A stretch of 64,000 nucleotides of DNA from Candidatus Rariloculaceae bacterium (GTDB taxonomy: Bacteria; Pseudomonadota; Gammaproteobacteria; Steroidobacterales; Rariloculaceae). A program made the translations under genes and the position numbers. The notes under the pieces were generated by a model. That model saw nothing but the letters and a program-made list of their open reading frames with translations. It did not search any database and was not told the origin of the DNA. This document shows positions 1-64,000 of the stretch, in pieces. Location of the stretch: contig OZ250159.1 of assembly GCA_965237785.1 (NCBI GenBank), positions 117,791-181,790 of the forward strand, in the 5' to 3' direction. Position 1 is the stretch's first letter, and each line of letters begins with the position of its first letter.

Positions 1-1654
1 CCGACACGAGGTAGAAGGAATCGCTCGACTCGCGCCGGATCGTGAACTCCGAATGCACGCCGCCGTTGCGGTTCAGGGCGTGTGCCAGGCACAGGCGCCC
101 GACCTGCTTCGGCGCGCTGTTGGCGACGAACCGGTTGAGAAAGTCTTCCGCGCCCGGGCCGGACACACGGCACTTGGCGAACGCGGTCATGTCGAGCAGG
201 CCGACATTGTGCGTGACATTGTCGACTTCCCTGCGAACCGCCTCGAACCAGCGCGAGCGGCGGAACGACCAGTCGTCTTCCCGCGGCATGCCGCCGGTGG
301 CGAAGAAATTGGGCCGCTCCCAGCCGAACTTCTGCCCGAATACGGCGCCGCGCGCCTGCATGCGCCCGTAGCAGGGTGCGGTGCGCAACGGACGCGCGGC
401 GGGGCGCTCCTCGTCCGGGAAATGGATGACGAACACGTGCGCGTACGCCTCCTCGGTCTTCTCGACCAGGTAGTCCCTGGTCGCGTAGTCGCCGAAGCGG
501 CGTGGCTCGACCCCCAGCATGTCGATGGTTGGCTCACCCTCGACGATCCACTCGGCGAGCTGCCAACCGGCGCCGCCCGCCGCCGTGATCCCGAAGCTGT
601 GCCCCTCGGACAGCCAGAAATTGTCGATATCCCACGCCGGTCCGATGATCGGGTTGCCGTCCGGCGTGTAGGCGATGGCGCCGTTGTAGACCTCCCTGAT
701 CCCGACTTCGGCGAACGCCGGCACCCGCGCCATCGCGGCTTCGATATGCGGCATGAGGCGGTCGATATCTTCCTGGAACAGCTCGTACTCGGCCTCGGGG
801 TCCGGGCCGTCGATGTAGCAGCAGGGTGCATCCCTCTCGTAGGGACCGAGGATGAAGCCGCTGTTTTCCTCGCGCAGGTACCACGAGCCGTCCGATTCGC
901 GCAGCACGCCGAGTTCGGGCAGGCCCTTGCGCTTGCGTGCTTGCAGGTCGGGATGCGGTTCGGTGACGATGTACTGGTGTTCCACCGGCATCACGGGGAG
1001 GTCGAGTCCCACCATCTCGCCGGTCTGGCGGGCGTAATTCCCGGTCGCGGAGACCACGTGATCGCAGGTGATGTCGCCCTTCTCCGTGTGCACCAACCAG
1101 CCGCCGGAGGTCGCCTGGTCGATCCCGACCACCGCGGTCTTGCGGTAGATCGCGGCGCCGCGCGCGCGGGCGCCCCTGGCCAGCGCCTGGGTCAGGTCGG
1201 CGGACTGGATGTAGCCGTCCTGCGGATGAAAGATGCCGCCGACCAGTCCGTCGATATCGCATAGCGGCCAAAGCGCCTTGATCTCGGCCGGCGTCAGGAA
1301 GCGCACGTCGACCCCGATGGTCTTCGCCGTCGCCGCGTATTGATAGTACTCGTCCATGCGGTCGCGGTTCATGGCCAGCCGCAGGTTCCCGACCTGGCTG
1401 AACCCGACCCGCTGCCCCGTCTCCTTCTCGAGCTGCCGGTAGAGGTTGACCGAGTACTTGTGTACCTGGCCCACCGAGTAACTCAGATTGAACAGCGGCA
1501 GCAGACCCGCGGCGTGCCAGGTCGAGCCCGACGTCAGCTCGCCCTTCTCGACCAGCACGACATCGTCGCCCCAGCCCTTCCTGGCCAGGTGATACAGGGT
1601 GCTGACCCCGACGACGCCGCCGCCGACGACGACAACTCTTGCCCGCGTTTTCAT
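1..1654 (-). CDS. FAD-dependent oxidoreductase, dimethylglycine/sarcosine dehydrogenase family (first ~551 codons; 3' end lies beyond the left edge)
   Basis: Not in the ORF track because no stop lies in the window. Hand translation of the minus strand from the ATG (complement of 1652-1654) gives MKTRARVVVVGGGVVGVSTLYHLARKGW...LVEKGELTSGSTWHAAG (GxGxxG FAD fold, typical DMGDH/SardH N-terminus). It stays open to position 1. The 403-aa plus-strand ORF 53..1264 is its antisense shadow. Confidence 0.8.
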   Translation of the reverse strand, partial: MKTRARVVVVGGGVVGVSTLYHLARKGWGDDVVLVEKGELTSGSTWHAAGLLPLFNLSYSVGQVHKYSVNLYRQLEKETGQRVGFSQVGNLRLAMNRDRMDEYYQYAATAKTIGVDVRFLTPAEIKALWPLCDIDGLVGGIFHPQDGYIQSADLTQALARGARARGAAIYRKTAVVGIDQATSGGWLVHTEKGDITCDHVVSATGNYARQTGEMVGLDLPVMPVEHQYIVTEPHPDLQARKRKGLPELGVLRESDGSWYLREENSGFILGPYERDAPCCYIDGPDPEAEYELFQEDIDRLMPHIEAAMARVPAFAEVGIREVYNGAIAYTPDGNPIIGPAWDIDNFWLSEGHSFGITAAGGAGWQLAEWIVEGEPTIDMLGVEPRRFGDYATRDYLVEKTEEAYAHVFVIHFPDEERPAARPLRTAPCYGRMQARGAVFGQKFGWERPNFFATGGMPREDDWSFRRSRWFEAVRREVDNVTHNVGLLDMTAFAKCRVSGPGAEDFLNRFVANSAPKQVGRLCLAHALNRNGGVHSEFTIRRESSDSFYLVS

Positions 1655-1762
1655 CGCTGTGGATCCCGTCTCAGAGGAATAGCCGCGGCGGCCGCGCGAA
1701 CAACTCGTGTACAAGGGGATCGTCGAGCCATGCAACCCGCGACCAGCTAATCTCCGTCGCCA

Positions 1763-3775
1763 TCAGATCGTCCTTCTGCGTCGCCGCCGGCCGGTCCCGA
1801 TGCCGGCGGAAACCGGCCTGGACGTTGGCTGTTCAACCACTGAGAACAGTCTTGGAAAGGCGTCTCGCTTGTTCGGGATCGCCATGGCGTTCACAAAATA
1901 TTCCTGGAACTTCGGTTCCACCGCTGTCTCGATCTTTTCGATATTGCGTACCGCGGCCTCGATCCTTGCGCGGGCCGGCACGTTCAACAACGCGATCAAC
2001 GCCCCCATGCCTGCCGCGTTGCCGGCCGACTCAACCCGGTTGAGGTCACAATCCGGAATCAGCCCCAGGACCATCGCGTATTTCGGATCGATATGGGAAC
2101 CGAACGCGCCGGCAAGCCGAATGCGATCGATCCTGTCGATGCCGGCCCGGTCCTGCAGCAACCTGACGCCCGCGTACAGCGCCGCCTTGGCGAGCTGCAC
2201 CTGGCGCACATCATTCTGCGTGACGACGATTCGCTGCGGGCCGTCGTGCAGGAGATACGAGAAAGTGCGCCCATCGGCGACGATTCGTTCGCTCCGGGCC
2301 GCCAGCGAACCGTCGACGACCCCATCCTCGTTGACGATCCCGGCCAGATACATCTCCGCGATGACCTCGATGATGCCGGACCCGCAGATGCCCGTGACTC
2401 CGGACGTCCGCACTTCCGCGTCGAACCCCGGGTCGTCCGACCACAGTTGTGAACCGATCACGCTGTAGCGCGGCTCAAGGTTCCCCGGATCGATGCGCAC
2501 ACGCTCGATGGCGCCGCGCGTGGCCCGCTGGCCGCAGGAAATCTGCGCGCCTTCGAACGCGGGACCGGTTGGACTGGAGCAGGCAAGCAGCCGGTCGCGG
2601 TTGCCGAGCACGATCTCCGCGTTGGTGCCCACGTCCACGACCAACGAGATCTCTTCCAGCAGGTGCGGCTCCTCGGCGAGTACCATCCCGGCCGCGTCGG
2701 CCCCCACGTGCCCGGCGATGCACGGCAGAATATAGACATTGGCGCCTGGATTGATCCCGATGCCGATGTCGCGCGCCTTGAGGTCGAGCGCGGTATCGAT
2801 GGCCAGTGCGAAGGGGGCGCCGCCGAGTTCACGCGGATCCAGCCCCAGGAACAGATGGTGCATGATCGGATTGCCGACGACAGTCAGTTCGACAACATCC
2901 GCCGGGCCGATGCCGCCCAGGCTGCAAACGTCGCCGATGAGGCCGTTCACGCCCTGGCGAACAGCGCGCGTCAGCTCGCCGGCGCCTTCCGGGTGCATCA
3001 TCACATAGGAAACCCGGCTCATCAGGTCCTCGCCGAAACGAATCTGCGGGTTCATGATGCCGTCCGTGGCGATCACCTTGCCCGCCGTCAGATTCACGAG
3101 GTGGGCGGCGATGGTCGTCGAACCGATGTCGATCGCGACACCATGTGCGCTGGGCTTGAAGCCGGGCCAGACGGCGACGATGGTCGATTGGTTGTGTACG
3201 GCCACGGTGACCCGCCACTCACCCTCGCGCAGTGCGGCCTGGAGACCCGGCAGGATGACGGGGTCACAGACCAGGTCAGCCTGGTTCCACTCCCAGGCCA
3301 GCGCGTCGCAGAGCCGCTGCAGGTCGCCGACCGATTCGAGCAGGTCGGCAGGCTGCACCTCGACATGGTAGAGCCGCGTAGCCGGATCGAGCTTGATGTC
3401 GCGATGTTCGGCATCCTTGCGCACGACCTGGCGATGCATCTGGCTCTCGGGCGGCACGTCGATGACGAGATCGCCCTGAATCACCGCCTGGCAGCTCAGG
3501 CGATGGTTGTTCTCCAGCTTGCGGCGGCGCTCACTGTACCGCACCTCGATCTCGTTGACCGCCGACAGATGCGTTGGGCGGGAATTGATCGCGTGCTTGG
3601 CAAAGTCCCCGTCCATGCAGACGACGCGGCAGCGGCCGCACAGCCCGCGGCCGCCGCATACCGAGTCCACGTCGACACCGATACTGCGGGCAGCATCCAG
3701 CAACCGCGTGCCGTGCGGAAACGAGCCGCGGCGCCCGGAGGGCGTAAACACGATCCTGGCATCCTTGATAGTCAC
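1763..3775 (-). CDS. 2Fe-2S ferredoxin domain + ASKHA (DUF4445) protein; reductive activase of corrinoid proteins (RACo/RamA-like)
   Basis: 670-aa ORF. N-terminal plant-type ferredoxin motif CGGRGLCGRCRV, followed by ASKHA-type phosphate motifs (AIDIGSTT, VDVGTNAEIV, GICGSGI). Located in a corrinoid methyltransferase gene cluster. Confidence 0.8.
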   Translation of the reverse strand: MTIKDARIVFTPSGRRGSFPHGTRLLDAARSIGVDVDSVCGGRGLCGRCRVVCMDGDFAKHAINSRPTHLSAVNEIEVRYSERRRKLENNHRLSCQAVIQGDLVIDVPPESQMHRQVVRKDAEHRDIKLDPATRLYHVEVQPADLLESVGDLQRLCDALAWEWNQADLVCDPVILPGLQAALREGEWRVTVAVHNQSTIVAVWPGFKPSAHGVAIDIGSTTIAAHLVNLTAGKVIATDGIMNPQIRFGEDLMSRVSYVMMHPEGAGELTRAVRQGVNGLIGDVCSLGGIGPADVVELTVVGNPIMHHLFLGLDPRELGGAPFALAIDTALDLKARDIGIGINPGANVYILPCIAGHVGADAAGMVLAEEPHLLEEISLVVDVGTNAEIVLGNRDRLLACSSPTGPAFEGAQISCGQRATRGAIERVRIDPGNLEPRYSVIGSQLWSDDPGFDAEVRTSGVTGICGSGIIEVIAEMYLAGIVNEDGVVDGSLAARSERIVADGRTFSYLLHDGPQRIVVTQNDVRQVQLAKAALYAGVRLLQDRAGIDRIDRIRLAGAFGSHIDPKYAMVLGLIPDCDLNRVESAGNAAGMGALIALLNVPARARIEAAVRNIEKIETAVEPKFQEYFVNAMAIPNKRDAFPRLFSVVEQPTSRPVSAGIGTGRRRRRRTI

Positions 3776-3829
3776 GTCAGATCCTCAAACAGTCCGTGGC
3801 AAAAGCCCCGCTGCATTCGAGCGGCGTGC

Positions 3830-4738
3830 TCACGCAACGGCTGAACGACGCCGGCGGCGCCTGCCGCCGCGCTCGCGCTCCGGCCGCACGGCCGATGGCT
3901 GGCGATACTTCCCGATCCAGTTCGCGCAGTCCGGATCGTGTCCCATCATGACGTCGGCCCCCAGCACGGCCTGCATCACCTCGGTGTGCAGCGGGCTCGT
4001 GATCGCGGAGGTCATGCCCGCGCCGATGGCCATGGTGAGAAACGCGGAATTGATTCCGTTGCGGTTCGGCAATCCGAAACTGACGTTGGATGCGCCGCAG
4101 GTGGTGTTGACCTTGAGTTCTTCGCGCAGCCGCCGGACGATGTGCATGACCTGCCTGCCCGCCGAGTTGATTGCGCCGATGGGCATCACCAACGGATCGA
4201 CCACCACGTCCTCGCGCGGGATGCCGTAGTCGGCGGCGCGTTCGACGATCTTCTTCGCCACTGCGTAGCGCACGTCCGGATCCTCGGAAATGCCGGTTTC
4301 GTCGTTGGAAATGGCGACCACAGCCGCGCCGTGCCGCTTTACGAGCGGCAGGACCGTCTCCAGACGCTCTTCCTCACCGGTCACCGAGTTGACCAGCGCC
4401 TTGCCCTCGTACACGGCCAAGCCGGATGCGAGCGCCGCGACGATCGACGAATCGATGGACAGCGGCACGTCGGTGATCGACTGCACGAGTTTGACGATGT
4501 CCGCCAGCATTTTCGGCTCGTCGGCGAGGGGCACGCCGGCATTGACATCGAGCATGTGCGCGCCGGCTTCGACCTGCGCGATCGCGTCGGCCTCGACCCG
4601 GCTGTAATCGCCCCGCGCCATCTCCTCGGCGAGAATCTTGCGCCCGGTGGGATTGATGCGCTCACCGATGATGACGAATGGCCGGTCGAAACCGATCCGC
4701 ACTTCCCTGGTGGGCGAGCTGACTACTGTTTCCGTCAT
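3830..4738 (-). CDS. methyltetrahydrofolate:corrinoid methyltransferase, pterin-binding domain protein (MtgA / MetH-pterin-domain-like)
   Basis: ORF 3830..5059 trimmed to ATG 4738 (MTETVVSSPTREVRIGFDRPFVIIGERINPTG...). This ATG overlaps the stop of the upstream gene (ATGA). The 107 upstream codons are Arg/Gly/Pro-rich and look non-coding. GERINPTG, NSVTGEE and GASNVSFGLP are pterin-binding barrel signatures. Confidence 0.8.
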   Translation of the reverse strand: MTETVVSSPTREVRIGFDRPFVIIGERINPTGRKILAEEMARGDYSRVEADAIAQVEAGAHMLDVNAGVPLADEPKMLADIVKLVQSITDVPLSIDSSIVAALASGLAVYEGKALVNSVTGEEERLETVLPLVKRHGAAVVAISNDETGISEDPDVRYAVAKKIVERAADYGIPREDVVVDPLVMPIGAINSAGRQVMHIVRRLREELKVNTTCGASNVSFGLPNRNGINSAFLTMAIGAGMTSAITSPLHTEVMQAVLGADVMMGHDPDCANWIGKYRQPSAVRPERERGGRRRRRRSAVA

Positions 4739-5814
4739 GAAATTGCCTCCACCGCTTGCACGGTTCGCGCGTTGGATACGGCGGGGTTGCCGTGAACCGA
4801 TGCGATGTTCTTCCAATCGAGCGTAGGCCGCCACGGCGTACGACCGCCCAGTACACCGGAACGCTCGACGATTTCCGCGACCCGGTGCTCCTGGCGGTAC
4901 GCCATGATGTGAATGCCGTGCACGCCCTCGATCTCCCTGATCCGATGGATCAGGTCGATGCAGAGTTTCACGCCCTCCCGCGGCTGGTTCGCGGCGCCCT
5001 TCAGGCGTCGGATGACCGCGTCCGGAATGTGAATGCCCGGAACGTTGCTGCGAATCCATTCGGCCGAACGGGCCGACGCGAGCGGACCGACACCCGGCAG
5101 GATGAAGACCTTCTCGTGCATCCCGGCGTCACGCACCGCCGCCATATAACGCTTGAACATCTCCACGTCGAAACAGTACTGGGTCTGCACGAACTGCGCG
5201 CCTGCCGCGACCTTCTTCGCAAGCCGGTATGGACGATAGTCGAGCGGCGGTGCAAACGGGTTCGCGGCAGCGCCCAGAAAAACCCGCGGCGGCTGGGTCA
5301 GCTTGCGCCCGCTCAGGAACCTGGCGTCATCGCGCATGCCGCGAACCATGCACAGCATCGACATGCTGTCCACGTCGAATACGGGCTTGGCCTGCGGGTG
5401 ATCGCCGACATCGATGCCATCGCCGGTCAGGCAAAGAATGCTGGCCACGCCCATGGCCGCTGCGCCGAGCACGTCGCCCTGGATCGCGATTCGATTGCGG
5501 TCCCGCGCCGAAACCTGCATGACCATCGCATAGCCGCGCCGCGTCAACAGCGAGCACATGCCGACGCTGGACATATGACAGTTTGCGCCCGATCCGTCGG
5601 TTGCATTGATCGCATCCACGTAGCCGTCGAACAGCGCGGCGCGCTCGTATACTTCGGCTGGATTCGCAGAATCCGGCGGCGCGATTTCGGCGGTCACTGC
5701 GAAGCCGCCGGCCCGCAGCACGCGCTCGAGCCGGCCGAACGAGGAGTGCCCGGGCCTGATCGGCAACGGATCGCCTGGAACCCGCGGTTCGTCTTCAAAC
5801 TGCATGTCTTGCAC
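4735..5814 (-). CDS. methylenetetrahydrofolate reductase (MetF-like, corrinoid/acetogen-pathway type)
   Basis: 359-aa ORF. Recognisable MTHFR barrel sequence (FAVTAEIAPPDS..., DAINATDGSGA, ILCLTGDG, GAQFVQTQYCFD). Overlaps both neighbouring genes. Confidence 0.8.
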   Translation of the reverse strand: MQDMQFEDEPRVPGDPLPIRPGHSSFGRLERVLRAGGFAVTAEIAPPDSANPAEVYERAALFDGYVDAINATDGSGANCHMSSVGMCSLLTRRGYAMVMQVSARDRNRIAIQGDVLGAAAMGVASILCLTGDGIDVGDHPQAKPVFDVDSMSMLCMVRGMRDDARFLSGRKLTQPPRVFLGAAANPFAPPLDYRPYRLAKKVAAGAQFVQTQYCFDVEMFKRYMAAVRDAGMHEKVFILPGVGPLASARSAEWIRSNVPGIHIPDAVIRRLKGAANQPREGVKLCIDLIHRIREIEGVHGIHIMAYRQEHRVAEIVERSGVLGGRTPWRPTLDWKNIASVHGNPAVSNARTVQAVEAIS

Positions 5815-6262
5815 TCTCGACCTTGATGCGCACCTCGCGCAGCCACGCCGACCGGCCGATCAACTGGTGGTCGACCGGCGGCTGCACGACCTGCAGCGGG
5901 AATTCGTCTTCACGCAATCGCTTGTTGCCTTCCCACGCGAGCACCCAGACGCACGGCATCTCGGGCTTCACCTCGCAGTATCCGTTGGCGCGGACGCCGC
6001 CGCAGGGGCCATTGCGCATCTTTTTCGGACAGTTCATCGGGCACGACAGCCCCGTGAACCCGACAATGCACTGGCCGCAGTTCTGAGAATCCAGCAGGAA
6101 GCCCTTGGCGAGCGACTCGATCTTCGTGAACGGCTTGTCGAGTCGCGCATAACCGATGCGCCGCAACAGCGGGTTGCACCAGACCAGGATCCGCTCGATA
6201 GCGAAGTAGAGTCGCTTGAGGTAGCGCGCGTTGCGCACTGACCATCGCCGCATTCGGTACAT
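5795..6262 (-). CDS. methylenetetrahydrofolate reductase C-terminal domain protein (MetV-like, Cys-rich)
   Basis: 155-aa ORF with the Cys cluster SQNCGQCIVGFTGLSCPMNCPKKMRNGPCGG. Lies immediately upstream of, and overlaps, the metF-like gene. Confidence 0.75.
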   Translation of the reverse strand: MYRMRRWSVRNARYLKRLYFAIERILVWCNPLLRRIGYARLDKPFTKIESLAKGFLLDSQNCGQCIVGFTGLSCPMNCPKKMRNGPCGGVRANGYCEVKPEMPCVWVLAWEGNKRLREDEFPLQVVQPPVDHQLIGRSAWLREVRIKVESARHAV

Positions 6263-6301
6263 GACAACCTGCTCCGTGGCTGTTCCGGGGCCGTTTCGGC
6301 G

Positions 6302-6622
6302 CTAGGGTCTGTTAACGCTGTCCGCGGCAACGCCGTGACTGCGGATCAACCCGTTGAGCCTCTCCTGCGTAAACTCGCCCTCGATTCGGCTCGCCTCGGC
6401 TAGCGCGATCTCGTGCAAGTCGGCGGCGGCGTCAATCGCCGTTGTCTCGCGGTGCCAATCCGCGATGTAGGCCGCGCTACCGCCCTTGCCGGCGCGCATG
6501 GCGGCACGGTCGATCGCCTCCTGGAAGCGGCCGCTCAGCATGACCTTCTCGCGCCGCCGGCCGCGCTGCAAGATGAGCTGCGACGGAATGTCACGCCAAA
6601 GAATGAGAACTTTCTTGACCAT
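6302..6622 (-). CDS. small conserved protein of corrinoid-methyltransferase clusters ('virulence factor' domain, as I recall the Pfam/PGAP name)
   Basis: ORF 6302..6685 trimmed to MVKKVLILWRDIPSQLILQRG... (ATG 6622). Overlaps the end of the DUF1638 gene. The family name is from memory and unverified. Confidence 0.55.
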   Translation of the reverse strand: MVKKVLILWRDIPSQLILQRGRRREKVMLSGRFQEAIDRAAMRAGKGGSAAYIADWHRETTAIDAAADLHEIALAEASRIEGEFTQERLNGLIRSHGVAADSVNRP

Positions 6623-7220
6623 TTTCCGATCGCGTGAAGCGCGCCGCCAGGCTCGTTTCAAGCTCGCCGTAACCGCAGTGCACATGCTCGAAGTCGAGTT
6701 CGAGGCGTGCGGCGGCCTGCGCGGCGGATTCGAGTAACCGAGCGTCTTCTGTCTGCGAGAGGTACACGAGTTTGCGGTAGTTGCCGAAATACGCGTTGCG
6801 GAGTTCCGGATGCCGATCCAGGCCCAATGGTTTCACGACGAATCGATCGAAGTGGCGCGCCAGGAAGTCGGTCAGGTAGAACGTGCCGGGTTCCGCCATG
6901 GAAAGCGCCGCGAAACGTTCGCGGCCGGCGAAGAACTCGTAGCAGTGCGCGCCTTCCAGCCGAACCGCGCCTTCCTCCTCCAGCACGCGGTCGATGCCGC
7001 CGGCGGTGCCGCAATCCGCATAGGCGACCAAGATTTCGTCATACGCGGAGCGATGCCGGCGAATCATTTGCCGCAGGCGCCCGGGAATTTCGGCCGGGCG
7101 GTTGTGGAGTTTCGCATCGATACACTTGAGATGCAGGTGCCACCAACCCCAGCGGTGCCTGAGCGCGTCGATCTCACGCGCCAGGGCGCCGCAGGCGATG
7201 ACCAGGATCGGCTCAGGCAT
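6591..7220 (-). CDS. DUF1638 domain protein (accessory gene of MttB/corrinoid clusters)
   Basis: 209-aa ORF starting MPEPILVIACGALAREIDAL... with AYADCGTAGGID and YFGNYRKLVYL. This matches my recollection of DUF1638, which is usually next to mttB-family genes. Confidence 0.65.
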   Translation of the reverse strand: MPEPILVIACGALAREIDALRHRWGWWHLHLKCIDAKLHNRPAEIPGRLRQMIRRHRSAYDEILVAYADCGTAGGIDRVLEEEGAVRLEGAHCYEFFAGRERFAALSMAEPGTFYLTDFLARHFDRFVVKPLGLDRHPELRNAYFGNYRKLVYLSQTEDARLLESAAQAAARLELDFEHVHCGYGELETSLAARFTRSENGQESSHSLA

Positions 7221-7262
7221 GGACGATCTCTCCCTCGTCCGGGATTGCGTATTCGGTGGCCA

Positions 7263-8852
7263 TCAGTAGGCTCGATCCTCGAACGCCGACTTGCGCCGAT
7301 GGATGAACTCCACGAGCGCCTCGTCGATCGCGGGATCGAGCGGCGGCGCCTCGTACTCCTGGAGCATTTGTTTCCAAATCCCGTTGGCACGCTGGGCGGC
7401 GTCGAGCGAGCCGTCCTGCTGCCATTGTTCGAAGCTGTTGTTGTCCGCGACGTTGGAACGATAAAACGCAGTCTCGAAATTTTGCCGGGTATGCGCGGCG
7501 CCGAGAAAATGCGAGCCGGGCCCGACCTCGCGCAGCGCGTCCAGGGCCTGGGCATTCTCCGACAGGTCGACCCCCTTCAACAGGACCGCGATCATGTTGG
7601 CCTGGTCGGCGTCCAGGATGAACTTTTCGTAGCCCATCGAGAGGCCGCCCTCGAGCCAGCCGGCGGTATGAAGCATGAAGTTCACGCCCGCCAGCGCGGC
7701 CGTCTGCAGCGTGTTGGCCGCCTCGTAGGCCGCCTGGGCGTCGGGAATCTTCGACGCGCACAACCCGCCGCCGCTGCGAAAGGGCACGCCCAGGCGGCGC
7801 GCCAACTGCCCCACGCCATAGAGGACGAGGCTTGGCTCCGGCGTGCCGAAGGTCGGCGCCCCCGACTGCATGGACACGGCGGCGGAGAACGCACCGAACA
7901 CCACGGGGGCTCCGGGCCGCACGAGCTGAGTGTAGGCCATGCCGGCCAGCGCCTCGGCGAGGATCTGGGTCAGCGTGCCGGCCACGGTCACCGGCGACAT
8001 CGCGCCGGCGAGCAGGAACGGCGAAATGACCGTCGCCTGGTTGTTCTCGGCGTAGACCGTCGCCGCGCCCAGCATGGTCGCGTCGAAGGTCAGCGGCGAA
8101 TTCGCGTTGATAAGGCTCGTCAGTACCGTATTGTTCGCTACAAAATCTTCGCCAAACACGATCCTCGCCATGGCCACGGTGTCCTCGGCGCGCTCGGGAT
8201 GCGTGACGGAACCCATGAACGGCTTGTCGCTGTACTTGATATGGCTGTAGACCATGTCGAAGTGACGCTTGTTGACGGGGACGTCGACAGGCTCGCAGAT
8301 CGTGCCGCCGGAGTGGTGCAACCCCGGGCTCATCCAGGCGAGCTTCACGAAGTTGCGGAAGTCCTCAATGGTCGCGTAGCGGCGCCCGTGGTCAATATCT
8401 CGCACGAACGGCGACCCGTAGGCGGGCACCAGCACGGTGCGGTCGCCTCCGATGATCGTGGTGCGTTTCGGATTGCGCGCGTGTTGTCTGTACTCGCGCG
8501 GCGCCGTGGCCTGGACGAGCGACCGGCACATGCCGCGCGGGAACCGCACGCGCTCGCCGTCCACGTCCGCGCCCGCTTCCTTCCAGAGTGTGAGCGCCCG
8601 CGGGAATTCGCGGAACTCGATGCCGATTTCCTCGAGCACGGTATCGGCGTTGTGCTCGATCAACTCCAGCGCTTCGGTATCGAGAACCTCGAAACAGGGA
8701 ATCTTCCGATCGATCCAGGCCGCGAACTCGTCCCCCGGCCCGCGCCGGCGCGCGGCGAGCTTCGCCGCCCGGCCACGCCGAACGGTGCGGCCGGTGCGGC
8801 CGGTGCGGCGCTTTTGGCCAGGGTCTTGCCTGCATCGCGGATCGTCGATCAT
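7263..8852 (-). CDS. MttB-superfamily (trimethylamine methyltransferase family) non-pyrrolysine quaternary-amine:corrinoid methyltransferase, paralog 1
   Basis: ORF 7263..9074 trimmed to ATG 8852 (MIDDPRCRQDPGQKRRTGRTGRTVRRGRAAK..., the Arg-rich N-terminus typical of the family). Long MttB-like body (NANSPLTFD, PFLLAGAMSPVT, HFLGAAHT). No in-frame stop, so it is non-Pyl. Confidence 0.85.
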   Translation of the reverse strand: MIDDPRCRQDPGQKRRTGRTGRTVRRGRAAKLAARRRGPGDEFAAWIDRKIPCFEVLDTEALELIEHNADTVLEEIGIEFREFPRALTLWKEAGADVDGERVRFPRGMCRSLVQATAPREYRQHARNPKRTTIIGGDRTVLVPAYGSPFVRDIDHGRRYATIEDFRNFVKLAWMSPGLHHSGGTICEPVDVPVNKRHFDMVYSHIKYSDKPFMGSVTHPERAEDTVAMARIVFGEDFVANNTVLTSLINANSPLTFDATMLGAATVYAENNQATVISPFLLAGAMSPVTVAGTLTQILAEALAGMAYTQLVRPGAPVVFGAFSAAVSMQSGAPTFGTPEPSLVLYGVGQLARRLGVPFRSGGGLCASKIPDAQAAYEAANTLQTAALAGVNFMLHTAGWLEGGLSMGYEKFILDADQANMIAVLLKGVDLSENAQALDALREVGPGSHFLGAAHTRQNFETAFYRSNVADNNSFEQWQQDGSLDAAQRANGIWKQMLQEYEAPPLDPAIDEALVEFIHRRKSAFEDRAY

Positions 8853-9169
8853 GCGCGGCCTCCTGCTGCGGGAAAACGCCTGAGTCGTGAAAGAGCAAGC
8901 CCCTATTGCATCTTCGAATGCCAGTCTGCGGCAGAATGCCGATCCGTGCATCGCCGGATGCGACATGGAGCCAATCGCAAGCGACATGGCGGCGCCTCCG
9001 GCTGCTGTTGGCGATACGCAACAAGTTATCGTGCGATGGCTGAAAACCCCGGTATACCTGTCCATTTTTGACACTCCGATGTCGCATAGGCTTCATCGGG
9101 CGTCGCATCCCGGTGCTATTCTCGGTTCACTTGGAGTCGAGATTGAGCCACCGAAGGGGGGAGGACACA

Positions 9170-9364
9170 ATGCCAGTTTCCCTGCAATCAAAACGTACCG
9201 CACCATGTGCTGCCGCCGCCGTGTCCGCCCTGGGGCCCGGCGATATCGATGACCCTGGAATCACCAATTTCTCCGATTACGTCCTGAGTTTGCCGAGCGT
9301 GACCGCCGGCGGCAGCGGACCGGGTCAGAACACCATCGGCATTCGCGTGAGCATGAACTTCTGA
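9170..9364 (+). pseudogene. 64-codon ORF resembling the N-terminal plug segment of a TonB-dependent receptor (fragment)
   Basis: ATG 9170 is preceded by GGGGGGAGG 5 nt upstream. Translation is ...DIDDPGITNFSDYVLSLPSVTAGGSGPGQNTIGIRVSMNF*. This resembles the TBDR plug motif (...NF.D....LPSV......GPGQ..I.IRG), then terminates. Confidence 0.35.
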
Positions 9365-9440
9365 CCGACCAGAACCTGACAACAGGCCAGAAACTACTGA
9401 ACTTTCACAACGGGAAATTGGGTGGTTGGAGGCAGTTTGC

Positions 9441-10166
9441 ATGAACGAAGACGTTTACGCCAAGGACGCGGCCGCAGAGCAGGAGGACGATCTCGTCCTC
9501 TCCGAACTTGACGACGATGAACTGGTCGAGCAGATGCACGATGATCTGTACGACGGCCTCAGGGATGAAATCGTCGAGAGCACGGAAATACTGCTTGAGC
9601 GGGGCTGGGCGCCGGACAAGGTACTGAACAATGCCCTGGTGGGCGGCATGAAGATCGTCGGCATCGACTTTCGCGACGGCATCCTGTTCGTGCCGGAGGT
9701 GCTGCTGGCCGCCAATGCCATGAAGGGCGGCATGGCCGTGCTGCGCCCGTTGCTGGCGGAGACGGGCGCCAGGCCGGTGGGCAAGATGGTGATCGGTACG
9801 GTCAAGGGCGACATTCACGACATCGGCAAGAACCTGGTCGGAATGATGATGGAAGGCGCCGGTTTCGAGGTCTTCGATATCGGCATCAACAACAGCGCTG
9901 AAAACTATCTGGAGGCGCTGGAAAAGCACCGGCCGGACATTCTCGGCATGTCGGCCCTGCTGACCACTACCATGCCGTATATGAAGGTGGTCATCGACGA
10001 ATTGGTGGCCCGATCCATCCGCGACGACTACATCGTGCTGGTCGGCGGCGCGCCTCTGAACGAGGAATTCGGCGCGGCGGTGGGCGCCGACGCCTATTGT
10101 GGGGACGCCGCCACCGCGGTGGATACCGCCACTCATCTGATGCGCAAGAGGCACAACTACCGATGA
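9441..10166 (+). CDS. corrinoid (cobalamin)-binding protein of a methyltransferase system (MtgC/MttC-like)
   Basis: B12-binding motifs GDIHDIGKN (DxHxxG), MSALLTTT (SxL) and LVGGAP. ATG 9441 has GGAGG 8 nt upstream. The track start at 9426 is a TTG inside that SD. Confidence 0.85.
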   Translation: MNEDVYAKDAAAEQEDDLVLSELDDDELVEQMHDDLYDGLRDEIVESTEILLERGWAPDKVLNNALVGGMKIVGIDFRDGILFVPEVLLAANAMKGGMAVLRPLLAETGARPVGKMVIGTVKGDIHDIGKNLVGMMMEGAGFEVFDIGINNSAENYLEALEKHRPDILGMSALLTTTMPYMKVVIDELVARSIRDDYIVLVGGAPLNEEFGAAVGADAYCGDAATAVDTATHLMRKRHNYR

Positions 10167-10199
10167 TGCGGTTTCATGATTTCTCCAGGGAGAGCTGCC

Positions 10200-11741
10200 A
10201 TGCCACGACGATCGGGCGGTAGACGGGCGCGTAGGGCCCTGCGCGCCGCGCCCTTGGCCGAAGCGGTCAAGCCGGTTCGGCCGGGTGAGACCGGCGGACA
10301 GTTCCAACCCTTGTCCGCTGCCGGCGTTGCGGCCATTGTGGACAACGCCTTCAGGATTCTCGACCGGGTGGGATTCGCCGATCCGACACCTCACTGCATC
10401 GAAACCTGCACTTCGGCCGGCGCCGTGCTCGGCGACGATGGGCGTTTGCGCATGCCGCGAAGCGTGGTCGAACGGACCTTGCAGCAAGCCCGGCGGAATC
10501 TGGTGCTGCACGGTCAGGATCCGCGGTGGGATCTGGACTTGAGTGGCGCCAGGGTGCACTTCTCCACCGCCGGCGCCGCGGTCACGGTAGCCGACTCGGA
10601 GAACGGCCTCTACCGGGATTCCAAGGCGCAGGATCTCTACGACATGGCGCGCATCGCCGACACCTGCGAGCACATTCACATGTTTCAACGGACCTGCGTC
10701 CCTCGGGACATTGCCGACAACTATGCACTGGACATCAATACCGTCTACTGCGCGGTGATGGGCACCAGCAAGCACGTCGGTTCCAGTTGGTCGGTATCCC
10801 AGCACGTCGAGAAGAGCCTGCAGATGCTGCACATCATCGCCGGCGGCGAGGCCGAGTGGCGGGCGCGCCCCTTCGTCAGCCAGTCCAACTGCTTTGTGGT
10901 GCCGCCGATGAAGTTCGCCACCGATGCGCTCGAATGCCTGCGGGTCGCGGTGCAGGGCGGCATGCCGGTACTGCTGTTATCGGCAGGCCAAGCCGGCGCG
11001 ACCACGCCCGCCTGTCTGGCCGGGGCGGTCTCTCAAGCCTGGGCGGAGTGTCTCGGCGGGCTGGTCTATGTCAACGCGATCGAGCCCGGCGCGCCGGCGA
11101 TTCTCGGCGCCTGGCCGTTCGTTTCGGATCTGCGTACCGGGGCGATGAGCGGCGGCTCGCCGGAGCAGGGCCTGCTGTCCGCCGCCTGCGCCCAGATCGG
11201 CAACCACTTCGACCTGCCCTTCGGCACCGCCTGCGGCATGACCGATGCCAAGTTTCCGGACTTTCAGGCCGGCGCGGAACGTGCCGCAACGGTGCTGTCA
11301 GCCGCCTTGTCCGGGGCGAACATCGTCTATGAATCCGCCGGCATGTACGCCAGTCTGTTGGGCACGTGCCCGGAGAGCCTGTTGCTGGACAACGACGTCC
11401 TGGGTGCCGCCGGGCGCGCTACCCGCGGAATCGAAGTCAACTCCGATACGCTGAGCTTCGAGGAGATCCAACAGATCTGCACCAGCGGGGTAGGCCATTA
11501 CCTGGGTTCCGGGAACACCTTGCAGGTGATGCAAAGCGAGTATTTTTATCCGGACTTCAGCGACCGCACCAGCCCGACCGTCTGGGAGGAACAAGGCAAG
11601 CCGGTTCTGCTGAACAGGGCCATCGACAGGACGCGGGAACTTCTCGCCCATCATGTGCCGCGCCACGTCAGCGACGAAATCGACGCGCGAGTGCGTGCCG
11701 GGTTCCCGATCTTTCTCTCCCGGGCAGCGATGGGGCGATGA
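10200..11741 (+). CDS. MttB-superfamily non-pyrrolysine methyltransferase, paralog 2 (highly divergent from paralog 1)
   Basis: ORF 10176..11741. ATG 10200 (MPRRSGGRRARRALRAAPL..., the family-typical Arg-rich start) has GGGAGAG upstream. The MttB-like body is collinear with paralog 1 but has low identity by eye. No in-frame stop. Confidence 0.8.
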   Translation: MPRRSGGRRARRALRAAPLAEAVKPVRPGETGGQFQPLSAAGVAAIVDNAFRILDRVGFADPTPHCIETCTSAGAVLGDDGRLRMPRSVVERTLQQARRNLVLHGQDPRWDLDLSGARVHFSTAGAAVTVADSENGLYRDSKAQDLYDMARIADTCEHIHMFQRTCVPRDIADNYALDINTVYCAVMGTSKHVGSSWSVSQHVEKSLQMLHIIAGGEAEWRARPFVSQSNCFVVPPMKFATDALECLRVAVQGGMPVLLLSAGQAGATTPACLAGAVSQAWAECLGGLVYVNAIEPGAPAILGAWPFVSDLRTGAMSGGSPEQGLLSAACAQIGNHFDLPFGTACGMTDAKFPDFQAGAERAATVLSAALSGANIVYESAGMYASLLGTCPESLLLDNDVLGAAGRATRGIEVNSDTLSFEEIQQICTSGVGHYLGSGNTLQVMQSEYFYPDFSDRTSPTVWEEQGKPVLLNRAIDRTRELLAHHVPRHVSDEIDARVRAGFPIFLSRAAMGR

Positions 11742-11809
11742 CGGGCACCTTCTTTTCGAGTGATTGCAGCCGTATTCACGTTATCCGCTTCCCCGAATAG
11801 AGATTTGCG

Positions 11810-12568
11810 ATGGCGGTCATCAACACCATTCTTGTTCCTCTGAAACGCGTCGTGGACTTCAATGTCCGTGTACGCGTGAAGCCCGACGGCTCGGGAATGG
11901 CGCTGGACGGCGTCAAAATGAGCATCAATCCCTTCGACGAGATCGCCTTGGAGGAGGCGCTGCGAATCAGGGAACGGGGCGAGGCCGAGGAGGTCGTCGT
12001 GGCATCCGTCGGCGCCCAGGAATGCACTCAGCAACTACGTGGCGGGTTGGCCATGGGAGCCGACCGGGCCATTCTGGTGGAGGTTAGCCGGGACCTTGAA
12101 CCCCTGACCGTCGCCAAGACGTTGAAGGCCCTCGTCCACCGGGAAAATTCGCAGTTGGTGATTTTGGGCAAGCAGGCCATCGACGGCGACAACAATCAGA
12201 CCGGACAGATGCTGGCCGCTCTTTGGGGGCGGCCCCAAGCGACTTTTGCCTCCGAACTCAGCCTGGGCAACGGCGTGGCGACAGCGACGCGGGAAGTGGA
12301 CGCCGGGTTGGAAGTCGTCGAAGTCGACCTGCCGGCCGTGGTGACCACGGACCTGCGTCTGAACGAACCCCGTTACACAAAGCTGCCCGATATCCTGAAG
12401 GCCAAGAGGAAGCCTCTGGAGACGGTAACCCTGGCTGAGTTGAACGTGGAACCGGAAGTACAATTCCGAGTGTTGGGGGTCGAACCGCCGGCCCGGCGCC
12501 CGAAGGGCGTGATGGTGCGCGATGTGGCGGAGTTGGTGCAGGCGCTACGGCAAAAAGAGTTGGTTTGA
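11810..12568 (+). CDS. etfB: electron transfer flavoprotein beta subunit
   Basis: 252-aa ORF with a classic EtfB N-terminus (VPLKRVVDFNVRVRVKPDGSGMALDGVKMSINPFDEIALEEALR). Its stop overlaps the etfA start. Confidence 0.9.
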   Translation: MAVINTILVPLKRVVDFNVRVRVKPDGSGMALDGVKMSINPFDEIALEEALRIRERGEAEEVVVASVGAQECTQQLRGGLAMGADRAILVEVSRDLEPLTVAKTLKALVHRENSQLVILGKQAIDGDNNQTGQMLAALWGRPQATFASELSLGNGVATATREVDAGLEVVEVDLPAVVTTDLRLNEPRYTKLPDILKAKRKPLETVTLAELNVEPEVQFRVLGVEPPARRPKGVMVRDVAELVQALRQKELV

Positions 12569-13515
12569 TGGCCCGGGTTCTGATCGTTGCCGAGCATGAC
12601 GGGAAGTCCCTCAATCCCAGTACGGCGAAATGCGTGTCCTGCGCCCAAAGCTTCGAGCCGTCAGCGATCGACATTGCGGTGCTGGCTGGAGACGGCGGCG
12701 CCGTTGCAGCGCAGGCGGCGGCGCTGGTCGGGGTGACCGGCGTCATCAGAGTCGATCATCCGGCAAACGAGTTTGCCCTGGCGGCGGTCGCCGCGCCCCA
12801 GGTCCGTGACCTCGCTGCCGATTACACTCATGTCTTCGGCCCGTCAACCACGTTCGGCAAGGATCTGATGCCGCGGGTTGCAGCACTCCTGGGCGTGGGA
12901 CAGCTGAGCGATATCATGAGCGCCGAAAGCGCCTATCGGTTCAAGCGGCCGATCTACGCCGGCAATGCCATTCTCACGGTGGAGGCGCCGGTGGACCGCA
13001 CTGTGGTGGCCACCGTCAGAACCGCATCGTACCAGGCGGCCGAAGCCACTGGTGAGGCCGCGATCCGGGAACGCTCCACGGATTCCGAGCTTCCGGCCCA
13101 TACGCGGTTCATCGAACTTCGCAGCGAGACCGGCAATGGGCGGCCGGATTTGCAGTCCGGCGCCCGGGTCGTCTCCGGCGGACGCGCCCTGGGCAGCAAG
13201 GAGAACTTCGAACTCATCTATCGGCTGGCGGATACGCTCGGCGCCGCCGTGGGCGCATCGCGCGCCGCGGTGGATGCAGGGTACGCAGCTAACGACCTGC
13301 AGGTCGGCCAGACTGGAAAGATCATTGCACCGGACCTCTATATCGCCGTGGGCATCTCCGGAGCCATCCAGCACCTCACCGGAATCAAGGACGCGAATGT
13401 CATCGTGGCCATCAACATAGACGCCGAAGCGCCGCTGTTCGAGGTCGCCGATATCGGTCTGGCGGCGGACCTGTTTACCGCCGTGCCGGAACTGATCGAA
13501 GCGCTGGGTGGATAA
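12565..13515 (+). CDS. etfA: electron transfer flavoprotein alpha subunit
   Basis: 316-aa ORF with the EtfA C-terminal FAD motif ([46 protein letters not shown]). Confidence 0.9.
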
Positions 13516-14080
13516 CGCGGGCATCGTCCATGGAATCCACGACCCGATCATCCGGCACACGCTGCAGAATATTAAGCGTGTCGAACGTGGCGGCGATGGA
13601 ACCGCGCAGCCTTACGATGATGATCTCTGTCTGCGCCGTGGCCGCAACGTCAATGAGTTGCTCGATAACGATGGCCGCGCTGTCGTCAAGATAGGTAGCC
13701 CCCGTAAAGTCGAAAACGACGACTTCATGTTCCCTGATATCCACGCCAATTACCGAGACGAGTTTGTGAGACGAGGCAACCGTAAAGCTGCCGCGAAGCG
13801 CCACCAGGCCGACCCGGAACACGCCCAGGAGAACCTGGATCAGCCCTCCCATGACCACTACAGTCAAGGCTTCGGCGAGGTTGTTCGCGTGAGTGGTGAC
13901 GATCACCGCCATGGCAATGGTCATCGATGGCGTGGGCCCGGATATCTGTGATCGTGTGCCGCCGAAAATATCCCCGCGGAGCGTACGGAAGTCGTAGTTC
14001 AACTGATAGTGCCTTCGTTTCTTGTCTTCAACCGGGGAACCCCCACCCTGATGGGACTTCGCCGCCCGCATTGCGGCCAT
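13475..14080 (-). pseudogene. remnant of a SulP-family anion permease (N-terminal TM segments fused to the C-terminal STAS domain; core deleted)
   Basis: 201-aa ORF. It has ...LRGDIFGG..ISGPTPSMTIAMAVIV...MGGLIQVLLGVFRVG (SulP N-terminal helices). This is followed directly by a STAS-like end (VVVFDFTGATYLDDSAAIVIEQLIDVA...IIIVRLRG). About 300 aa of transporter core are missing. Confidence 0.55.
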
Positions 14081-14236
14081 TCCGCGGGAGGGCCGCTACG
14101 GTTTGCTCAATTATGGCCCATCTATCGCCACTCTCAACCCAAACCCGTCAATCGCCTTAAACACACCAGTTTCGGAGGTACGGTAGAAAACACGCGTAGT
14201 CCAAGCTATTCTCCATATCGTGCACGCGAATCGCTC

Positions 14237-14635
14237 ATGGCAACCGATACGTTCGACACGCTCGCCGCCGCGCGCGAGCTTCAGGCGGCGGGAATCCAGG
14301 CCGGTCAGGCGGAAGCCATCGTGACCGCAATCCGCCAAGCTTCCGGCGAGCACGTCACGATCACGGACCTCAGAGTCGAACTTACCCGACTGCGGGGCCA
14401 TGTCGGCACCTCGGTCACGGAACTCAGAACTGAACTGACCGAGCTACGCGCTCACATCGATACCTCGGTCACGGAACTCAGAACTGAACTGACCGAGTTG
14501 CGGGCTCACATCGATACCTCGATTGCGGCGCTTCGCGGCGAAATCTATCGCAGCCTATGGCTTCAGGGCGCCGCCATCGTCGGCACGCTCACGGCATTGC
14601 AACTCACGGCATTGCAAGTTTTCTTGGGGGAATGA
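14237..14635 (+). CDS. coiled-coil protein with C-terminal TM helix (DUF1640-like)
   Basis: ORF 14009..14635 trimmed to ATG 14237 (MATDTFDTLAAARELQAAGI...). Heptad-like LR/EL repeats, with a hydrophobic tail LWLQGAAIVGTLTALQLTALQVFL. Its stop overlaps the recQ ATG (ATGA at 14632-14635). Confidence 0.6.
   Translation: MATDTFDTLAAARELQAAGIQAGQAEAIVTAIRQASGEHVTITDLRVELTRLRGHVGTSVTELRTELTELRAHIDTSVTELRTELTELRAHIDTSIAALRGEIYRSLWLQGAAIVGTLTALQLTALQVFLGE
14408..14521 (+). repeat. 54-bp in-frame tandem duplication (2.1 copies) inside the coiled-coil gene
   Basis: acctcggtcacggaactcagaactgaactgaccgag.t.cg.gctcacatcgat occurs at 14408-14461 and 14462-15515-equivalent (14462-14515), with 3 mismatches. 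It encodes TSVTELRTELTELRAHID twice. Confidence 0.9.
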
Positions 14636-16446
14636 CCGAACCGCTTCGGATTCTCAAGGACGTTTTCGGATTCGACGCGTTCCGGCCCGGCCAGGAAGAC
14701 GCCGTCGATGCGCTGCTTGCCAACCGTAACGTGCTCACGGTGATGCCGACGGGGTCGGGCAAATCGCTGTGTTTTCAGGTGCCGGCACTGATCTTTGACG
14801 GACTTACCGTGGTTGTCTCGCCCCTGGTCGCGCTGATGCAAGATCAGGTGGCCGCGTTACAGCTTGCTGGCGTTGCGGCGGATAGTATCAATTCCTCTCG
14901 CGACCGCACGGAAAATGTCGCCGCCTGGCGACGTGTAACGGTTGGCAAAACGCGGCTTCTATACATGGCGCCGGAACGGTTGATGACTGAACGCATGCTG
15001 GAGGCACTGGCCAGGCTCCCTGTGAAGCTGTTCGCCGTGGACGAGGCGCACTGTATCTCGCAGTGGGGACCGTCCTTCCGGCCGGAATACGAAGGCCTCT
15101 GCCGATTGCGGGACCTGTTCCCGCGGATCCCCATCGCCGCGCTGACGGCAACCGCCGATGAGACTACCCGAGAGGACATCGCCCAACGCCTTTTCGGGGG
15201 CGATGTGCAGAGCATCGTGCTCGGGTTCGACCGTCCCAACATCAAGTTGTCAGTGGAGATGAAGCGCGACTGGAAGCGCCAGTTGCAGGCGTTCATCGCC
15301 CGCCATGCCGGTGAGAGCGGTATCGTTTATTGCCTGTCGCGCAAGAAGACGGAGGAAACGGCGGCCTTGCTGGCGGCGGACGGCGTGCACGCGCTCGCCT
15401 ACCACGCGGGTATGGACAAGGCCCGGCGGGAGGCCAATCAGAACGTCTTCATGACTGAACCGGGCGTCGTCATCGTCGCTACCATCGCCTTCGGCATGGG
15501 CATCGACAAGGCCGACGTGCGTTTCGTCTTCCACACGGACCTGCCGGGCAGCGTCGAAGCCTATTATCAGGAAATCGGCCGAGCCGGCCGCGACGGCGCC
15601 GCGGCGGAAGCCCATATGGTGTACGGGCTGGGCGACATTCGCATGCGCCGCGTGTTCATCGAGGACGAGGAGGCCGGCGCCGAACGCAAGCGGCGCGAGC
15701 ACAAGCGGCTCGACGCGCTGCTCGGCTATTGCGAGGCGCCGGACTGCCGGCGCATTGCCCTGCTCGATTATTTCGGCGAACGCATCGATGCCTGCGGAAA
15801 TTGCGACGCTTGTCTGGATCCGGCGGAGCGGATGGATGGCACCGAGGAGGCTCGGAAAATCCTCTCCGCGGTCCACCGGTCCGGCGAGCGGTTCGGAGCG
15901 GCGCATATCATCGACATCCTGCGGGGGGTCGAAACCGAGAAAATCCGCCGTTTCGGCCATCACCGGCTGTCCACCTTCGGTGTCGGCGAGGCGCGCAAGA
16001 AAAACGAGTGGCGGTCGCTCATCCGCCAGATGGTGGCCACCGGGATGCTGCATCTCGACATCGCCGGATACGGCGGGCTTGCGGTCACCGACAAGGGCCG
16101 CGCGCTGTTGCGGGGCGATGGCGTTTTCCGGTATCGGGTGGATACGGTCCCCGCAACCCCGGCCGCACGCCGAAAACCGCGCCCCACGGAACTCGATCGG
16201 CCCTTGACCGACCGGCAGACCGCGCTGCTGAGCGCCCTCAAGGACCTTCGGCTGCGGCTGGCCAAGGAACGCGGCGTGCCGGCCTATGTGATTTTTCCGG
16301 ACCGCGCACTCATCGACATGGCGCAACGGCTGCCACGCAGCGTCGAGGAATTTGCCGAGGTTCACGGCGTCGGCGCCGTCAAGCTGAAGGAATTTGCGGA
16401 ACCGTTCCTTGCCGCTATTCAGGTGACTACCGGTGGCTACCCGTGA
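14632..16446 (+). CDS. recQ: ATP-dependent DNA helicase RecQ
   Basis: ORF 14557..16446 trimmed to MTEPLRILKDVFGFDAFRPGQ. Has helicase motifs MPTGSGKSLCFQ and DEAHCISQWG. Also has the RecQ Zn-finger region (CRR..LLDYFGE....CGNCDAC) and a C-terminal HRDC-like segment. Confidence 0.92.
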   Translation: MTEPLRILKDVFGFDAFRPGQEDAVDALLANRNVLTVMPTGSGKSLCFQVPALIFDGLTVVVSPLVALMQDQVAALQLAGVAADSINSSRDRTENVAAWRRVTVGKTRLLYMAPERLMTERMLEALARLPVKLFAVDEAHCISQWGPSFRPEYEGLCRLRDLFPRIPIAALTATADETTREDIAQRLFGGDVQSIVLGFDRPNIKLSVEMKRDWKRQLQAFIARHAGESGIVYCLSRKKTEETAALLAADGVHALAYHAGMDKARREANQNVFMTEPGVVIVATIAFGMGIDKADVRFVFHTDLPGSVEAYYQEIGRAGRDGAAAEAHMVYGLGDIRMRRVFIEDEEAGAERKRREHKRLDALLGYCEAPDCRRIALLDYFGERIDACGNCDACLDPAERMDGTEEARKILSAVHRSGERFGAAHIIDILRGVETEKIRRFGHHRLSTFGVGEARKKNEWRSLIRQMVATGMLHLDIAGYGGLAVTDKGRALLRGDGVFRYRVDTVPATPAARRKPRPTELDRPLTDRQTALLSALKDLRLRLAKERGVPAYVIFPDRALIDMAQRLPRSVEEFAEVHGVGAVKLKEFAEPFLAAIQVTTGGYP

Positions 16447-19107
16447 CTACAACTGCCAAGTTGCCCGCATGTAGTAGTAGCCGCCGTTGAAGCCGAACGG
16501 GGACTGTTCGGGGTAGATCAGTCCGGCCACTTCGCCGTGGGGGTTTTCGGAGGGGTATTCGTCGAATGCATTCTGCGCGCCGAACAGCACCGATACGGAG
16601 TCGGTGACGTCGAAGGCGGCCTCAACGTCGAACAGCAGGCTCGGATCCGGGAAGAACGACACGGTGCCGTCGTTGGTCGGCGCGTCGTAGAACTCGCCGT
16701 AATAACGGGCCCGCGCCATGACACGCCAGGTTCCCTGCGCATGGCTCCAGGTGGCCGAGAACCTCGAATCCGGACGACCCTGCTCGATTTGCAGCCTGCG
16801 GTTGTCGCTGGTGAAATCGGGATTGAACGCGGTCAGTTCCACATCCGACCAGTTGGCGACCAGCGTGAAGGTGGAGGCGCCGCCGCCCAGATCGAACGGC
16901 ACGCTGGCCACCACATCGACGCCGGAGGCCTCGACGGTCTGCTGGTTGGAGAAAAAGCGCACCGAGGAGAAGCTGCTGGCGTCGGATACGCCGACGGCGA
17001 GGAGCGCCGCTTTGTCTTCCGGGCTCAAGCGGAACCGGCTGGTGAAGGAGATGCGATCCTCGATCTCGATGTTGTAGTAATCCACCGTCACATTGAAGGC
17101 GCCGGCGTCGAACACAAGGCCGAGCGTGGTGTTGACGGACTCTTCCGGTGTCAGCGCCGTGGCGCCCTTTTGCTGGGCGATGGGGTTGGTCGGCGGCAAG
17201 GTGGCGATGTCCGCGAGCTTGCCGTCCTGGAACTCGGTGGTCACGTTGCGCAGGTTCGCCTGCCCGGCGGTGGGCACGCGAAAGCCCGTGCTCACCGCGC
17301 CGCGCAGCGCCACGCCATCGGAAAGTTGCACGCGGGCGGCGACCTTGCCGTCCAGCGTGTTGCCGTAGTCCGGGTAGTTCTCGTAGCGTAGCGCGCCGCC
17401 CAGCAGCAGACGCTCGCTGACATCGGCCTCAAGATCGACGTAGGCACCGTAAGCGCCCACCGTGTGTGCGCCCGCATCGCCGGGCTGGAAGCCGGCAAAG
17501 CCGTTGGAGCCGACCCCGAAGCCCTGCGCCGCCAGCCCGTATTCGATATTGGGATCGATGTAGAACGAATTGGGGTCGCCGTTGTGGATGCGGAACGTCT
17601 CGTCCCGGTACTCAAGGCCGAAGGCGACATTGAGCGGCGACCAGAGACCTATGTCCATCGGCTTCGACATGTCGAAGTTGACCACCCGATCCGTTTCCGT
17701 ATAGGCGCCGGCGTTGTAGTAAACGGGGATGTCGTTGCGCTGCGCCAGCAGTTGCGGATTGATGGTGTTGTAGATGTAGAACTGCGCGAAGCTGCGGCCC
17801 GCGTTGGCGCTCAGGTCGTAGAACCAGCCCGAGTCCAGTTCGCCGCGGATACCGCCGGCGATGCTCAGGTCATCGATATAGCCGCCGAATTGCGGGGTGA
17901 ACCCGCCGGGAAACTTCTCGATGAGCGAGTAGCAGTTTGGATCGTTGCGTATCATCCCCAGCGCGGCGGCGTCCGGCACCTTGTTGGCGATGCGCACCAA
18001 GGGGCAATTACCGGACCCATCAGACGTCAGATCCGCCACCTTGACGGTCGGAATGCCTACTGAGGTCATTTCGCCATTCTCATTTACGAAGACATCCTCG
18101 ACCACATCGCCATTCTCATCCTCATACGGTACGACCGCTACGCCATTCTCATTTACAAGACCGCCGTTGAACACGCCGTTACGGGTATGCGGATTTCGAT
18201 AGTAGAACCCGCCTTCCACCTGCCTTTCCGCCCAGTTGCCGAAGGCGTAGGCTTCGCTGCCGTTGCCCAGATCCAGGCCGAAGTTGCCGAACAGCTTGAT
18301 GTCGCCGGAGATTTCCGGCGCGCCCCAGATCTGCGCGGCCGGTTGGCGCACATGGGCGTTGCCGGCGTCGATCAGGCCTTGCGCGTCGCCGCGTTGCCGG
18401 CTGCGGCTGGTGGGGTCGGCTTCCTTCCACTCGAAGCTCAGGTTGGCGAAGCCGTCACTGCTCAGCGGCAGGCCGGCGTTGCCGGCAATGGTCACCGAGC
18501 TGCCGTCGCCCTCGAAGTAACTGCCGTACTTGGCGTCCAGGGTGACGCCGTCGGCGTCTTCCTTGAGCACGAAATTCATGATCCCGGCAATGGCGTCGGA
18601 ACCGTACTGCGCCGATGCGCCGTCGCGCAGCACTTCAAGGCGGTCGAGCGCGATGGGCGGAATAACGGACAGGTCGGGCCCCTGGGAACCGCCGGAAATC
18701 CCCGCGCCGAGCAGCGCGATGACGGCGGCGCGGTGGCGCCGTTTGCCGTTCACCAAGACCAGCACGGCGTCGGGCGGCAGCGAGCGCAGGGTCGCCGGGC
18801 GAATGAGCGTGGCCGCGTCGCTGATGGGCTCCTGGGCGACATTGTACGATGGCACGAGTGCCGACAGCACGTCGTCCAGATCGCTGCTGCCGTGGGCCAG
18901 AAAGTCATCGCCGCCGATCACGTCCACCGGCACCGGCGAGTCCGAGGCCGATCGGTCCCGCCGCCGGGAACCCACCACGACCACTTCTTCAAGCGGACCA
19001 GCCGCCTCCGCGGCGTCCGTCTGCGCGGCAACCCGCCCCGGCCATGCGCCAGAACCTGCCAGGAGCAAGACAGAAACTGCGGATAAGATTTGCTTGGGAA
19101 ACGACAT
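16447..19107 (-). CDS. TonB-dependent receptor
   Basis: 886-aa ORF. Has a signal peptide and the TonB-box/plug start LEEVVVVGSRRRD..PVPVDVI. Plug motifs follow (VLVNGKRRH, LRDGASAQYGSDAIAGIMNFVLK), then a long beta-barrel. Confidence 0.9.
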   Translation of the reverse strand: MSFPKQILSAVSVLLLAGSGAWPGRVAAQTDAAEAAGPLEEVVVVGSRRRDRSASDSPVPVDVIGGDDFLAHGSSDLDDVLSALVPSYNVAQEPISDAATLIRPATLRSLPPDAVLVLVNGKRRHRAAVIALLGAGISGGSQGPDLSVIPPIALDRLEVLRDGASAQYGSDAIAGIMNFVLKEDADGVTLDAKYGSYFEGDGSSVTIAGNAGLPLSSDGFANLSFEWKEADPTSRSRQRGDAQGLIDAGNAHVRQPAAQIWGAPEISGDIKLFGNFGLDLGNGSEAYAFGNWAERQVEGGFYYRNPHTRNGVFNGGLVNENGVAVVPYEDENGDVVEDVFVNENGEMTSVGIPTVKVADLTSDGSGNCPLVRIANKVPDAAALGMIRNDPNCYSLIEKFPGGFTPQFGGYIDDLSIAGGIRGELDSGWFYDLSANAGRSFAQFYIYNTINPQLLAQRNDIPVYYNAGAYTETDRVVNFDMSKPMDIGLWSPLNVAFGLEYRDETFRIHNGDPNSFYIDPNIEYGLAAQGFGVGSNGFAGFQPGDAGAHTVGAYGAYVDLEADVSERLLLGGALRYENYPDYGNTLDGKVAARVQLSDGVALRGAVSTGFRVPTAGQANLRNVTTEFQDGKLADIATLPPTNPIAQQKGATALTPEESVNTTLGLVFDAGAFNVTVDYYNIEIEDRISFTSRFRLSPEDKAALLAVGVSDASSFSSVRFFSNQQTVEASGVDVVASVPFDLGGGASTFTLVANWSDVELTAFNPDFTSDNRRLQIEQGRPDSRFSATWSHAQGTWRVMARARYYGEFYDAPTNDGTVSFFPDPSLLFDVEAAFDVTDSVSVLFGAQNAFDEYPSENPHGEVAGLIYPEQSPFGFNGGYYYMRATWQL

Positions 19108-19154
19108 GCTGTGTCCCCTGATCGGTTTGGCTGTGCCGAAAGATTATAGTGAAT

Positions 19155-19397
19155 TCAACGCCACCGCTGCACGCGCTCTTCGTAGCTCGCCTGCATTCGC
19201 ATCCAGTGCTCGGCGGTCCCCCAGCCGATGCCTTCCAGCACCAGCGCCATGCTCACCGACACCCCAGCGTGCCGGTTCAATACGCGAGACAATGTCCCGC
19301 GCTCACAGCCGAGCCGCTGGGCAGTCTCGCCAACCGGCCAACCGACTTCGTCCATGCTCTCGCGGATCAATTCTCCCAAGTGCGGGGGGTTGAGCAT
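19155..19397 (-). CDS. higA: HigA-family antitoxin (XRE-type HTH)
   Basis: 80-aa ORF, MLNPPHLGELIRESMDEVGWPVGETAQRLGCERGTLSRVLNRHAGVSVSMALVLE, with the typical HigA/VapI layout. Confidence 0.75.
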   Translation of the reverse strand: MLNPPHLGELIRESMDEVGWPVGETAQRLGCERGTLSRVLNRHAGVSVSMALVLEGIGWGTAEHWMRMQASYEERVQRWR

Positions 19398-19446
19398 GGG
19401 CCTACGCGTTCACTATCGCTGGTGTTCATGATCCGCTGCTCGTGTC

Positions 19447-19781
19447 TCAATAATGATGGTAATCGATAAAGTCCATATCGACGACTTCGCCGCGTTCAAA
19501 GCGGAACACGACCCGCCAGTTGCCGGACACCCGCACGCTCCATTGTCCGTCCCTCGTTCCCCACCGGCGAATTCAACTCCCAATGGCTTTCGACCAGGAG
19601 AAATTACCGACTCTTGCAACGGCAACGCCGACTTCAAACCTCCCGCCGCCCGGCAACATTCCCCGACATCCCCCGGCAATCCGCCACGCGAAATTTCGCC
19701 TTCCAGTGCTTCCTATTTCGATCTCCGTCCACTCTGCTACGGTTTCGGCATCAAGAAAATCGACCGCAGCAGGCTGCCCAT
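19447..19781 (-). pseudogene. decayed higB (RelE/ParE-superfamily toxin) upstream of higA
   Basis: Hand translation of the minus strand. The C-terminal part DGQWSVRVSGNWRVVFRFERGEVVDMDFIDYHHY* is clearly HigB-like. It is cut by an in-frame TGA, and upstream pieces (..DFLDAETVAEW.., ..SPGRKPLGVEFAGGERG..) lie in other frames. The length of 335 nt is not a multiple of 3. Confidence 0.45.
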
Positions 19782-20288
19782 GGCGACACGGCTTGTCCCG
19801 AACGGCGCCTGGCTACGCTGGATCCACGCCTAGGGCGCCAGTTCACGACACGGGTATCATGGAAAAGGCGGGTGCGTTTTGTAACCTGCGCGTATACCGG
19901 TCCGGCATACGCAGAAAAATTCCTGATAAATTTCATTTCGTTATCCGTAACCGCACCGATATACGTCCGGCATACGGCGCTTTTTTGAGGCCGTTGGTAT
20001 TTTCCTGCAACATGCATTTTGACGGCGCGCTCGACTGCGCAGCCAAGCTGTGTGGGGTGTGAAAACGCACCGCCGCCCGGCGTCTGTTTCCCGCTTCCTC
20101 GCCCCTCAAGCGCTCGGGTTCCGCAAGCCGGTGTGCATACGGCAGTTAGCCCGAGCGGCGGTGCGTCACGGGGTAGACATTAGACTATAATGCGCGCGGC
20201 GCGGAACAATCGAACCGCCCCGCCTCGGTTATTTACCAATTAGCAAACGATCGGCCTATTGGAATTGCTTACAAGGAGTTGCAGCCTT

Positions 20289-22799
20289 ATGGATCGCAAT
20301 ACACAGGCATCCGGCCCCAGTTTCTTCGCCCCTTCCCTGTCCGTAGCGGGCATCCTGATGTTAATGGCGCTCCCCGCCGCGGGACAAACCGTCGCCGGCA
20401 GCGAGGTCATTGAGGAGGTCGTGGTCGTGGGCACCCGCGCGGCGCCGCGCTCCGTGCAGGACTCCTCCGTTCCCGTTGACGTCATCGGCAGCGAAGCCTT
20501 CGAGAATCAGGGCGGCAGCGACATGACCAACCTGATTCGCTCCGTGGTCCCCTCCTTTCACGTCAGCGACAACCCGTCCCGCGACCTGGCGGCGCTCTTG
20601 CGGCCCGTCAATCTGCGCGGCCTGGCGCCGGATCACACGCTGGTGCTGATGAACAACAAGCGCCGCCACCGGGGCTCGGTGATTCAGTGGATCTCCAACG
20701 GCGCGTCCAACGGCGCGCAAGGGCCGGACATCTCCGCCATCCCCTCGATCGCCGTCGAACGCATGGAGGTGCTGCGCGACGGAGCCTCCGCCCAGTACGG
20801 CTCCGATGCCATCGCCGGGGTGCTGAACTTCGTGCTCAAGGACGCAAGCGAAGGCTTCTCCCTTTCCGCCAAAAGCGGCTATTACACCGAGGACACCGGC
20901 GAGGACAGGACCAGTATCGCCGGCAATATCGGCTTGCCGCTGTCGGACAACGGCTTCGCCAACTTCAGTTTCGAGTACGCGCAATCCGCCCCCACCGACC
21001 GTAGCGTTCAGCATGGCCACGCCACCCAACTCATTGAGGCCGGCATACCCAACGTGGCCGTACCGGCCAAGCCCTGGGGTTCGCCCGAGATCAACGACAG
21101 CATCAGCCTCGTGGCCAACATCGGCATGGACCTTGCCGATGGCCACCAGCTCTATGCCTTCGGCAACTCCTCCAGCCGCGAGGTGGAGACGTTCTTCTTC
21201 TTCCGCAGCCCCATGAACCGCAACGGCGTGTACAAGACCGGCGCCAACAAATTCCTGGTCGGCGGCCCAGGCTGCCAGGCCAAATACGATGTGGCCTCCA
21301 CCGCCGCCAACGTATCCCCCTTCCACGATAGGCTGGTCGCGGACACCGGCTGCTTTTCTTTCGTCGAACTCTACCCGGAGGGCTTCACGCCCATGTTCGG
21401 TGCGGAGATAAGCGACACTTCCGGCGTCGCCGGCGTCAGGGGCGACCTGGCGAACGGCCTGTTCTACGATGTTTCCGCGAGCATCGGCAAAAACAGCATG
21501 GCCGGCTACCTCAAGAACTCGCTCAACGCGTCTCTCGGCCCCGACTCCCAGCGCGACTTCGACATCGGCGATTACACCCAGACAGAAACCAACTTCAACA
21601 TCGACCTCGCCTATCCCGTCGATGTGGGCTGGGCCTCCGACCTCAACATCGCCGGCGGCCTCGAAGCGCGCAATGAGGAATTCAAGATCACCGCCGGCGA
21701 GAAGGCCTCCTATGAGACCGGCTCCTATGGGCAGTACGGGTTCGCCGCCCGTTCCAACGGCTTCGGCGGCTTCAACCCGGCGTCGTCCGGGGCGTGGGAC
21801 CGGGCCAATGTCGCCGGCTACCTCGACCTGGAGGCCGATGCGACGGAAAACTGGCGCATTGGCGGCGCCCTGCGCTGGGAGGACTTCGACGGCTTCGGCT
21901 CCACAACCAACGTCAAGCTGGCGACCCGGATCCAGGTCTCCGACGCCTTCGCACTGCGCGGCTCCGTCGGCACCGGTTTTCGCGCGCCCACCCCGGGGCA
22001 GTCCAACGCCCGCAACCTGTCCACGGTGGTCAGAGCCTCCGACAACGTCTTCGTGGAGCAAGGCACGATCGGTTCCACGCACCCGGTGGCGCTGGCGCTG
22101 GGCGGCCGCGAGCTTCAGCCCGAGGCGTCGGACAACCTCTCAGTGGGCGCCGTGTTCGCGCTGGACAACGGCCTCAGCATCACCGTGGACTACTTCAGCA
22201 TCGATATCAATGATCGCATCGCGTTGTCCGGCAACTTCGCGGTCACCCCGGAGATCCAGCAGGAACTGATCGCACAGGGCGTTCCAGGGGCCGCGGAGTT
22301 CACGTCGGTGCGGTACTTCACTAACGACTTCGACACCGAGACCACGGGCGTGGACGTGGTGCTCAGCCACGGCTGGGAAACGCGTGCCGGCGCCACCGAC
22401 CTGCTGTTCTCCTACAACCACACCGAGACGGACGTGGTGAATTCGACCCTCGTCGGGGGGAGCACCATCACGAACCTGGAGCGCGGTTCGCCGCGGACCC
22501 GCTACAACGTGACGCTGACCCACGCCACGAACAACTGGTACTTGATGGCCCGCTACGGCCAGTTCGGCGAGTGGTACGACGATCACACCGGGAATTTTGA
22601 AGGCGGCTATGGCCTCCTGGATGTGCTCGCGGAGTACCGTTTCGATGGCGGCTTCTCGGTCGCGCTGGGGGTGGAAAACGTGCTGGACGAATACCCGGAC
22701 GAGGCGATCAACTTCGGCAACGGGCGCAAGTACCCCCGCTACTCACCGGGCGGCCACAACGGTTCCCTGCTTTACGCCCGCATCAACTACTCGCTGTAG
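20289..22799 (+). CDS. TonB-dependent receptor
   Basis: ORF 20259..22799. ATG 20289 has AAGGAG 10 nt upstream. Has a signal peptide, IEEVVVVGTRAAPRSVQDSSVPVDVI, VLMNNKRRH and LRDGASAQYGSDAIAGVLNFVLK. Paralogous to the 16447..19107 receptor. Confidence 0.9.
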   Translation: MDRNTQASGPSFFAPSLSVAGILMLMALPAAGQTVAGSEVIEEVVVVGTRAAPRSVQDSSVPVDVIGSEAFENQGGSDMTNLIRSVVPSFHVSDNPSRDLAALLRPVNLRGLAPDHTLVLMNNKRRHRGSVIQWISNGASNGAQGPDISAIPSIAVERMEVLRDGASAQYGSDAIAGVLNFVLKDASEGFSLSAKSGYYTEDTGEDRTSIAGNIGLPLSDNGFANFSFEYAQSAPTDRSVQHGHATQLIEAGIPNVAVPAKPWGSPEINDSISLVANIGMDLADGHQLYAFGNSSSREVETFFFFRSPMNRNGVYKTGANKFLVGGPGCQAKYDVASTAANVSPFHDRLVADTGCFSFVELYPEGFTPMFGAEISDTSGVAGVRGDLANGLFYDVSASIGKNSMAGYLKNSLNASLGPDSQRDFDIGDYTQTETNFNIDLAYPVDVGWASDLNIAGGLEARNEEFKITAGEKASYETGSYGQYGFAARSNGFGGFNPASSGAWDRANVAGYLDLEADATENWRIGGALRWEDFDGFGSTTNVKLATRIQVSDAFALRGSVGTGFRAPTPGQSNARNLSTVVRASDNVFVEQGTIGSTHPVALALGGRELQPEASDNLSVGAVFALDNGLSITVDYFSIDINDRIALSGNFAVTPEIQQELIAQGVPGAAEFTSVRYFTNDFDTETTGVDVVLSHGWETRAGATDLLFSYNHTETDVVNSTLVGGSTITNLERGSPRTRYNVTLTHATNNWYLMARYGQFGEWYDDHTGNFEGGYGLLDVLAEYRFDGGFSVALGVENVLDEYPDEAINFGNGRKYPRYSPGGHNGSLLYARINYSL

Positions 22800-22938
22800 G
22801 TCGCTCGCCGGCGAGTTGTTCGCGCCCCGCTTCCCGGCGCCGAGCCGTTCGAAGTCGTCACCCGGCCCACCGCGCTACAGCGCGAGGCCCTCGAACTGCT
22901 CGGCGACTTTGCGGCGAAGGGGCCGCGCTGGAAACAGG

Positions 22939-23994
22939 CTAATGCAGGTTTCCAGCCGCAAACAGCCGGCCGTAATGTTCGAGAAGCGTCGTGGCTTCCG
23001 CCACCAGGGCCCCGCCGTCGATGCCGTCCCTGGCCACGACCGAAATCCAGCGTTCGGCAACCTGGCGCTGACTCCGCAGCCTGAGAAGTTCAACCTCGTC
23101 GGGTGAAAGGTAGATGAATTCACCCGACGCCTGGGCCGCCTGCTCGCCCGCCACTTCCATGGCGACCCACATTTCGCCCATCCACCTGGCGACGTTGCGC
23201 CCCGAATTGGCGTCGATCACGGCCTTGAGATCCGCTGGCAGGCGGTCGTAGGAGGCCTGATTCATGGACAGCATGAGAACCTGGGCATTCAATCGCGGCC
23301 AGGTCTCACTCTCAAGCAGAATGTGATAGTCCACCAGATCGTGGACCTTGAGCCCGAACGACGCCTCGTACGGGATCAGCGCGGCGTCGACAATGCCCTT
23401 GGAGAGCATTTCCGGGATTTTCTGAACCGTCGTGCCGATGGCCGTTGCACCCCAGGATTCCACCATCCAGCCCGCCACACGGGTAGGAATCCGGTACTTC
23501 ATGCCCGCCAACTCCGCTGTGGTGCGAATCGGTACCTTGGAATGGATGAGTTGACCGGCGTGCACGAACACCGAAATGAGCTTGTGGCCCTGGAATTCCC
23601 GCGGGTGGTTGTCGATGAAGTCCTGGATTGCAAAGTTCATCACCACGGGATGGGCGGCGAGAAAGGGCAGTTCGAAGACCTCGATGCGGGGAAATCGTCC
23701 GGGCGTGTACCCTGGAAGGGTCCAGACGATGTCGACTATGCCGTCGTAAGCTTGGTCGATCAGCGCCGGAGCCTGACCGCCCAGATGCATCGAGGGGTAA
23801 ATGTCGATCTGAAGGCGCCCACCGGAGTCGGCTTCGACTTTCTCCGCCCACGGCGCCAGCATCATGGCATGTCCCGGAGCGACGGGCGGCAGCATGTGAT
23901 GCGCCTTCAGACGGTATTCCTGAGCGTGGATCGGCGCGGCAGCGAAAGCAAGCAATAACGGGACGATTCTTAACATGCGTGCAGCATAACGCAT
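22939..23994 (-). CDS. TRAP-transporter substrate-binding protein (DctP family), no DctQ/M partner in the window
   Basis: ORF 22939..24225 trimmed to MRYAARMLRIVPLLLAFAAAPIHAQEYRLKAHHMLPP (alternative ATG at 23976). DctP-like body. Confidence 0.7.
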   Translation of the reverse strand: MRYAARMLRIVPLLLAFAAAPIHAQEYRLKAHHMLPPVAPGHAMMLAPWAEKVEADSGGRLQIDIYPSMHLGGQAPALIDQAYDGIVDIVWTLPGYTPGRFPRIEVFELPFLAAHPVVMNFAIQDFIDNHPREFQGHKLISVFVHAGQLIHSKVPIRTTAELAGMKYRIPTRVAGWMVESWGATAIGTTVQKIPEMLSKGIVDAALIPYEASFGLKVHDLVDYHILLESETWPRLNAQVLMLSMNQASYDRLPADLKAVIDANSGRNVARWMGEMWVAMEVAGEQAAQASGEFIYLSPDEVELLRLRSQRQVAERWISVVARDGIDGGALVAEATTLLEHYGRLFAAGNLH

Positions 23995-24205
23995 ACCGGG
24001 ACGGGTTGAGACGGGGGAGGGCAAAAGAGGAGGGGCGCCCCCAAGGCCGCGCCCCCAATGTCCGGCATTGCCGCTGTCAGTGGATGCTACTCCCCCGGAT
24101 TCGTTGTCGCGTGTTGCGTATTCGCAACATCCCGGGCGACGCCAACATTGTACCACCGGGCAGCGAAATTGTCGCTGCAATTTCCGGCTTGTGGGAATTT
24201 CGCAC

Positions 24206-26767
24206 TCACCGGGCAAAATCGACACTCAGGCGAAAGTACGCAAACCGCCCGAAAAGTCCGAAAGGCGTCTCGGTCGGGTAACGGATCCCCCAGAGAATGT
24301 TGGACAGGTGCGTCTTCGGGAGCTCGGATGGCAATTCGTCGGCTATGTTGTTGATGCCCAGCGCACCGCGCACGATGCCGGCCCGGAAGCGCGCCTCAAC
24401 GTCGACGGTGGTCGCCGCGTCAATCCCGATCATGCCCGTATCCAACGGGTGCTGCGTCGTGGCGCCAAAGTGGTTTAGGCGCAGCAGCCCGCCAACTACG
24501 GCGTGTTGCCAATCCGCGGTGAAATTGGCTTGGCGGCGCGGTTGGCCATGCTCCAGGATTTCTTCCGTCCAACCACCGAAATAGTCTGAAAAACTCAGAT
24601 CGCCAGGCGCGCCGGCCGGCATCTTGCGATCGACGATGCGGGTCTTGTTGAGGTTGGCATTGGCGGAAAGCAGGAGATGCCCGGCGGCGGCCGGCGTTCC
24701 CCAGCGCACGGAAAAATCGGCGCCCTGGGTTTCGGTGTCTACGCCATTAAAGAAAAACGCGGCTGTCCCCACCCGCGCGGCATCGCATGCGGCGACGCCG
24801 GCGCAGCCGATGCCCCGGGACCGGACCACACGGTCTGCAACGTTTGTTCTATAGGCGTCGATGCTTAGATCGAAATTATCCAGCGTCAGGACCAGGCCGC
24901 CGCTCACATTGGCCGACGTTTCATGCGCCAGGGACTCCACGCCGAAGACCCGGGCGACATCGTGGCCCTCGTTGACGGCGAATACCGTCGTCAAGCCGGC
25001 TTCGCTGCCGACGAACAGGATCGAATTAAAGCGCCTCTGGGAGAGGCTCGGGGCGCGAAAACCCGTGGACAGCGCTCCGCGCAATGCAAACCCGCCACCG
25101 AGGCGAAGTCGTGCCGCCAGTTTTCCGGTGGTCTGCGAGCCGGCATCGCTATAGCTCTCGGCGCGCAGTGCGGCCCCGACGTATAAAGCATCCGTGGGCT
25201 GGAACTCCAGTTCGACATAGGCACCGTCGTTGTCGCGGCCATCGTCGCTCAAGCGCGCGTTCAGCGGGCTGTAGCCCGGATACCCCTGGAATCCGCAGGC
25301 GGCCACGGTACCGGTAAGGGGGACGCCGCCGGGTCCGACTGCGAACGCGCCGTAGTCCTGCGCGTGCGGCAATCCGCACGACCACGAGGCTACATCGCCC
25401 GCGACCTGTCGGTAATTTTCGAGGCGGTGTTCGAAACCCGCGGCCAGGGCGCTCAATACGCTGTCGTCGAACGTTCGGCGCACATCGAAGTTGAGCGTCA
25501 ATTGATCGAACTCGATGCCCCCGCTATTGCCGTCGAGCGGTCCGGCATTGGCGACGATGTCGGTGACCGTCGCATCCGGGTTGCGATCGAGATAGTGAGC
25601 ACCGATGGATGCGTTGATTGTGTTGGTCACGCTGAATTCGTATTCGTTGCGGCCGTAGCCGGCGCTCAGGTCGAGGTCCCAGCCGGATACGGTACTGCGC
25701 CAACCGGCGACGGCGGAAACGTCATCGATGCGGGATTCCTCATAGGGCAGAAAGCCGTTCGGGTAGACCGGGTGCGTGTTTCGCTCGTGGAAGTTGATGA
25801 AATTGGGCACCACGAAATCCCACGTGTCGTCACCCGATTCCAGGCCTTCCCAATAGTTGTAGCGGAACCGATAGGCTCCGCTGGCGCGGCCCTTGCGGCG
25901 AGAGAGGCCGCCAAATGCGTAGAGTTCCGCTGCGTCGCCCATGGGTAGCGCGGCGTTGAGGAATAGAAATGCGCTGTCGATCGCCGGCGAACTGTCTACA
26001 ATGAGTTCGTCCTGGAAATCGGGGTCCAGGCCGCCGTTGCCACCGTTGCGTTGCAGCGGGTCCTCCTCGTACCATTCCGCGGTGACGTTGAGGAACCCGT
26101 CATCTCCCAACGGGATTCCGCCGTTGAACGCCGCGCCCAGCCGCGAGCCGTTACCATCGCCCGTACCGCCTTGAAGGGTGATTTCGCCGCCATCTGCGCG
26201 GTCCCTCAATTCCAGATTGATGACTCCGGCAATCGCATCGGAACCGTATTGCGCGGCGGCGCCGTCGCGAAGAACTTCGATACGGGACACAGCCGTTGAC
26301 GGCATGGCGCCAAGGTCCGTACCGCCGGTGCCGTAGCCGATCACCCCGTCGAGCACGCGCAGCCACGCCATGTTGTGACGCCGCTTGCCGTTGACAAGTA
26401 CCAGGGTCTGGTCGGGATTCAAGCCCCGTAGCGTGGCCGCACGCAGCAGTGCGCCGTCGCCCACGGACTGGCGGGAATAGTTGAACGATGGCGCCAGTTT
26501 GGTCAGGGCGGCACCGAGGTCGGCCTCGCCGGCGCGCTCGACATCGACGCCCTGGAACACGTCCACGCCGACCGGCAACTCGTTGGCCAGGGTCTCCACG
26601 CGGGCTCGGCTGCCGAGAACGACGATCTCTTCGATACCACGTGGGTTTGCCTGATCGACCGACGCCCGGTTCTGGGCGAGTGCGGGCGCGGCGGCCGCAA
26701 GAACCGCGGTATAGCCTAACGACAGTCGCGTACAACGAACCAAGGGAACGCGAATTGAATGGCGCAT
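24206..26767 (-). CDS. TonB-dependent receptor
   Basis: 853-aa ORF. Has a signal peptide, IEEIVVLGSRARVE, VLVNGKRRH and LRDGAAAQYGSDAIAGVINLELR, then a beta-barrel. Confidence 0.9.
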   Translation of the reverse strand: MRHSIRVPLVRCTRLSLGYTAVLAAAAPALAQNRASVDQANPRGIEEIVVLGSRARVETLANELPVGVDVFQGVDVERAGEADLGAALTKLAPSFNYSRQSVGDGALLRAATLRGLNPDQTLVLVNGKRRHNMAWLRVLDGVIGYGTGGTDLGAMPSTAVSRIEVLRDGAAAQYGSDAIAGVINLELRDRADGGEITLQGGTGDGNGSRLGAAFNGGIPLGDDGFLNVTAEWYEEDPLQRNGGNGGLDPDFQDELIVDSSPAIDSAFLFLNAALPMGDAAELYAFGGLSRRKGRASGAYRFRYNYWEGLESGDDTWDFVVPNFINFHERNTHPVYPNGFLPYEESRIDDVSAVAGWRSTVSGWDLDLSAGYGRNEYEFSVTNTINASIGAHYLDRNPDATVTDIVANAGPLDGNSGGIEFDQLTLNFDVRRTFDDSVLSALAAGFEHRLENYRQVAGDVASWSCGLPHAQDYGAFAVGPGGVPLTGTVAACGFQGYPGYSPLNARLSDDGRDNDGAYVELEFQPTDALYVGAALRAESYSDAGSQTTGKLAARLRLGGGFALRGALSTGFRAPSLSQRRFNSILFVGSEAGLTTVFAVNEGHDVARVFGVESLAHETSANVSGGLVLTLDNFDLSIDAYRTNVADRVVRSRGIGCAGVAACDAARVGTAAFFFNGVDTETQGADFSVRWGTPAAAGHLLLSANANLNKTRIVDRKMPAGAPGDLSFSDYFGGWTEEILEHGQPRRQANFTADWQHAVVGGLLRLNHFGATTQHPLDTGMIGIDAATTVDVEARFRAGIVRGALGINNIADELPSELPKTHLSNILWGIRYPTETPFGLFGRFAYFRLSVDFAR

Positions 26768-26836
26768 AGTAGTTCCCCAAAGAATTTTTCATGCACTGCT
26801 ACACGCAATTCTATCGCAATAATGACGTTCTGCTGA

Positions 26837-26862
26837 CCGTGGGTCTGTACCGTGGGTCTGTA
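26837..26862. repeat. perfect 13-bp tandem direct repeat (ccgtgggtctgta x2) in the promoter region of the 24206..26767 receptor
   Basis: Read directly at 26837-26849 and 26850-26862, 70-95 bp upstream of the receptor ATG (26767, minus strand). Confidence 0.8.
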
Positions 26863-26913
26863 CAGTGTGCGCGTCGGGACGAGAATGCCCGAACTCGTCC
26901 GCGGGAGCGTGGA

Positions 26914-28077
26914 CTAACCTTCCCTCAACAAGGTCGCGATCGGCGCTCGGGAGGCCGACCAGGCGGGGAAGAAGCCGCCGATGACGGCCGTGATCATGGC
27001 GACGCCGATCCCCGCGCCGAGCACATCCGGTGTCGTGCGCAGTACGAAGCGCATTTCGCTGAACATGAGGAAATTGGTGGTTCCCGCCGAGACACCGTTC
27101 AAGGGCAATGAGAGCAGCGCTCCAAGAGCGCCGGCCGCCAGCCCGAGCACGGCCGCTTCGAGCACGAATACGCTGAGAACGGTCCGCCGCTTGAAACCCA
27201 ACACCCGCAGGGTTGCGATCTCCTTGCTTCGTGCGGAGACCTGCGCGTACATGGTATTGGCGGCCGCGAAGCAGGCGCCGAATCCCATCATGAACGCTAT
27301 CAGGTTGCCCAGTAACAGAAACACGCCGCTGGAGGCGCTGCTCTGCGCTTCGAAGTAGCTGGGCTCGTCGCGGGCATCCACATCGATCTGCTGGTTGTTT
27401 TCCGCCGCGTCGATCAATGCTTGCACCTCCGCCGGCGAGTTCGCTTTCAGGCGCGTCGACGAATAGGTGTTCGGCCGGCGGAAGGCATCGCCGAACTCCT
27501 GCACGTTGCCCCAGATTTCGGATCCATAGCTGGAGCCGGCGGCATCGAAAATGCCCGCCACGGTAAAGGTGTATCGCCCCAGTTCCAGCGTATTACCCAA
27601 CTCCAGGCCCGCGACTCGGCCCGCGAGTTGGTCGCCGACGATGATTTCGGTTTGCCCGGGCTCGAATTGCCGGCCTTGGGTCATGCGGATGTAAGGACGA
27701 AGGGCGAACGCTTCGTCCTCCACGCCGCGCAACATCGTATTTGTCTCGCTGCCGTCCACGCGCTCCAGGATCTGCAGAGTGATGGTCTCGCCGGACGCCA
27801 GAAGCTCTCCATCCGCTGTGCGGGCGACTCCGGGCAAGGCGGCGAGGATGCGGCGAGTCTCCGCCGGGAAATAGCTCTCCATCTCGGTATTGGAGCCGTC
27901 ACGCAGAACTATCACCGTGGAGCTGTCGCCGCTGGTGGCGAAAGCCACCCGCAGGCCCGCTCCGAGCGCCAGCACGCCGATGTAGACCAGGACGACGAAG
28001 GCGATGGAGACGACCGTCATGAGGGTATTCGCCTTGCGAACGAACAGGCTCCTGACGTTGTACTTGAGCGGAATCAT
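26914..28077 (-). CDS. ABC transporter permease, FtsX/MacB-type
   Basis: ORF 26914..28671 trimmed to MIPLKYNVRSLFVRKANTLMT... (ATG 28077, ATGA overlap with the upstream permease stop). Has a large periplasmic loop and the C-terminal FtsX 3-TM module (EIATLRVLGFKR). Confidence 0.85.
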   Translation of the reverse strand: MIPLKYNVRSLFVRKANTLMTVVSIAFVVLVYIGVLALGAGLRVAFATSGDSSTVIVLRDGSNTEMESYFPAETRRILAALPGVARTADGELLASGETITLQILERVDGSETNTMLRGVEDEAFALRPYIRMTQGRQFEPGQTEIIVGDQLAGRVAGLELGNTLELGRYTFTVAGIFDAAGSSYGSEIWGNVQEFGDAFRRPNTYSSTRLKANSPAEVQALIDAAENNQQIDVDARDEPSYFEAQSSASSGVFLLLGNLIAFMMGFGACFAAANTMYAQVSARSKEIATLRVLGFKRRTVLSVFVLEAAVLGLAAGALGALLSLPLNGVSAGTTNFLMFSEMRFVLRTTPDVLGAGIGVAMITAVIGGFFPAWSASRAPIATLLREG

Positions 28078-29225
28078 CAGGCGACGCGCCGCAGACCGTC
28101 GACGATCTTCATATTCATCGCCTGCAGCGCGGGGACCAGACCGGCCGCCAGGCCGAGCAGTACGCCGATGCCGATCACCAGCCCCAGTGTCCGGCCGGTC
28201 AGTCTGAGCGCCGTGAATACGATACCCTGGGTTTCCAGAAACGAGGTCAGCGCGCTGGTCACCACGGGGATGACGGCGGCGCCGAAGGCCGCGCCCAACA
28301 CGCCGACGCCCAGCGACTCCAGGAGCACGATGGCGAGCACCTTGGAGCGGGTGAAGCCCAGCGTTCTGAGTACCGCGACCTCGGTGGCTCGCTCCCGGGA
28401 CGCCATGGCCATGGTGTTCACCGTGATGAAAAAGATGGACGCGATCACGGCCAGGCCGATGGCGGAAAACAGAAACTGGACATTGCCCAGCATTTCCAGG
28501 AAGGAGAGATAGAAAGCCTCCTCGGTCTCGACCCGCACCCGGTCCGGCGAGTTCTCGAACATGACTTCCGCCTGGGTGATGGTTTCGTTCATGTACTCCG
28601 AGGAATCCAGCCGCAGGTAGTACATGCCGACGTTTCCGGGGTTGCCCAGCGCCTCCTCGACGTACTGCCAATCGAAATAAATCACGCGTTCCTGGGCCTG
28701 ATCGTCCACATGGGTAAAGATCCCCCGGAGGGTCAGCTCAAGATCCACCGGGAAGATATCTCCGGTCACGGCGATGACGTCGCCCAGCTCCCATCCCTTA
28801 TCCTCGGCCAGCGCCCGGCCGGCGATAAACGCGGTTCGCTCCGCGCGCCAGGCATCTGCCTGTTCGGGACTGATCTGCAACTCCGGGAGAACGTCGAGCA
28901 GGGTGTCCGGGTTGGTGCCGAAGCGAGGGAACATGTTTTCGGGCCGGTCATCGATATAGCGTCCCTGAAACCAGTTCATCGTGGTGACGGCGCTGACGTG
29001 TTCCAACGTCTCAAGCCGCTGCTCGTAGGCGGCGGGCAGCGTGAAGGTCAGCGAGATGGCGTTGCGCACCACCAGACGGTTGGCCGCCGCGGCGTTCGCC
29101 CCCGTCATGGCGGCCAGCATCAGGTCCAGGAATGACAGCAGCACCAGCGCGATCGCGATGCTGAGCACGGTGAGGATCGTGCGGCGCTTGTTGCGTAAGA
29201 GATTGCGGCGGATGAGCTTGAACAT
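28077..29225 (-). CDS. ABC transporter permease, FtsX/MacB-type
   Basis: 382-aa ORF, MFKLIRRNLLRNKRRTILTVLSIAIA..., with the FtsX module (EVAVLRTLGFTRSKV). Confidence 0.85.
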   Translation of the reverse strand: MFKLIRRNLLRNKRRTILTVLSIAIALVLLSFLDLMLAAMTGANAAAANRLVVRNAISLTFTLPAAYEQRLETLEHVSAVTTMNWFQGRYIDDRPENMFPRFGTNPDTLLDVLPELQISPEQADAWRAERTAFIAGRALAEDKGWELGDVIAVTGDIFPVDLELTLRGIFTHVDDQAQERVIYFDWQYVEEALGNPGNVGMYYLRLDSSEYMNETITQAEVMFENSPDRVRVETEEAFYLSFLEMLGNVQFLFSAIGLAVIASIFFITVNTMAMASRERATEVAVLRTLGFTRSKVLAIVLLESLGVGVLGAAFGAAVIPVVTSALTSFLETQGIVFTALRLTGRTLGLVIGIGVLLGLAAGLVPALQAMNMKIVDGLRRVA

Positions 29226-29228
29226 GTG

Positions 29229-29918
29229 CTACACGGCCGCGGCTGAGTTCAGGCGCCCCTTGTCCAGGTGCAGCTCCCGCCCGGCGCGCTCCGCGGCCCT
29301 GGGATCGTGGGTGACCATGACGATGGTTTTGCCGAACTCCTCGTTGAGTTGAGCCAGCAGGTCCAGAATCTCCTGGGCGCTGGTGGCATCGAGATCGCCG
29401 GTGGGTTCATCGGCGAGTACCAGGCGCGGGTCGGTGACGATCGCGCGGGCAATGGCCACCCGCTGTTCCTGTCCCCCGGAGAGTTGCCGCGGGTAGTGAT
29501 CCTTGCGGTCCGCCAAGCCGACCACGCGCAAGGCAAGATCGACTTTTTTTCGGCGTGCGGCTCGGGAGAGTTTCGTCAGCGTCAGCGGCAGCTCCAGGTT
29601 CTCGAACGCGGTGAGCACGGGAATCAAGTGGTAGAACTGGAAGATGAAGCCCACGTTACGTTGCCGCCACCCGGCGAGTTGACTGTCGTTGAGGCCGCTC
29701 AGTTCCTTCCCGGCGACGCGGATGCGCCCGGACGTTGGGCGATCGATGCCCGCGAGCAGATTGAGCAGGGTGCTCTTGCCGGACCCCGACGGCCCCATCA
29801 ACGCGACGAATTCGCCTTTAGCGACATCGAGCGAGACGCCGGCCAATACCTTGATATTGAACGCGTCGCGCCGATAGTTCTTGGTGACATCGGATATCTC
29901 GACCAGTTTTTCAGACAT
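29229..29918 (-). CDS. ABC transporter ATP-binding protein (MacB/LolD-like)
   Basis: ORF 29229..30047 trimmed to [15 protein letters not shown] (ATG 29918). Has Walker [10 protein letters not shown], signature LSGGQEQR and Walker [13 protein letters not shown]. Confidence 0.9.
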
Positions 29919-30060
29919 GCAGGGCGCTCCTGATTCGCCAACAATCCAGGTTCCGCAATGCCCCGCAGAGCGGGCCAAGTTGCCCCCGCGCCAGCGGGCG
30001 GCACGGCGGTCTCGCCGTTGCGCATCGCCAGAAGCCAAACGGGGCATCGTATTCTAGCCC

Positions 30061-30258
30061 TCATGCAACCGGATTGCGCCACCTCAAACCTGTGAAGCGG
30101 GCGAAATCGGTGTCGTTCGAGTGCAGCTCCGCCTGATGCTCGATCGCCAGGGCCGCAAGATGCGCATCCGTGACCAGATTGGGACCCATGGGACCCGCCA
30201 ATAGTTCACTGAATATGTCTAATGGTCGCCTTGCTCCGGCCGGGGACCGGATGTAGGC
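30061..30258 (-). pseudogene. C-terminal fragment of a VapC (PIN-domain) toxin
   Basis: Hand translation of the minus strand gives ...DIFSELLAGPMGPNLVTDAHLAALAIEHQAELHSNDTDFARFTGLRWRNPVA*. This is the typical C-terminal half of VapC. Stops lie immediately upstream, and no N-terminal half or vapB is present. Confidence 0.55.
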
Positions 30259-30327
30259 TCAGCCAAAGAGCTACTCAATAAGAAACGTCTGCCGGCAACG
30301 CTGCTTCGTCGCAGTATCGGGGGAACC

Positions 30328-31326
30328 ATGGATCGAAGAAAATTTCTCAGGGACGCATCCTTCGCAGGCTTGGCGCTGGGAACGGCGCTGAGGCCCGGGA
30401 AGCATCTGCTCGCGCAAACGGCCATCAATCATCCCGGGCGCATCGACGTCCATCATCACTACCTGCCTCCGTTCCTGGATGGCCCCACGTGGCCCTGGTC
30501 GGCGGAGATCGCTCTTGGCGACATGGACAGGCATGAAGTCGCCACCGCGATCGTATCCGGCACGACGTTCCCCGAACCTCTGAATGACGGTACCGCGCAG
30601 GCGCGTGATCTGGCGCGGCGCGCCAACGAGTTCGCCGCCTCCCTGGGGCAGAATCATCCCGGTCGGTTCGGGTTTTTCTCGGCGGTGCCACTGGCCGACA
30701 CGGACGGCAGCCTGCGCGAGATCGAGTACGCGTTCGACACGCTGAACGCGGATGGCGTCACGATGAACTCCAGTGCCGCAAAGATGTGGCCGGGCGATCC
30801 TTCACAGATGCCGGTCTTCGAAGAACTCAATCGCCGCAAAACGACCGTGTTCCTGCACCCGAACACGACACCCCACTGCTGCTTGAACCCACCCGGAGTT
30901 CCCAACAACGTGGCCGAGTTCGACAACGACGTGAACCGGGCCGTACTGAGCCTGTTGTGGAACGGCGTGCTGACGAACTATCCCGACATCAATTTTATCG
31001 TCGCCCATACCGGGGGCACCGTGCCGGCGTTGGCGGGGCGTATTCAGGATCGTGTTCCGGAGGACCGGCCCGATCTTTATCCGCACGGGGCATTGGACAA
31101 GCTTCGGCGGCTGTACCTCGAGATCGGCCACGCGAGTTTCCCATGGGTTGTGGAAGGCGCGCTGGCGTTTTCGGGGCCCTCCAGGCTGTTATTCGGCACG
31201 GACTATCCGGTTGAGCCCCATGAGGTGACGACGCGGCATATTCCCGCGCTGGGGTTGCCGCCCGACGTTCTCTATGCGCTGAACAGGGGTAATGCCGAAC
31301 GGCTCTTTCCCAGATTTCGAGTCTGA
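30328..31326 (+). CDS. Tat-signal amidohydrolase-2 family protein (ACMSD-like metal-dependent hydrolase/decarboxylase)
   Basis: 332-aa ORF. Has a twin-arginine leader MDRRKFLRDASFAGLALG, and metal ligands IDVHHHY, FLHPN, VAHTGG and GTDYP. Confidence 0.75.
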   Translation: MDRRKFLRDASFAGLALGTALRPGKHLLAQTAINHPGRIDVHHHYLPPFLDGPTWPWSAEIALGDMDRHEVATAIVSGTTFPEPLNDGTAQARDLARRANEFAASLGQNHPGRFGFFSAVPLADTDGSLREIEYAFDTLNADGVTMNSSAAKMWPGDPSQMPVFEELNRRKTTVFLHPNTTPHCCLNPPGVPNNVAEFDNDVNRAVLSLLWNGVLTNYPDINFIVAHTGGTVPALAGRIQDRVPEDRPDLYPHGALDKLRRLYLEIGHASFPWVVEGALAFSGPSRLLFGTDYPVEPHEVTTRHIPALGLPPDVLYALNRGNAERLFPRFRV

Positions 31327-31389
31327 GTAACCGGCGTCGCGCGCCGAATTTCGCCGCGGCCCCTCGCCGCGTCAACCGCATTGCGCACC

Positions 31390-32586
31390 TCAGGTCCCGG
31401 CGACGCGGACGCGTTGCCCGTCCTTGAGCGCGTCCACGTCTCGGCTGACGATGGTCTCGCCGCCAGTGACCCCTTCGAGTATTTCAACGCGCCCGTCGGC
31501 CGACTCGCCCAGCACCACGCGCACGCGGCGCACGACGCCGTCATCGACGCGGAATACAAATGCTGCGCCGCCGGCAGTTTGCACGGCCTCATCCGGTACC
31601 AGCAGTTTGGGCGGCTGGACGAGTTCGGCCTCATCGACGCCTTCCTCCAGAAAAGTCACCGTGCAACTCATGTCCGGCACCAGCCTGAAGTCGCGGTTGT
31701 CGATGCTGACCTTGACCTGGACCACGGCCCTCTGCCGGTCCGCCGTGGGCACGATCTGCCGTAGCGTGCCGCTGTAGTCGAAGTCAGGGACGGCATCCAC
31801 ACGGATGCTGGCGGGCTGACCGAGGCGCAACCGCGCAATGTAGCTCTCGTTGATATCCGCTTCCACTTCAAGCGACGTCGGGTCCGCGATGCGCACGATC
31901 GAACCTGTGGACTGCTGGGACGTGAATCCGCCGGGCGCCACCATCTCGCCGATTTCGATGTTTCGTTCGATGATCACGCCGTCAATGGGCGCACGCACGA
32001 CGGTATAGTCCAAGATCGCCTCGGCCGATAGCAGGCGCGCCTCGGCCGTGCCCACCTGAGCCAGCGCGACGGCCCGCTGGGTCTCGGCGGAGTCGTATAA
32101 CGCCTGCGACGTCAGTTGTTCATCGACAAGGCTGGCTTGCCGGTCCAACTCCCGCGCGGCGTCAGCCAACCGCGCTCGTGCCTCGTTGAGCGAAGCCTCG
32201 GCCAGGCGTACCGATGCCGCGAGATCCTCGCTGTCGAGCACGGCGATGATGTCGCCCGCAGCCACGGTATCGCCTTCGTCCACGGGAAGTTCCACCACCC
32301 GGCCGATGATCTTGGCGCCCACCGCAGCACGGGCGCGGGCGTAGGTGTAGCCGGTTGCGGTCAACACGGTTGATGCCTGGGTGGGAGTGAGCACCTGAAC
32401 CCGGGTGGTTTCCACCTGGGGTAGCAACAGCGGGATCGGCAGACGGAATGCGAAGTAAACAGCGGCTGCAATCAGCGCTCCGCCCAGCAACCAGAACCAC
32501 CATCGCGCACGCCGGGGCGAGTAGTCATCCTCGCTCATCCGCAGCGCCGACAGGTCCGGCCGCTCGTCTTTGTTGCCTTCATTCAT
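31390..32586 (-). CDS. efflux periplasmic adaptor (HlyD/MacA-family membrane fusion protein)
   Basis: ORF 31390..32847 trimmed to MNEGNKDERPDL... (ATG 32586). Has an N-terminal TM, a lipoyl-like segment (VDEGDTVAAGDIIAVLD), a coiled-coil hairpin, and YTVVRAPIDGVI. Confidence 0.85.
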   Translation of the reverse strand: MNEGNKDERPDLSALRMSEDDYSPRRARWWFWLLGGALIAAAVYFAFRLPIPLLLPQVETTRVQVLTPTQASTVLTATGYTYARARAAVGAKIIGRVVELPVDEGDTVAAGDIIAVLDSEDLAASVRLAEASLNEARARLADAARELDRQASLVDEQLTSQALYDSAETQRAVALAQVGTAEARLLSAEAILDYTVVRAPIDGVIIERNIEIGEMVAPGGFTSQQSTGSIVRIADPTSLEVEADINESYIARLRLGQPASIRVDAVPDFDYSGTLRQIVPTADRQRAVVQVKVSIDNRDFRLVPDMSCTVTFLEEGVDEAELVQPPKLLVPDEAVQTAGGAAFVFRVDDGVVRRVRVVLGESADGRVEILEGVTGGETIVSRDVDALKDGQRVRVAGT

Positions 32587-32720
32587 GGCTAACTCTTTAC
32601 TCCCGTGAACCGCGGCGAAGTAGATTGTACTCACCGCCACGATGAGTGTGGCAGTATCCGCATAATTCAGCCGCGTGGGTACCTCGCGGCGATGTCCGAC
32701 CCTTGCCGGAGGAAAACGAC

Positions 32721-35270
32721 ATGAAGCACCCATTCCAGGTTCAATTCTTGCTGTGGCTGGCGCCGCTGACGTTGATCGCGCCGGTTTTCGCACAGGATGC
32801 CGACGAGGCCGAGGACGAGGACGACGATCGCGAGACGATTGCCGCACTCACCGAGAACAGTGACCGCTTCGACGGCTTGTTCACTCTCTACCGCGACCGT
32901 GACACCGGCGAGACGCACATGGCGATCATGCCGGAGCAGTTGGGTCGGGAGTATATCTACTTCGCCGTGAGTACCAACGGCGTGGTGGAGGGCGGACACT
33001 TCAGGGGTGGCTACCGGGAGAACCGAGTGTTCTCGCTATCGCGTCACTTCGATCGCATCGAAATTCGCGCCGAGAATGCCGCCTTCTACTTTGATCCCGA
33101 GAGCCCGCTGAGCCGCGCGGCCGATGCCAACATCAGCCCGGGTCTTGTGGCTTCGGAGCCAATTGCCGCCGAGGACGAGGACACCGGCGCCATGCTCATC
33201 GCCGTGGACGATCTGTTCGCCAGCGAAACGCTGGCGCAAGTCAAGGCCTCGCCGAATCCCGATCGCGGCGATCGGGACGAGTTCGAACTCGGCGACCTGA
33301 GCGGTGAGAAGAGCAAGATCACGGAAATCCGCAATTACCCGCTGAACACGGACGTGCAGGTTGAGTACGTCTACGAAAATTCCGCGCCCGTGGTTTCCGG
33401 CGATGCCGACGTGACCGATAGCCGTTACGTGAGCATTTTCATGCAGCACTCTCTGATCGAGATGCCGCGGAGCGACTACGAACCGCGATTCACCGACCAC
33501 CGCATGGGCTATTTCGCGGAGGAGGTCACGGATCTTACCGACGATACGGTGACGCCGTTTCGCGACCTGGTGCAGCGCTGGCACCTGGTCAAGCGCGACC
33601 CCTCGGCCGCGATATCCGAACCGGTCGAACCCATCGTCTGGTGGATCGAGAACACCACCCCGATGGAATTTCGCGAATCGATTCGCGAGGGCGTCCTCGC
33701 CTGGAATCTGTCGTTCGAAAAAATCGGCTTCCGCAACGCCTTGGAGGTACGGGTACAGCCCGATGACGCGAATTGGGATGCCGGCGATATCCGCTACAAC
33801 GTGCTGCGCTGGACGTCATCTCCGAACCCGCCGTTTTCCGGTTACGGGCCGTCGTTCACGAATCCGCGCACCGGACAGATCATCGGCGCGGACATCATGC
33901 TGGAGTACTCCGGCGTGACGCGGCGCGTGCATTACCAGCGCATCCTCGACAATCTGGACAACTCGCAAGTGCCGGCGCGCCTTGAGCCCGGCTACTGCTC
34001 CTTCGGGCACGAACTGCACCTGAGCCAGGTCTTCGGCCGATTCGCCGTGGACGCCCTGCAGATGGGTGCCGCGGCGGAAGAACAGTTGGTCCATGAATTT
34101 CTCGTCGATCTCGTATTGCACGAGGTGGGGCACACTCTGGGCTTTGCGCACAACTTCGCGGCATCCAACATGCTGGCGCTGGACGAGATCTACGACCCGG
34201 AGTTGGTTGCAGAGCGGAGTTTGCAAGCATCGGTGATGGACTACACCGACATCCATATTGCCACGGGAGGGCGCGAGCAGACGGCGTATTTCGGGATCAA
34301 GCCCGGTGCGTATGACGACTGGATCGTTGAATACAGCTATTCGGCCGCGTCGGCCGATGCCGAGACTGAGGAGGAGCGGTTGCGCGCGATCGCGAACCGT
34401 TCAACCGAAGCGCAATTGCTTTTCGGCACCGACGATCACGTCATGCGCGCCCCGGGCTGGGCGATGGACCCGCGCGTGCACTGGTACGATCTGACCAGCG
34501 ATCCGGTGGGTTATGCCGAGGATCGATTGAACCTGATCGAGGAGTTGCTGAGTACCGCCAGAGAGAAGAATTCCACTGAAGGCGAGTCGTATCACCAGTT
34601 GCGGGACGCCTACGCGGTCATGCTGTCCCAGTTCTCTCGCTCCATCGGCGTGCTGACGCACCAGATCGGCGGCGTCTACGTGAATCGTTCCGTGGTCGGC
34701 CAGCCCGGCGCCGATGTGCCCTTCCTGCCCGTCAGCCTGGAGAACCAGCAACAGGCCATGGACGGGCTGGCGAACCACTTGTTCTCTCCCGGCGCGCTCG
34801 AGAGCTCGCATGAGTTGTACGGTTACCTGCAGGCGCAGCGCCGGCTGTGGGATTTCTGGGGCGATACGGAGGATCCGAAGGTCCATCGTATGTTGCTGTC
34901 GATCCAGCGCGGCGTGCTCGCCCACCTGTTGCACCCGACCGTGATGACGCGTATCACCGACTCGCGCCTCTACGGTAACGAATACGCGCTGCCGGACATG
35001 ATGGAGGATCTTACGGCTGCCATATTCGACGCCGACAGACGCGGCGACGTCAACACCTTTCGCCAGAACCTGCAGGTCGAGTACGTGACCAGGTTGACCG
35101 ATATCGTCAATGGTGACGACCATGACTACCCGTCGCAATCGATGGCGCTATACCAGTTGCGGCAGGTGGAACAAATGTTGCGGGGCAAGCGCGGCGGCAA
35201 CCTGGAGACCCGGGCACACACCCAGAATATCTTGTACATTATCCGCAGGGCCCTGGAAGAGGACGCTTAG
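32721..35270 (+). CDS. secreted zinc-dependent metalloprotease (large, DUF4953/DUF5117-type as I recall)
   Basis: ORF 32646..35270 trimmed to MKHPFQVQFLLWLAPLTLIAPVFAQD (signal peptide). Has the HExxH site LVLHEVGHTLGFAHNF. Confidence 0.75.
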   Translation: MKHPFQVQFLLWLAPLTLIAPVFAQDADEAEDEDDDRETIAALTENSDRFDGLFTLYRDRDTGETHMAIMPEQLGREYIYFAVSTNGVVEGGHFRGGYRENRVFSLSRHFDRIEIRAENAAFYFDPESPLSRAADANISPGLVASEPIAAEDEDTGAMLIAVDDLFASETLAQVKASPNPDRGDRDEFELGDLSGEKSKITEIRNYPLNTDVQVEYVYENSAPVVSGDADVTDSRYVSIFMQHSLIEMPRSDYEPRFTDHRMGYFAEEVTDLTDDTVTPFRDLVQRWHLVKRDPSAAISEPVEPIVWWIENTTPMEFRESIREGVLAWNLSFEKIGFRNALEVRVQPDDANWDAGDIRYNVLRWTSSPNPPFSGYGPSFTNPRTGQIIGADIMLEYSGVTRRVHYQRILDNLDNSQVPARLEPGYCSFGHELHLSQVFGRFAVDALQMGAAAEEQLVHEFLVDLVLHEVGHTLGFAHNFAASNMLALDEIYDPELVAERSLQASVMDYTDIHIATGGREQTAYFGIKPGAYDDWIVEYSYSAASADAETEEERLRAIANRSTEAQLLFGTDDHVMRAPGWAMDPRVHWYDLTSDPVGYAEDRLNLIEELLSTAREKNSTEGESYHQLRDAYAVMLSQFSRSIGVLTHQIGGVYVNRSVVGQPGADVPFLPVSLENQQQAMDGLANHLFSPGALESSHELYGYLQAQRRLWDFWGDTEDPKVHRMLLSIQRGVLAHLLHPTVMTRITDSRLYGNEYALPDMMEDLTAAIFDADRRGDVNTFRQNLQVEYVTRLTDIVNGDDHDYPSQSMALYQLRQVEQMLRGKRGGNLETRAHTQNILYIIRRALEEDA

Positions 35271-35319
35271 CCGGAATACATTTCAGGGTTCCCGCACAAA
35301 CAACATCAGGGGAAAAATC

Positions 35320-36372
35320 ATGAGCCGATTGCCATTCCTGGCCGCCGTCCTGGTCGCCGTGCCGTCACTGGTCCTGGGACAGGACGTTGTGCCCTTCAAG
35401 CTTGGAACGTTCGAGGACGGTGGCGAGCAATACCTGGGCCTCGTTCTCGACGATACGCGTGTTGCCCACATCGTCCAGGCCAACGAGGCGCTTGGCGGCG
35501 AGCGCCCTGCGATGCCGGCGAACATGACGGATCTCATCGTTCGATATGATGAGTTGGCGCCTCGCCTGCGCGCGATCGCAGCCGCGGAAGCGTCCGATTC
35601 GGACGCCGCGTACGTCAAGGACGTAAGCGACGTTAACGTGCTGCCGCCCATGCGGCCGCACATCATCTACAACGCGGCGTCGAACTACCCGCTGCACTCC
35701 GCCGAGATGTCAGGACGTCCGGGGGAGATTGTCGAGGGGCCGATTCCGGATCCGATTCCGGGTATCTGGGAACGTACGCCGAATGACCGCAGGCAAAACC
35801 CCTATATCTTCCTCAAGATGGCCAATACGATCATCGCGGACGGTGAGGCGATCCGCGTCCCGCCCGAGCGCTCGAATGTGGATTGGGAGTGCGAGTTGGC
35901 GGTAGTGATCGGGACACCGGCGAGCCGGGTCGCGGTCGCGGACGCCGAAGAGTACATCTTCGGCTACACGCTCGAGAACGACGTCTCGGATCGAGGCGGT
36001 CGCGGCGATGGCCGGATGGGAACGGATTGGTTCCTGCAGAAGAACCACGACACGTTTGCACCGCTCGGACCCTTCATCGTTCCAAAGGAGTTCGTGCCCG
36101 AGCCGATGAATCTCAGGCAGACCTTGACGTTGAGCGGCAACGTGATGCAGGACTCAAACACCGGCCGCATGACCCACGATATCTACGATCTGTTGAGCTA
36201 TGTCTCCCACATCGCCACGATGCAGCCGGGCGATATCTACGCGATGGGCAGTCCTTCGGGAGTCGGCACCGCCCGCGAGACGCCGATCTACATGCAGCCG
36301 GGCGATACCGCCGTGTGCGAGATCGAGAGCATCGGAACGCTAACCAATCCGGTGGTCGGTTCGGAGGGATAG
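35320..36372 (+). CDS. fumarylacetoacetate hydrolase (FAH) family protein with an N-terminal signal-peptide-like sequence
   Basis: ORF 35110..36372 trimmed to MSRLPFLAAVLVAVPSLVLGQD (ATG 35320). FAH-fold C-terminal domain (WECELAVVIG, FGYTLENDVSDR, GDIYAMGSPSGVG). Confidence 0.75.
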   Translation: MSRLPFLAAVLVAVPSLVLGQDVVPFKLGTFEDGGEQYLGLVLDDTRVAHIVQANEALGGERPAMPANMTDLIVRYDELAPRLRAIAAAEASDSDAAYVKDVSDVNVLPPMRPHIIYNAASNYPLHSAEMSGRPGEIVEGPIPDPIPGIWERTPNDRRQNPYIFLKMANTIIADGEAIRVPPERSNVDWECELAVVIGTPASRVAVADAEEYIFGYTLENDVSDRGGRGDGRMGTDWFLQKNHDTFAPLGPFIVPKEFVPEPMNLRQTLTLSGNVMQDSNTGRMTHDIYDLLSYVSHIATMQPGDIYAMGSPSGVGTARETPIYMQPGDTAVCEIESIGTLTNPVVGSEG

Positions 36373-36442
36373 CCCGCGACTCTCACCGGTTTCCTGCTGC
36401 AGCCACCGGTCCGCCCCGATTGGCGGCGCGTCTTGGCGTGGC

Positions 36443-36916
36443 TTATGGAAAGCCGATCAATCTCCCTCCGAGAGAAACGCTGAACCATAGCGACAGCGAC
36501 GTAAGGGCTACCAGGGCGCGCTTCGGTCCGGCGATCATTGGGTCCGACAAGGCACGCCGGCGAATCGTGAACGTGAACACGAGCACCGATCCGAGGGACG
36601 CCAGCTTTATCCAGAACGGCGTCAGGTAGTAGTACTTGGTCGCGAAGCACATGAACAGCCAGGGTCCGGTCAGCAGCATGATGGCGATGCCGGTCAGCAG
36701 CAACGGTTCGGCGCCGCGAGCGAGTTGCGGTACGGGCCGACGGGTCAGGCCCAGGCCCAGCAGGCGAAGGTCGACCACCAGCACGGCGCCACCGATGATC
36801 GCGAGGCCAAGCAGGTGAAGCGTCGCGATCACGGGAAAGAGCCACGGCGAGCTGCGCATCTCGATGAGCAGCGGCGAGTGTTCCAGCCAGTAGAAGATCT
36901 CCAGCAGCGACATCAT
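36443..36916 (-). CDS. 4-TM membrane protein, tandem paralog B (DUF6644-like, name from memory)
   Basis: 157-aa ORF, MMSLLEIFYWLEHSPLLIEMRSSPWLFPVIATLHLLGLAIIGGAVLVVDLRLLGL. Collinear with the upstream paralog (..LEFCQWLEATP...ILAMHVLTLGLFFGTALIVDLRLLGL). Confidence 0.65.
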   Translation of the reverse strand: MMSLLEIFYWLEHSPLLIEMRSSPWLFPVIATLHLLGLAIIGGAVLVVDLRLLGLGLTRRPVPQLARGAEPLLLTGIAIMLLTGPWLFMCFATKYYYLTPFWIKLASLGSVLVFTFTIRRRALSDPMIAGPKRALVALTSLSLWFSVSLGGRLIGFP

Positions 36917-37416
36917 TCAAACCAGTACTGCTGATAGGGAATCATGCGACCGGCGACGAGCATGCCGACCCAGAGCATCAGCGTCAGCCCGCCGGCAACA
37001 CGTGCCGCGGTGGGCGGGACAGGGTCTGAATCCCATTCGTCGATCCGTCGTCCAACACTCCGGTAAAACAGCCATACCGTGATTCCGGCGACGAGCAGCA
37101 TCCCCATCTTGGCGCGAAAGAACAGGTTGACGTACTTGTCTACCGGCGCGGCATAGAACATGAGCGACCCGCTGGCGGCCATCAGCAAGAAACCGCCGGT
37201 GGTCCACGGCAGCAGTTGCGACAGGAATTCCGATACCGGCACGCGCCGCATCGCGAGGCCCAGAAGGCGCAGATCGACGATCAACGCCGTCCCGAAGAAT
37301 AAGCCGAGCGTGAGGACGTGCATGGCCAGAATCGAGAGGTAGAAATAGTGCGACTCGCGCAAGGCAATGCTGGCCGGCGTCGCCTCCAACCATTGGCAGA
37401 ATTCAAGCAATGACAC
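36913..37416 (-). CDS. 4-TM membrane protein, tandem paralog A (DUF6644-like)
   Basis: 167-aa ORF. Its stop overlaps the start of paralog B. Shares the DLRLLGL motif with it. Confidence 0.65.
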   Translation of the reverse strand: MSLLEFCQWLEATPASIALRESHYFYLSILAMHVLTLGLFFGTALIVDLRLLGLAMRRVPVSEFLSQLLPWTTGGFLLMAASGSLMFYAAPVDKYVNLFFRAKMGMLLVAGITVWLFYRSVGRRIDEWDSDPVPPTAARVAGGLTLMLWVGMLVAGRMIPYQQYWFE

Positions 37417-37505
37417 CGCTCATCAAGCTTCTTCTGCGAGGCGAGATTAAGTGGGCAAATGTTGCCCGCAGGCGCCCACGGTTGCAGATTGGTGACCGAC
37501 GCGGG

Positions 37506-37937
37506 CTAATGATCGCCGTCGGGTCGCGGGTTGCCGTCGGCGCCGGGCGCCGAACCGCCCATGAACACCTTTCGGCCATCCAGATATTCGAAGAATACCG
37601 CTACGCCCTTGTTCTCACCGCTCTTTGCCTGATAGGCGAAGACCTTGATCTCCGATCCCACCGGCAACGTATCCCTGGTCAGGCCGTGCCTGAATAGATT
37701 GACCGGCGGTCCGCCTTCGAAGCCCCAGTTGGTGACGGAGCCGTCGTCGTTGGTTACGTCCACCCACAGCCAGGAGTGCGGATTGGTCAACTCCACCTTT
37801 GTGACAACGCCCTGCATGTTGAGCGGCGCGGTTTCGTCGTACGCCGCCGCGAACGAGTGGTGCGCCGCCGCGGTCCCGGCAGTGAGCCAAGCCGCGATGC
37901 CCGCGATCGTCAGGGCCAGTCCGAGTACTTTCTTCAT
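37506..37937 (-). CDS. small secreted protein (DUF6152-like, name from memory); predicted mature N-terminus His-His
   Basis: 143-aa ORF. Signal peptide MKKVLGLALTIAGIAAWLTAGTAAA, then HHSFAAAYDETAPLNMQGVVTKVELTNPHSWLWVDV. Confidence 0.65.
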   Translation of the reverse strand: MKKVLGLALTIAGIAAWLTAGTAAAHHSFAAAYDETAPLNMQGVVTKVELTNPHSWLWVDVTNDDGSVTNWGFEGGPPVNLFRHGLTRDTLPVGSEIKVFAYQAKSGENKGVAVFFEYLDGRKVFMGGSAPGADGNPRPDGDH

Positions 37938-37954
37938 GATTCGCTCCCCTGTCG

Positions 37955-39070
37955 TTACTCGGTCTCCTGAGTGGCCCGATACTCCGCCGCCCGGACTCTG
38001 GCCCCTCTAAGAACGTTGATGATGCCATAGTTCTGTTCGTGGCAGGCGAATTCGAACAACCCCGGCGGATCCATCATTGGCCAGGGGATCTCGATGCTCC
38101 AGGGGGTCTCCCATGTGGTGGGATCCGTGATCGTGGCTTCGTAGAGTAGCGTGTCGTCCGCGACGCGGGTGAGCCGTTCCTCAAGATGGAGATTTTCGTC
38201 GGAGCCGTCCCATTTGCGGTTCTTGTGGAAATTCGTCGTTTCGATGACCAGGGTGTCGCCCTCCCATCGCGCGCGCGAGTCCCCGAGATAGCCGCGCACC
38301 GAATCCGGAGCATGAGGTGAACCGTCGAGGTGCAAGATTCGCACATCGCTGTTGGCCTGGGTGAGGAGAATCACGGCTTCGGGCGTCTGCACGATCTGGG
38401 ACTGACCGGTATTCTGCCGAAACGGCACTCGTGGCGGTCCCTGGTTGCCCTGAATGCAGCGCTCGTATAGTCCCCGGGATTCGAGCGTATGCCGGCGCGC
38501 CTGTTCCTGGAGACGCGCTTGGCCTTCAGGCGTCAGCGGCGGGACCTTGCCGTCGGGGGGATCCACGACAAGCGACGTTCTGAGATTCGGCCGGATCGGG
38601 CTCTGCCAGTTATCCATCCCGAACTCGGTCCAGTCATAGTGCACGGTGGCCGGGTCCACCGAAGCGTCCCGGGTCGCCCAACGGATGAACGCCGTGATGG
38701 CTTCGTCTTCGGTATATAGCGCCGTTCCCGCCAACTCATCGGGGCGTTCCAGCGGCACGTAGGCCACGTTCAGCCAGTAGCCGGCCAGATCCGGATCGCC
38801 CCACGGCGTTCGCGGCGGCTCCCCCCGCGGTGCGTTGGGATCCCAGATTCGCTGGGTGGATTCCTCCATGAACGCCTCGGCTTCTTCCCTGAAGTAGGCG
38901 TAGGTCGAATCGGACGTGTGCGGGGACGCGGCCCGGGCCGCCTCAACGGTCTCTTGAGATTGCTGGTTGATCAGGGCCGATGGCGGCGGAGATTGGCCGC
39001 TCGCCGGGAACGCCGCTAGCGCGGCGATGACGGAGGTCAGCGCAACGCCGAGGGAAGTTCCATTCATCAT
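37955..39070 (-). CDS. secreted protein of unknown function, paralog of 39099..40010
   Basis: ORF 37955..39133 trimmed to MMNGTSLGVALTSVIAALAAFPASG. Shares with its neighbour WEGDTLVIETTNF / WEGNTLVVDVQGF. Also shares LHLEERLTRV..YEATITDPTTWETPWS / LHVVERWTPV..YEATIEDPNVFTRPWN. Confidence 0.65.
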   Translation of the reverse strand: MMNGTSLGVALTSVIAALAAFPASGQSPPPSALINQQSQETVEAARAASPHTSDSTYAYFREEAEAFMEESTQRIWDPNAPRGEPPRTPWGDPDLAGYWLNVAYVPLERPDELAGTALYTEDEAITAFIRWATRDASVDPATVHYDWTEFGMDNWQSPIRPNLRTSLVVDPPDGKVPPLTPEGQARLQEQARRHTLESRGLYERCIQGNQGPPRVPFRQNTGQSQIVQTPEAVILLTQANSDVRILHLDGSPHAPDSVRGYLGDSRARWEGDTLVIETTNFHKNRKWDGSDENLHLEERLTRVADDTLLYEATITDPTTWETPWSIEIPWPMMDPPGLFEFACHEQNYGIINVLRGARVRAAEYRATQETE

Positions 39071-39098
39071 ATCGGCCCGTTCCGTCTCGACTACCTCG

Positions 39099-40010
39099 TT
39101 ACCTATCTTGATCATTGGAGACGTCCTCGTCATAGAATCCGAGCGGTTTGTACATCATCGGCTCGACGATCGGAATGCACTGAAACTCCTTGAGTTTGGC
39201 GTTCGTATCGACATGCCGATAAAGCATGAAACCGATATTCCACGGCCGCGTGAATACATTGGGATCCTCGATGGTTGCCTCGTATCGCATGTGCCATGGG
39301 CTGACGGGTGTCCATCGTTCGACAACGTGCAATGCGTCGCTGGCGAAATTGCCTTCGCGATCGAACCAGGTGTGTTCGTTGAAACCCTGGACGTCGACGA
39401 CCAGCGTATTGCCCTCCCAATGGCCGTTGGAGGTGCCCATCCAGGATTGGTCGTATGCCGGGCGATCCTCGTCCATGTAGACCGTCCGATAGGCGCCCTT
39501 GTACTCGTAGACGATGAGCATCTGTTCCGGCGTCTGGAAAATCTGCAACGGATACGGCATGTAGTTTGCGCGCGGGACGCCTGCGCGAAAACACTGCAAT
39601 TCCGGATCACCGGTATCGAAGCGGCTGGGATCGTTGCTGACGTTGACGACCGCCCGATTTTCAAGATTCCTTTGCTGCGCCGCCGCCGCCCATTCCCGGT
39701 AGGGAAGTTCATCGCCCTCGACGATGCCGAATCCCGCCCGTCCGGCTCCCCAGGCGCCGGTGATCTCCGCAAACGGACCCGGCTGCACGGAGTGGGAGAG
39801 AATGTTCCAGTTCGCCGTCGTGAAGGATTGCCAAATTCCGCTGATGTCGGGGGTCCCGTGCGTCGTGCGCGGTGGCGCATAGTCCGGGAACGGCTCATGG
39901 ATCGGCGTCTGGGCCGCGCCCGCGCCGGAAAGGATTGCGAGGATCGCCACGGTAGCGGATTGGCGAGCTATCCGGGTTAAGGGGACATCTCTCGGTCGGA
40001 TGTTTTTCAA
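39099..40010 (-). CDS. secreted protein of unknown function, paralog of 37955..39070
   Basis: 303-aa ORF with signal peptide (SATVAILAILSGAGAAQT). Paralogy motifs are listed under the neighbouring gene. Confidence 0.65.
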   Translation of the reverse strand: MKNIRPRDVPLTRIARQSATVAILAILSGAGAAQTPIHEPFPDYAPPRTTHGTPDISGIWQSFTTANWNILSHSVQPGPFAEITGAWGAGRAGFGIVEGDELPYREWAAAAQQRNLENRAVVNVSNDPSRFDTGDPELQCFRAGVPRANYMPYPLQIFQTPEQMLIVYEYKGAYRTVYMDEDRPAYDQSWMGTSNGHWEGNTLVVDVQGFNEHTWFDREGNFASDALHVVERWTPVSPWHMRYEATIEDPNVFTRPWNIGFMLYRHVDTNAKLKEFQCIPIVEPMMYKPLGFYDEDVSNDQDR

Positions 40011-40146
40011 ATTCGTGACTTCCCTGATTCACAGGATAAGTCATTCTATCGCGTTAGACGTGTCTTACGACGACTATCGGAGCGGCGTCGGGATCAAAAA
40101 AACCCGAGCGCGCCGCGCTCGGGTTTTACCGGGATGGGTACAGGGG

Positions 40147-40527
40147 TTACCCGCGGTCGAAGAGCGAAGGCCGCATGATTCGAAGCCGGGCCAGCATGCG
40201 GTCACGTAATTCCTGCCGGCTGGCCGTTACAACGATTTCTTCAATGTACAGATGCTCAGGCGCTTGCGCGGTGACGACGATCTCTTCCATGTAGAGGTGG
40301 GCCGGCGCCTGCGCGGTGACGACAATTTCTTCCATGGAGAGGTGGGCCGGCGCCTGCGCGGTGACGACAATTTCTTCCATGAAGAGATGTGCGGGCGCCT
40401 CCGCGGTCACCACCACTTCCTCCATGACGAATCCTTCTTCCATCCAGGCTGGCGTGGTCTCCGCTCCGGCGGTCTGGCTGCCCAGGAAAAGAAGCGTCGC
40501 AATCGTCGTTAGCTTGGTCGTGTTCAT
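40147..40527 (-). CDS. small secreted protein made of five tandem TonB-box-like units (MEEIVVTAQAPAHLx)
   Basis: 126-aa ORF. Signal peptide MNTTKLTTIATLLFLGSQTAGA. This is followed by MEEVVVTAEAPAHLF MEEIVVTAQAPAHLS MEEIVVTAQAPAHLY MEEIVVTAQAPEHLY IEEIVVTASRQELRDR.... Confidence 0.7.
   Translation of the reverse strand: MNTTKLTTIATLLFLGSQTAGAETTPAWMEEGFVMEEVVVTAEAPAHLFMEEIVVTAQAPAHLSMEEIVVTAQAPAHLYMEEIVVTAQAPEHLYIEEIVVTASRQELRDRMLARLRIMRPSLFDRG
40222..40425 (-). repeat. 45-bp in-frame tandem repeat, 4 full units plus one partial
   Basis: Units lie at 40246-40290, 40291-40335, 40336-40380 and 40381-40425, with a partial unit at 40222-40245. The two central units differ at a single nucleotide. 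Confidence 0.9.
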
Positions 40528-40813
40528 GCTTGGCTCCGGTTGTGTTCGGTGCGTATCGAAGTTGGTGCTACCTTACGCGGCGGGGCCTCAAGTGTGCGTG
40601 CAGAAGTCTGAAGAACTATCGAGAGTCTGCAAATAAAGTCGAAGATCGACGCGGCGAGCGAATCGGCGGCGATGACAGTTACAATGACCCGCTTGAAAGA
40701 AGATCCGTTTGAAGGAAAACGAAAGCCCGCATCGCGACTCCGGACGCCGCCGCCGGCCCACGGCGGTCCGCGGCGGTCCGCGGCACAGCGATACGCGGGC
40801 AGGTGAGACATCG

Positions 40814-42073
40814 ATGAACTGGATAGTTAAAGAAATACGAACGAACGGCCTTGCCGTCGCGATCGCCGGAATCGTTGCGCTGCTGGCTACACATGGCGCT
40901 GTCGCGCAAGACGATGTTGTCGTGCTCGGGGGCACGGGATGGCACTGCGGGGAGGACCCCGAGTGCTTCAACCGCCTGCATCCGGATATTCCCATGGCCG
41001 CACGCGCGCAACCCGGCCAAACGATCCTGCTCAAGACGCGCAATTCCGCCGATCTGCAACTGGATCCCGACAGCACCTACGTGGATCCCCGCGATGCCGA
41101 TCCGGTACGGGGCACGGTGCATCCGCTCACGGGTCCCGTCCACATCGAGGGCGCCGAGCCGGGAGACGTTCTCGCGGTGACCATTCTGGATATCGCTCCC
41201 GGGCCGTTCGGTGTCACGCGAATTACGCCCAACGCGTTCATAGCGGACCGGATTCCGGGGCCGCTTAGCGTTACCTGGCGATTGAATCGCACCGAAGCGG
41301 TGTCCGATGCGCTGCCGGGCATCCGCATCCCGAATGCGAGCTTCCCCGGAATCGTGACCGTGTTGCCGGGGCCTGAGCAACACGCTACGGCGCTGGCCCG
41401 CGAGGCGGCGCTGGCGGCGGCTGGCGGCGCCGTGGGTCTGCCGCAGCCTGTTCATGCATCCCCGCAAGACATCTGCGGTCCCGAGGGCAGTCACCGTGAC
41501 GAATGCCTGCGAACCGGTCCTCCCCGGGAACACGGTGGCAACATGGACATTCGCTACCTGGGCGTCGGGGTCACGGTCTACCTGCCCTGCTATGTGGAGG
41601 GGTGCGGGCTTGGCGTCGGCGACCTGCACTTTGCCCAGGGCGACGGCGAGGTTGCCGGCACCGCCATCGAAATGGACGCCGATGTGACGTTGACGACCGA
41701 ACTCATCAAGGGCGGACCGGTGCTTGCGCGCGGCCCGCACTACGAAGGCTCCGCTCGCCTCATGGATGTGCCCTCGCGGCGCTTCTACGCGACCACCGGC
41801 CTGCCGTTGAAGGCGGCGGGCGAATTGCCGCCGGACATGGCTTATCTCGAGTCGCCGAAGGCAGGACAGCTTGAAAATCTCTCAAAAGACATTAGTCTCG
41901 CCGCGAGGAACGCGCTGCTGGAGATCATCGACTACATGGTCGCGACCTATGACTTGACCCCGCAGCAAGCGTATATCGTTGCGAGCGTGGCGGTCGACTT
42001 GCGAATCGGTCAATTGGTGGATGTGCCGAACGTGGGTGTGACGGCGATATTGCCCCTGGATATTTTTGAGTAG
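40814..42073 (+). CDS. acetamidase/formamidase family amidohydrolase with N-terminal signal/anchor
   Basis: ORF 40709..42073 trimmed to MNWIVKEIRTNGLAVAIAGIVALLATHGAVAQ. FmdA/AmdA signatures present (HPLTGPVHIEGAEPGDVLAV, GGNMDIRYL, GDLHFAQGDGEV). Confidence 0.8.
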   Translation: MNWIVKEIRTNGLAVAIAGIVALLATHGAVAQDDVVVLGGTGWHCGEDPECFNRLHPDIPMAARAQPGQTILLKTRNSADLQLDPDSTYVDPRDADPVRGTVHPLTGPVHIEGAEPGDVLAVTILDIAPGPFGVTRITPNAFIADRIPGPLSVTWRLNRTEAVSDALPGIRIPNASFPGIVTVLPGPEQHATALAREAALAAAGGAVGLPQPVHASPQDICGPEGSHRDECLRTGPPREHGGNMDIRYLGVGVTVYLPCYVEGCGLGVGDLHFAQGDGEVAGTAIEMDADVTLTTELIKGGPVLARGPHYEGSARLMDVPSRRFYATTGLPLKAAGELPPDMAYLESPKAGQLENLSKDISLAARNALLEIIDYMVATYDLTPQQAYIVASVAVDLRIGQLVDVPNVGVTAILPLDIFE

Positions 42074-42127
42074 GTTTGCCGGAATGATTTCAGAATGGTG
42101 TCGGTTTGATATTGCCGGGAGGGTCGC

Positions 42128-44203
42128 ATGACGACGAGCCGCGGGATTGCGGCGCTGGCCGCCGCGCTGGCCATTGCGCTTTTGGTTCCGGGGCTCCTCG
42201 GTGCACAAGGCGTCCCGGCGGCGTCGAACGGCCTTGAGGAAATCGTCGTCCAGGCGACGCGAATGAGCCGGCCTCTGGATCGCGTTCCGGCCGCGATAAG
42301 CGTGGTCAGCCAGAACGAGATTCAACTGGGGCGGCAACAGCTTGGACTGGACGAAGCGCTCACGCGGGTGCCGGGGCTGTTCATGCAGAATCGCTACAAT
42401 TTCGCCCAGGATCTCAGGGTTTCCATCCGGGGATTCGGCGCGCGGTCGAACTTCGGCATCCGCGGCATCAAGATTCTCGTGGATGGAATTCCGGAAACGC
42501 TGCCGGACGGCCAGGGACAGGTGGACAGCATCGACCTGGGCGCCACACGGCAGATCGAGGTGCTCCGCGGGCCGAGCTCCTCGCTCTACGGCAATGCATC
42601 GGGCGGCGTCGTCAGCGTGACTTCGGAACGGGGCCCGGAAGCGCCGTTCGCCAATGTGCGGCTCACCGCCGGGGAGTACGGCGCGCAGAAATTCCAGGTC
42701 AAGACCGGCGGTCAGACGGACCGGGTCAATTACTTCGTCAGCTTGTCCGACTCCCGTATCGACGGCTATCGCGAGCACAGTGAAACCGAGAACACCCAAC
42801 TCAGCGGACGCTTCGAATTCGACTTCGGCGACAACGGCTCATTGCTCACCTTGCTCAACTATACCGATCAGCCCATTTCCAACGATCCGGGTGGAATCAA
42901 CCTCGCCCAGGCCACGGCCGATCCCCGGTCCGCCCGGGACCGCAATCTGAGCTTTGACGCCGGCGAGGCATTGGAGCAGTCACGCATCGGATTCGTGTAC
43001 ACGCGGCCGGTGGGAGCAGGCGGTGAGCTACAAGTCCGCAACTACTACGTCTCGCGCGGCTTCAACAACCGGTTGCCCTTCGGCGGCGGCGGCGCGGTGG
43101 ACCTGCAACGCTTCTTTGCCGGCGGGGGCGTCAGCTACATTCATCAAGGAAGTCTGGCGGGCAAACCCAACCGGGTCGTCGTGGGTCTGGACTACGACGA
43201 TCAGGACGACCACCGGCGACGGTTCAATAACAACATGGGGATACCGGGCGCGCTGACCCTGGATCAGGACGAGCATGTGACCAGTACGGGCGTGTTCATC
43301 CAGGACGAACTCAGCCTCACGGACAATCTGCAACTCTCCTTCGGCGTGCGCTTCGATGAAGTGGAATTCGATGTCGGCGACCGCTTCCTTGGCAACGGCG
43401 ACGACTCCGGCGTTCGCAAGCTGGACGGTGTGAGTCCGATGATCGGATTGCTCGCAACCGTTTCGCCCGCGTTGAGCGTTTACGGAACCTACTCGACTTC
43501 CTTCGAGACGCCGACCACGACGGAATTCGCCAACCCTTCAGGCGCCGGTGGATTCAACCCCGGACTGGAGCCCCAGGCCGCGGCCAACCTGGAATTCGGT
43601 CTGCGCGGCAGGACGGGCGAGCGGATACGATACGAACTGGCCGTATTCGACATTGAAGTGGACGATGAACTCATTCCGTACGAAATTCCCAGCAGCCCGG
43701 GGCGGGATTTCTTCGCCAACGCCGGCGGCTCGGACAGGACCGGCTTCGAGGCATCCTTGTCATCCCAGCCGACCGAGCGTGTCGGTATCACGTTGAGCTA
43801 TACCTATGCGGACTTCGAGTTCGCCGACTTCACGGACGACAACGGTAACGATTACTCCGGCAACCGCATACCGGGCACTGTCGAGCAGCTGTTTTTCGGC
43901 GAGATCGACTATAGGCACCCCGCCGGCTGGTTCGGCGCGCTCGATGCGCTGTACGTGGGCGATCAGTTTGCCAACAACGCCAACACCGTGTCCGACGGTG
44001 CCTATACCATCTCCAATCTGCGCCTGGGATTCGATGCGGGCCGGGGCGGGGTGACCTTCTCGCCGTTCCTCGGCATCAACAACCTCTTCGGCGAGAGCTA
44101 CAACTCCAATATCCGCATCAATGCCTTCGGCGGGCGGTTCTTCGAGCCGGGGCCCACGCGCAATGCCTATGCCGGCGTTGCGGTGAATTTTGATCTGCGT
44201 TGA
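42128..44203 (+). CDS. TonB-dependent receptor (shorter, siderophore/metal-type size)
   Basis: 691-aa ORF. Has a signal peptide, LEEIVVQATRMSRPLDRVPAAISVV, IRGFGARSNFGIRGIKILVDGIP and VLRGPSSSLYGNASGGVV. Confidence 0.9.
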   Translation: MTTSRGIAALAAALAIALLVPGLLGAQGVPAASNGLEEIVVQATRMSRPLDRVPAAISVVSQNEIQLGRQQLGLDEALTRVPGLFMQNRYNFAQDLRVSIRGFGARSNFGIRGIKILVDGIPETLPDGQGQVDSIDLGATRQIEVLRGPSSSLYGNASGGVVSVTSERGPEAPFANVRLTAGEYGAQKFQVKTGGQTDRVNYFVSLSDSRIDGYREHSETENTQLSGRFEFDFGDNGSLLTLLNYTDQPISNDPGGINLAQATADPRSARDRNLSFDAGEALEQSRIGFVYTRPVGAGGELQVRNYYVSRGFNNRLPFGGGGAVDLQRFFAGGGVSYIHQGSLAGKPNRVVVGLDYDDQDDHRRRFNNNMGIPGALTLDQDEHVTSTGVFIQDELSLTDNLQLSFGVRFDEVEFDVGDRFLGNGDDSGVRKLDGVSPMIGLLATVSPALSVYGTYSTSFETPTTTEFANPSGAGGFNPGLEPQAAANLEFGLRGRTGERIRYELAVFDIEVDDELIPYEIPSSPGRDFFANAGGSDRTGFEASLSSQPTERVGITLSYTYADFEFADFTDDNGNDYSGNRIPGTVEQLFFGEIDYRHPAGWFGALDALYVGDQFANNANTVSDGAYTISNLRLGFDAGRGGVTFSPFLGINNLFGESYNSNIRINAFGGRFFEPGPTRNAYAGVAVNFDLR

Positions 44204-44280
44204 GGGTGGGCAGTCTGCGAACGGTCCGCGGACAGGGACTGCTCGGCGGTATTCGTCAATCAGAAAAATTAAGTGGACAT

Positions 44281-44310
44281 AGTTTCACCGGCAAACTAGC
44301 CGGTGAAACT
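44281..44310. repeat. perfect 12-bp inverted repeat with 6-nt spacer (agtttcaccggc aaacta gccggtgaaact) between the receptor gene and brxA
   Basis: Read directly. Followed by the AT-rich tgctatatatattttcgcctctatact and then the brxA ATG at 44346. It could be a terminator hairpin, an operator or an island boundary. Confidence 0.8.
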
Positions 44311-44345
44311 TGCTATATATATTTTCGCCTCTATACTGCTCCGCC

Positions 44346-45155
44346 ATGAACGCGGTGTTCCACCTGGATTTCGACGCGGCAGTTGCCGGCATCCCCGAGC
44401 AAAGCGCCGCCGTTTGGGGCTTCCGCTTGGGGGAAAGGGGAACACACTCCAGCCGGACGATCATGTTCCAGGAGCTATCGCATCTTCTGGAAGTAACCGC
44501 AGGCGATGCGTCCCGTGAAGATTATGCCGACGCCGTTATTGGCGAGAATTGTTTGGGCAAGAGGACGGTGGCAAACCGCAAAATCTCGTTGCAGCACTTG
44601 CGGGAATTGTACGCGCTGGATCCTCGCGTTGTGCTCTTCCGCGCGCTCCGGGAACTGTGGGGCCGCGATCGGTCCAGCCGCGCCCTACTGGCGCTGTTGC
44701 TTGCTCTGGCGCGGGACCCCTTGCTCCGCGCGACCGCCGCCGCCGCGTTGCGCACACCGTTCGGCCACGAGTTTGCGAGGCAAGCCATGATGGACGCCGT
44801 AGCGGAAGCCGCCGGAGATCGCCTCAACAGCAAAACACTCGACAAGGTGGTGCGCAACGCGGCCTCCTCGTGGACTCAGTCCGGCCACCTGCGGGGGAGG
44901 GGGCGCAAGACGAGGGAAACGGTCCAGGCCACGCCGGCCGTGGCTGCGTATGCGCTGTTGATCGGATTCGCAACAGGCCGCCGCGGTCGTCTGCTGTTCG
45001 AGACGCCTTGGTGCAGCGTCCTGGACACCGACGCCGGCGAACTCATGGAACTGGCGGTCGCGGCGAAACGTCTCGGGTTGATCGGCTTCAAGCAGTCCGG
45101 TTCGATCATCGACGTGTCGTTTCCTGAGATGCTGATTTCACGGCGTGGGAGTTGA
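44346..45155 (+). CDS. brxA: BREX protein BrxA (DUF1819-like)
   Basis: ORF 44310..45155, likely starting at MNAVF (44346). Position (first gene, before brxB) and C-terminal pattern match my recollection of DUF1819. That pattern is NSKTLDKVVRNAASSWTQSGHLRGRG..TPAVAAYALLIGF...ELMELAVAAKRLGLIGF. Confidence 0.65.
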   Translation: MNAVFHLDFDAAVAGIPEQSAAVWGFRLGERGTHSSRTIMFQELSHLLEVTAGDASREDYADAVIGENCLGKRTVANRKISLQHLRELYALDPRVVLFRALRELWGRDRSSRALLALLLALARDPLLRATAAAALRTPFGHEFARQAMMDAVAEAAGDRLNSKTLDKVVRNAASSWTQSGHLRGRGRKTRETVQATPAVAAYALLIGFATGRRGRLLFETPWCSVLDTDAGELMELAVAAKRLGLIGFKQSGSIIDVSFPEMLISRRGS

Positions 45156-45158
45156 TGC

Positions 45159-45728
45159 ATGGGGCGTATGGACAGGTTGGCTGAGCGCTACGGGCGGTTT
45201 ATCTCGCTGCCTTGGCAGAAGGGACTGGCCGGAGCACAGCGCGCCATTTTCGTCGTCTATGACAAGAGCGACGAGCGGCGGTTGCGGGCTCGTATGGGTC
45301 GCTTCGAGTTGGCGACCAAGCAGGCCGGGCATGGCTGGATCCAGTGCGACCTTACCGGGGTCTTCGCGCAGTGGATGGCGAGCACGGAGTACCGGGAAAT
45401 TTATTTCGAGTCGCCGGAAGATCTGGATCTCAAGTTGGAAGACGAATTTCTCGCGCATGTTGTCGAGCGGGTGCGGCAAGCGCTGTCGGCGCCGCAAGCG
45501 GATAATGGCTCCGTGGTCGCGGTCTTCGGTATCGCGTCGCTGTTCGGGTTCGTGCGCGTGTCCGAGTTGATGAAGGCGCTTGAGCCGGACATAAGAGGCC
45601 GCATCCTGGTGTTTTTCCCGGGCGAGTACGAGGACAATAATTACCGCTTGCTGGATGCGCGGGACGGGTGGAACTACCTCGCGGTCCCGATTACCTTGCA
45701 GGAAGATCGAGGAGTGTACGAGGTATGA
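45159..45728 (+). CDS. brxB: BREX protein BrxB (DUF1788)
   Basis: 189-aa ORF. Has IFVVYDKSDERRLR, GIASLFGFVRVSELM and VFFPGEYEDNNYRLLDARDGWNYLAVPI, typical of DUF1788. Its stop overlaps the brxC ATG. Confidence 0.8.
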   Translation: MGRMDRLAERYGRFISLPWQKGLAGAQRAIFVVYDKSDERRLRARMGRFELATKQAGHGWIQCDLTGVFAQWMASTEYREIYFESPEDLDLKLEDEFLAHVVERVRQALSAPQADNGSVVAVFGIASLFGFVRVSELMKALEPDIRGRILVFFPGEYEDNNYRLLDARDGWNYLAVPITLQEDRGVYEV

Positions 45729-48700
45729 AGAACCGGGAGGTCTACCAGAGAAACCCTGACGAGATCATCCTCCTGAACAACGGCGTTGCGGTAATGACCG
45801 ACGCCGAGACGGGGGATGACCGCCGCACCCTGCGCTTCGAGTTGGAGCACTTCGTCTGCGAAGGCCAGTACCGGAGCGGGCTCGTTCGGATCCTCAATGC
45901 ATACGTCAGCCACCAGGGCCAACCCGAACAGCCGGCTGCCTGGATCAGCGGTTTCTTCGGCAGCGGCAAATCCCATCTGGCGAAGATGCTCCGTTTCCTG
46001 TGGACGGACTACACCTTTCCCGAGGATGGCGCCAGCGCCCGCGGGCTGGCGCGATTGCCCGACGAAGTGCTGGATTTACTCAAGGAAGTATCAACGCTGG
46101 GCAGACGGGGCCATGGGCTGCACGCTGCATCGGGAACTCTTGGTTCCGGTCCCGGGGGAAGCGTTCGGCTTGCCTTGCTCGGTATCGTATTCAAGTCCAG
46201 GGGACTCCCGGAAGGCTTGCCCCAAGCGCGCTTCTGCCTCTGGCTGGAAAGGAACGGAATTTACGACCAGGTCAGGACTGCGGTAGAGGCCCAAGGCCGC
46301 GAATTTCGGCGGGAGCTTAACGACCTGTACGTGAGCCCGCACATCGCCAACGCGCTGCTCGCCGAGGACGCAAACTTCGCAACCAGCGCGCGGGATGCCC
46401 GAGCGGTATTGCGTGCGCAGTTTCCCAAGCCCAAGGACATTACCACCGACGAATTCGTGGATGTGTTGCGAGATACCCTTGCGCCGGAGGGCGAGATGCC
46501 CTGCACGGTGGTCATCCTCGACGAAGTGCAGCAGTACATCGGCGAGGACACGGCCCGCTCCCTTGCGGTTCAGGAAGTCGTTGAAGCCTGCAGCAAGCGC
46601 TTCGGCGACCGCCTGCTCCTGCTGGGCACCGGGCAGACCGCTCTGTCCGGGACTCCCGTGCTGCAACGCCTCCAGGGCCGCTTCACCGTCAATGTGGAAC
46701 TCTCGGACCACGATGTCGAGACGGTCACTCGACGGGTCGTTTTGGCCAAACGCGCCGATCGGTTAAGCGATATCCAAGCGATGCTGGAGGCCAACGCCGG
46801 AGAGATCGACCGGCACTTGGTCGGCGCCAAGATCGCTCCGCGTAGCGAGGACCGATCAATTCTGCCGGACGACTACCCGCTGCTACCCGTGCGTCGGCGC
46901 TTCTGGGAACATGTGCTGCGCGCCGTCGACCGCGCTGGCACGGCCGGTCAACTCCGTACCCAGCTTCGCATCGTCTATGACGCCATCCGCCACACGGCGG
47001 GCCGTTCTCTCGGTACCGTAGTGCCGACCGACTTCCTGTTCGACGAGATATCGGCCAACATGTTGAATTCCGGGGTACTCCTCCGCGAACTCCACGAGAC
47101 CATCGTCAAGCAGGGGAGCGACGGTACCGCCGATGGCCGCCTCAAGTCGCGGCTCTGCGCCCTGGTGTTCCTGATCCGCAAGCTCCCGCGCGAAGCCGGG
47201 GCCGACATCGGCGTGCGGGCAACGATGGAGGTTCTGGCGGACCTGCTGGTGGAAGACTTGACCAAGGACGGTGCGGCGTTGCGGGCTCGGTTGCCGGCCC
47301 TCCTGGACGAGTTGGTGGATGCGGGCACATTGATGAAGCTCGACCGCGAGTACAGCCTGCAAACGCGGGAGAGCAGCGATTGGGAAGCGGAGTTTCGCAA
47401 CCGGCGCAACCGGATCGCGAACGATCCCACGAATATGAGCGGGAAGCGCGCCCAGCTTCTTGGCGCCGCCGTGCAGGAGGCGGTCGGTTCGACCAAGCTG
47501 CTACACGGGTCCAGCAAGGAGCCGCGAAAGCTCTCGCTGCACTTCAGCGCCGAGCCGCCCCGGGAAGGCGGCCCGGAGGTCCCGGTGTGGATTCGCGATG
47601 GTTGGGGTGCTGTTGAGAGCAGCGTGATCGCCGACGCACGCGCGGCCGGACCGGACAGCCCAGTTATCAACGTATTCGTACCGAAGTCCCGCGCTGACGG
47701 TCTGGCGCGCCTCATTGCCTCCCGGAGCGCCGCCAACGACACGCTGGAGTACAAGGGGGTGCCGTCGACACCCGAAGGTGTGGAAGCTCGCCAGGGCATG
47801 GAGACACGACTCGCCGACGCCGCAAACCAACTGCGGGCACTGGTAGCGGAGATTATTGGCGGCGCGAAGGTCATTCAGGGCGGTGGAAACGAACGACATG
47901 AGTTGACATTGGCCGACAGAGTCCGGGAAGCCGCCGGCGCGTCTCTCGCCCGGCTCTACTACGAATTCAATGATGCCGACGACCACCGTTGGCCCAAAGC
48001 GATAGCGCGCGCCCGCGCGGGCGATGAGCACCCGCTAGCCGTGTTGAACTACAGCGGCAAAACCGAGGAGCATCCCGTGTGCGCGGCCGTGCTCTCCTTC
48101 GTCGGCTCCGGCAAGAAGGGGAGGGACGTGCGTGCGCACTTTTCCGGCCCGCCTTTTGGCTGGCCCAGGGACGCCATCGACGCCGCCCTCATCGGCCTGT
48201 TCGGAGCCGGGCACCTGCGCGCCACGGCAAATGGCGTGGTGCTGCGGCCGCCCGGACTCGATCAGGCCAAGGTGCCCAGCGCGGACTTCCGGGTCGAGAG
48301 CGCGACCGTTGACACACGGCAGCGCTTGAAACTGCGCAAGCTGTTTCAGGATGCCGGCATCGACTGCAAGCCGAACGAGGAGTCAGCGGCGGCCGGGCAG
48401 TTGCTGGAAAAGCTAAGCCGTTTGGCCGAGGATGCGGGCGGCGATGCGCCCCTGCCCGAACGTCCGGATACACTCCACCTGTCGGACCTTCAGTCGCTTG
48501 CCGGCAACGAGCAACTCCTGGCCATTCTTGGGCGGGCTGACGAACTTGAAAAAAACCTGGACGACTGGAGAAAGGCGGGGAAGCTTGCCGGCGAGCGCGT
48601 TCCTGCGTTTAAGCGTTTGCAGGCCCTTGCGCGACACGCCGATGGTTTGGATGCCGCGAAGGATGCAAAATCCCAGATCGGCGCGATCGTCTCCGGTCGG

Positions 48701-49171
48701 CGCCTGCTCGATGCGTCGGACCCGATGCCCAACCTCGCCGGGAGCTTGGCGGATGGATTGCGGGCCGCGCTGGCACAATCGCAAGATCGTTACGACGAAA
48801 CCTATGACGAGGAGCGGAAACGCCTGGAAGCCACCGGGAGCTGGCAGCAGATCAAGTCGGAGGACCGTGAAGAAATACTTGCCCGGTTTCGTATTGAGAA
48901 GGTATCCAAGGGTGCAACCGGTACCGAAAGAGAAGTGCTGGAATCCCTGGAGCGCATATCTCTTGACGGCTGGCGAACGCGCACTGCGGCTCTCACCCAG
49001 TTGTTCGCGAATGGCCGGGCCGAAGCGGACCGGCTTGTCGAGCCGGAGATACGTCACATGAAGCTGGGGAGCGCTACGCTCCGTACCCCGGAGGACGTCA
49101 AAGCTTGGGTTGAAGAAACGAAGCGGGACCTGCTGAATCAGGTCGAGCAAGGCCCTATCGTAATCGGCTAA
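45725..49171 (+). CDS. brxC: BREX ATPase BrxC/PglY (DUF499-type P-loop protein)
   Basis: ORF 45668..49171 trimmed to MKNREVYQRNP (ATG 45725, ATGA overlap). Has Walker A GFFGSGKSHLAKML and Walker B VVILDEVQQY. About 1150 aa, as expected for BrxC. Confidence 0.85.
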   Translation: MKNREVYQRNPDEIILLNNGVAVMTDAETGDDRRTLRFELEHFVCEGQYRSGLVRILNAYVSHQGQPEQPAAWISGFFGSGKSHLAKMLRFLWTDYTFPEDGASARGLARLPDEVLDLLKEVSTLGRRGHGLHAASGTLGSGPGGSVRLALLGIVFKSRGLPEGLPQARFCLWLERNGIYDQVRTAVEAQGREFRRELNDLYVSPHIANALLAEDANFATSARDARAVLRAQFPKPKDITTDEFVDVLRDTLAPEGEMPCTVVILDEVQQYIGEDTARSLAVQEVVEACSKRFGDRLLLLGTGQTALSGTPVLQRLQGRFTVNVELSDHDVETVTRRVVLAKRADRLSDIQAMLEANAGEIDRHLVGAKIAPRSEDRSILPDDYPLLPVRRRFWEHVLRAVDRAGTAGQLRTQLRIVYDAIRHTAGRSLGTVVPTDFLFDEISANMLNSGVLLRELHETIVKQGSDGTADGRLKSRLCALVFLIRKLPREAGADIGVRATMEVLADLLVEDLTKDGAALRARLPALLDELVDAGTLMKLDREYSLQTRESSDWEAEFRNRRNRIANDPTNMSGKRAQLLGAAVQEAVGSTKLLHGSSKEPRKLSLHFSAEPPREGGPEVPVWIRDGWGAVESSVIADARAAGPDSPVINVFVPKSRADGLARLIASRSAANDTLEYKGVPSTPEGVEARQGMETRLADAANQLRALVAEIIGGAKVIQGGGNERHELTLADRVREAAGASLARLYYEFNDADDHRWPKAIARARAGDEHPLAVLNYSGKTEEHPVCAAVLSFVGSGKKGRDVRAHFSGPPFGWPRDAIDAALIGLFGAGHLRATANGVVLRPPGLDQAKVPSADFRVESATVDTRQRLKLRKLFQDAGIDCKPNEESAAAGQLLEKLSRLAEDAGGDAPLPERPDTLHLSDLQSLAGNEQLLAILGRADELEKNLDDWRKAGKLAGERVPAFKRLQALARHADGLDAAKDAKSQIGAIVSGRRLLDASDPMPNLAGSLADGLRAALAQSQDRYDETYDEERKRLEATGSWQQIKSEDREEILARFRIEKVSKGATGTEREVLESLERISLDGWRTRTAALTQLFANGRAEADRLVEPEIRHMKLGSATLRTPEDVKAWVEETKRDLLNQVEQGPIVIG

Positions 49172-49183
49172 CGGAGGCACGCG

Positions 49184-50353
49184 ATGTTACTGCACCGAAT
49201 CAGACTGAAGAACGTGCTCTCGTTCGGCCCCGATGGTCAGGACCTGGAACTCAAGCCGCTGAACGTGCTGATCGGCCCGAACGGTTCCGGCAAGTCGAAT
49301 CTAATCGAGGCGATTGGATTGTTGCGGTCTGCTCCAACGGATTTGCAGAAGCCGATTCGCGAGGGCGGCGGCACCGGCAACTGGATATGGAAGGGTGAGC
49401 CAAAGGAAACCTTCGCCGAGTTGGAAGTCGTCGTTCCGTATGGTGGTAACAGGTTGCTTCGCTACAGACTGACATTCTATGAAGAAGATCAACGGTTCCG
49501 GTTGCACGGAGAGCGTTTGTGTGCCGAAGGCGATGACCGTGATCCGGATCCAATTCCTTACTTCGACGCTGGTGCAAACAACGTCCATCTGCTTTACGAG
49601 GACTCGCGCCGGGAAACTGGTCGAACCATAGTCAAAGTTAAGCCCGGAAGTTCCAATCAGTCTGTTTTCGCCAGAATCAAAGGCCCCACGTACCCTGAAC
49701 TTACGCACACAGGGGAGCAATTCCAGCGCATTCGTCTCTTCCGAGAGCCGTTTTTCGGTAGGCGCACACCGCTACGGTGGCCCCAAAAAACCGACGATCC
49801 CAACGACTTCCTCATAGAAGATGGGAAGAACCTCGGTTTGATGCTGAACCGTTTGAAGCGAGAGCCAAAGGCCAAGACTCAACTTTTGAGCGAATTGCAG
49901 AAGCTCTACGAAGGTATCGTGGACTTCGATGTGAGCATTGAGGGTGGCTCAGTCCAGGTATTTCTGCAGGAAGGCAACATTACCGTGCCCGCAACTCGTC
50001 TGTCGGACGGCACGCTCCGCTACCTTTGCTTGCTCGCCATTCTCTACCATCCAACACCTCCGCCACTCGTTTGTATCGAGGAACCGGAGTTGGGTCTACA
50101 TCCGGACATTCTTCCGGGTTTGGCGGAGTTATTGCGAGACGCCTCCGAACGCTGTCAATTGATCGTCACAACCCATTCGGACGTACTGGTGGATAAGCTC
50201 ACCGATACACCCGAAAGTGTCGTCATCTGCGAGAAGCACGGCGGGCAAACTCAACTGCAACGCTTGGACAAGGATGAACTCACCCATTGGCTTGAGCGAT
50301 ACAGCCTCGGGGTCCTGTGGACGAAAGGCGAATTGGGAGGGAACCGCTGGTGA
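49184..50353 (+). CDS. ABC/SMC-type ATPase (AAA_21-like), non-canonical insert in the BREX locus
   Basis: 389-aa ORF with GGAGG upstream. Has Walker A GPNGSGKSNLIEAI, a signature-like LSDGTLRYLCLL, Walker B LVCIEEPELGLHP and H-loop IVTTHSD. Confidence 0.8.
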   Translation: MLLHRIRLKNVLSFGPDGQDLELKPLNVLIGPNGSGKSNLIEAIGLLRSAPTDLQKPIREGGGTGNWIWKGEPKETFAELEVVVPYGGNRLLRYRLTFYEEDQRFRLHGERLCAEGDDRDPDPIPYFDAGANNVHLLYEDSRRETGRTIVKVKPGSSNQSVFARIKGPTYPELTHTGEQFQRIRLFREPFFGRRTPLRWPQKTDDPNDFLIEDGKNLGLMLNRLKREPKAKTQLLSELQKLYEGIVDFDVSIEGGSVQVFLQEGNITVPATRLSDGTLRYLCLLAILYHPTPPPLVCIEEPELGLHPDILPGLAELLRDASERCQLIVTTHSDVLVDKLTDTPESVVICEKHGGQTQLQRLDKDELTHWLERYSLGVLWTKGELGGNRW

Positions 50354-50958
50354 GCTCGATTGTATATGTGGAAGGTGGCGGAGATACCAAAGCGTTGAGA
50401 ACAGAATGCCGAAAGGGCTTTGGTGAATTCTTCGACAAGGCAGGACTGAAGGGCCGCATGCCAAGAATCTCGGCTTGCGGCAGCCGACAGCAAGCATATG
50501 ATGATTTTCGCCACGCTTTAGACAAACCAGGGAATGACCGTTTTGCGGTGTTGCTGGTCGACAGCGAAGGGCCGGTCGCAAAGGTGTCCGACGCATGGTC
50601 ACACTTGAAGACTCGCGACAACTGGAATCGTCCGGATATGGCCACGCATGACGGCGCCCATCTGATGGTTCAATGCATGGAGGCATGGTTTTTGGCCGAT
50701 CAGGCCACGCTGGCGGAGTTTTTCGGAGTTGGATTCAACCGAAACGCCCTCCCGGCCCGCCCGGATGTCGAGAACATTCAGAAAGCTGATATTGGGCAGG
50801 GATTGAACAGAGCCACGCGCCGGTGCGCGTCAAAAGGCGCGTACCGCAAAGGACGACACTCGTTCGCGATTTTAGCGAAGTTAAACCCTGAGAAGGTGGT
50901 TGCTGCCTCGCCGCATGCAAAGCGGTTGGTAGACACTCTCTTGGCCAAGGCGTCGTAA
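50350..50958 (+). CDS. DUF4276 family protein (partner of the preceding ATPase)
   Basis: GTG 50350 overlaps the ATPase stop (GTGA), with GGGAGGG 8 nt upstream; the alternative GTG at 50317 is the track start. VSSIVYVEGGGDTKALRTECRKGF...AVLLVDSEGP...MVQCMEAWFLAD matches my recollection of DUF4276. Confidence 0.65.
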   Translation: MSSIVYVEGGGDTKALRTECRKGFGEFFDKAGLKGRMPRISACGSRQQAYDDFRHALDKPGNDRFAVLLVDSEGPVAKVSDAWSHLKTRDNWNRPDMATHDGAHLMVQCMEAWFLADQATLAEFFGVGFNRNALPARPDVENIQKADIGQGLNRATRRCASKGAYRKGRHSFAILAKLNPEKVVAASPHAKRLVDTLLAKAS

Positions 50959-51031
50959 CGGCAGGCGGAAACGTGAAAGAGGAATCTCTAAGTATTCCAT
51001 TCATTGAAAAATATGCGATCAAGAGAGCAAC

Positions 51032-51244
51032 ATGGCCAGACAACTGACAGCGATCATCGAACGTGAGGACGAGGGTCATGTCTCCCGCGGTCCAGAGATG
51101 GACACTGCGATCACAGTACCGGAAACACTCGCCATCCATTGCCGCGAACCCTACGAACATATGAACTTCGATAAGTACACGCCGCGCCGCCGACCGCGCG
51201 CTCACACGCGCCAAGTCGGCGACCGGTGTGCCCCACGTTACTGA
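51032..51244 (+). pseudogene. chimeric remnant: HicB-antitoxin-like N-terminus fused to a diverged copy of the pglX 5' region
   Basis: 70-aa ORF. MARQLTAIIEREDEGHVSRGPEMD resembles a HicB N-terminus (..AIIEREDDGYVA.CPELD..). ETLAIHCREPYEHMNFDKYTPRRRPRAHTRQVGDR parallels pglX residues EALAVHRREPYEHMSGKQRLQRRRLRARGRQLGDR (52.3-52.44 kb). Confidence 0.5.
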
Positions 51245-51253
51245 GACCCAAAT

Positions 51254-52261
51254 ATGGCATTCAAAAGAACGGAAAATACCTTTGATACTGTCCTCGATTG
51301 GGCCGGTTTCATCGCCATAAGTGTGATCGCGACGGCTGTACTCAGCGCGGTAATCCACCATTTTCTTCATGTCGAGTTTCCGGATGCCACAATCAGGGTG
51401 TTGATATTTAGTGTCGTAGCGGCTCTCATCGCCGTGCTAATTTCGGCTCACTTCATCGCCGTTTTTACGCGAGATTTATCAGTCAATGGTTCTAGTAAAT
51501 CCAGTCAAAATAACGAGTCGTTTCCGCCTCGGTTAAAAACGGTCTTCGTTTATGGGTATATCCTTATGTTGGCGGCCTTGGGTTTGTGCGCAGCGCCATT
51601 TGTTGTTCCTATTGACGCGGTTGACCATTCTTCTAAAGAAACGTTCGCCGTCGGCATTGTTGCTGGCTGTCGTTCCGATGACTGCGCTGAGACTGTCAAT
51701 GAACCGCAATGGTTCCTCCACATTGGAAGTAGCATCTCGACGCTTGCGATAGACGGTCAGCCCGCGAGCAACGAACTCAAGGGCGGGCTTGTAGTTCCCC
51801 TCTACATTGTATTACTCGCCTTGATGGGCGGTTCGGTGAGCATGATACGGCGAGTACCGGAATATCAAAAACAAGCAGCAGGCCAGAGTAGCGATAAGAA
51901 CCCTGACAAGGTGTCATCCATCACGCCGATCCGTGCTCGGGAATTGGTCGTTTTCCAGATAATGCAGGTCTTTACAGCTCCATTGATTGCTGTTACTGCC
52001 TTTGCGGTATTCGATCCCGACACCGTCACATCGGGAGCGTTGCTTGGATTCCTGTCAGGTTTTACATCTGAGACGATTCTCTTACGTTTGCGCGTTGCGA
52101 CAGACGCACTCTCGGGACGAACAAACAAGGTTCCAACCAAAGATGCCACCTCGCCCGCGTCCTCGGCCCCGCCCAGCGCTGCGTCGGGACGGAAGGATAC
52201 AGATTTAAATGCAGGGGCTCAGCAGGCACAGGACGGGGCGAATGCGAACCCTGGAGGCTGA
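51254..52261 (+). CDS. predicted ~6-TM membrane protein of unknown function, low-GC insert immediately upstream of and overlapping pglX
   Basis: 335-aa ORF with hydrophobic helices (FIAISVIATAVLSAVIHHFL, VLIFSVVAALIAVLISAHFIAVF, YGYILMLAALGLCAAPFVV, LVVPLYIVLLALMGGSVSMI, FQIMQVFTAPLIAVTAFAVF, LLGFLSGFTSETILL). It has an Ala/Ser/Pro-rich tail. Hand counts of two 60-nt lines (51241, 51481) give 40% GC. Confidence 0.6.
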   Translation: MAFKRTENTFDTVLDWAGFIAISVIATAVLSAVIHHFLHVEFPDATIRVLIFSVVAALIAVLISAHFIAVFTRDLSVNGSSKSSQNNESFPPRLKTVFVYGYILMLAALGLCAAPFVVPIDAVDHSSKETFAVGIVAGCRSDDCAETVNEPQWFLHIGSSISTLAIDGQPASNELKGGLVVPLYIVLLALMGGSVSMIRRVPEYQKQAAGQSSDKNPDKVSSITPIRARELVVFQIMQVFTAPLIAVTAFAVFDPDTVTSGALLGFLSGFTSETILLRLRVATDALSGRTNKVPTKDATSPASSAPPSAASGRKDTDLNAGAQQAQDGANANPGG

Positions 52262-55200
52262 ATATAGGAAACAACTTGAGCGAGTTGTCTCAGAGGCCCG
52301 TGACGTAGCGGAGTCTGGGGCTCGCACGGCGCTGGAGGCACTCGCCGTGCATCGGCGCGAGCCCTACGAGCATATGAGTGGGAAACAGCGGTTGCAGCGT
52401 CGGCGGCTGCGCGCCCGCGGCCGGCAACTCGGCGACCGGCGCGATGCACGCTCCGGAACTCAAGTCATCGGCCGCTTGGCGCACGAATGCGCCTACGAGC
52501 GCTGGCACGGTATGCTGTTTGCCCGTTTCCTCGCTGAGAACCGTCTGCTCATCGAACCGGAGTTTAGCGTCGCCGTCACGCTGGCGGAATGTGAGGAACT
52601 GGCGAAAGAAGGGGGCATTGACAAGTGGGCGATGGCCGCGCGCTTTGCTCATCGGATGCTGCCCCAGGTGTTCCGTCCCGATCATCGGGCTTTCGAGGTT
52701 CCGTTTGCGCGAGAACACCGGCTGAAGCTGGAGGAGTTGGTCGAAAGTCTGCCGGCTGGCGTGTTCACGGCGACGGATTCTCTCGGCTGGGTCTACCAGT
52801 TCTGGCAGTCCAGAAAGAAGGCCGAGGTGAACCGTTCCGAGGTCAAGATCGGGGCGGACGAGTTGCCGGCGGTGACGCAGTTGTTCACGGAGCCCTACAT
52901 GGTGAGCTTCCTGCTCGACAACGCCCTTGGAGCTTGGTGGGCGGCGCGCCGTCTGAGCGACACTGAACTGAATGCCGCCACCGGCGAAGCGGAGCTACGG
53001 CGTAAAGCAGCGATTCCCGGTTTGCCACTCGATTACTTGCGCTTCGTACAATGCGAAGATACTGCGGAGCGGGCCGAATGGCGCCCCGCGGCCGGCACCT
53101 TCGACGGTTGGCCGGATGATTTGGGGGAGCTGAGAGTCCTCGATCCCTGCTGCGGCTCCGGGCATTTCCTGGTAGCGGCCTTCTCGATGCTCGTGCCCAT
53201 GCGCATGGCGCGGGAGGGGCTCGCCGCCCGCGACGCCGTCGATGCGGTCTTGTGGGAGAATCTGCATGGACTGGAGTTGGACCCGCGCTGCGTGGAACTT
53301 GCGGCGTTCGCGCTTGCGCTTGCCGCCTGGACGTATCCCGGCGCGGGCGGGTATCGGTCCCTGCCGGAGTTAAACATCGCCTGCTCGGGGCTCTCGGTCG
53401 GGACCGCAAAGGAGCGCTGGACCGAACTGGCGGAGGGCAGGCACAACCTGCGGATCGCATTGGACTGGATGCATGTCGCGTTCAGGGATGCGCCGGTACT
53501 GGGTAGTCTGCTGGACCCTGCCGCAACGGAAGCTGCCAAGCTGATGGACTGGCGAGACTTGTCGGCTGCCTTGGCGGAGGCTCTCGCGCGGGAGGAGTCC
53601 GACGAACGGCGCGAGACCGCGGTTGCGGCCCGGGGACTCGCCAGAGCCGCCGAGTTGCTGTCCGGGCGGTATCACTGGGTGATCACCAACGTGCCGTATC
53701 TCGCCCGCGGCAAGCAGGGCAAGACGCTGCGCCGCTTCTGCGAACAGCGTTACTCCGCCGCAAAAAACGATCTGGCCACGGTGTTTTTGGAGCGCTGCCT
53801 GGAACTGTGCATGGAGGGCGGAACCGCCAGCCTCGTGCTCCCGCAGAACTGGCTGTTTCTCACCAGCTACCGAACACTCCGGGAAAAGCTGCTAAAGACG
53901 GAGACTTGGCATTTGCTCGCTCGACTTGGTCCGAAAGCCTTTCGAACGCCCATGTGGGACTTCAATGTTCAGTTGCTCACCCTAAGCCACGATAACCGTG
54001 CCAGGCGCGCAGGTGGATTGTTCGGCGAAGAAGAGTCTCTCGGCACGATGTGCGGTCTGGATGTTTCCGAATCCCGCACCGCTAGTGGCAAAGCCATTCA
54101 GTTGGCAGATACGGCAATCCAAAGCGTTGAGCAGGCTCGACAGTTGGAGAACCCGGATGCGCGGGTGTCGCTGGACGACATCTCTAGTCAAGGGAGGCTG
54201 GATCGCTATTGCATAAGCATCGAAGGCCTGACGACGGGGGATTTGGGGAGATTTGTCGGCAAGTTCTGGGAGGGAACGCTTTTAGACGGTTGGGACCCAT
54301 ATATTCAGAACGTAGATTCCACAACACATTTCGGCGGTCGTACTGACCGAATCTTCTGGGAAAATGGAAACGGTGTGCTATCTCGGTTTCCAACTGCACA
54401 TAATTTCCCCAGCGAAATCATGAACGGTAAAAGAGTTTTGGGGAAGACTGGGCTCCGTGTAACTCAAATGGGGGCACTCCCGGTAACAACCTACAAGGGT
54501 GAAGTATTTGGCAAGAACGGGGCGACGGTTGTACCAAATGACCCGGAGCATCTCCCCGCTATCTGGTGCTTTTGCTCATCTCCAGAATACAGCGAGGCGG
54601 TGAGGTGTATCGACCAGGCGCTCAAAGTCACCAACGCAACCCTGGCTAAGGTTCCCTTCGATTTTGACCGTTGGGCCAAGGTTGCCAACGAACGATACCC
54701 GAGCGGTTTTCCTCTCCCATACGCCGATGATCCCACCCAATGGATATTCCACGGTCATCCGTGCGGATCGGTCGTTTGGGATGAGACGGAGAAACGAACT
54801 GCCCATGGTCCAGTTCGCACCGACGTTACTGTATTGCAGACCGCCGTCGCCCGCTTGCTCGGATACCGCTGGCCCGCAGAACAGGATGCCGACATTGAAT
54901 TGGCCGACGAGCAGCGTGCGTGGGTACAGCGCTGCAATGTACTCCTCGCCCACGCAGACGAGGACGGCATAGTCTGCATCCCATCGGTGCGCGGCGAACC
55001 GTCGGCTAGCGAGCGCGTGTTAGACTTTCTGAGGGCTGCCTTTGATGATGGTTGGGATAACGACGTCCTCAATACGCTGCTCGCCAAGACAGGAAGCTCT
55101 ACCCTCGATGATTGGTTACGGAATCGTTTCTTTGGCGAGCACTGCAAGACGTTTCACCACCGTCCGTTCGTCTGGCACGTCTGGGACGGTCGCCGAAATG

Positions 55201-55703
55201 ACGGCTTCCACGCGCTTATCAACTATCACAAGCTGGCGGCGGGTGACGGCAGGGGCCGCCGACTCCTGGAATCCCTGACCTATAGCTATCTCGGTGACTG
55301 GATCGCCCGCCAACAAGACGGCGTGAAGCGCGGCGAAGGCGGCGCCGAGGACCGGCTGGCCGCGGCACTGGAACTACAGAAACGCCTGGTTGCCATCATT
55401 GCGGGCGAGCCGCCCTTCGATATCTTCGTCCGCTGGAAACCTATCGAAGATCAGCCTATCGGATGGGAACCGGACATCAACGACGGAGTGCGCCTCAACA
55501 TCCGCCCGTTCATGGCCGACGATATCCCCGGCGGCAAGAAGGGAGCCGGCATCCTCCGTGCGAAACCGAACATTCACTGGCGGAAGGATCGTGGCAAGGA
55601 GCCGTTCCGAGAACAGGAGCAGTTCCCGTGGTTCTGGCACAATGGCGAATTCACCGGCGAGCGAGTAAACGATGTGCACCTGACAGTCATGGAGCGCTCG
55701 TGA
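52242..55703 (+). CDS. pglX: BREX adenine-specific DNA methyltransferase PglX
   Basis: ORF 52209..55703, with start at 52209 or 52242. Has ERWHGMLFARFLAENRLLIEP and the SAM motif VLDPCCGSGHFLV. The catalytic motif is VITNVPYL (an NPPY variant). About 1150 aa, downstream of brxABC. Confidence 0.85.
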   Translation: MRTLEAEYRKQLERVVSEARDVAESGARTALEALAVHRREPYEHMSGKQRLQRRRLRARGRQLGDRRDARSGTQVIGRLAHECAYERWHGMLFARFLAENRLLIEPEFSVAVTLAECEELAKEGGIDKWAMAARFAHRMLPQVFRPDHRAFEVPFAREHRLKLEELVESLPAGVFTATDSLGWVYQFWQSRKKAEVNRSEVKIGADELPAVTQLFTEPYMVSFLLDNALGAWWAARRLSDTELNAATGEAELRRKAAIPGLPLDYLRFVQCEDTAERAEWRPAAGTFDGWPDDLGELRVLDPCCGSGHFLVAAFSMLVPMRMAREGLAARDAVDAVLWENLHGLELDPRCVELAAFALALAAWTYPGAGGYRSLPELNIACSGLSVGTAKERWTELAEGRHNLRIALDWMHVAFRDAPVLGSLLDPAATEAAKLMDWRDLSAALAEALAREESDERRETAVAARGLARAAELLSGRYHWVITNVPYLARGKQGKTLRRFCEQRYSAAKNDLATVFLERCLELCMEGGTASLVLPQNWLFLTSYRTLREKLLKTETWHLLARLGPKAFRTPMWDFNVQLLTLSHDNRARRAGGLFGEEESLGTMCGLDVSESRTASGKAIQLADTAIQSVEQARQLENPDARVSLDDISSQGRLDRYCISIEGLTTGDLGRFVGKFWEGTLLDGWDPYIQNVDSTTHFGGRTDRIFWENGNGVLSRFPTAHNFPSEIMNGKRVLGKTGLRVTQMGALPVTTYKGEVFGKNGATVVPNDPEHLPAIWCFCSSPEYSEAVRCIDQALKVTNATLAKVPFDFDRWAKVANERYPSGFPLPYADDPTQWIFHGHPCGSVVWDETEKRTAHGPVRTDVTVLQTAVARLLGYRWPAEQDADIELADEQRAWVQRCNVLLAHADEDGIVCIPSVRGEPSASERVLDFLRAAFDDGWDNDVLNTLLAKTGSSTLDDWLRNRFFGEHCKTFHHRPFVWHVWDGRRNDGFHALINYHKLAAGDGRGRRLLESLTYSYLGDWIARQQDGVKRGEGGAEDRLAAALELQKRLVAIIAGEPPFDIFVRWKPIEDQPIGWEPDINDGVRLNIRPFMADDIPGGKKGAGILRAKPNIHWRKDRGKEPFREQEQFPWFWHNGEFTGERVNDVHLTVMERS

Positions 55704-58700
55704 TCGACTTTAGTCTTATCAAGCCGGCAGCGTCCATTTTCGCACGCATCGTGCCGCGCTTTCGCCGCTTGGCGGCTGAGCGGCAAGTGGCTCGCAGTCC
55801 CCATAAGGTGCCTCCAGATCACGCAGATCAGATATTCGAAGAGGCGTTGCGGCGTCTTGGCGCGGTCAATAGCGATGACCCTGAATGGAAACGGATCGTT
55901 GGATCCGCGATCAGTGGGATCATACAACCCGCGCATTTCCGCAAGCCCCAAGTAAAGGAGTGGCTTTCCCGGACGGATACCAAGCAAGACTTGAAGATAC
56001 TCGCGAAGGCGGCGCTTGTCGGCGAGGCTGCGAATGGTGAAGCAACAAATCGGTTGATATCCACATACATGGATATCTCCGGTGAAGACAAGCATTGCGC
56101 AGAGTCGGTCATCCAGAGCGTGGGAGCGGTTCTCAGGACTAGTTTGACCGCGACGGTCCAGGACCCCGGAACAGCGGCCTACGTTCAGGCAGGGTTCGCA
56201 TCCTTGAATCGTCGCATTGACGCGACGGGCATCCCGTCGCTGGTCCCGATCACGCACGGCGCGACCGAGCCTACCGACGAGGGCGCGAAGATCGATGTCT
56301 CGGTTGTTCGACGTGCCTTTGGAGAAGCTTCGCGTTTGCTGCTGGGTTGGCCTCAAGATACGGACGGACATTGGATCGACCGTCCGGAACTAGATCAACT
56401 ACACAGTCGGGCCACGCAGGAAGAACCTGCACTTACTGTGCTACTGGGGCGTCCCGGAGCAGGAAAGTCGGCGATCCTTGCGCGGCTGGGCGCTAGGCTT
56501 AAGGAAGAGGGAAAAATCTTGTTGGCGATCAAGGTCGACCAGATTCCCGCAGGCTGCTCTACGCTCGCTGATATTGATGAGTGGGTAGGGTGCGAAGACG
56601 TAACGAATGCACTTCGTCAGTTGTCGGAAACGCGGCGCGTCGTGGTGTTGATCGACCAACTCGATGCGTTGGCCGATCTGATGGATCAGCACTCAAACCG
56701 TCTCACGGCGCTCCTTCAGCTTGTTGGGTCGATAAGGGGAACGCCGAATCTCCAGGTCATATTGTCGTGCCGGGAGTTTGAATTTCGCAACGACGTGCGG
56801 CTGAGCACGTTGGGCGCCGAAGCGGTGACGCTGGAACCGCCGCCTTGGGAAGCTGTGGCGCCTTTGCTAAGCACGTATGGCGTTTCGGTTGAACAGTTCG
56901 GTGAGGAGCAGCGCGAAGTTCTCCGCACACCGCAACACCTGGCCGTATTCGTCCACTATTTCGTCAAGCGGGATCGGCAACCGGTGTTCTCAACGTATCA
57001 GGCGCTTCTTGACCACGCCATCAGGGAAGATATCGAGGGCGTGTACGGCCGGCGGACGGTGTCGGCGGCCGAACGTGTTGCTATTGAGATGGCGAGTGAT
57101 GAGGAACTATGGATAGCTCGGGGTCGATTTACGGCGGAATACAACGATGAGCTAAACAATCTTTTGGCGGCTGGGTTCCTGGTGCAATCGGAGAATGGCC
57201 TCAGCATCGCGTTCCGCCATCAGACTGTATTCGATTTCCTCCGCGCAAGAGCCTTCATGGGCGGTGGCCGCAATCTGGCCGAGTACGTCCTCACCGAGAA
57301 GCAAGAGTCTCTGTTCGTTCGGCCGATTCTATGGAGCGCGTTGACTTACCTGCGTGAAAGTGACCGCGCGGTGTATCGGCGAGAGCTTGACCGCTTGTGG
57401 AGTCACGATGAGTTGCGATTGCACCTGCGGTTGCTGATTGCCGCCTTTTTGGGGCAACTTCCGGATCCCGATGAGGTGGAGGCGGCCTGGTTGCTGCCGA
57501 AGCTGGATGATGCGGAATTCAAGAGGAAGATACTGCTCGCGATGGCGGGTAGTCCCGGCTGGTTTAATAGAATGAAGGCTCGTCTGCCCGGTCTTATGTC
57601 GGCGGGGCGGGAACAGGCATCGAATTTGACGCCACTACTCGGCAGGGCGATGGCCTTTGCCCGCGACGATGTGTTGGCCCTTGTTGAGAAACACTGGTTG
57701 ACACGCGATGAATGCTGCTCGCTCGTCTATTGGATGCTCTATGACCTAACTTCATGGGACCGTAAAAGCGTGGATTTGGCGGGGCGATTCGCAGCGAAAG
57801 TTGCCGACGGCTCGTCCGGAGATAGTCATCAAGCGCTCCATATTGCGAAACAAATTGCGAAACAGAAGCCCGATATGGCGCCCGTCGTGCTGTTCCGATA
57901 CTTGCAGGAACGTACTGATCGGATGTTTACCAGCAGCGAGTCCGGCGGACAGTCGATGGATCGCGAAATTGCAGGACTGTTCGGAAGCAGTGGCGATTGG
58001 TACGGCGTGAACGAACTGGCAAGCAAGGCGCCCAACGAGTTCATTCGGCACGGATGGCGCTGGTTGACGAAGACACTCGGGAGGTTGGCCCAAGACGCGA
58101 ATCCCTTCATGGTCGAATATCGGGGTTGCCATAATTTTCCAAGTTGGGGCGATAACGACGAAACGCTGTGGAGCGCCTTTGAAGCGGCAATGCGGCGGTT
58201 CGCAGAGACCGAACCCGACGAATTCTTGAGGTTCGTCAACGAGAACAAGCAGTTAGACCTGATGCTGGTGCATCATCTACTGGCGCTTGGCCTTGAACGA
58301 ATTGCGCCGGAAGATCCCCAGGCCGTTATCGACTACCTGCTTGGCGACGCCAGGCGCTTCGCGATTGGGGACGTCATGAGTCGTCATCGCTTTAGCCGAG
58401 GATTGATCGCCGGCGTCGTGCCCAAGGCGTTGAACGTCGACGTATCGCGTTTAGAACTGGCGATCCTAAACTGGCGGTACTATCGAGACTTGGGCGAAGA
58501 CCCCAAATCGCGTTTCGGGAGGATGAAGTGGATAAGAGAGTCTCGGATGAGGCTTTTGCGTTGCTTTCCATCTGAACAGTTGTCTTCAGAGACGCGAGGA
58601 TACCTACGGGAGGAAGAACGAGCGCTTCCGAATGTCAAGGATGACGAGATCGGCCCTTTGCGAGGTGGTTGGGTCGGCAGTCCAATGACCGCGCAGCAGA

Positions 58701-60193
58701 TGGAAGCGGCTACAGACGATCACATCCTCAACCTCTTTAGAGAACTGAGTGACGACACGGAATGGCACCATCCGAGAAGACAAATGGAATTCGTGGGCGG
58801 CTCCATTCAAGCGTCCCGAGCATTCGCGGAGTTTGCCACGCACAACCCGGATCGCGCACTCAGGATCATGGATAGCTTTCAGGCTGGTAAGCAGGAACGC
58901 CCCGCAGGGGAAGCCCTTGCAAAATTGGGTGATAGCGCTGTTTCGCCGGACATACTGATTGCGTGCATTCGCCGTTTGCACGTCCGAGGCTTTGCATCGG
59001 AGCATTTTCGTAGCGATGCGGCGAGATGCTTAAGCGAAGTCGCCTGTCGCAACGAGGGTCTCGACGACAATACCTGCGCACTTCTGGAGAGTTGGATCAC
59101 GGACACGCCGCCGGAGATGCAACGTCCCGGGACCGACAATCCCACCGATGTTGATGAGACGGACCAGGGTGCTACTAGCGTAGCGCAACATAGCCTGCTT
59201 TGGGACATCGGAGGAAGTCATATCCTTCCTCACGGCAACTATCCGGTCATAGAGGCTCTGGCGCTGGGTTACCTGCACAGAGATCCAATGGATGCCGACG
59301 GGTGGTTGGGTGTTTTGATTCGGCACAGTGCTCGCGAAGAGGCTGACGAAGTTTGGTTAGCGATTACGCAGTATCTACCCTATCTTGAGAAAGCTAATCG
59401 TCCACAGTCAGTCGCATTCTTGCGCCAGTTCTTCGACGCTCATCCAGATGTGCTCCTTTGTCAAATGGGCGTTCGAATGGTGTATAGCGTTCTAGGTTGG
59501 CTACCTGAACCCATGATAGACCGCATCATAGATACTTGGGCAACAGCTTCATGGCCGCAGGGTCCTCAGGCAGCGGGCGAGGTTGCTCTGGTGCCATATC
59601 TTAGGGGTCCCGAACGGAGTGCAGCATCGGAGCGGGTTGAACGAATGCTGGACGGATCCGCGTACGAAGCAGATACTTTGGAGGGGCTATATATTGGATT
59701 CGCGCATACGCTGACTGTTGCGTGGCGGGAAACCGATTTGCGCCCACTGGCCACACGGCTGCTAATTCGGCTCATGTCCTTCCGGAGCGAAGAGCTATCG
59801 AAGGCCGTTTCCAGGCTTTTCCTTGGCAAGGAATCGTTGCCGCCGGACCAATATACCGAGCAGATCCTGCGGGCGTGTCTTGACCACCCTCACATACTTG
59901 TCACGGCACGCGATAGCTTCCTGGTAGATCGACTACGTGAGCTATTGGCCAACGGCTGGAACCCGCTCTTGGTGCATGCGGTTGCCAATAGGTATTTGGA
60001 ATGTAGTAGCCAGCGAGGGCGTCGCGACGGGCGGAAGATGCGCGCGCATGCAGATTTAGTTGAACTGGCGCTTACGTTGCATCGCCTTCCCGATACGCGG
60101 GCGCAAGGGCTGGACCTCTTTGAGAAACTCTTGGTGTTGAGTGCATATGACGCCGAGGAGCGGCTTAAGACTTTGGATCGGCGAGCGCAATGA
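55700..60193 (+). CDS. giant STAND/NLR-like P-loop NTPase with long helical-repeat C-terminal region; no recognisable effector domain
   Basis: ORF 55463..60193, with probable GTG start at 55700 overlapping the pglX stop (GTGA) and GGAG 5 nt upstream. Has Walker A LLGRPGAGKSAIL and Walker B VVVLIDQLDALAD. These are followed by about 1000 aa of helix-rich, HEAT/ARM-like sequence. Confidence 0.7.
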   Translation: MIDFSLIKPAASIFARIVPRFRRLAAERQVARSPHKVPPDHADQIFEEALRRLGAVNSDDPEWKRIVGSAISGIIQPAHFRKPQVKEWLSRTDTKQDLKILAKAALVGEAANGEATNRLISTYMDISGEDKHCAESVIQSVGAVLRTSLTATVQDPGTAAYVQAGFASLNRRIDATGIPSLVPITHGATEPTDEGAKIDVSVVRRAFGEASRLLLGWPQDTDGHWIDRPELDQLHSRATQEEPALTVLLGRPGAGKSAILARLGARLKEEGKILLAIKVDQIPAGCSTLADIDEWVGCEDVTNALRQLSETRRVVVLIDQLDALADLMDQHSNRLTALLQLVGSIRGTPNLQVILSCREFEFRNDVRLSTLGAEAVTLEPPPWEAVAPLLSTYGVSVEQFGEEQREVLRTPQHLAVFVHYFVKRDRQPVFSTYQALLDHAIREDIEGVYGRRTVSAAERVAIEMASDEELWIARGRFTAEYNDELNNLLAAGFLVQSENGLSIAFRHQTVFDFLRARAFMGGGRNLAEYVLTEKQESLFVRPILWSALTYLRESDRAVYRRELDRLWSHDELRLHLRLLIAAFLGQLPDPDEVEAAWLLPKLDDAEFKRKILLAMAGSPGWFNRMKARLPGLMSAGREQASNLTPLLGRAMAFARDDVLALVEKHWLTRDECCSLVYWMLYDLTSWDRKSVDLAGRFAAKVADGSSGDSHQALHIAKQIAKQKPDMAPVVLFRYLQERTDRMFTSSESGGQSMDREIAGLFGSSGDWYGVNELASKAPNEFIRHGWRWLTKTLGRLAQDANPFMVEYRGCHNFPSWGDNDETLWSAFEAAMRRFAETEPDEFLRFVNENKQLDLMLVHHLLALGLERIAPEDPQAVIDYLLGDARRFAIGDVMSRHRFSRGLIAGVVPKALNVDVSRLELAILNWRYYRDLGEDPKSRFGRMKWIRESRMRLLRCFPSEQLSSETRGYLREEERALPNVKDDEIGPLRGGWVGSPMTAQQMEAATDDHILNLFRELSDDTEWHHPRRQMEFVGGSIQASRAFAEFATHNPDRALRIMDSFQAGKQERPAGEALAKLGDSAVSPDILIACIRRLHVRGFASEHFRSDAARCLSEVACRNEGLDDNTCALLESWITDTPPEMQRPGTDNPTDVDETDQGATSVAQHSLLWDIGGSHILPHGNYPVIEALALGYLHRDPMDADGWLGVLIRHSAREEADEVWLAITQYLPYLEKANRPQSVAFLRQFFDAHPDVLLCQMGVRMVYSVLGWLPEPMIDRIIDTWATASWPQGPQAAGEVALVPYLRGPERSAASERVERMLDGSAYEADTLEGLYIGFAHTLTVAWRETDLRPLATRLLIRLMSFRSEELSKAVSRLFLGKESLPPDQYTEQILRACLDHPHILVTARDSFLVDRLRELLANGWNPLLVHAVANRYLECSSQRGRRDGRKMRAHADLVELALTLHRLPDTRAQGLDLFEKLLVLSAYDAEERLKTLDRRAQ

Positions 60194-60336
60194 AGGTGCC
60201 ACAACAATGCCGGTTGACGCTTTATGCGGCGCAAAGCGAGTCTGTGCAATGGACAAATCGGGCGTCATGCGGCACTAGTATTCGGCAAGCCCGCGAGCGT
60301 GAACGAGTCGATGCGCCGGGATGTTAAAGGTGAATC

Positions 60337-63087
60337 ATGAACTTTGAACGAAAACGAACCGAGAAATGGCAGCGCGAAATACCGGGGGCGCGTTGGTTCA
60401 AGGCCGACCTCCATGTGCATACGATCGACGACCTTGCCGGCGGGCGCGCCAAAATGCCGGATGGCTTGTCGGGCAATCCGGAGGACCCGAGCGTACTGTC
60501 AGCGTATGCGAGACGTTTTTTGCGAGGGGTTGTTGCTAGCGGGGTGCAAGTCGTTGGCTTGACCCCGCATTCGCCACGAGTTGGAAGCGATCCCGGTACA
60601 AGCGCTGTTTGGAAGATCGTAGAGGAGTGGAACTGCGCGGAAGACGACGACGGTATTCCCTTTCGAGAGAAGATTTTTGCCGTATTCCCGGGGTTTGAGC
60701 CATCATTCAAAAATGGTTCTGAAGGGTTGCATCTCCTCTTTCTGTTCGATCCGGAAATCGGCTGTAACAACTACTTGAAATTGTTCGATGTCGTCATGGC
60801 GGGCGTTTCTGTCTGGAGAGACAGAAATTTGAATATGTCGAACATGAGTGCAGATGACGCTTTCGAGAACTTGAGGGATTTTCGTAGCCGCGAGCGCACG
60901 GTTTGGAGCCACATTGTGCTAGCCCCGCACATTGATGCGCGCAAAGGGCTATTGGGGGCGCAAAAGGCCCAAGTCCTTGAAGTATTCAGCCATGATGAGT
61001 TGGCAGGGCTGGAATTAGGCGATGAAAAGTTGCCGGCAGATACAATCCAGAATCGACCTTGGCTTGTCCACGGCATGCAAACCCACCGTCAAGCATTCTT
61101 TCACGCCAGCGACGCCTACTCGATTGGTGAAATCGGCAAACGGCATACATGGATGAAGCTCGCGAGTCCCCGCATTGAAGCCTTGCGTCAAGCGTTCATC
61201 GCCAGCGATTCAAGGATGCGCATCGGCTTTATCCGAGACGAGAACAATGGGCTGAAGGAACTCCCGGCGCCACCGGATGTGACGCTGAACAATCGACCGT
61301 GGCTGAAGTCGGTTACCGTGCGCGGCGGGGCGTCTTTCTTCGGCGGAAATGAAAAAAACAAGCCAAGGGAAACGCGCTTTGATCTGAGCCCTGACCTGAC
61401 TTGCATCATCGGCGGGAGCATGACTGGCAAGAGTACGCTGCTCGATGGCTTGCGCGTATACCTCGGCGCTCCCAAGCCCGGCGATGACTCGATTAATGAA
61501 CAAGTACAGGGGAGGGGAAAATTTCGTTTCTTGTCGGGCTCTCCGGAAATCGAAATCGACGCTCCGGGTAGCGACCCGACAGCTTCGCCCCACGAGCGGT
61601 GGCCGGCGGATTTTTTCGCGCAGAGTGAACTACAGCGGCTTGCCCAAGCGAGGTCAATCGAGGAACTTCTCGCCAAACTGACTTCCGTCGAAGTTGCGGA
61701 AATTGATGATCGAAAATCAGCGCTGAAGGGACTGGATAGGCAACTTTACGATGCAGCAAAACGCTTGGACAAACTCGACGAAGCGCTTGCCGAAGCAGAG
61801 CAGGACCATGCGCGCGCCAAGCAAGCCAAGAACGAACTCGATGCGTTTGAGGACGCTGGCGTGAGCAGGCTCCACGCGCTTGGCCGCCGCCGGCAAATCT
61901 GGAAGGCGGCATATGATGAAGGTCAAAGTTTGCGATCGGCGATCGATAAGGTATTCACTTCAGCTCGGTCGCTGACAGTCCCTAAGGTCGATGAGGAACT
62001 GAAAAATATTCTGGCCGAATCCAGCGTCAATCCGGCGCTGCTTGACCCGGAGGGTTGCTTGTCTTTGGTCCCGGGACACTTGCAGTCGGCGAGCGGCGAA
62101 TTGAAAGCCTGGACTAACGCGGTCGCAAAAACCGTCGAGATGTTGGAGCACCGTGAGTCTACCGCCAAGACCGAAGTCGAGCGAGCTTTGGCAGCGTTGG
62201 GCTTGGAGTCGAGCAAACTTACAGAATTTCAGAAACTTAACCAAAAGGCGGCGCTGCTCACAAGCTATGAGGCAAACCTTGAGCACACGCGCGTTCGAGT
62301 CCAAACCGCGGAACGCTCCTTCGCAACATTGCGGCAACAACGTGACGGCTTGGTTCATGAGCAGCGCAGGGCGTTTGACCGCGTGCTGGAATACGTTGCG
62401 CGACAATTCGGCCGCCGAATTCGCGCGCGGCGTATTGAGAACGGAGACACGAAATCCCTAAACAAGTTTCTGTCCAATTTGGCTCAAAAGGGAGTGACCC
62501 GGTGGTGGAACGGGCTGGAGTCGAACAAAAAACCTTCGCCCGGAGAATTGCTCGATCGTCTTGCCAACAACACCCTCGACAAGGTTGGAATGAGTCCGGC
62601 GGTGCAACAGACGTTTCGAGAATCCGCCACCAAATCCAGGCGGCGCGAATTAGCCGCCCTTCGCGCGCCGGACATCTACGTTCTTGAAATGCGTCTGGAC
62701 GACGGCACCTATCGTCAACTGGATGAGCTTTCCGGTGGCCAGAGGGTCAGTATCCTGCTCTCGCTTCTTCTTGAGACCGCCGACAACCGACCGCTGGTAA
62801 TCGATCAGCCGGAAGATGAACTCGACAACCACTTCTTGTGGACGACCATTCTGCCGGCTCTAAAGAAACTCAAGGGGCAACGTCAGATAGTGGTCGCCAC
62901 CCACAATCCGAACATCGTCGTGAACGGAGACGCGGACATGGTTATTCAACTTGAAGCCACCGCGCAACGTGGATCGATCGCGCAAGCCGGAGCGATTGAG
63001 GAACCGGCCGTTCGAGACGCCATCGTTCGAACGGTTGACGGCGGCGACGAGGCGTTTCGCCTACGGCGGCGAAAATACGGTTTCTGA
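60337..63087 (+). CDS. PHP-domain + ABC/SMC-type ATPase fusion (PplA / TrlF-like, names from memory)
   Basis: 916-aa ORF. N-terminal PHP motif FKADLHVHTIDD. Walker A IIGGSMTGKSTLLDG, then about 300 aa of coiled coil. Signature LSGGQRVS, Walker B LVIDQPEDELD and H-loop VVATHNPN. Confidence 0.75.
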   Translation: MNFERKRTEKWQREIPGARWFKADLHVHTIDDLAGGRAKMPDGLSGNPEDPSVLSAYARRFLRGVVASGVQVVGLTPHSPRVGSDPGTSAVWKIVEEWNCAEDDDGIPFREKIFAVFPGFEPSFKNGSEGLHLLFLFDPEIGCNNYLKLFDVVMAGVSVWRDRNLNMSNMSADDAFENLRDFRSRERTVWSHIVLAPHIDARKGLLGAQKAQVLEVFSHDELAGLELGDEKLPADTIQNRPWLVHGMQTHRQAFFHASDAYSIGEIGKRHTWMKLASPRIEALRQAFIASDSRMRIGFIRDENNGLKELPAPPDVTLNNRPWLKSVTVRGGASFFGGNEKNKPRETRFDLSPDLTCIIGGSMTGKSTLLDGLRVYLGAPKPGDDSINEQVQGRGKFRFLSGSPEIEIDAPGSDPTASPHERWPADFFAQSELQRLAQARSIEELLAKLTSVEVAEIDDRKSALKGLDRQLYDAAKRLDKLDEALAEAEQDHARAKQAKNELDAFEDAGVSRLHALGRRRQIWKAAYDEGQSLRSAIDKVFTSARSLTVPKVDEELKNILAESSVNPALLDPEGCLSLVPGHLQSASGELKAWTNAVAKTVEMLEHRESTAKTEVERALAALGLESSKLTEFQKLNQKAALLTSYEANLEHTRVRVQTAERSFATLRQQRDGLVHEQRRAFDRVLEYVARQFGRRIRARRIENGDTKSLNKFLSNLAQKGVTRWWNGLESNKKPSPGELLDRLANNTLDKVGMSPAVQQTFRESATKSRRRELAALRAPDIYVLEMRLDDGTYRQLDELSGGQRVSILLSLLLETADNRPLVIDQPEDELDNHFLWTTILPALKKLKGQRQIVVATHNPNIVVNGDADMVIQLEATAQRGSIAQAGAIEEPAVRDAIVRTVDGGDEAFRLRRRKYGF

Positions 63088-63097
63088 GGAACAAGAC

Positions 63098-64000
63098 ATG
63101 GAATGGCCCGACGTATTGCGGCGCATCGAAGGCGGGGAAGACGCCCTTACCGAGTTCAAGCGCGGTCTCGGAGACTTCAGCGGCGTCGGCAAGACGCTAT
63201 GTGCATTTGCGAATGGCGATGGCGGTCTTATCGTGGTTGGCGTCGTCGATCCCGGGGTGATCGTCGGTGTGAGGGAAAATCCGGAGGCCGTGCAGGAACG
63301 GCTGACGAGCTTCCTTAACAGTGGCTGTGGAAAACCCATCACTGCCCAGTGCGGCCGTCGCGAAACGACCGATGGATGGGTGCATTGGGTCGAAGTTCGC
63401 CGCCATCAGCGAGGATATGAGCCGTTCAGCTATGACGGGCGGTTCTGGATTCGGCGGGTGCGAAGTACGGTCCACCCATCTCCCTCGGAGTTACAGGAAC
63501 TATTGAATGTTTTCGGCTTGGTGCTAACTGAGCAACAGGTCATCTCGACAGCAGCGGTCAGCGATATCGATGTGGGCGCTTTTCGCTCGTTCATGCAGGC
63601 GCAGGGTATGCGAATGGAGGAAGAGCCGCAGCCGGACATCGAAAATGACATGCTAAACGCCGCGGTGTGCGACTGGTTGGAGGGCGTGCTTCGCCCAACG
63701 CTATATGGAGTAATGGTTTTCGGCAAAGAGCCGCAGGGACATCCGCACACAACCAGCCTGTTCATTCAGTGTGTCGCCTACGATGGCGTCGACCAAGCCG
63801 CGGAAGTGCTGAGCGCGGGCGAGGGGAAGGGCCGCCTAGACGAACAGGTGAGCCATTCCATGGGATGGTTTCGCAGCTTGGGACGAGGAGAGGCTTATCG
63901 AGGGCTGTATCGCGAGGATATACCCCTCGTACCGGAAGGAGTTCTCCGGGAAGCGCTCGTCAACGCCGTTATTCACCGTGACTATGCATTGACTGGGTCG
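63098..64000 (+). CDS. AlbA_2 (Schlafen-like 'divergent AAA') DNA-binding domain protein, 3' end beyond the right edge
   Basis: Not in the ORF track (no stop in the window). Hand translation from ATG 63098 gives MEWPDVLRRIEGGEDALTEFKRGLGDFSGVGKTLCAFANGDGGLIVVGV.... It continues to ...VLREALVNAVIHRDYALTGS and is open to position 64000. The start lies 10 nt after the preceding stop. Confidence 0.7.
   Translation, partial: MEWPDVLRRIEGGEDALTEFKRGLGDFSGVGKTLCAFANGDGGLIVVGVVDPGVIVGVRENPEAVQERLTSFLNSGCGKPITAQCGRRETTDGWVHWVEVRRHQRGYEPFSYDGRFWIRRVRSTVHPSPSELQELLNVFGLVLTEQQVISTAAVSDIDVGAFRSFMQAQGMRMEEEPQPDIENDMLNAAVCDWLEGVLRPTLYGVMVFGKEPQGHPHTTSLFIQCVAYDGVDQAAEVLSAGEGKGRLDEQVSHSMGWFRSLGRGEAYRGLYREDIPLVPEGVLREALVNAVIHRDYALTGS

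What the first reader, a model, noticed from the sequence alone, without database searches (positions are those of the whole stretch)
49184..50958. ABC-type ATPase + DUF4276 two-gene cassette wedged between brxC and pglX
The two genes are start-stop coupled (GTGA, strong SD), begin 12 nt after brxC, and have visibly lower GC than brxABC. The layout is an ABC/AAA_21-like ATPase plus a small partner of about 200 aa. This parallels OLD-family nucleases, PARIS (AriA + AriB) and AbiL (ATPase + RloB-like), where the small partner is the effector. DUF4276 has no assigned function that I know of. Insertion inside another defence operon is typical of hitchhiking defence cassettes. I cannot say from memory whether this pair is already catalogued.
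Basis: inference. Interest (0 to 1): 0.62.

Follow-up and report, generated by a model that had tools for sequence, protein, structure and literature searches.

The report
Known HEC-01 ATPase-nuclease pair inside BREX
The two overlapping genes are an intact copy of an already catalogued candidate anti-phage module (PADLOC "HEC-01": an ABC-type ATPase plus a small Toprim-like nuclease) lodged in a known cargo slot of a BREX defence locus, so the finding is real but ordinary.

Summary
A 389-aa ATPase gene (49184-50353) starts 12 nt after brxC. It overlaps by GTGA a 202-aa DUF4276 gene (50350-50958). Both have lower GC (0.55) than brxABC (0.60-0.64).

The pair is not uncatalogued. Both proteins match PADLOC's HEC-01A and HEC-01B models over their full length (E 5e-160 and 2e-80). 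HEC-01 is defined in Payne et al. 2024 as an ABC ATPase plus a TOPRIM-like protein. It was negative in their phage panel; a cold-seep homologue protected E. coli in a later study. The related DUF4276 module MAD3-MAD4 was shown in 2026 to be a 2:2 ATPase-nuclease complex that cleaves DNA. OLD-type ABC ATPase plus TOPRIM pairs nested in BREX have also been reported.

My models agree. A has an SMC/Rad50/PtuA/OLD-like head fold. B gives the OLD Toprim region as its only, weak, structural hit and has invariant E8 and D71xE73.

New details:
- 13 of 80 related loci sit in the same brxC-pglX slot.
- Some stand-alone copies keep brxC or pglX scars.
- A sister genome keeps the ATPase but has TIR plus a membrane protein in place of DUF4276.

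Verdict: already known kind, low interest.

The parts
44310..45155 (+). brxA (BREX type 1). The true start is probably some codons downstream of the first in-frame start.
   Evidence: PADLOC BrxA PDLC02450, E 2.9e-96, residues 32-276
45159..45728 (+). brxB
   Evidence: PADLOC BrxB PDLC02469, E 7e-78; Pfam BrxB
45668..49171 (+). brxC. The longest ORF is given; the model match starts at residue 20.
   Evidence: PADLOC BrxC PDLC02489, E 0, 1495 bits, full length
49172..49183 (+). 12-nt spacer with a GGAGG Shine-Dalgarno sequence between the brxC stop and the HEC-01A start.
   Evidence: Sequence. The same 11-13-nt spacer occurs in 10 of 13 BREX-embedded relatives.
49184..50353 (+). HEC-01A: OLD-like ABC ATPase, 389 aa. 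Motifs: Walker A GPNGSGKS (31-38), signature LSDGT (273-277), Walker B/D-loop LVCIEEPELGLHP (295-307), H-loop TTHS (329-332). A variable beta-rich insert spans about residues 71-160.
   Evidence: PADLOC HEC-01A PDLC04177, E 5.3e-160, residues 1-389. Pfam AAA_21, 2e-40. Invariant motifs in 39 sequences. AF2 pLDDT 83.5; Foldseek hits to SMC, Rad50, PtuA and OLD heads at E 1e-14 to 1e-12. Conservation profile.
50350..50958 (+). HEC-01B: DUF4276 Toprim-like putative nuclease, 202 aa. Its GTG start overlaps the HEC-01A stop (GTGA).
   Evidence: PADLOC HEC-01B PDLC04201, E 2.4e-80. Pfam DUF4276, 1e-22. Invariant E8, D71, E73, E111, D117, K167 in 40 sequences. AF2 pLDDT 94. Foldseek top hit is 6njv, the OLD C-terminal region, at prob 0.87, E 0.09.
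51008..51244 (+). Diverged remnant of a pglX 5' end (includes the small ORF 51032-51244). It lies inside a stretch of roughly 260 nt that the closest relatives L002 and L003 lack.
   Evidence: Profile of PglX N-termini, E 9.9e-11. 72% DNA identity to the resident pglX 5' end. Alignment with L002/L003.
51254..52261 (+). 335-aa multi-pass membrane protein gene with the lowest GC in the locus (0.52) and no family. It is separate cargo, not part of HEC-01.
   Evidence: No Pfam, PADLOC or NCBIfam hit. Found next to HEC-01 only in L002/L003 (85% identity) and L024 (53%), out of 82 loci.
52209..55703 (+). pglX (BREX methyltransferase). The likely start is M12, at 52242.
   Evidence: PADLOC PglX PDLC02528, E 0, 1672 bits, residues 12-1163

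Best explanation
The cassette is a member of the HEC-01 family: a stand-alone OLD-like ABC ATPase (HEC-01A) and a DUF4276 Toprim-like nuclease (HEC-01B). It is carried as cargo in the brxC-pglX slot of a type 1 BREX locus.

Shown here:
- Both proteins are intact, with all ATPase motifs and the Toprim-type acidic residues conserved.
- The genes follow brxC after 12 nt with their own Shine-Dalgarno sequence, and they overlap each other by GTGA. This layout implies co-transcription with brxABC and coupled translation.
- The pairing and the GTGA overlap are conserved across phyla.

Inferred from the characterised relative MAD3-MAD4, and from PARIS, OLD and Gabija:
- A and B form a hetero-oligomer, probably 2:2, in which the ATPase holds and regulates the nuclease.
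- The variable beta-rich insert of A (about residues 71-160) is the likely sensing surface.
- On infection the complex cuts nucleic acid in a Mg-dependent manner. DNA is more likely than tRNA, by analogy with MAD3-MAD4.
- This gives a second line of defence or abortive infection when BREX is bypassed or inhibited.

My odds: HEC-01 membership 0.95; ATPase-nuclease complex 0.7; anti-phage function 0.6; trigger is an anti-BREX factor such as an Ocr-like DNA mimic 0.2.
For: - Full-length PADLOC hits: HEC-01A 5.3e-160 and HEC-01B 2.4e-80. Pfam AAA_21 and DUF4276.
- Best PDB sequence hit of A is the Thermus OLD nuclease 6p74, followed by PtuA and AriA.
- The A model matches SMC, Rad50, PtuA and OLD heads at E about 1e-14.
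- The B model has pLDDT 94 with beta1-E8 and beta3-D71xE73. The only Foldseek hit with high probability is the OLD C-terminal Toprim region.
- In all 78 related loci where the upstream DNA is present, A lies directly upstream of B. 69 of 75 have the GTGA overlap.
- 13 of 80 species-level loci, plus L002/L003, sit between brxC and pglX.
- DUF4276 is patchy and multi-copy within the genus and absent from 44 other relatives.
- Literature: HEC-01 definition, TOPRIM similarity and OLD-like metal site (10.1101/2024.01.29.577857). A HEC-01 protected E. coli B against at least one of T4, T5 and T7 (PMC12881386). MAD3-MAD4 is a 2:2 complex with ATPase and DNA cleavage, and its DxE-type pocket includes D81 and E83 (PMC13662399). 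OLD-ABC plus TOPRIM pairs are embedded in BREX in many taxa (PMC12839542).
Against: - No experiment exists on this locus.
- The HEC-01 tested by Payne et al. gave no protection against their E. coli phage panel.
- Foldseek support for the Toprim fold of B is weak by score (E 0.09, TM 0.45; nothing at E <= 1e-3).
- In MAD3-MAD4 the link between ATP hydrolysis and cleavage is unresolved, and catalytic-site mutants only modestly reduced cleavage.
- Outside BREX, the immediate neighbours of this subfamily are mostly housekeeping genes, so classical defence-island enrichment is weak.
- The trigger and the substrate are pure inference.
Confidence: 0.7

Rival explanations
1. The pair is not an independent system. 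It is an integrated accessory nuclease branch of this BREX variant. It would work with the methylation-based self/non-self marking, as MAD3-MAD4 does within the methylation-associated MADS system.
For: - MAD3/MAD4 (ATPase plus DUF4276) is required for defence by MADS, an m6A-based system (PMC13662399).
- The 11-13-nt brxC-to-HEC-01A junction is conserved in 10 of 13 embedded loci across several phyla.
- Stand-alone copies still carry brxC 3' scars, which suggests BREX is the home context of this lineage.
Against: - Most related loci (about 65 of 80) have no BREX genes within 10 kb and sit among housekeeping genes.
- Related BREX loci in G028 and G011 have an empty brxC-pglX junction.
- In sister genome G001 the DUF4276 gene is replaced by TIR plus 8xMP.
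- The HEC-01 tree needs at least 5-8 changes of the embedded state.
Confidence: 0.15
2. The pair is a selfish addiction or toxin-antitoxin-like module: the nuclease is the toxin and the ATPase the antidote. It would stabilise itself or the island and give no direct anti-phage benefit.
For: - Pfam labels AAA_21 as 'putative AbiEii toxin, type IV TA system'.
- Stand-alone copies are scattered in housekeeping contexts.
- MAD4 is insoluble or unstable without MAD3.
- One HEC-01 showed no phage protection.
Against: - Another HEC-01 did protect against phage.
- The family is recurrently embedded in Hma, BREX and RM loci.
- No plasmid or phage copies of this subfamily were found. That is unusual for addiction modules.
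Confidence: 0.1
3. The cassette is a decaying, non-functional passenger.
For: Some relatives are decaying: L029 and L069 have in-frame stops, and DUF4276 copies in G016 and G012 carry stops.
Against: Here both ORFs are full length against their HMMs. All catalytic motifs are intact, and both Shine-Dalgarno sequences and the GTGA coupling are preserved.
Confidence: 0.03

Closest known systems
HEC-01 (Hma-embedded candidate 01; PADLOC-DB v2; Payne et al., bioRxiv 10.1101/2024.01.29.577857)
   Same: Same two-gene architecture: an ABC ATPase plus a TOPRIM-like DUF4276 protein. Both proteins give full-length hits to the family's own HMMs (PDLC04177, PDLC04201). The pair is embedded in a larger defence system in the same orientation.
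   Different: The host system here is type 1 BREX (brxC-pglX slot) rather than Hma. This subfamily occurs mostly in uncultured environmental bacteria and has not been tested.
MAD3-MAD4 module of MADS (Pseudomonas aeruginosa; PMC13662399)
   Same: A separate ABC-type ATPase plus a DUF4276 Toprim-like protein, sitting within a methylation-based defence locus. It has an acidic pocket with a DxE motif and is the only biochemically and structurally characterised DUF4276 pair.
   Different: Sequence relationship is distant. The NCBIfam MAD3 equivalog scores 92.7 bits against a cut-off of 420, and there is no mad4 HMM hit. None of the other mad genes are present. MADS needs the module for its own function, whereas here it looks like exchangeable cargo.
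PARIS (AriA ABC ATPase + AriB DUF4435 Toprim nuclease)
   Same: A split ATPase/Toprim two-gene system. The ATPase acts as sensor and scaffold. PARIS is known to be triggered by anti-restriction proteins such as Ocr, which also inhibit BREX, and it is also found embedded in BREX.
   Different: The effector family differs: DUF4276 here, DUF4435 in PARIS. The ATPase is only distantly similar (8ux9 AriA, E 0.003). No phage or satellite copies of this subfamily were found. The tRNA-cleavage mechanism is not established for DUF4276.
OLD-family nucleases (class 1/2) and Gabija GajA
   Same: The nearest solved sequence relative of A is the Thermus OLD nuclease 6p74. The nearest structural match of B is the OLD Toprim/C-terminal region, 6njv.
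   Different: In OLD and GajA the ATPase and Toprim domains are fused in one polypeptide. Here they are two translationally coupled genes, and no GajB-type helicase is adjacent.

Membership tests
HEC-01 (PADLOC) | Protein A matches a HEC-01A profile | tested here: met
   PDLC04177, E 5.3e-160, 530.7 bits, residues 1-389 on profile positions 3-393 of 393
HEC-01 (PADLOC) | Protein B matches a HEC-01B profile | tested here: met
   PDLC04201, E 2.4e-80, residues 4-200 on profile positions 5-199 of 202; Pfam DUF4276 1e-22
HEC-01 (PADLOC) | The two genes are adjacent and co-oriented | tested here: met
   4-nt GTGA overlap, conserved in 69 of 75 relatives
HEC-01 (PADLOC) | A has an ABC (not AAA+) ATPase fold with Walker A, signature, Walker B and H-loop | tested here: met
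   Motifs invariant in 39 sequences. Foldseek hits to SMC, Rad50, PtuA and OLD heads at E 7e-15 to 1e-12.
HEC-01 (PADLOC) | B has a TOPRIM-like fold with an OLD-like acidic metal site | tested here: inconclusive
   The high-confidence model (pLDDT 94) places invariant E8 after beta1 and D71xE73 after beta3. The Foldseek top hit is the OLD C-terminal region 6njv, but only at prob 0.87, E 0.09, TM 0.45. No solved DUF4276 structure was in the libraries.
HEC-01 (PADLOC) | Anti-phage activity | not testable with these tools
   The literature is mixed: negative in Payne et al., positive for a cold-seep homologue.
MADS (MAD3/MAD4) | MAD3 equivalog score, and presence of the other mad genes | tested here: not met
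   NCBIfam NF047739 scores 92.7 bits against a cut-off of 420. PADLOC mad3 scores only 84.9 bits and there is no mad4 hit. The neighbours are BREX genes.
PARIS | AriB (DUF4435 Toprim) partner | tested here: not met
   B hits only HEC-01B models and DUF4276, with no AriB or DUF4435 hit.
OLD family / Gabija GajA | ATPase and Toprim fused in one polypeptide (plus GajB helicase for Gabija) | tested here: not met
   Two separate ORFs. PADLOC Old scores only 54 bits on the C-terminal ATPase motifs. There is no helicase in the slot.
AbiL | AbiLi ATPase plus an AbiLii/RloB-type partner | tested here: not met
   AbiLi gives a weak hit, 1.9e-28, against 5e-160 for HEC-01A. B is not RloB.
BREX type 1 (host locus) | brxA, brxB, brxC, pglX, pglZ and brxL in order | tested here: met
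   brxA, brxB, brxC and pglX lie in the window. pglZ and brxL lie just beyond its end, at L001 1511-3847 and 3844-5898.

The most novel reading that the evidence does not exclude
Two linked ideas.

First, the brxC-pglX junction of type 1 BREX is the home site of this HEC-01 lineage. Cassettes would move as units that drag along short pieces of brxC (3' end) and pglX (5' end), without any recombinase of their own. They would be exchanged between BREX loci by flanking homology and occasionally land in housekeeping DNA.

Second, HEC-01A is a re-usable sensor ATPase that can be re-paired with unrelated effectors. In sister genome G001 the DUF4276 gene is replaced, exactly at the ATPase stop codon, by a ThsB-like TIR protein plus an 8xMP membrane protein.
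Probability: 0.3. Interest if true: 0.45.

Novelty: already known. Interest (0 to 1): 0.2.

Why it matters
The locus adds one more intact, natively embedded example to a family that is catalogued but whose own mechanism, trigger and substrate are unsolved.

Its practical value is as a test case. Here HEC-01 sits directly behind brxC in a complete BREX operon. That makes it possible to ask whether such nested ATPase-nuclease pairs act as a back-up when BREX is inhibited, or instead contribute to BREX itself.

Three side observations give modest new leads on how embedded defence cassettes move and are rebuilt:
- the conserved junction with brxC;
- the brxC and pglX scars around stand-alone copies;
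- the effector swap in a sister genome.

None of this changes the classification.

Tried and rejected
- **HicB reading of ORF 51032-51244.** It has no Pfam support, and the whole ORF aligns to PglX N-termini. I read it as a pglX 5' remnant only.
- **The 335-aa membrane protein as a third HEC-01 component.** Rejected: it accompanies HEC-01 in only 3 of 82 loci.
- **Mosaic breakpoint inside brxC.** I looked for one by sliding identity against L002, G001 and G011. There is no sharp boundary, only a local dip inside HEC-01B.
- **Direct or inverted repeats flanking the cassette.** Only short, chance-level matches.
- **Promoter and terminator scan.** Nothing above shuffled expectation between brxC and pglX.
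- **Rfam scan of 44000-64000.** No RNA family.
- **Foldseek of B against viral structures, and tblastn of B against phage and plasmid records.** No matches.
- **Profile search of B against PDB sequences.** No solved relative in that copy.
- **Defence-island enrichment from immediate neighbours.** Apart from BREX, and a few AAA_21/DUF3226, GmrSD and XamI neighbours, they are mostly housekeeping genes.

Full report
**Observation.** The window holds two + strand ORFs at 49184-50353 (389 aa) and 50350-50958 (202 aa).
- brxC ends with TAA at 49169-49171. Twelve bases follow (cggaggcacgcg, with GGAGG), then the ATG.
- The first gene's TGA overlaps the GTG of the second (GTGA), with GGAGGG 7 nt upstream.
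- GC is 0.55-0.56 (GC3 0.62-0.63) for the pair. brxABC has 0.60-0.64 (GC3 0.75-0.77) and the genome 0.613.
- Pfam gives AAA_21 (2e-40) and DUF4276 (1e-22).

Between the pair and pglX lie a pglX 5' remnant and a 335-aa membrane-protein gene.

**Locus context.** PADLOC identifies brxA, brxB, brxC and pglX in the window. pglZ and brxL lie just beyond its end (L001). This is therefore a complete type 1 BREX locus with two cargo slots.
- brxC-pglX slot: the pair, the remnant and the membrane gene.
- pglX-pglZ slot: a 1500-aa STAND NTPase, a 916-aa Ppl-like ABC ATPase and a Schlafen/AlbA_2 protein.

The genome is a single 4.39-Mb contig. It belongs to an unnamed gammaproteobacterial genus: G011 has the same length as OY761822.1.

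**What the pair is.** Both proteins hit PADLOC's HEC-01 models over their full length: HEC-01A PDLC04177 at 5.3e-160 and HEC-01B PDLC04201 at 2.4e-80.
- HEC-01 was defined by Payne et al. (bioRxiv 10.1101/2024.01.29.577857) as an ABC ATPase with a TOPRIM-like partner that shares the OLD metal site. It gave no protection in their E. coli/BASEL assays.
- A randomly chosen cold-seep HEC-01 protected E. coli B against at least one of T4, T5 and T7 (PMC12881386).
- DUF4276 was placed in the Toprim superfamily in the Menshen study (PMC12065111).
- As MAD4 it forms, with the ATPase MAD3, a 2:2 heterotetramer with ATPase and Mg-dependent DNA-cleaving activity (PMC13662399).
- A 2026 BREX survey reports OLD-type ABC ATPases with TOPRIM and other nucleases nested in BREX in more than a thousand taxa, and interprets them as back-up effectors (PMC12839542).

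The pair is therefore already named and catalogued, and its BREX embedding is a described theme.

**My own checks of the fold claims.**
- *HEC-01A.* The best PDB sequence hit is the Thermus OLD nuclease 6p74 (3e-8), followed by PtuA and AriA. An AF2 model (pLDDT 83.5) matches SMC, Rad50, PtuA and OLD head domains at E 7e-15 to 1e-12. Walker A (GPNGSGKS), signature (LSDGT), Walker B/D-loop (CIEEPELGLHPD) and H-loop (THS) are invariant in 39 sequences. Residues about 71-160 are a poorly conserved beta-rich insert, which I take as the likely sensing surface (inference).
- *HEC-01B.* The AF2 model has pLDDT 94. Invariant E8 follows beta1 and invariant D71-x-E73 follows beta3, which is the Toprim pattern. 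MAD4 has D81/E83 in its pocket. Foldseek's only high-probability hit is the OLD C-terminal Toprim region 6njv, but weakly (prob 0.87, E 0.09, TM 0.45). I therefore rate the fold test inconclusive on score, though consistent. No solved DUF4276 structure was in the libraries.

**Family-wide anatomy.** The B protein has more than 2200 homologues at E <= 1e-3 and 368 hits among 185,579 species genomes. Findings in the 80 loci fetched:
- HEC-01A lies directly upstream wherever the DNA is present.
- 69 of 75 loci keep the GTGA overlap.
- 13 of 80 loci, plus the metagenomic L002/L003, lie between brxC and pglX. The brxC-to-A spacer is 11-13 nt in 10 of those 13.
- The remaining loci have mostly housekeeping neighbours. 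The exceptions are a few AAA_21/DUF3226 pairs, a GmrSD and a XamI enzyme.
- On an A+B tree the BREX-embedded state needs at least 8 changes, 5 of them forced by well-supported branches. Cassettes have therefore entered or left the slot repeatedly.
- No phage or plasmid copies were found.
- Among 61 relatives, DUF4276 occurs only in the window's genus: 7 of 17 genomes, with up to 7 copies.

**Scars.**
- Four stand-alone Binatia loci (L019, L020, L022, L029) carry a significant remnant of the brxC 3' end directly upstream of HEC-01A (nhmmer E 3.5e-7 to 2.3e-6 in 1.2 Mb).
- Alphaproteobacterial copies L033 and L037 share the string ccatcggctgaggaggcgcgcg directly before the start codon. It matches 21 of the 22 bases at the same place in BREX-embedded L017 (ccatcggctgaggaggcgcacg), where these bases are the last brxC codons and the spacer.
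- L029 also has a weak pglX 5' remnant right after HEC-01B (E 0.009).
- The window itself has a clear remnant at about 51008-51244 (E 9.9e-11; 72% DNA identity to the resident pglX). L002 and L003 lack it.

These scars suggest that the mobile unit includes short flanks of brxC and pglX. I did not find a sharp recombination boundary in the window's own brxC.

**Sister genomes.**
- G001 (same genus, BrxC 75% identical) has brxC followed by an intact HEC-01A (74% identical). Homology stops exactly at the ATPase stop codon. A ThsB-like TIR protein and an 8xMP membrane protein replace DUF4276, and two pglX copies follow.
- G011's BREX carries a different HEC-01 lineage (A 61% identical although BrxC is 79% identical). 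G011's stand-alone copy (L007) is closer to the window's pair.
- A more distant BREX subtype in G028 and G011 has an empty brxC-pglX junction. It carries PtuA or HEC-02A between pglX and pglZ.
- The window's genome has a second HEC-01 of another subfamily, next to a type III-like methyltransferase and a UvrD helicase.

**Mechanism.**
- *Shown:* intact genes, conserved catalytic motifs, conserved translational coupling, and an operon position behind brxC.
- *Inferred from MAD3-MAD4, PARIS and OLD:* a hetero-oligomer in which the ATPase scaffolds and gates the Toprim nuclease. Infection-dependent activation would lead to cleavage of nucleic acid, as a second line of defence when BREX fails.
- *Rivals:* an integrated BREX accessory nuclease (0.15), an addiction module (0.1), and a dead passenger (0.03).
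- The trigger and the substrate are unknown.

**Verdict.** The kind is already known (HEC-01, with BREX embedding reported). Interest is low. The scars and the effector swap are modest new leads.

Noticed in passing
L092 (G001:C1:5374000-5392100, reverse strand) 12456-14570: In a same-genus genome the brxC-pglX slot holds an intact HEC-01A (74% identical to the window's). Homology to HEC-01B ends exactly at the ATPase stop codon. A ThsB-like TIR protein (136 aa) and an 8xMP membrane protein (149 aa) take its place. Two pglX copies (56% and 70% identical), separated by a 357-aa ORF, follow.
   Followed up: partly
window 51008-51244: Diverged remnant of a pglX 5' end between HEC-01B and the membrane gene (profile E 1e-10). 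It is absent from the closest relatives L002 and L003. The HicB-like look of its first 25 residues has no profile support.
   Followed up: yes
window 51254-52261: 335-aa multi-pass membrane protein with no family and the lowest GC in the locus (0.52). It overlaps the pglX start region. It is conserved at 85% identity in L002/L003 and 53% in L024, at the same position.
   Followed up: partly
L019, L020, L022, L029 about 8760-8832; L033 and L036 about 8757-8796: Stand-alone HEC-01 copies outside BREX keep a remnant of the brxC 3' end directly upstream of HEC-01A. It is significant in four Binatia loci and a short, position-exact match in alphaproteobacterial loci. L029 also has a weak pglX 5' remnant downstream.
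   Followed up: partly
G000:C1:804212-806037 (L095 4213-6038): A second HEC-01 pair of another subfamily (PDLC04175/PDLC04188) in the same genome. It lies between a 949-aa type III-like methyltransferase (with an endonuclease-domain gene upstream) and a 689-aa UvrD-like helicase.
   Followed up: partly
window 55463-64000 and L001 42-1397: The pglX-pglZ slot carries three further cargo genes: a roughly 1500-aa STAND NTPase, a 916-aa ABC ATPase with a Ppl-like C-terminus, and a 451-aa Schlafen/AlbA_2 protein. pglZ and brxL follow beyond the window end.
   Followed up: partly
L093 7186-9062; L094 6972-7985: In a more distant BREX subtype of related genomes, brxC and pglX are directly adjacent. 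A PtuA (Septu-like) or HEC-02A ABC ATPase sits between pglX and pglZ.
   Followed up: no
L043, L044, L048, L067 about 7000-8750: In Latescibacterota, HEC-01 is preceded by another AAA_21 ATPase plus a DUF3226 protein. That is two paralogous ATPase/small-partner pairs in tandem.
   Followed up: no

Follow-up and report, generated by a model that had tools for sequence, protein, structure and literature searches.

A candidate antiviral STAND NTPase nested in a type I BREX locus of Candidatus Rariloculaceae, between pglX and pglZ

The window analyzed in this work, a 64,000-nt stretch of contig OZ250159.1 from a Candidatus Rariloculaceae bacterium, contains a type I BREX locus in which pglX is directly followed by a gene for a large STAND NTPase. 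This protein is probably a self-contained, single-protein antiviral STAND (Avs/NLR-like), carried as exchangeable cargo between pglX and pglZ and co-expressed with the BREX genes via a stop/start overlap. Judged by its sequence, it appears to be an uncharacterised member of a known, Avs-like kind that is nested in BREX. The features of the locus are listed in Table 1.

Table 1. Features of the BREX locus and of the STAND gene, in positions of the window
Feature	Positions	Strand	Description
pglX (BREX methyltransferase)	52209..55703	+	PADLOC PglX model PDLC02528, 1672 bits, full length
Coupling junction	55691..55703	+	GGAG 55691-55694, 5-nt spacer, GTG 55700 overlapping pglX TGA (55701-55703)
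STAND NTPase gene	55700..60193	+	1497 aa, ORF and translation
N-terminal helical domain (domain X)	55700..56209	+	aa 1-170
Variable linker	56210..56290	+	aa 171-197; low pLDDT, homologues align poorly
Pre-NTPase segment, P-loop NTPase and helical/winged-helix modules	56291..57499	+	aa 198-600
C-terminal alpha-solenoid sensor (predicted)	57500..60190	+	aa 601-1497
PHP + OLD/ABC-type ATPase gene (TrlF family, Ppl-like)	60337..63087	+	neighbouring cargo
AlbA_2 (Schlafen-like) + HATPase_c_4 gene	63098..64000	+	frame translation; cut by window end

The STAND reading frame, closed by a stop codon at 60191-60193, has the size and motifs first ascribed to it (1497 aa, GRPGAGKS, VVLIDQLDA), and the reported 143-nt gap between this stop and the PHP-ATPase gene at 60337 is correct. 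Gene callers give the same length of 1497 aa (for pglX they choose a start at 52242), and the protein is identical to P0001. The pglX stop and the STAND start share the letters GTGA. In the original prediction this GTG was the only plausible start. Its overlap with the pglX stop stands, and GTG 55700 is favoured by the junction, by the gene callers and by the homologues, whose starts coincide with the aligned MID... position; the word "only" does not hold, since the STAND frame is also open from an ATG at 55463, located 237 nt within pglX. The junction ...ATGGAGCG(C/A)TC(G/A)TGA, ending in GTGA or ATGA, is kept at six other loci (L002, L005, L006, L007, L010 and L013).

The frame is far beyond chance, as judged from 206 homologues found at E<=1e-3 (the best 120 of them span E=0 to 1e-280) and from the dN/dS values. 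These equal 0.24-0.28 (about 0.25) for the whole gene, 0.12-0.20 for the NTPase part and 0.29-0.38 for the N-terminal domain, and all three parts of the protein are under purifying selection. The GC content of the STAND gene is 0.568, compared with 0.60-0.64 in the BREX core genes and 0.633 in the remaining window.

Within the NTPase core, the Walker A motif GRPGAGKS occupies aa 250-257 (56447-56470) and the Walker B motif VVVLIDQLDAL occupies aa 314-324 (56639-56671); across 30 family members, residues G250, P252, G253, G255, K256, S257, D319, Q320, L321 and D322 do not vary. The Pfam models nSTAND_NTPase5 (28.6 bits), AAA_16, nSTAND1/3 and NACHT each scored under their gathering cut-offs. 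Among solved structures, the sole sequence match is SeAvs7 (PDB 9N00), found by phmmer at E 5.2e-28 over aa 198-601, and the family profile matched the SeAvs7 NTPase-WHD at E 5.7e-38. With its P-loop motifs, a significant STAND match and a three-part layout, the protein belongs to the STAND NTPase superfamily, in agreement with the Avs-like architecture that was proposed for it at the outset.

The C-terminal sensor part is predicted to be a HEAT-like solenoid of ~900 aa. The AF2 model consists of helical repeats throughout (pLDDT 83.9), and Foldseek places it closest to HEAT/ARM solenoids, namely transportin-3, CAND1 and SF3B1 (TM 0.2-0.3 at E about 1e-5). Many residues of this part are invariant in the family alignment. 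A sensor profile (aa 590-1497) searched against PDB chains including 9N00 gave chance matches only at E<=10. The original prediction named a confident hit on a family already characterised as its refutation; such a match is found for the NTPase (SeAvs7, E 5e-28) but not for the sensor.

SeAvs7 (Salmonella enterica Avs7; PDB 9N00/9N01/9YIX) is an antiviral protein of 1523 aa (bioRxiv 10.64898/2026.01.04.697583). The window protein resembles it in the NTPase/WHD match, in size (1497 aa) and in the order of effector, NTPase and helical-repeat sensor, and both families swap many N-terminal effectors, Cap4 being common to both. In contrast, the N-terminus of the window protein is not Cap4, and its sensor has no profile similarity to the SeAvs7 chain. 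The PADLOC Dsr1 models, which should cover the Avs7/Dsr1 sensor, likewise did not match. Membership in Avs7 through a bilobed TPR sensor was rejected on these profile and PADLOC Dsr1 results; Foldseek favours HEAT karyopherins, with 9N00 possibly outside the Foldseek library. The Avs7 trigger is the phage major capsid protein, together with EF-Tu (bioRxiv 10.64898/2026.01.04.697583), and this recognition cannot be assumed to transfer to the window STAND.

Other named systems were also rejected. For Avs1-5 (AVAST), bNACHT and Erebus/EruA this followed from the PADLOC and NCBIfam models (for instance, NCBIfam EruA scored 14.8 bits at a cut-off of 1000). PADLOC PDC-M54A gave weak, partial matches of 44 and 32 bits, confined to the NTPase region (positions ~303-438 and 540-635 in a model of about 1620-1660).

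The family to which the protein belongs is characterised by exchange of its N-termini. In most homologues the shared core begins at ~aa 190-200; swapping is restricted to the first ~170-300 aa, and the NTPase and the ~900-aa solenoid are conserved. The best 120 of 206 homologues include 75 with a TIR N-terminus, 25 with domain X, 7 of the Cap4-like class, 2 with SEFIR and 1 with Mrr. A TIR-STAND identity was rejected, as the window protein lacks the N-terminal TIR despite its prevalence among these relatives. The core of the window protein (aa ~200-1497) is 39-51% identical to those of TIR-, SEFIR-, Mrr- and Cap4-type members. These uncharacterised proteins (for example P0035, P0043, P0076 and P0030) have many NTPase and sensor invariants in common with it, but carry recognisable effector domains (the Cap4 type being Cap4/DUF4297-like) where it has domain X.

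Domain X starts with a hydrophobic leader helix, followed by a basic RRLxAERxAG motif and a helical bundle. In place of the ~240-aa helical N-terminus originally described, the variable part comprises ~170 aa plus a linker, and the conserved core starts at ~aa 198. The AF2 model of the domain shows helices only, at a pLDDT of 62 over its whole length and of 75-90 for aa 40-150. Pfam searches of aa 1-200 gave nothing at E<=1, TIR_2 and SEFIR included, the Pfam EAD, bDLD and TRADD-N models did not match domain X, and Foldseek against PDB and BFVD had no match at E<=0.001. A catalytic His/Asp/Cys/Ser set is absent among the conserved residues. The earlier reading that the N-terminus contains no nuclease, TIR, SIR2, HEPN or protease is thus borne out, in that Pfam and Foldseek recognise none. 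The leader is moderately hydrophobic and falls short of a classical transmembrane helix: a Kyte-Doolittle value of 1.17 is reached by its best 19-mer, against a mean of 1.26 in the family, where 7 of 31 sequences attain 1.6.

A domain X profile matched 323 representative proteins, and the domain is N-terminal in all but two among the 150 matches listed. Domain X forms the N-terminus of at least 76 representative proteins of the TPR-HTH-double-PIN type (Pfam HTH_upst_double_PIN, PIN-TPR-GreABC), where it occurs at the same position with profile E-values down to 1e-41; the scaffold is unrelated, however (TPR + PIN, no P-loop), and is found outside BREX loci. The equivalent slot in the PIN family is otherwise filled by PNP_UDP_1, Mrr_cat, HNH_2, SMEK_N, a DUF676 esterase or transmembrane segments. 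Overall, at least three scaffolds bear domain X: the STAND family of the window protein, other STANDs and the TPR-PIN proteins.

This position in the effector slot of both STANDs and TPR-PIN proteins leads us to read domain X as a new and probably non-enzymatic effector; most likely it is the effector itself. The PIN-family proteins also bear a C-terminal PIN nuclease, so N-terminal position alone is no proof of an effector role. A non-enzymatic, membrane-active domain is quite possible, if short of probable, in view of the hydrophobic leader helix, the basic collar, the helical bundle and the lack of conserved catalytic residues; some other self-contained toxic activity is unlikely. With a model pLDDT of 62 and no structural match, any such activity is conjecture based on where the domain sits and on its composition.

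Coiled-coil and HeLo-type cell-death domains occupy the N-termini of plant CNLs (ZAR1) and of fungal NLRs. Domain X is comparable by analogy only, as a small helical N-terminus with a hydrophobic first helix on an NLR-like NTPase; it differs in having no detectable sequence or fold similarity to them (Foldseek against PDB, E<=0.001). A bolder and rather doubtful reading is that domain X is an undescribed non-enzymatic cell-death module, CC/HeLo-like in function and not in ancestry, whose leader would insert into membranes on induced proximity. At least three unrelated scaffolds would have recruited it, and in this BREX lineage the pglX-coupled STAND would have been kept as a dedicated safeguard, killing the cell once a phage passes BREX.

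Turning to the locus, PglX contains the Pfam domains Eco57I, N6_Mtase and MmeI_Mtase. The PHP-ATPase scored 351.5 bits against NCBIfam NF045780 TrlF (cut-off 350) and 134 bits, under the cut-off, against Ppl_antiphage, with a PADLOC Ppl match at 4e-30. A metagenome contig (L001), on which every compared protein is identical to that of the window (PglX, STAND, TrlF-like and others), has a 402-aa AlbA_2/HATPase_c_4 gene followed by the PglZ N-terminus (PADLOC PglZ 2.4e-75), which sets the pglZ start ~420 nt beyond the window end. The interval between pglX and pglZ accordingly holds the STAND gene, the Ppl/TrlF-like PHP-ATPase gene and the AlbA_2-HATPase gene. All STAND-bearing BREX loci retain pglZ downstream, and brxL where the contig reaches (L001, L005-L013).

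In sister BREX loci with PglX 73-79% identical, the STAND is absent from the slot after pglX, which instead holds SIR2+HerA (L153) or a TrlF-like PHP-ATPase (L154 and L155). Since the slot is occupied by these other genes in such close relatives, it is a cargo hotspot. An ATGA overlap joins the TrlF-like gene to pglX in L154 and L155, i.e. in two of the three sister loci. PglX proteins at least 62% identical form more than 120 clusters, versus at least 25 clusters of the domain X STAND type. The original prediction put the STAND gene at the place of pglZ; with pglZ and brxL present downstream, it is one of several alternative inserts. A BREX core role (pglZ substitute, BrxD or BrxH-type) was rejected, given the presence of pglZ and the sister loci without STAND. 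The protein has no helicase or BrxD-like domains, and the view that it is no named BREX gene holds.

The idea of a sensor without its own effector, working with a neighbour, was not supported by the comparison of loci. The PHP-ATPase is missing beside the STAND in L007, L009, L010 and L011 and occurs without it in L154 and L155; it was rejected as a partner since each occurs without the other. An intact STAND also exists outside BREX, and domain X sits in the effector position.

BREX loci are known to embed defence modules such as BrxU/GmrSD, PARIS-like OLD-ABC+TOPRIM and Schlafen-like RNases (PMC8565348, PMC12839542). The window STAND is similar to these modules in lying within a BREX operon, between core genes, in a slot shared by alternative modules. 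The 2026 survey (PMC12839542) catalogues nucleases, OLD-ABC and Schlafen modules, and neither TIR nor PHP appears as a word in its text. In the passages considered, the only active STAND NTPase is the BrxB-homologous one of the BRC system, and no description of a large, active STAND with coupling to pglX was found.

By analogy with Avs1-4 and SeAvs7, the HEAT-like solenoid would bind a phage protein made in infection. As in other Avs proteins, binding would lift autoinhibition and allow the ATP-bound NTPase domains to oligomerise, and oligomerisation would cluster and activate the N-terminal domains, stopping the infected cell. The STAND would then provide a second layer where BREX is bypassed.

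The rival explanations concern the partner, the effector and the function of the protein. PARIS senses Ocr, and the STAND could similarly be a BREX-integrated guard or accessory, wired to PglX or to the BREX complex, which senses inhibition or decoying of PglX or uses BREX proteins as its output. We consider this improbable, even though the STAND adjoins pglX in nine distinct loci at 45-100% identity, with a 4-nt stop/start overlap in seven and short gaps in two, while the downstream content varies. PglX identity tracks STAND identity across these loci, and such a fixed position with co-variation is a closer bond than casual cargo would show, and would allow for some functional link with PglX. 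Within the family, moreover, BREX genes were found solely beside copies carrying domain X: none of the 59 loci of relatives without domain X had them, by tblastn with one BREX lineage on contigs that are partly short, so that distant BREX types may escape. Back-up modules inside BREX loci are also on record (PMC12839542). However, other cargo enters the same slot, with the same kind of overlap at two of three loci, and the core is shared with TIR-type relatives without nearby BREX, which argues for a common, BREX-independent ligand. Domain X itself occurs on PIN-type proteins at 24 loci where the same one-lineage tblastn found no BREX genes. Finally, an intact STAND copy under selection (dN/dS 0.25) lies outside BREX (L003), and ~65 nt of the pglX tail still precede the non-BREX copy (L003/L004).

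About equally improbable is that domain X serves as a Death-like or effector-associated adaptor. It would then, once the protein has oligomerised, recruit an effector encoded by another gene, and the protein would have no warhead of its own. Helical adaptor domains do occur at STAND N-termini, and domain X is small, all-helical and devoid of catalytic residues, and coexists with a C-terminal nuclease in the PIN family. Known adaptor pairs, however, are normally encoded side by side, and the flanks of 13 STAND and 24 PIN loci contain no second domain X, two odd cases excepted; no downstream gene is conserved across the STAND loci, and the adaptor models of Pfam gave no match. A non-defence role, as a regulatory or housekeeping NTPase, or a decaying, inert remnant that hitch-hikes in the operon would fit the sub-threshold Pfam STAND matches and a degraded copy at L020. 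This is very improbable against the purifying selection on all parts, the P-loop that is invariant across the family, the immune effector domains of the relatives, the defence genes that surround the STAND gene, and a nearest solved relative that is an antiviral Avs. A self-contained antiviral STAND therefore remains the reading that we prefer.

These results correct the annotation of the locus: with BREX complete, the large gene that follows pglX would be nested cargo and no new core gene. The 3' end of pglX emerges as a precise cargo hotspot, where the start codon of the inserted module lies in or next to the pglX stop, and may be useful for mining defence genes and for understanding layered immunity in BREX operons. 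The analysis also defines an Avs-like family, so far uncharacterised, whose members share a conserved sensor of 900 aa, predicted to be HEAT-like, and bear at least five alternative heads at the N-terminus. It further delineates an orphan helical domain that is widespread (323 representative clusters) and occupies the effector slots of unrelated conflict proteins. Once found, the activity of domain X and the phage trigger of the sensor would enlarge the bacterial NLR repertoire by an effector type and a recognition specificity.

The reading frame of the 1497-aa STAND NTPase is open from 55463 to 60193 on the + strand, with Walker A (GRPGAGKS) at residues 250-257 and Walker B (VVVLIDQLDAL) at residues 314-324. 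Its GTG at 55700 sits within the pglX stop codon (G-TGA), and a GGAG lies upstream at 55691-55694. The original prediction had called this GTG the only plausible start. By ORF logic an in-frame ATG 237 nt 5' of it, inside pglX, is also available, but the GTG is favored by three results: the starts of homologues, at the aligned MID(F/L) position; the pglX/STAND junction, ...ATGGAGCG(C/A)TC(G/A)TGA, kept in six other loci (L002, L005, L006, L007, L010 and L013); and independent gene calls, which return 1497 aa. Pairwise comparison with five orthologues gave dN/dS values of 0.24-0.28 for the whole protein; by region, the NTPase had the lowest (0.12-0.20), followed by the C-terminal part (0.24-0.28) and the N-terminal domain (0.29-0.38). 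These values identify a selected coding frame. The predicted open frame, its size, the GTGA overlap and the Walker motifs were thus all confirmed. The gene is placed for co-transcription with pglX; no promoter-like site was found between pglX and the STAND gene or within the latter, and terminator-like sites in the same regions were at or below shuffle expectation. Synonymous divergence from the copies in L002 and L005 is uneven along 55700-60190, with dS lowest in the NTPase (0.22-0.28), higher in the sensor (0.42-0.57) and highest in the N-terminal domain (0.64-0.82), a pattern that hints at mosaic recombination between alleles.

Features of the BREX locus, mapped with PADLOC, Pfam and NCBIfam (window positions)
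Feature	Position	Strand	Annotation
brxA	44310-45155		
brxB	45159-45728		
brxC	45668-49171		
HEC-01A/B (AAA_21 + DUF4276)	49184-50958		PADLOC HEC-01A 5e-160, HEC-01B 3e-80
70-aa ORF	51032-51244		
335-aa hydrophobic ORF	51254-52261		
pglX	52209-55703		
STAND	55700-60193	+	
PHP + ABC-type ATPase	60337-63087		NCBIfam TrlF family, Ppl-like
AlbA_2/HATPase_c_4 gene	63098 onward, past window end		continues as L001 12762-13970

The STAND gene had been read as occupying the slot where pglZ is expected. L001, a metagenome contig with proteins identical to those of the window, extends past the window end, and there the PglZ N-terminus (PADLOC PglZ 2.4e-75) follows straight after the AlbA_2 gene, ~420 nt beyond the window. 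Therefore, pglZ is displaced and not replaced, and the earlier reading is rejected. The inserted genes have low G+C contents (STAND 0.568, TrlF-like 0.558, HEC-01 ~0.55 and the 335-aa ORF 0.52, the lowest of the locus), compared with 0.60-0.64 for brxA-C, 0.608 for pglX and 0.633 for the rest of the window. The TrlF-like PHP-ATPase gene scored 351.5 bits against the NCBIfam TrlF-family cut-off of 350 and showed partial likeness to the Ppl antiphage protein, with 134 bits where the cut-off is 1000; the literature collection searched yielded no paper on TrlF.

Several other features of the locus were observed. The HEC-01 pair is lodged between brxC and pglX and takes the same place in most related BREX loci, including L002, L005, L006, L009, L153 and L155, some of which are free of the STAND; this site resembles a second, almost constant slot for cargo. 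No family match was obtained for the 335-aa ORF, which has several hydrophobic segments and runs into the start of pglX; it is conserved in L002 (84%) and L006 (57%), and its position elsewhere holds ThsB_TIR and 8xMP genes or nothing. Within the 70-aa ORF, the stretch TVPETLAIHCREPYEHMN is identical to PglX residues 40-57 at 12 of 18 positions and may be a scar that cargo insertion left from a duplicated pglX 5' end; no direct repeat was detected there at the DNA level. The AlbA_2 (Schlafen-like) + HATPase_c_4 gene stands directly before pglZ, with up to four such genes stacked in L155, and a 2026 BREX survey (PMC12839542) reports this module to be widespread among BREX loci.

Altogether, nine distinct loci carry the STAND directly after pglX within type I BREX, at 100% down to 45% identity: window/L001, L002, L005, L006, L007/L008, L009, L010, L011 and L013, the last also from Candidatus Rariloculaceae, a gammaproteobacterial family. 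The two genes share a 4-nt overlap in seven of the nine and are separated by short gaps in the other two. The genes downstream of the STAND vary: TrlF-like + AlbA_2-HATPase, AAA_15 + DUF3226, a reverse-strand ABC ATPase or a second pglX. An obligate partnership with the downstream PHP-ATPase, as had been proposed, does not hold, since the STAND does not consistently have that gene beside it and the gene also occurs without the STAND. An intact copy outside BREX (L003/L004, 77% identical) lies in a different island, adjoining HipAB, IS21 and SIR2_2; the final ~65 nt of pglX remain attached on its upstream side, and by dN/dS it is still under selection. Evidently it once belonged to a BREX locus and was moved elsewhere. 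In L003, a SIR2_2 gene and a 926-aa protein follow this copy (15529-19031). A divergent subtype (L016, 42% identical) has no pglX upstream, and L020 is a degraded copy. Two pglX copies were observed in L005 (2005-10004), L007 (2017-10004), L010 (2105-10004) and L011 (6107-18491), with a gene for 354-356 aa, of no known family, between the copies in the first three; in L011 the STAND is flanked by a split pglX (736 + 403 aa) on one side and a second, full-length copy on the other. Such doubling may provide methylation at two specificities or a means of switching specificity.

The decisive result on the relation between STAND and BREX comes from BREX loci that lack the STAND. Clusters of PglX homologues at no less than 62% identity number more than 120, whereas this STAND type makes up 25. 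Three close loci illustrate the alternatives: L153 (PglX 79% identical) has pglX followed by SIR2_2 + HerA (12550-15631, in the pglX-pglZ slot) and then pglZ, while in L154 (76%) and L155 (73%) the next gene is TrlF-like, its ATG and the stop codon of pglX forming an ATGA overlap. The last pglX codons vary with the cargo. The site directly after pglX therefore acts as a hotspot at which defence cargo, the STAND being one item, recombines, and the ATGA overlaps mean that stop/start coupling after pglX is not peculiar to the STAND. Set beside these loci, a guard wired to PglX or to BREX, a reading that the direct succession of the two genes in nine loci might otherwise suggest, appears unlikely.

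A search of 5.8 billion proteins recovered 206 homologues. The helical N-terminal region, originally put at about 240 aa, is instead a variable part of ~170 aa plus a linker, and the shared core begins at about residues 190-200 in most homologues. Among the best 120 of the 206, classified by their first 170-300 aa, TIR domains head 75 proteins and the helical domain of the query 25, followed by Cap4/DUF4297-like (seven), SEFIR/TIR (two) and Mrr-like (one) domains; in the remainder this part is short or absent. Outside the N-terminus, including the ~900-aa C-terminal region, identity across these classes is 39-51%, and numerous Trp, Arg, His and Cys positions are invariant. The AlphaFold2 model of the sensor (aa 590-1497), a confident one (pLDDT 83.9), is an all-alpha solenoid, for which the best Foldseek matches were HEAT/ARM cargo-binding proteins such as transportin-3, CAND1 and SF3B1 (E ~1e-5, TM 0.2-0.3), a generic likeness.

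The helical domain itself has no Pfam match at E<=1. Modelled by AlphaFold2 from 19 sequences, it consists of helices only (pLDDT 62 overall, 75-90 for residues 40-150), and Foldseek searches of PDB and BFVD returned nothing below E 0.09. A profile of the domain found 323 proteins among 1.84 billion representatives, and in all but two of the 150 matches listed it is N-terminal. Most long carriers are not STANDs but TPR + HTH_upst_double_PIN + PIN proteins of ~1400-2075 aa (PIN family); the remaining ones comprise other STAND NTPases and unknown scaffolds. Other members of the PIN family have in its place PNP_UDP_1, Mrr_cat, HNH_2, SMEK_N, DUF676 esterase or transmembrane segments, so that the domain occupies a swappable effector slot on two scaffolds that are unrelated to each other. 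The residues conserved across 157 copies are R23, L24, E27, R28, P34, L53, W63, P77, W88, L89, L119, Y123, G128, E129, A134, L145 and Q163, with a conserved Ala at position 30 that is Val in the window's protein; no His/Asp/Cys/Ser catalytic set is found among them. A moderately hydrophobic stretch of ~20 residues opens the domain, and a basic motif comes next; the highest Kyte-Doolittle value of any 19-mer is 1.17 in the window's protein and 1.26 on average, reaching at least 1.6 in 7 of 31. In locus searches with full-length STAND-family and PIN-family alignments, BREX genes were absent from all 59 genome loci of relatives without this domain and from all 24 PIN-type loci carrying it, as judged by tblastn with one BREX lineage and with some contigs short. 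A role as a BREX-docking module was rejected on the basis of these 24 loci.

SeAvs7 of Salmonella (PDB 9N00/9N01/9YIX) is the one relative with a solved structure that sequence comparison identified. According to a 2026 preprint (bioRxiv 10.64898/2026.01.04.697583), it is an antiviral STAND with a Cap4 head, and its TPR sensor clamps EF-Tu together with the major capsid protein of the phage. The match is limited to the NTPase/WHD region (E 5.2e-28 with the single sequence, 5.7e-38 with the family profile), whereas the sensor differs at the sequence level, its profile having no match among PDB sequences. The protein thus shares its NTPase clade with SeAvs7 but, its sensor not matching that of Avs7 at this level, is not filed as Avs7. 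No match was obtained with the PADLOC Dsr1 and Avs models or the NCBIfam antiphage models, and PADLOC v2 named systems gave only partial PDC-M54A hits. The portions searched of the 2026 BREX survey (PMC12839542) describe embedded nucleases, OLD-ABC and Schlafen modules, and no large active STAND coupled to pglX. A 2026 STAND survey (bioRxiv 10.64898/2026.01.04.697583) distinguished 589 clades and counted no fewer than 90 sensor types associated with defence, and the present family may be among its unnamed clades.

By analogy, the protein should work like an Avs protein: the solenoid would bind a phage protein, ATP-dependent oligomerisation would follow, and the N-terminal domains, switched on by proximity, would arrest or kill the infected cell. 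The STAND is probably an autonomous Avs-like defence gene, and a non-defence or inert gene is highly improbable. An effector role of the helical domain itself is somewhat favored; a membrane-active, non-enzymatic module, the tentative leading form of that reading, is given a little short of an even chance overall. The domain could instead be an adaptor for an effector acting in trans, paired with a neighbouring copy, but no second copy was found in the genes nearby, which argues against such a pair and leaves the adaptor improbable. The STAND combines an undescribed N-terminal domain with a well-defined nesting site in BREX.
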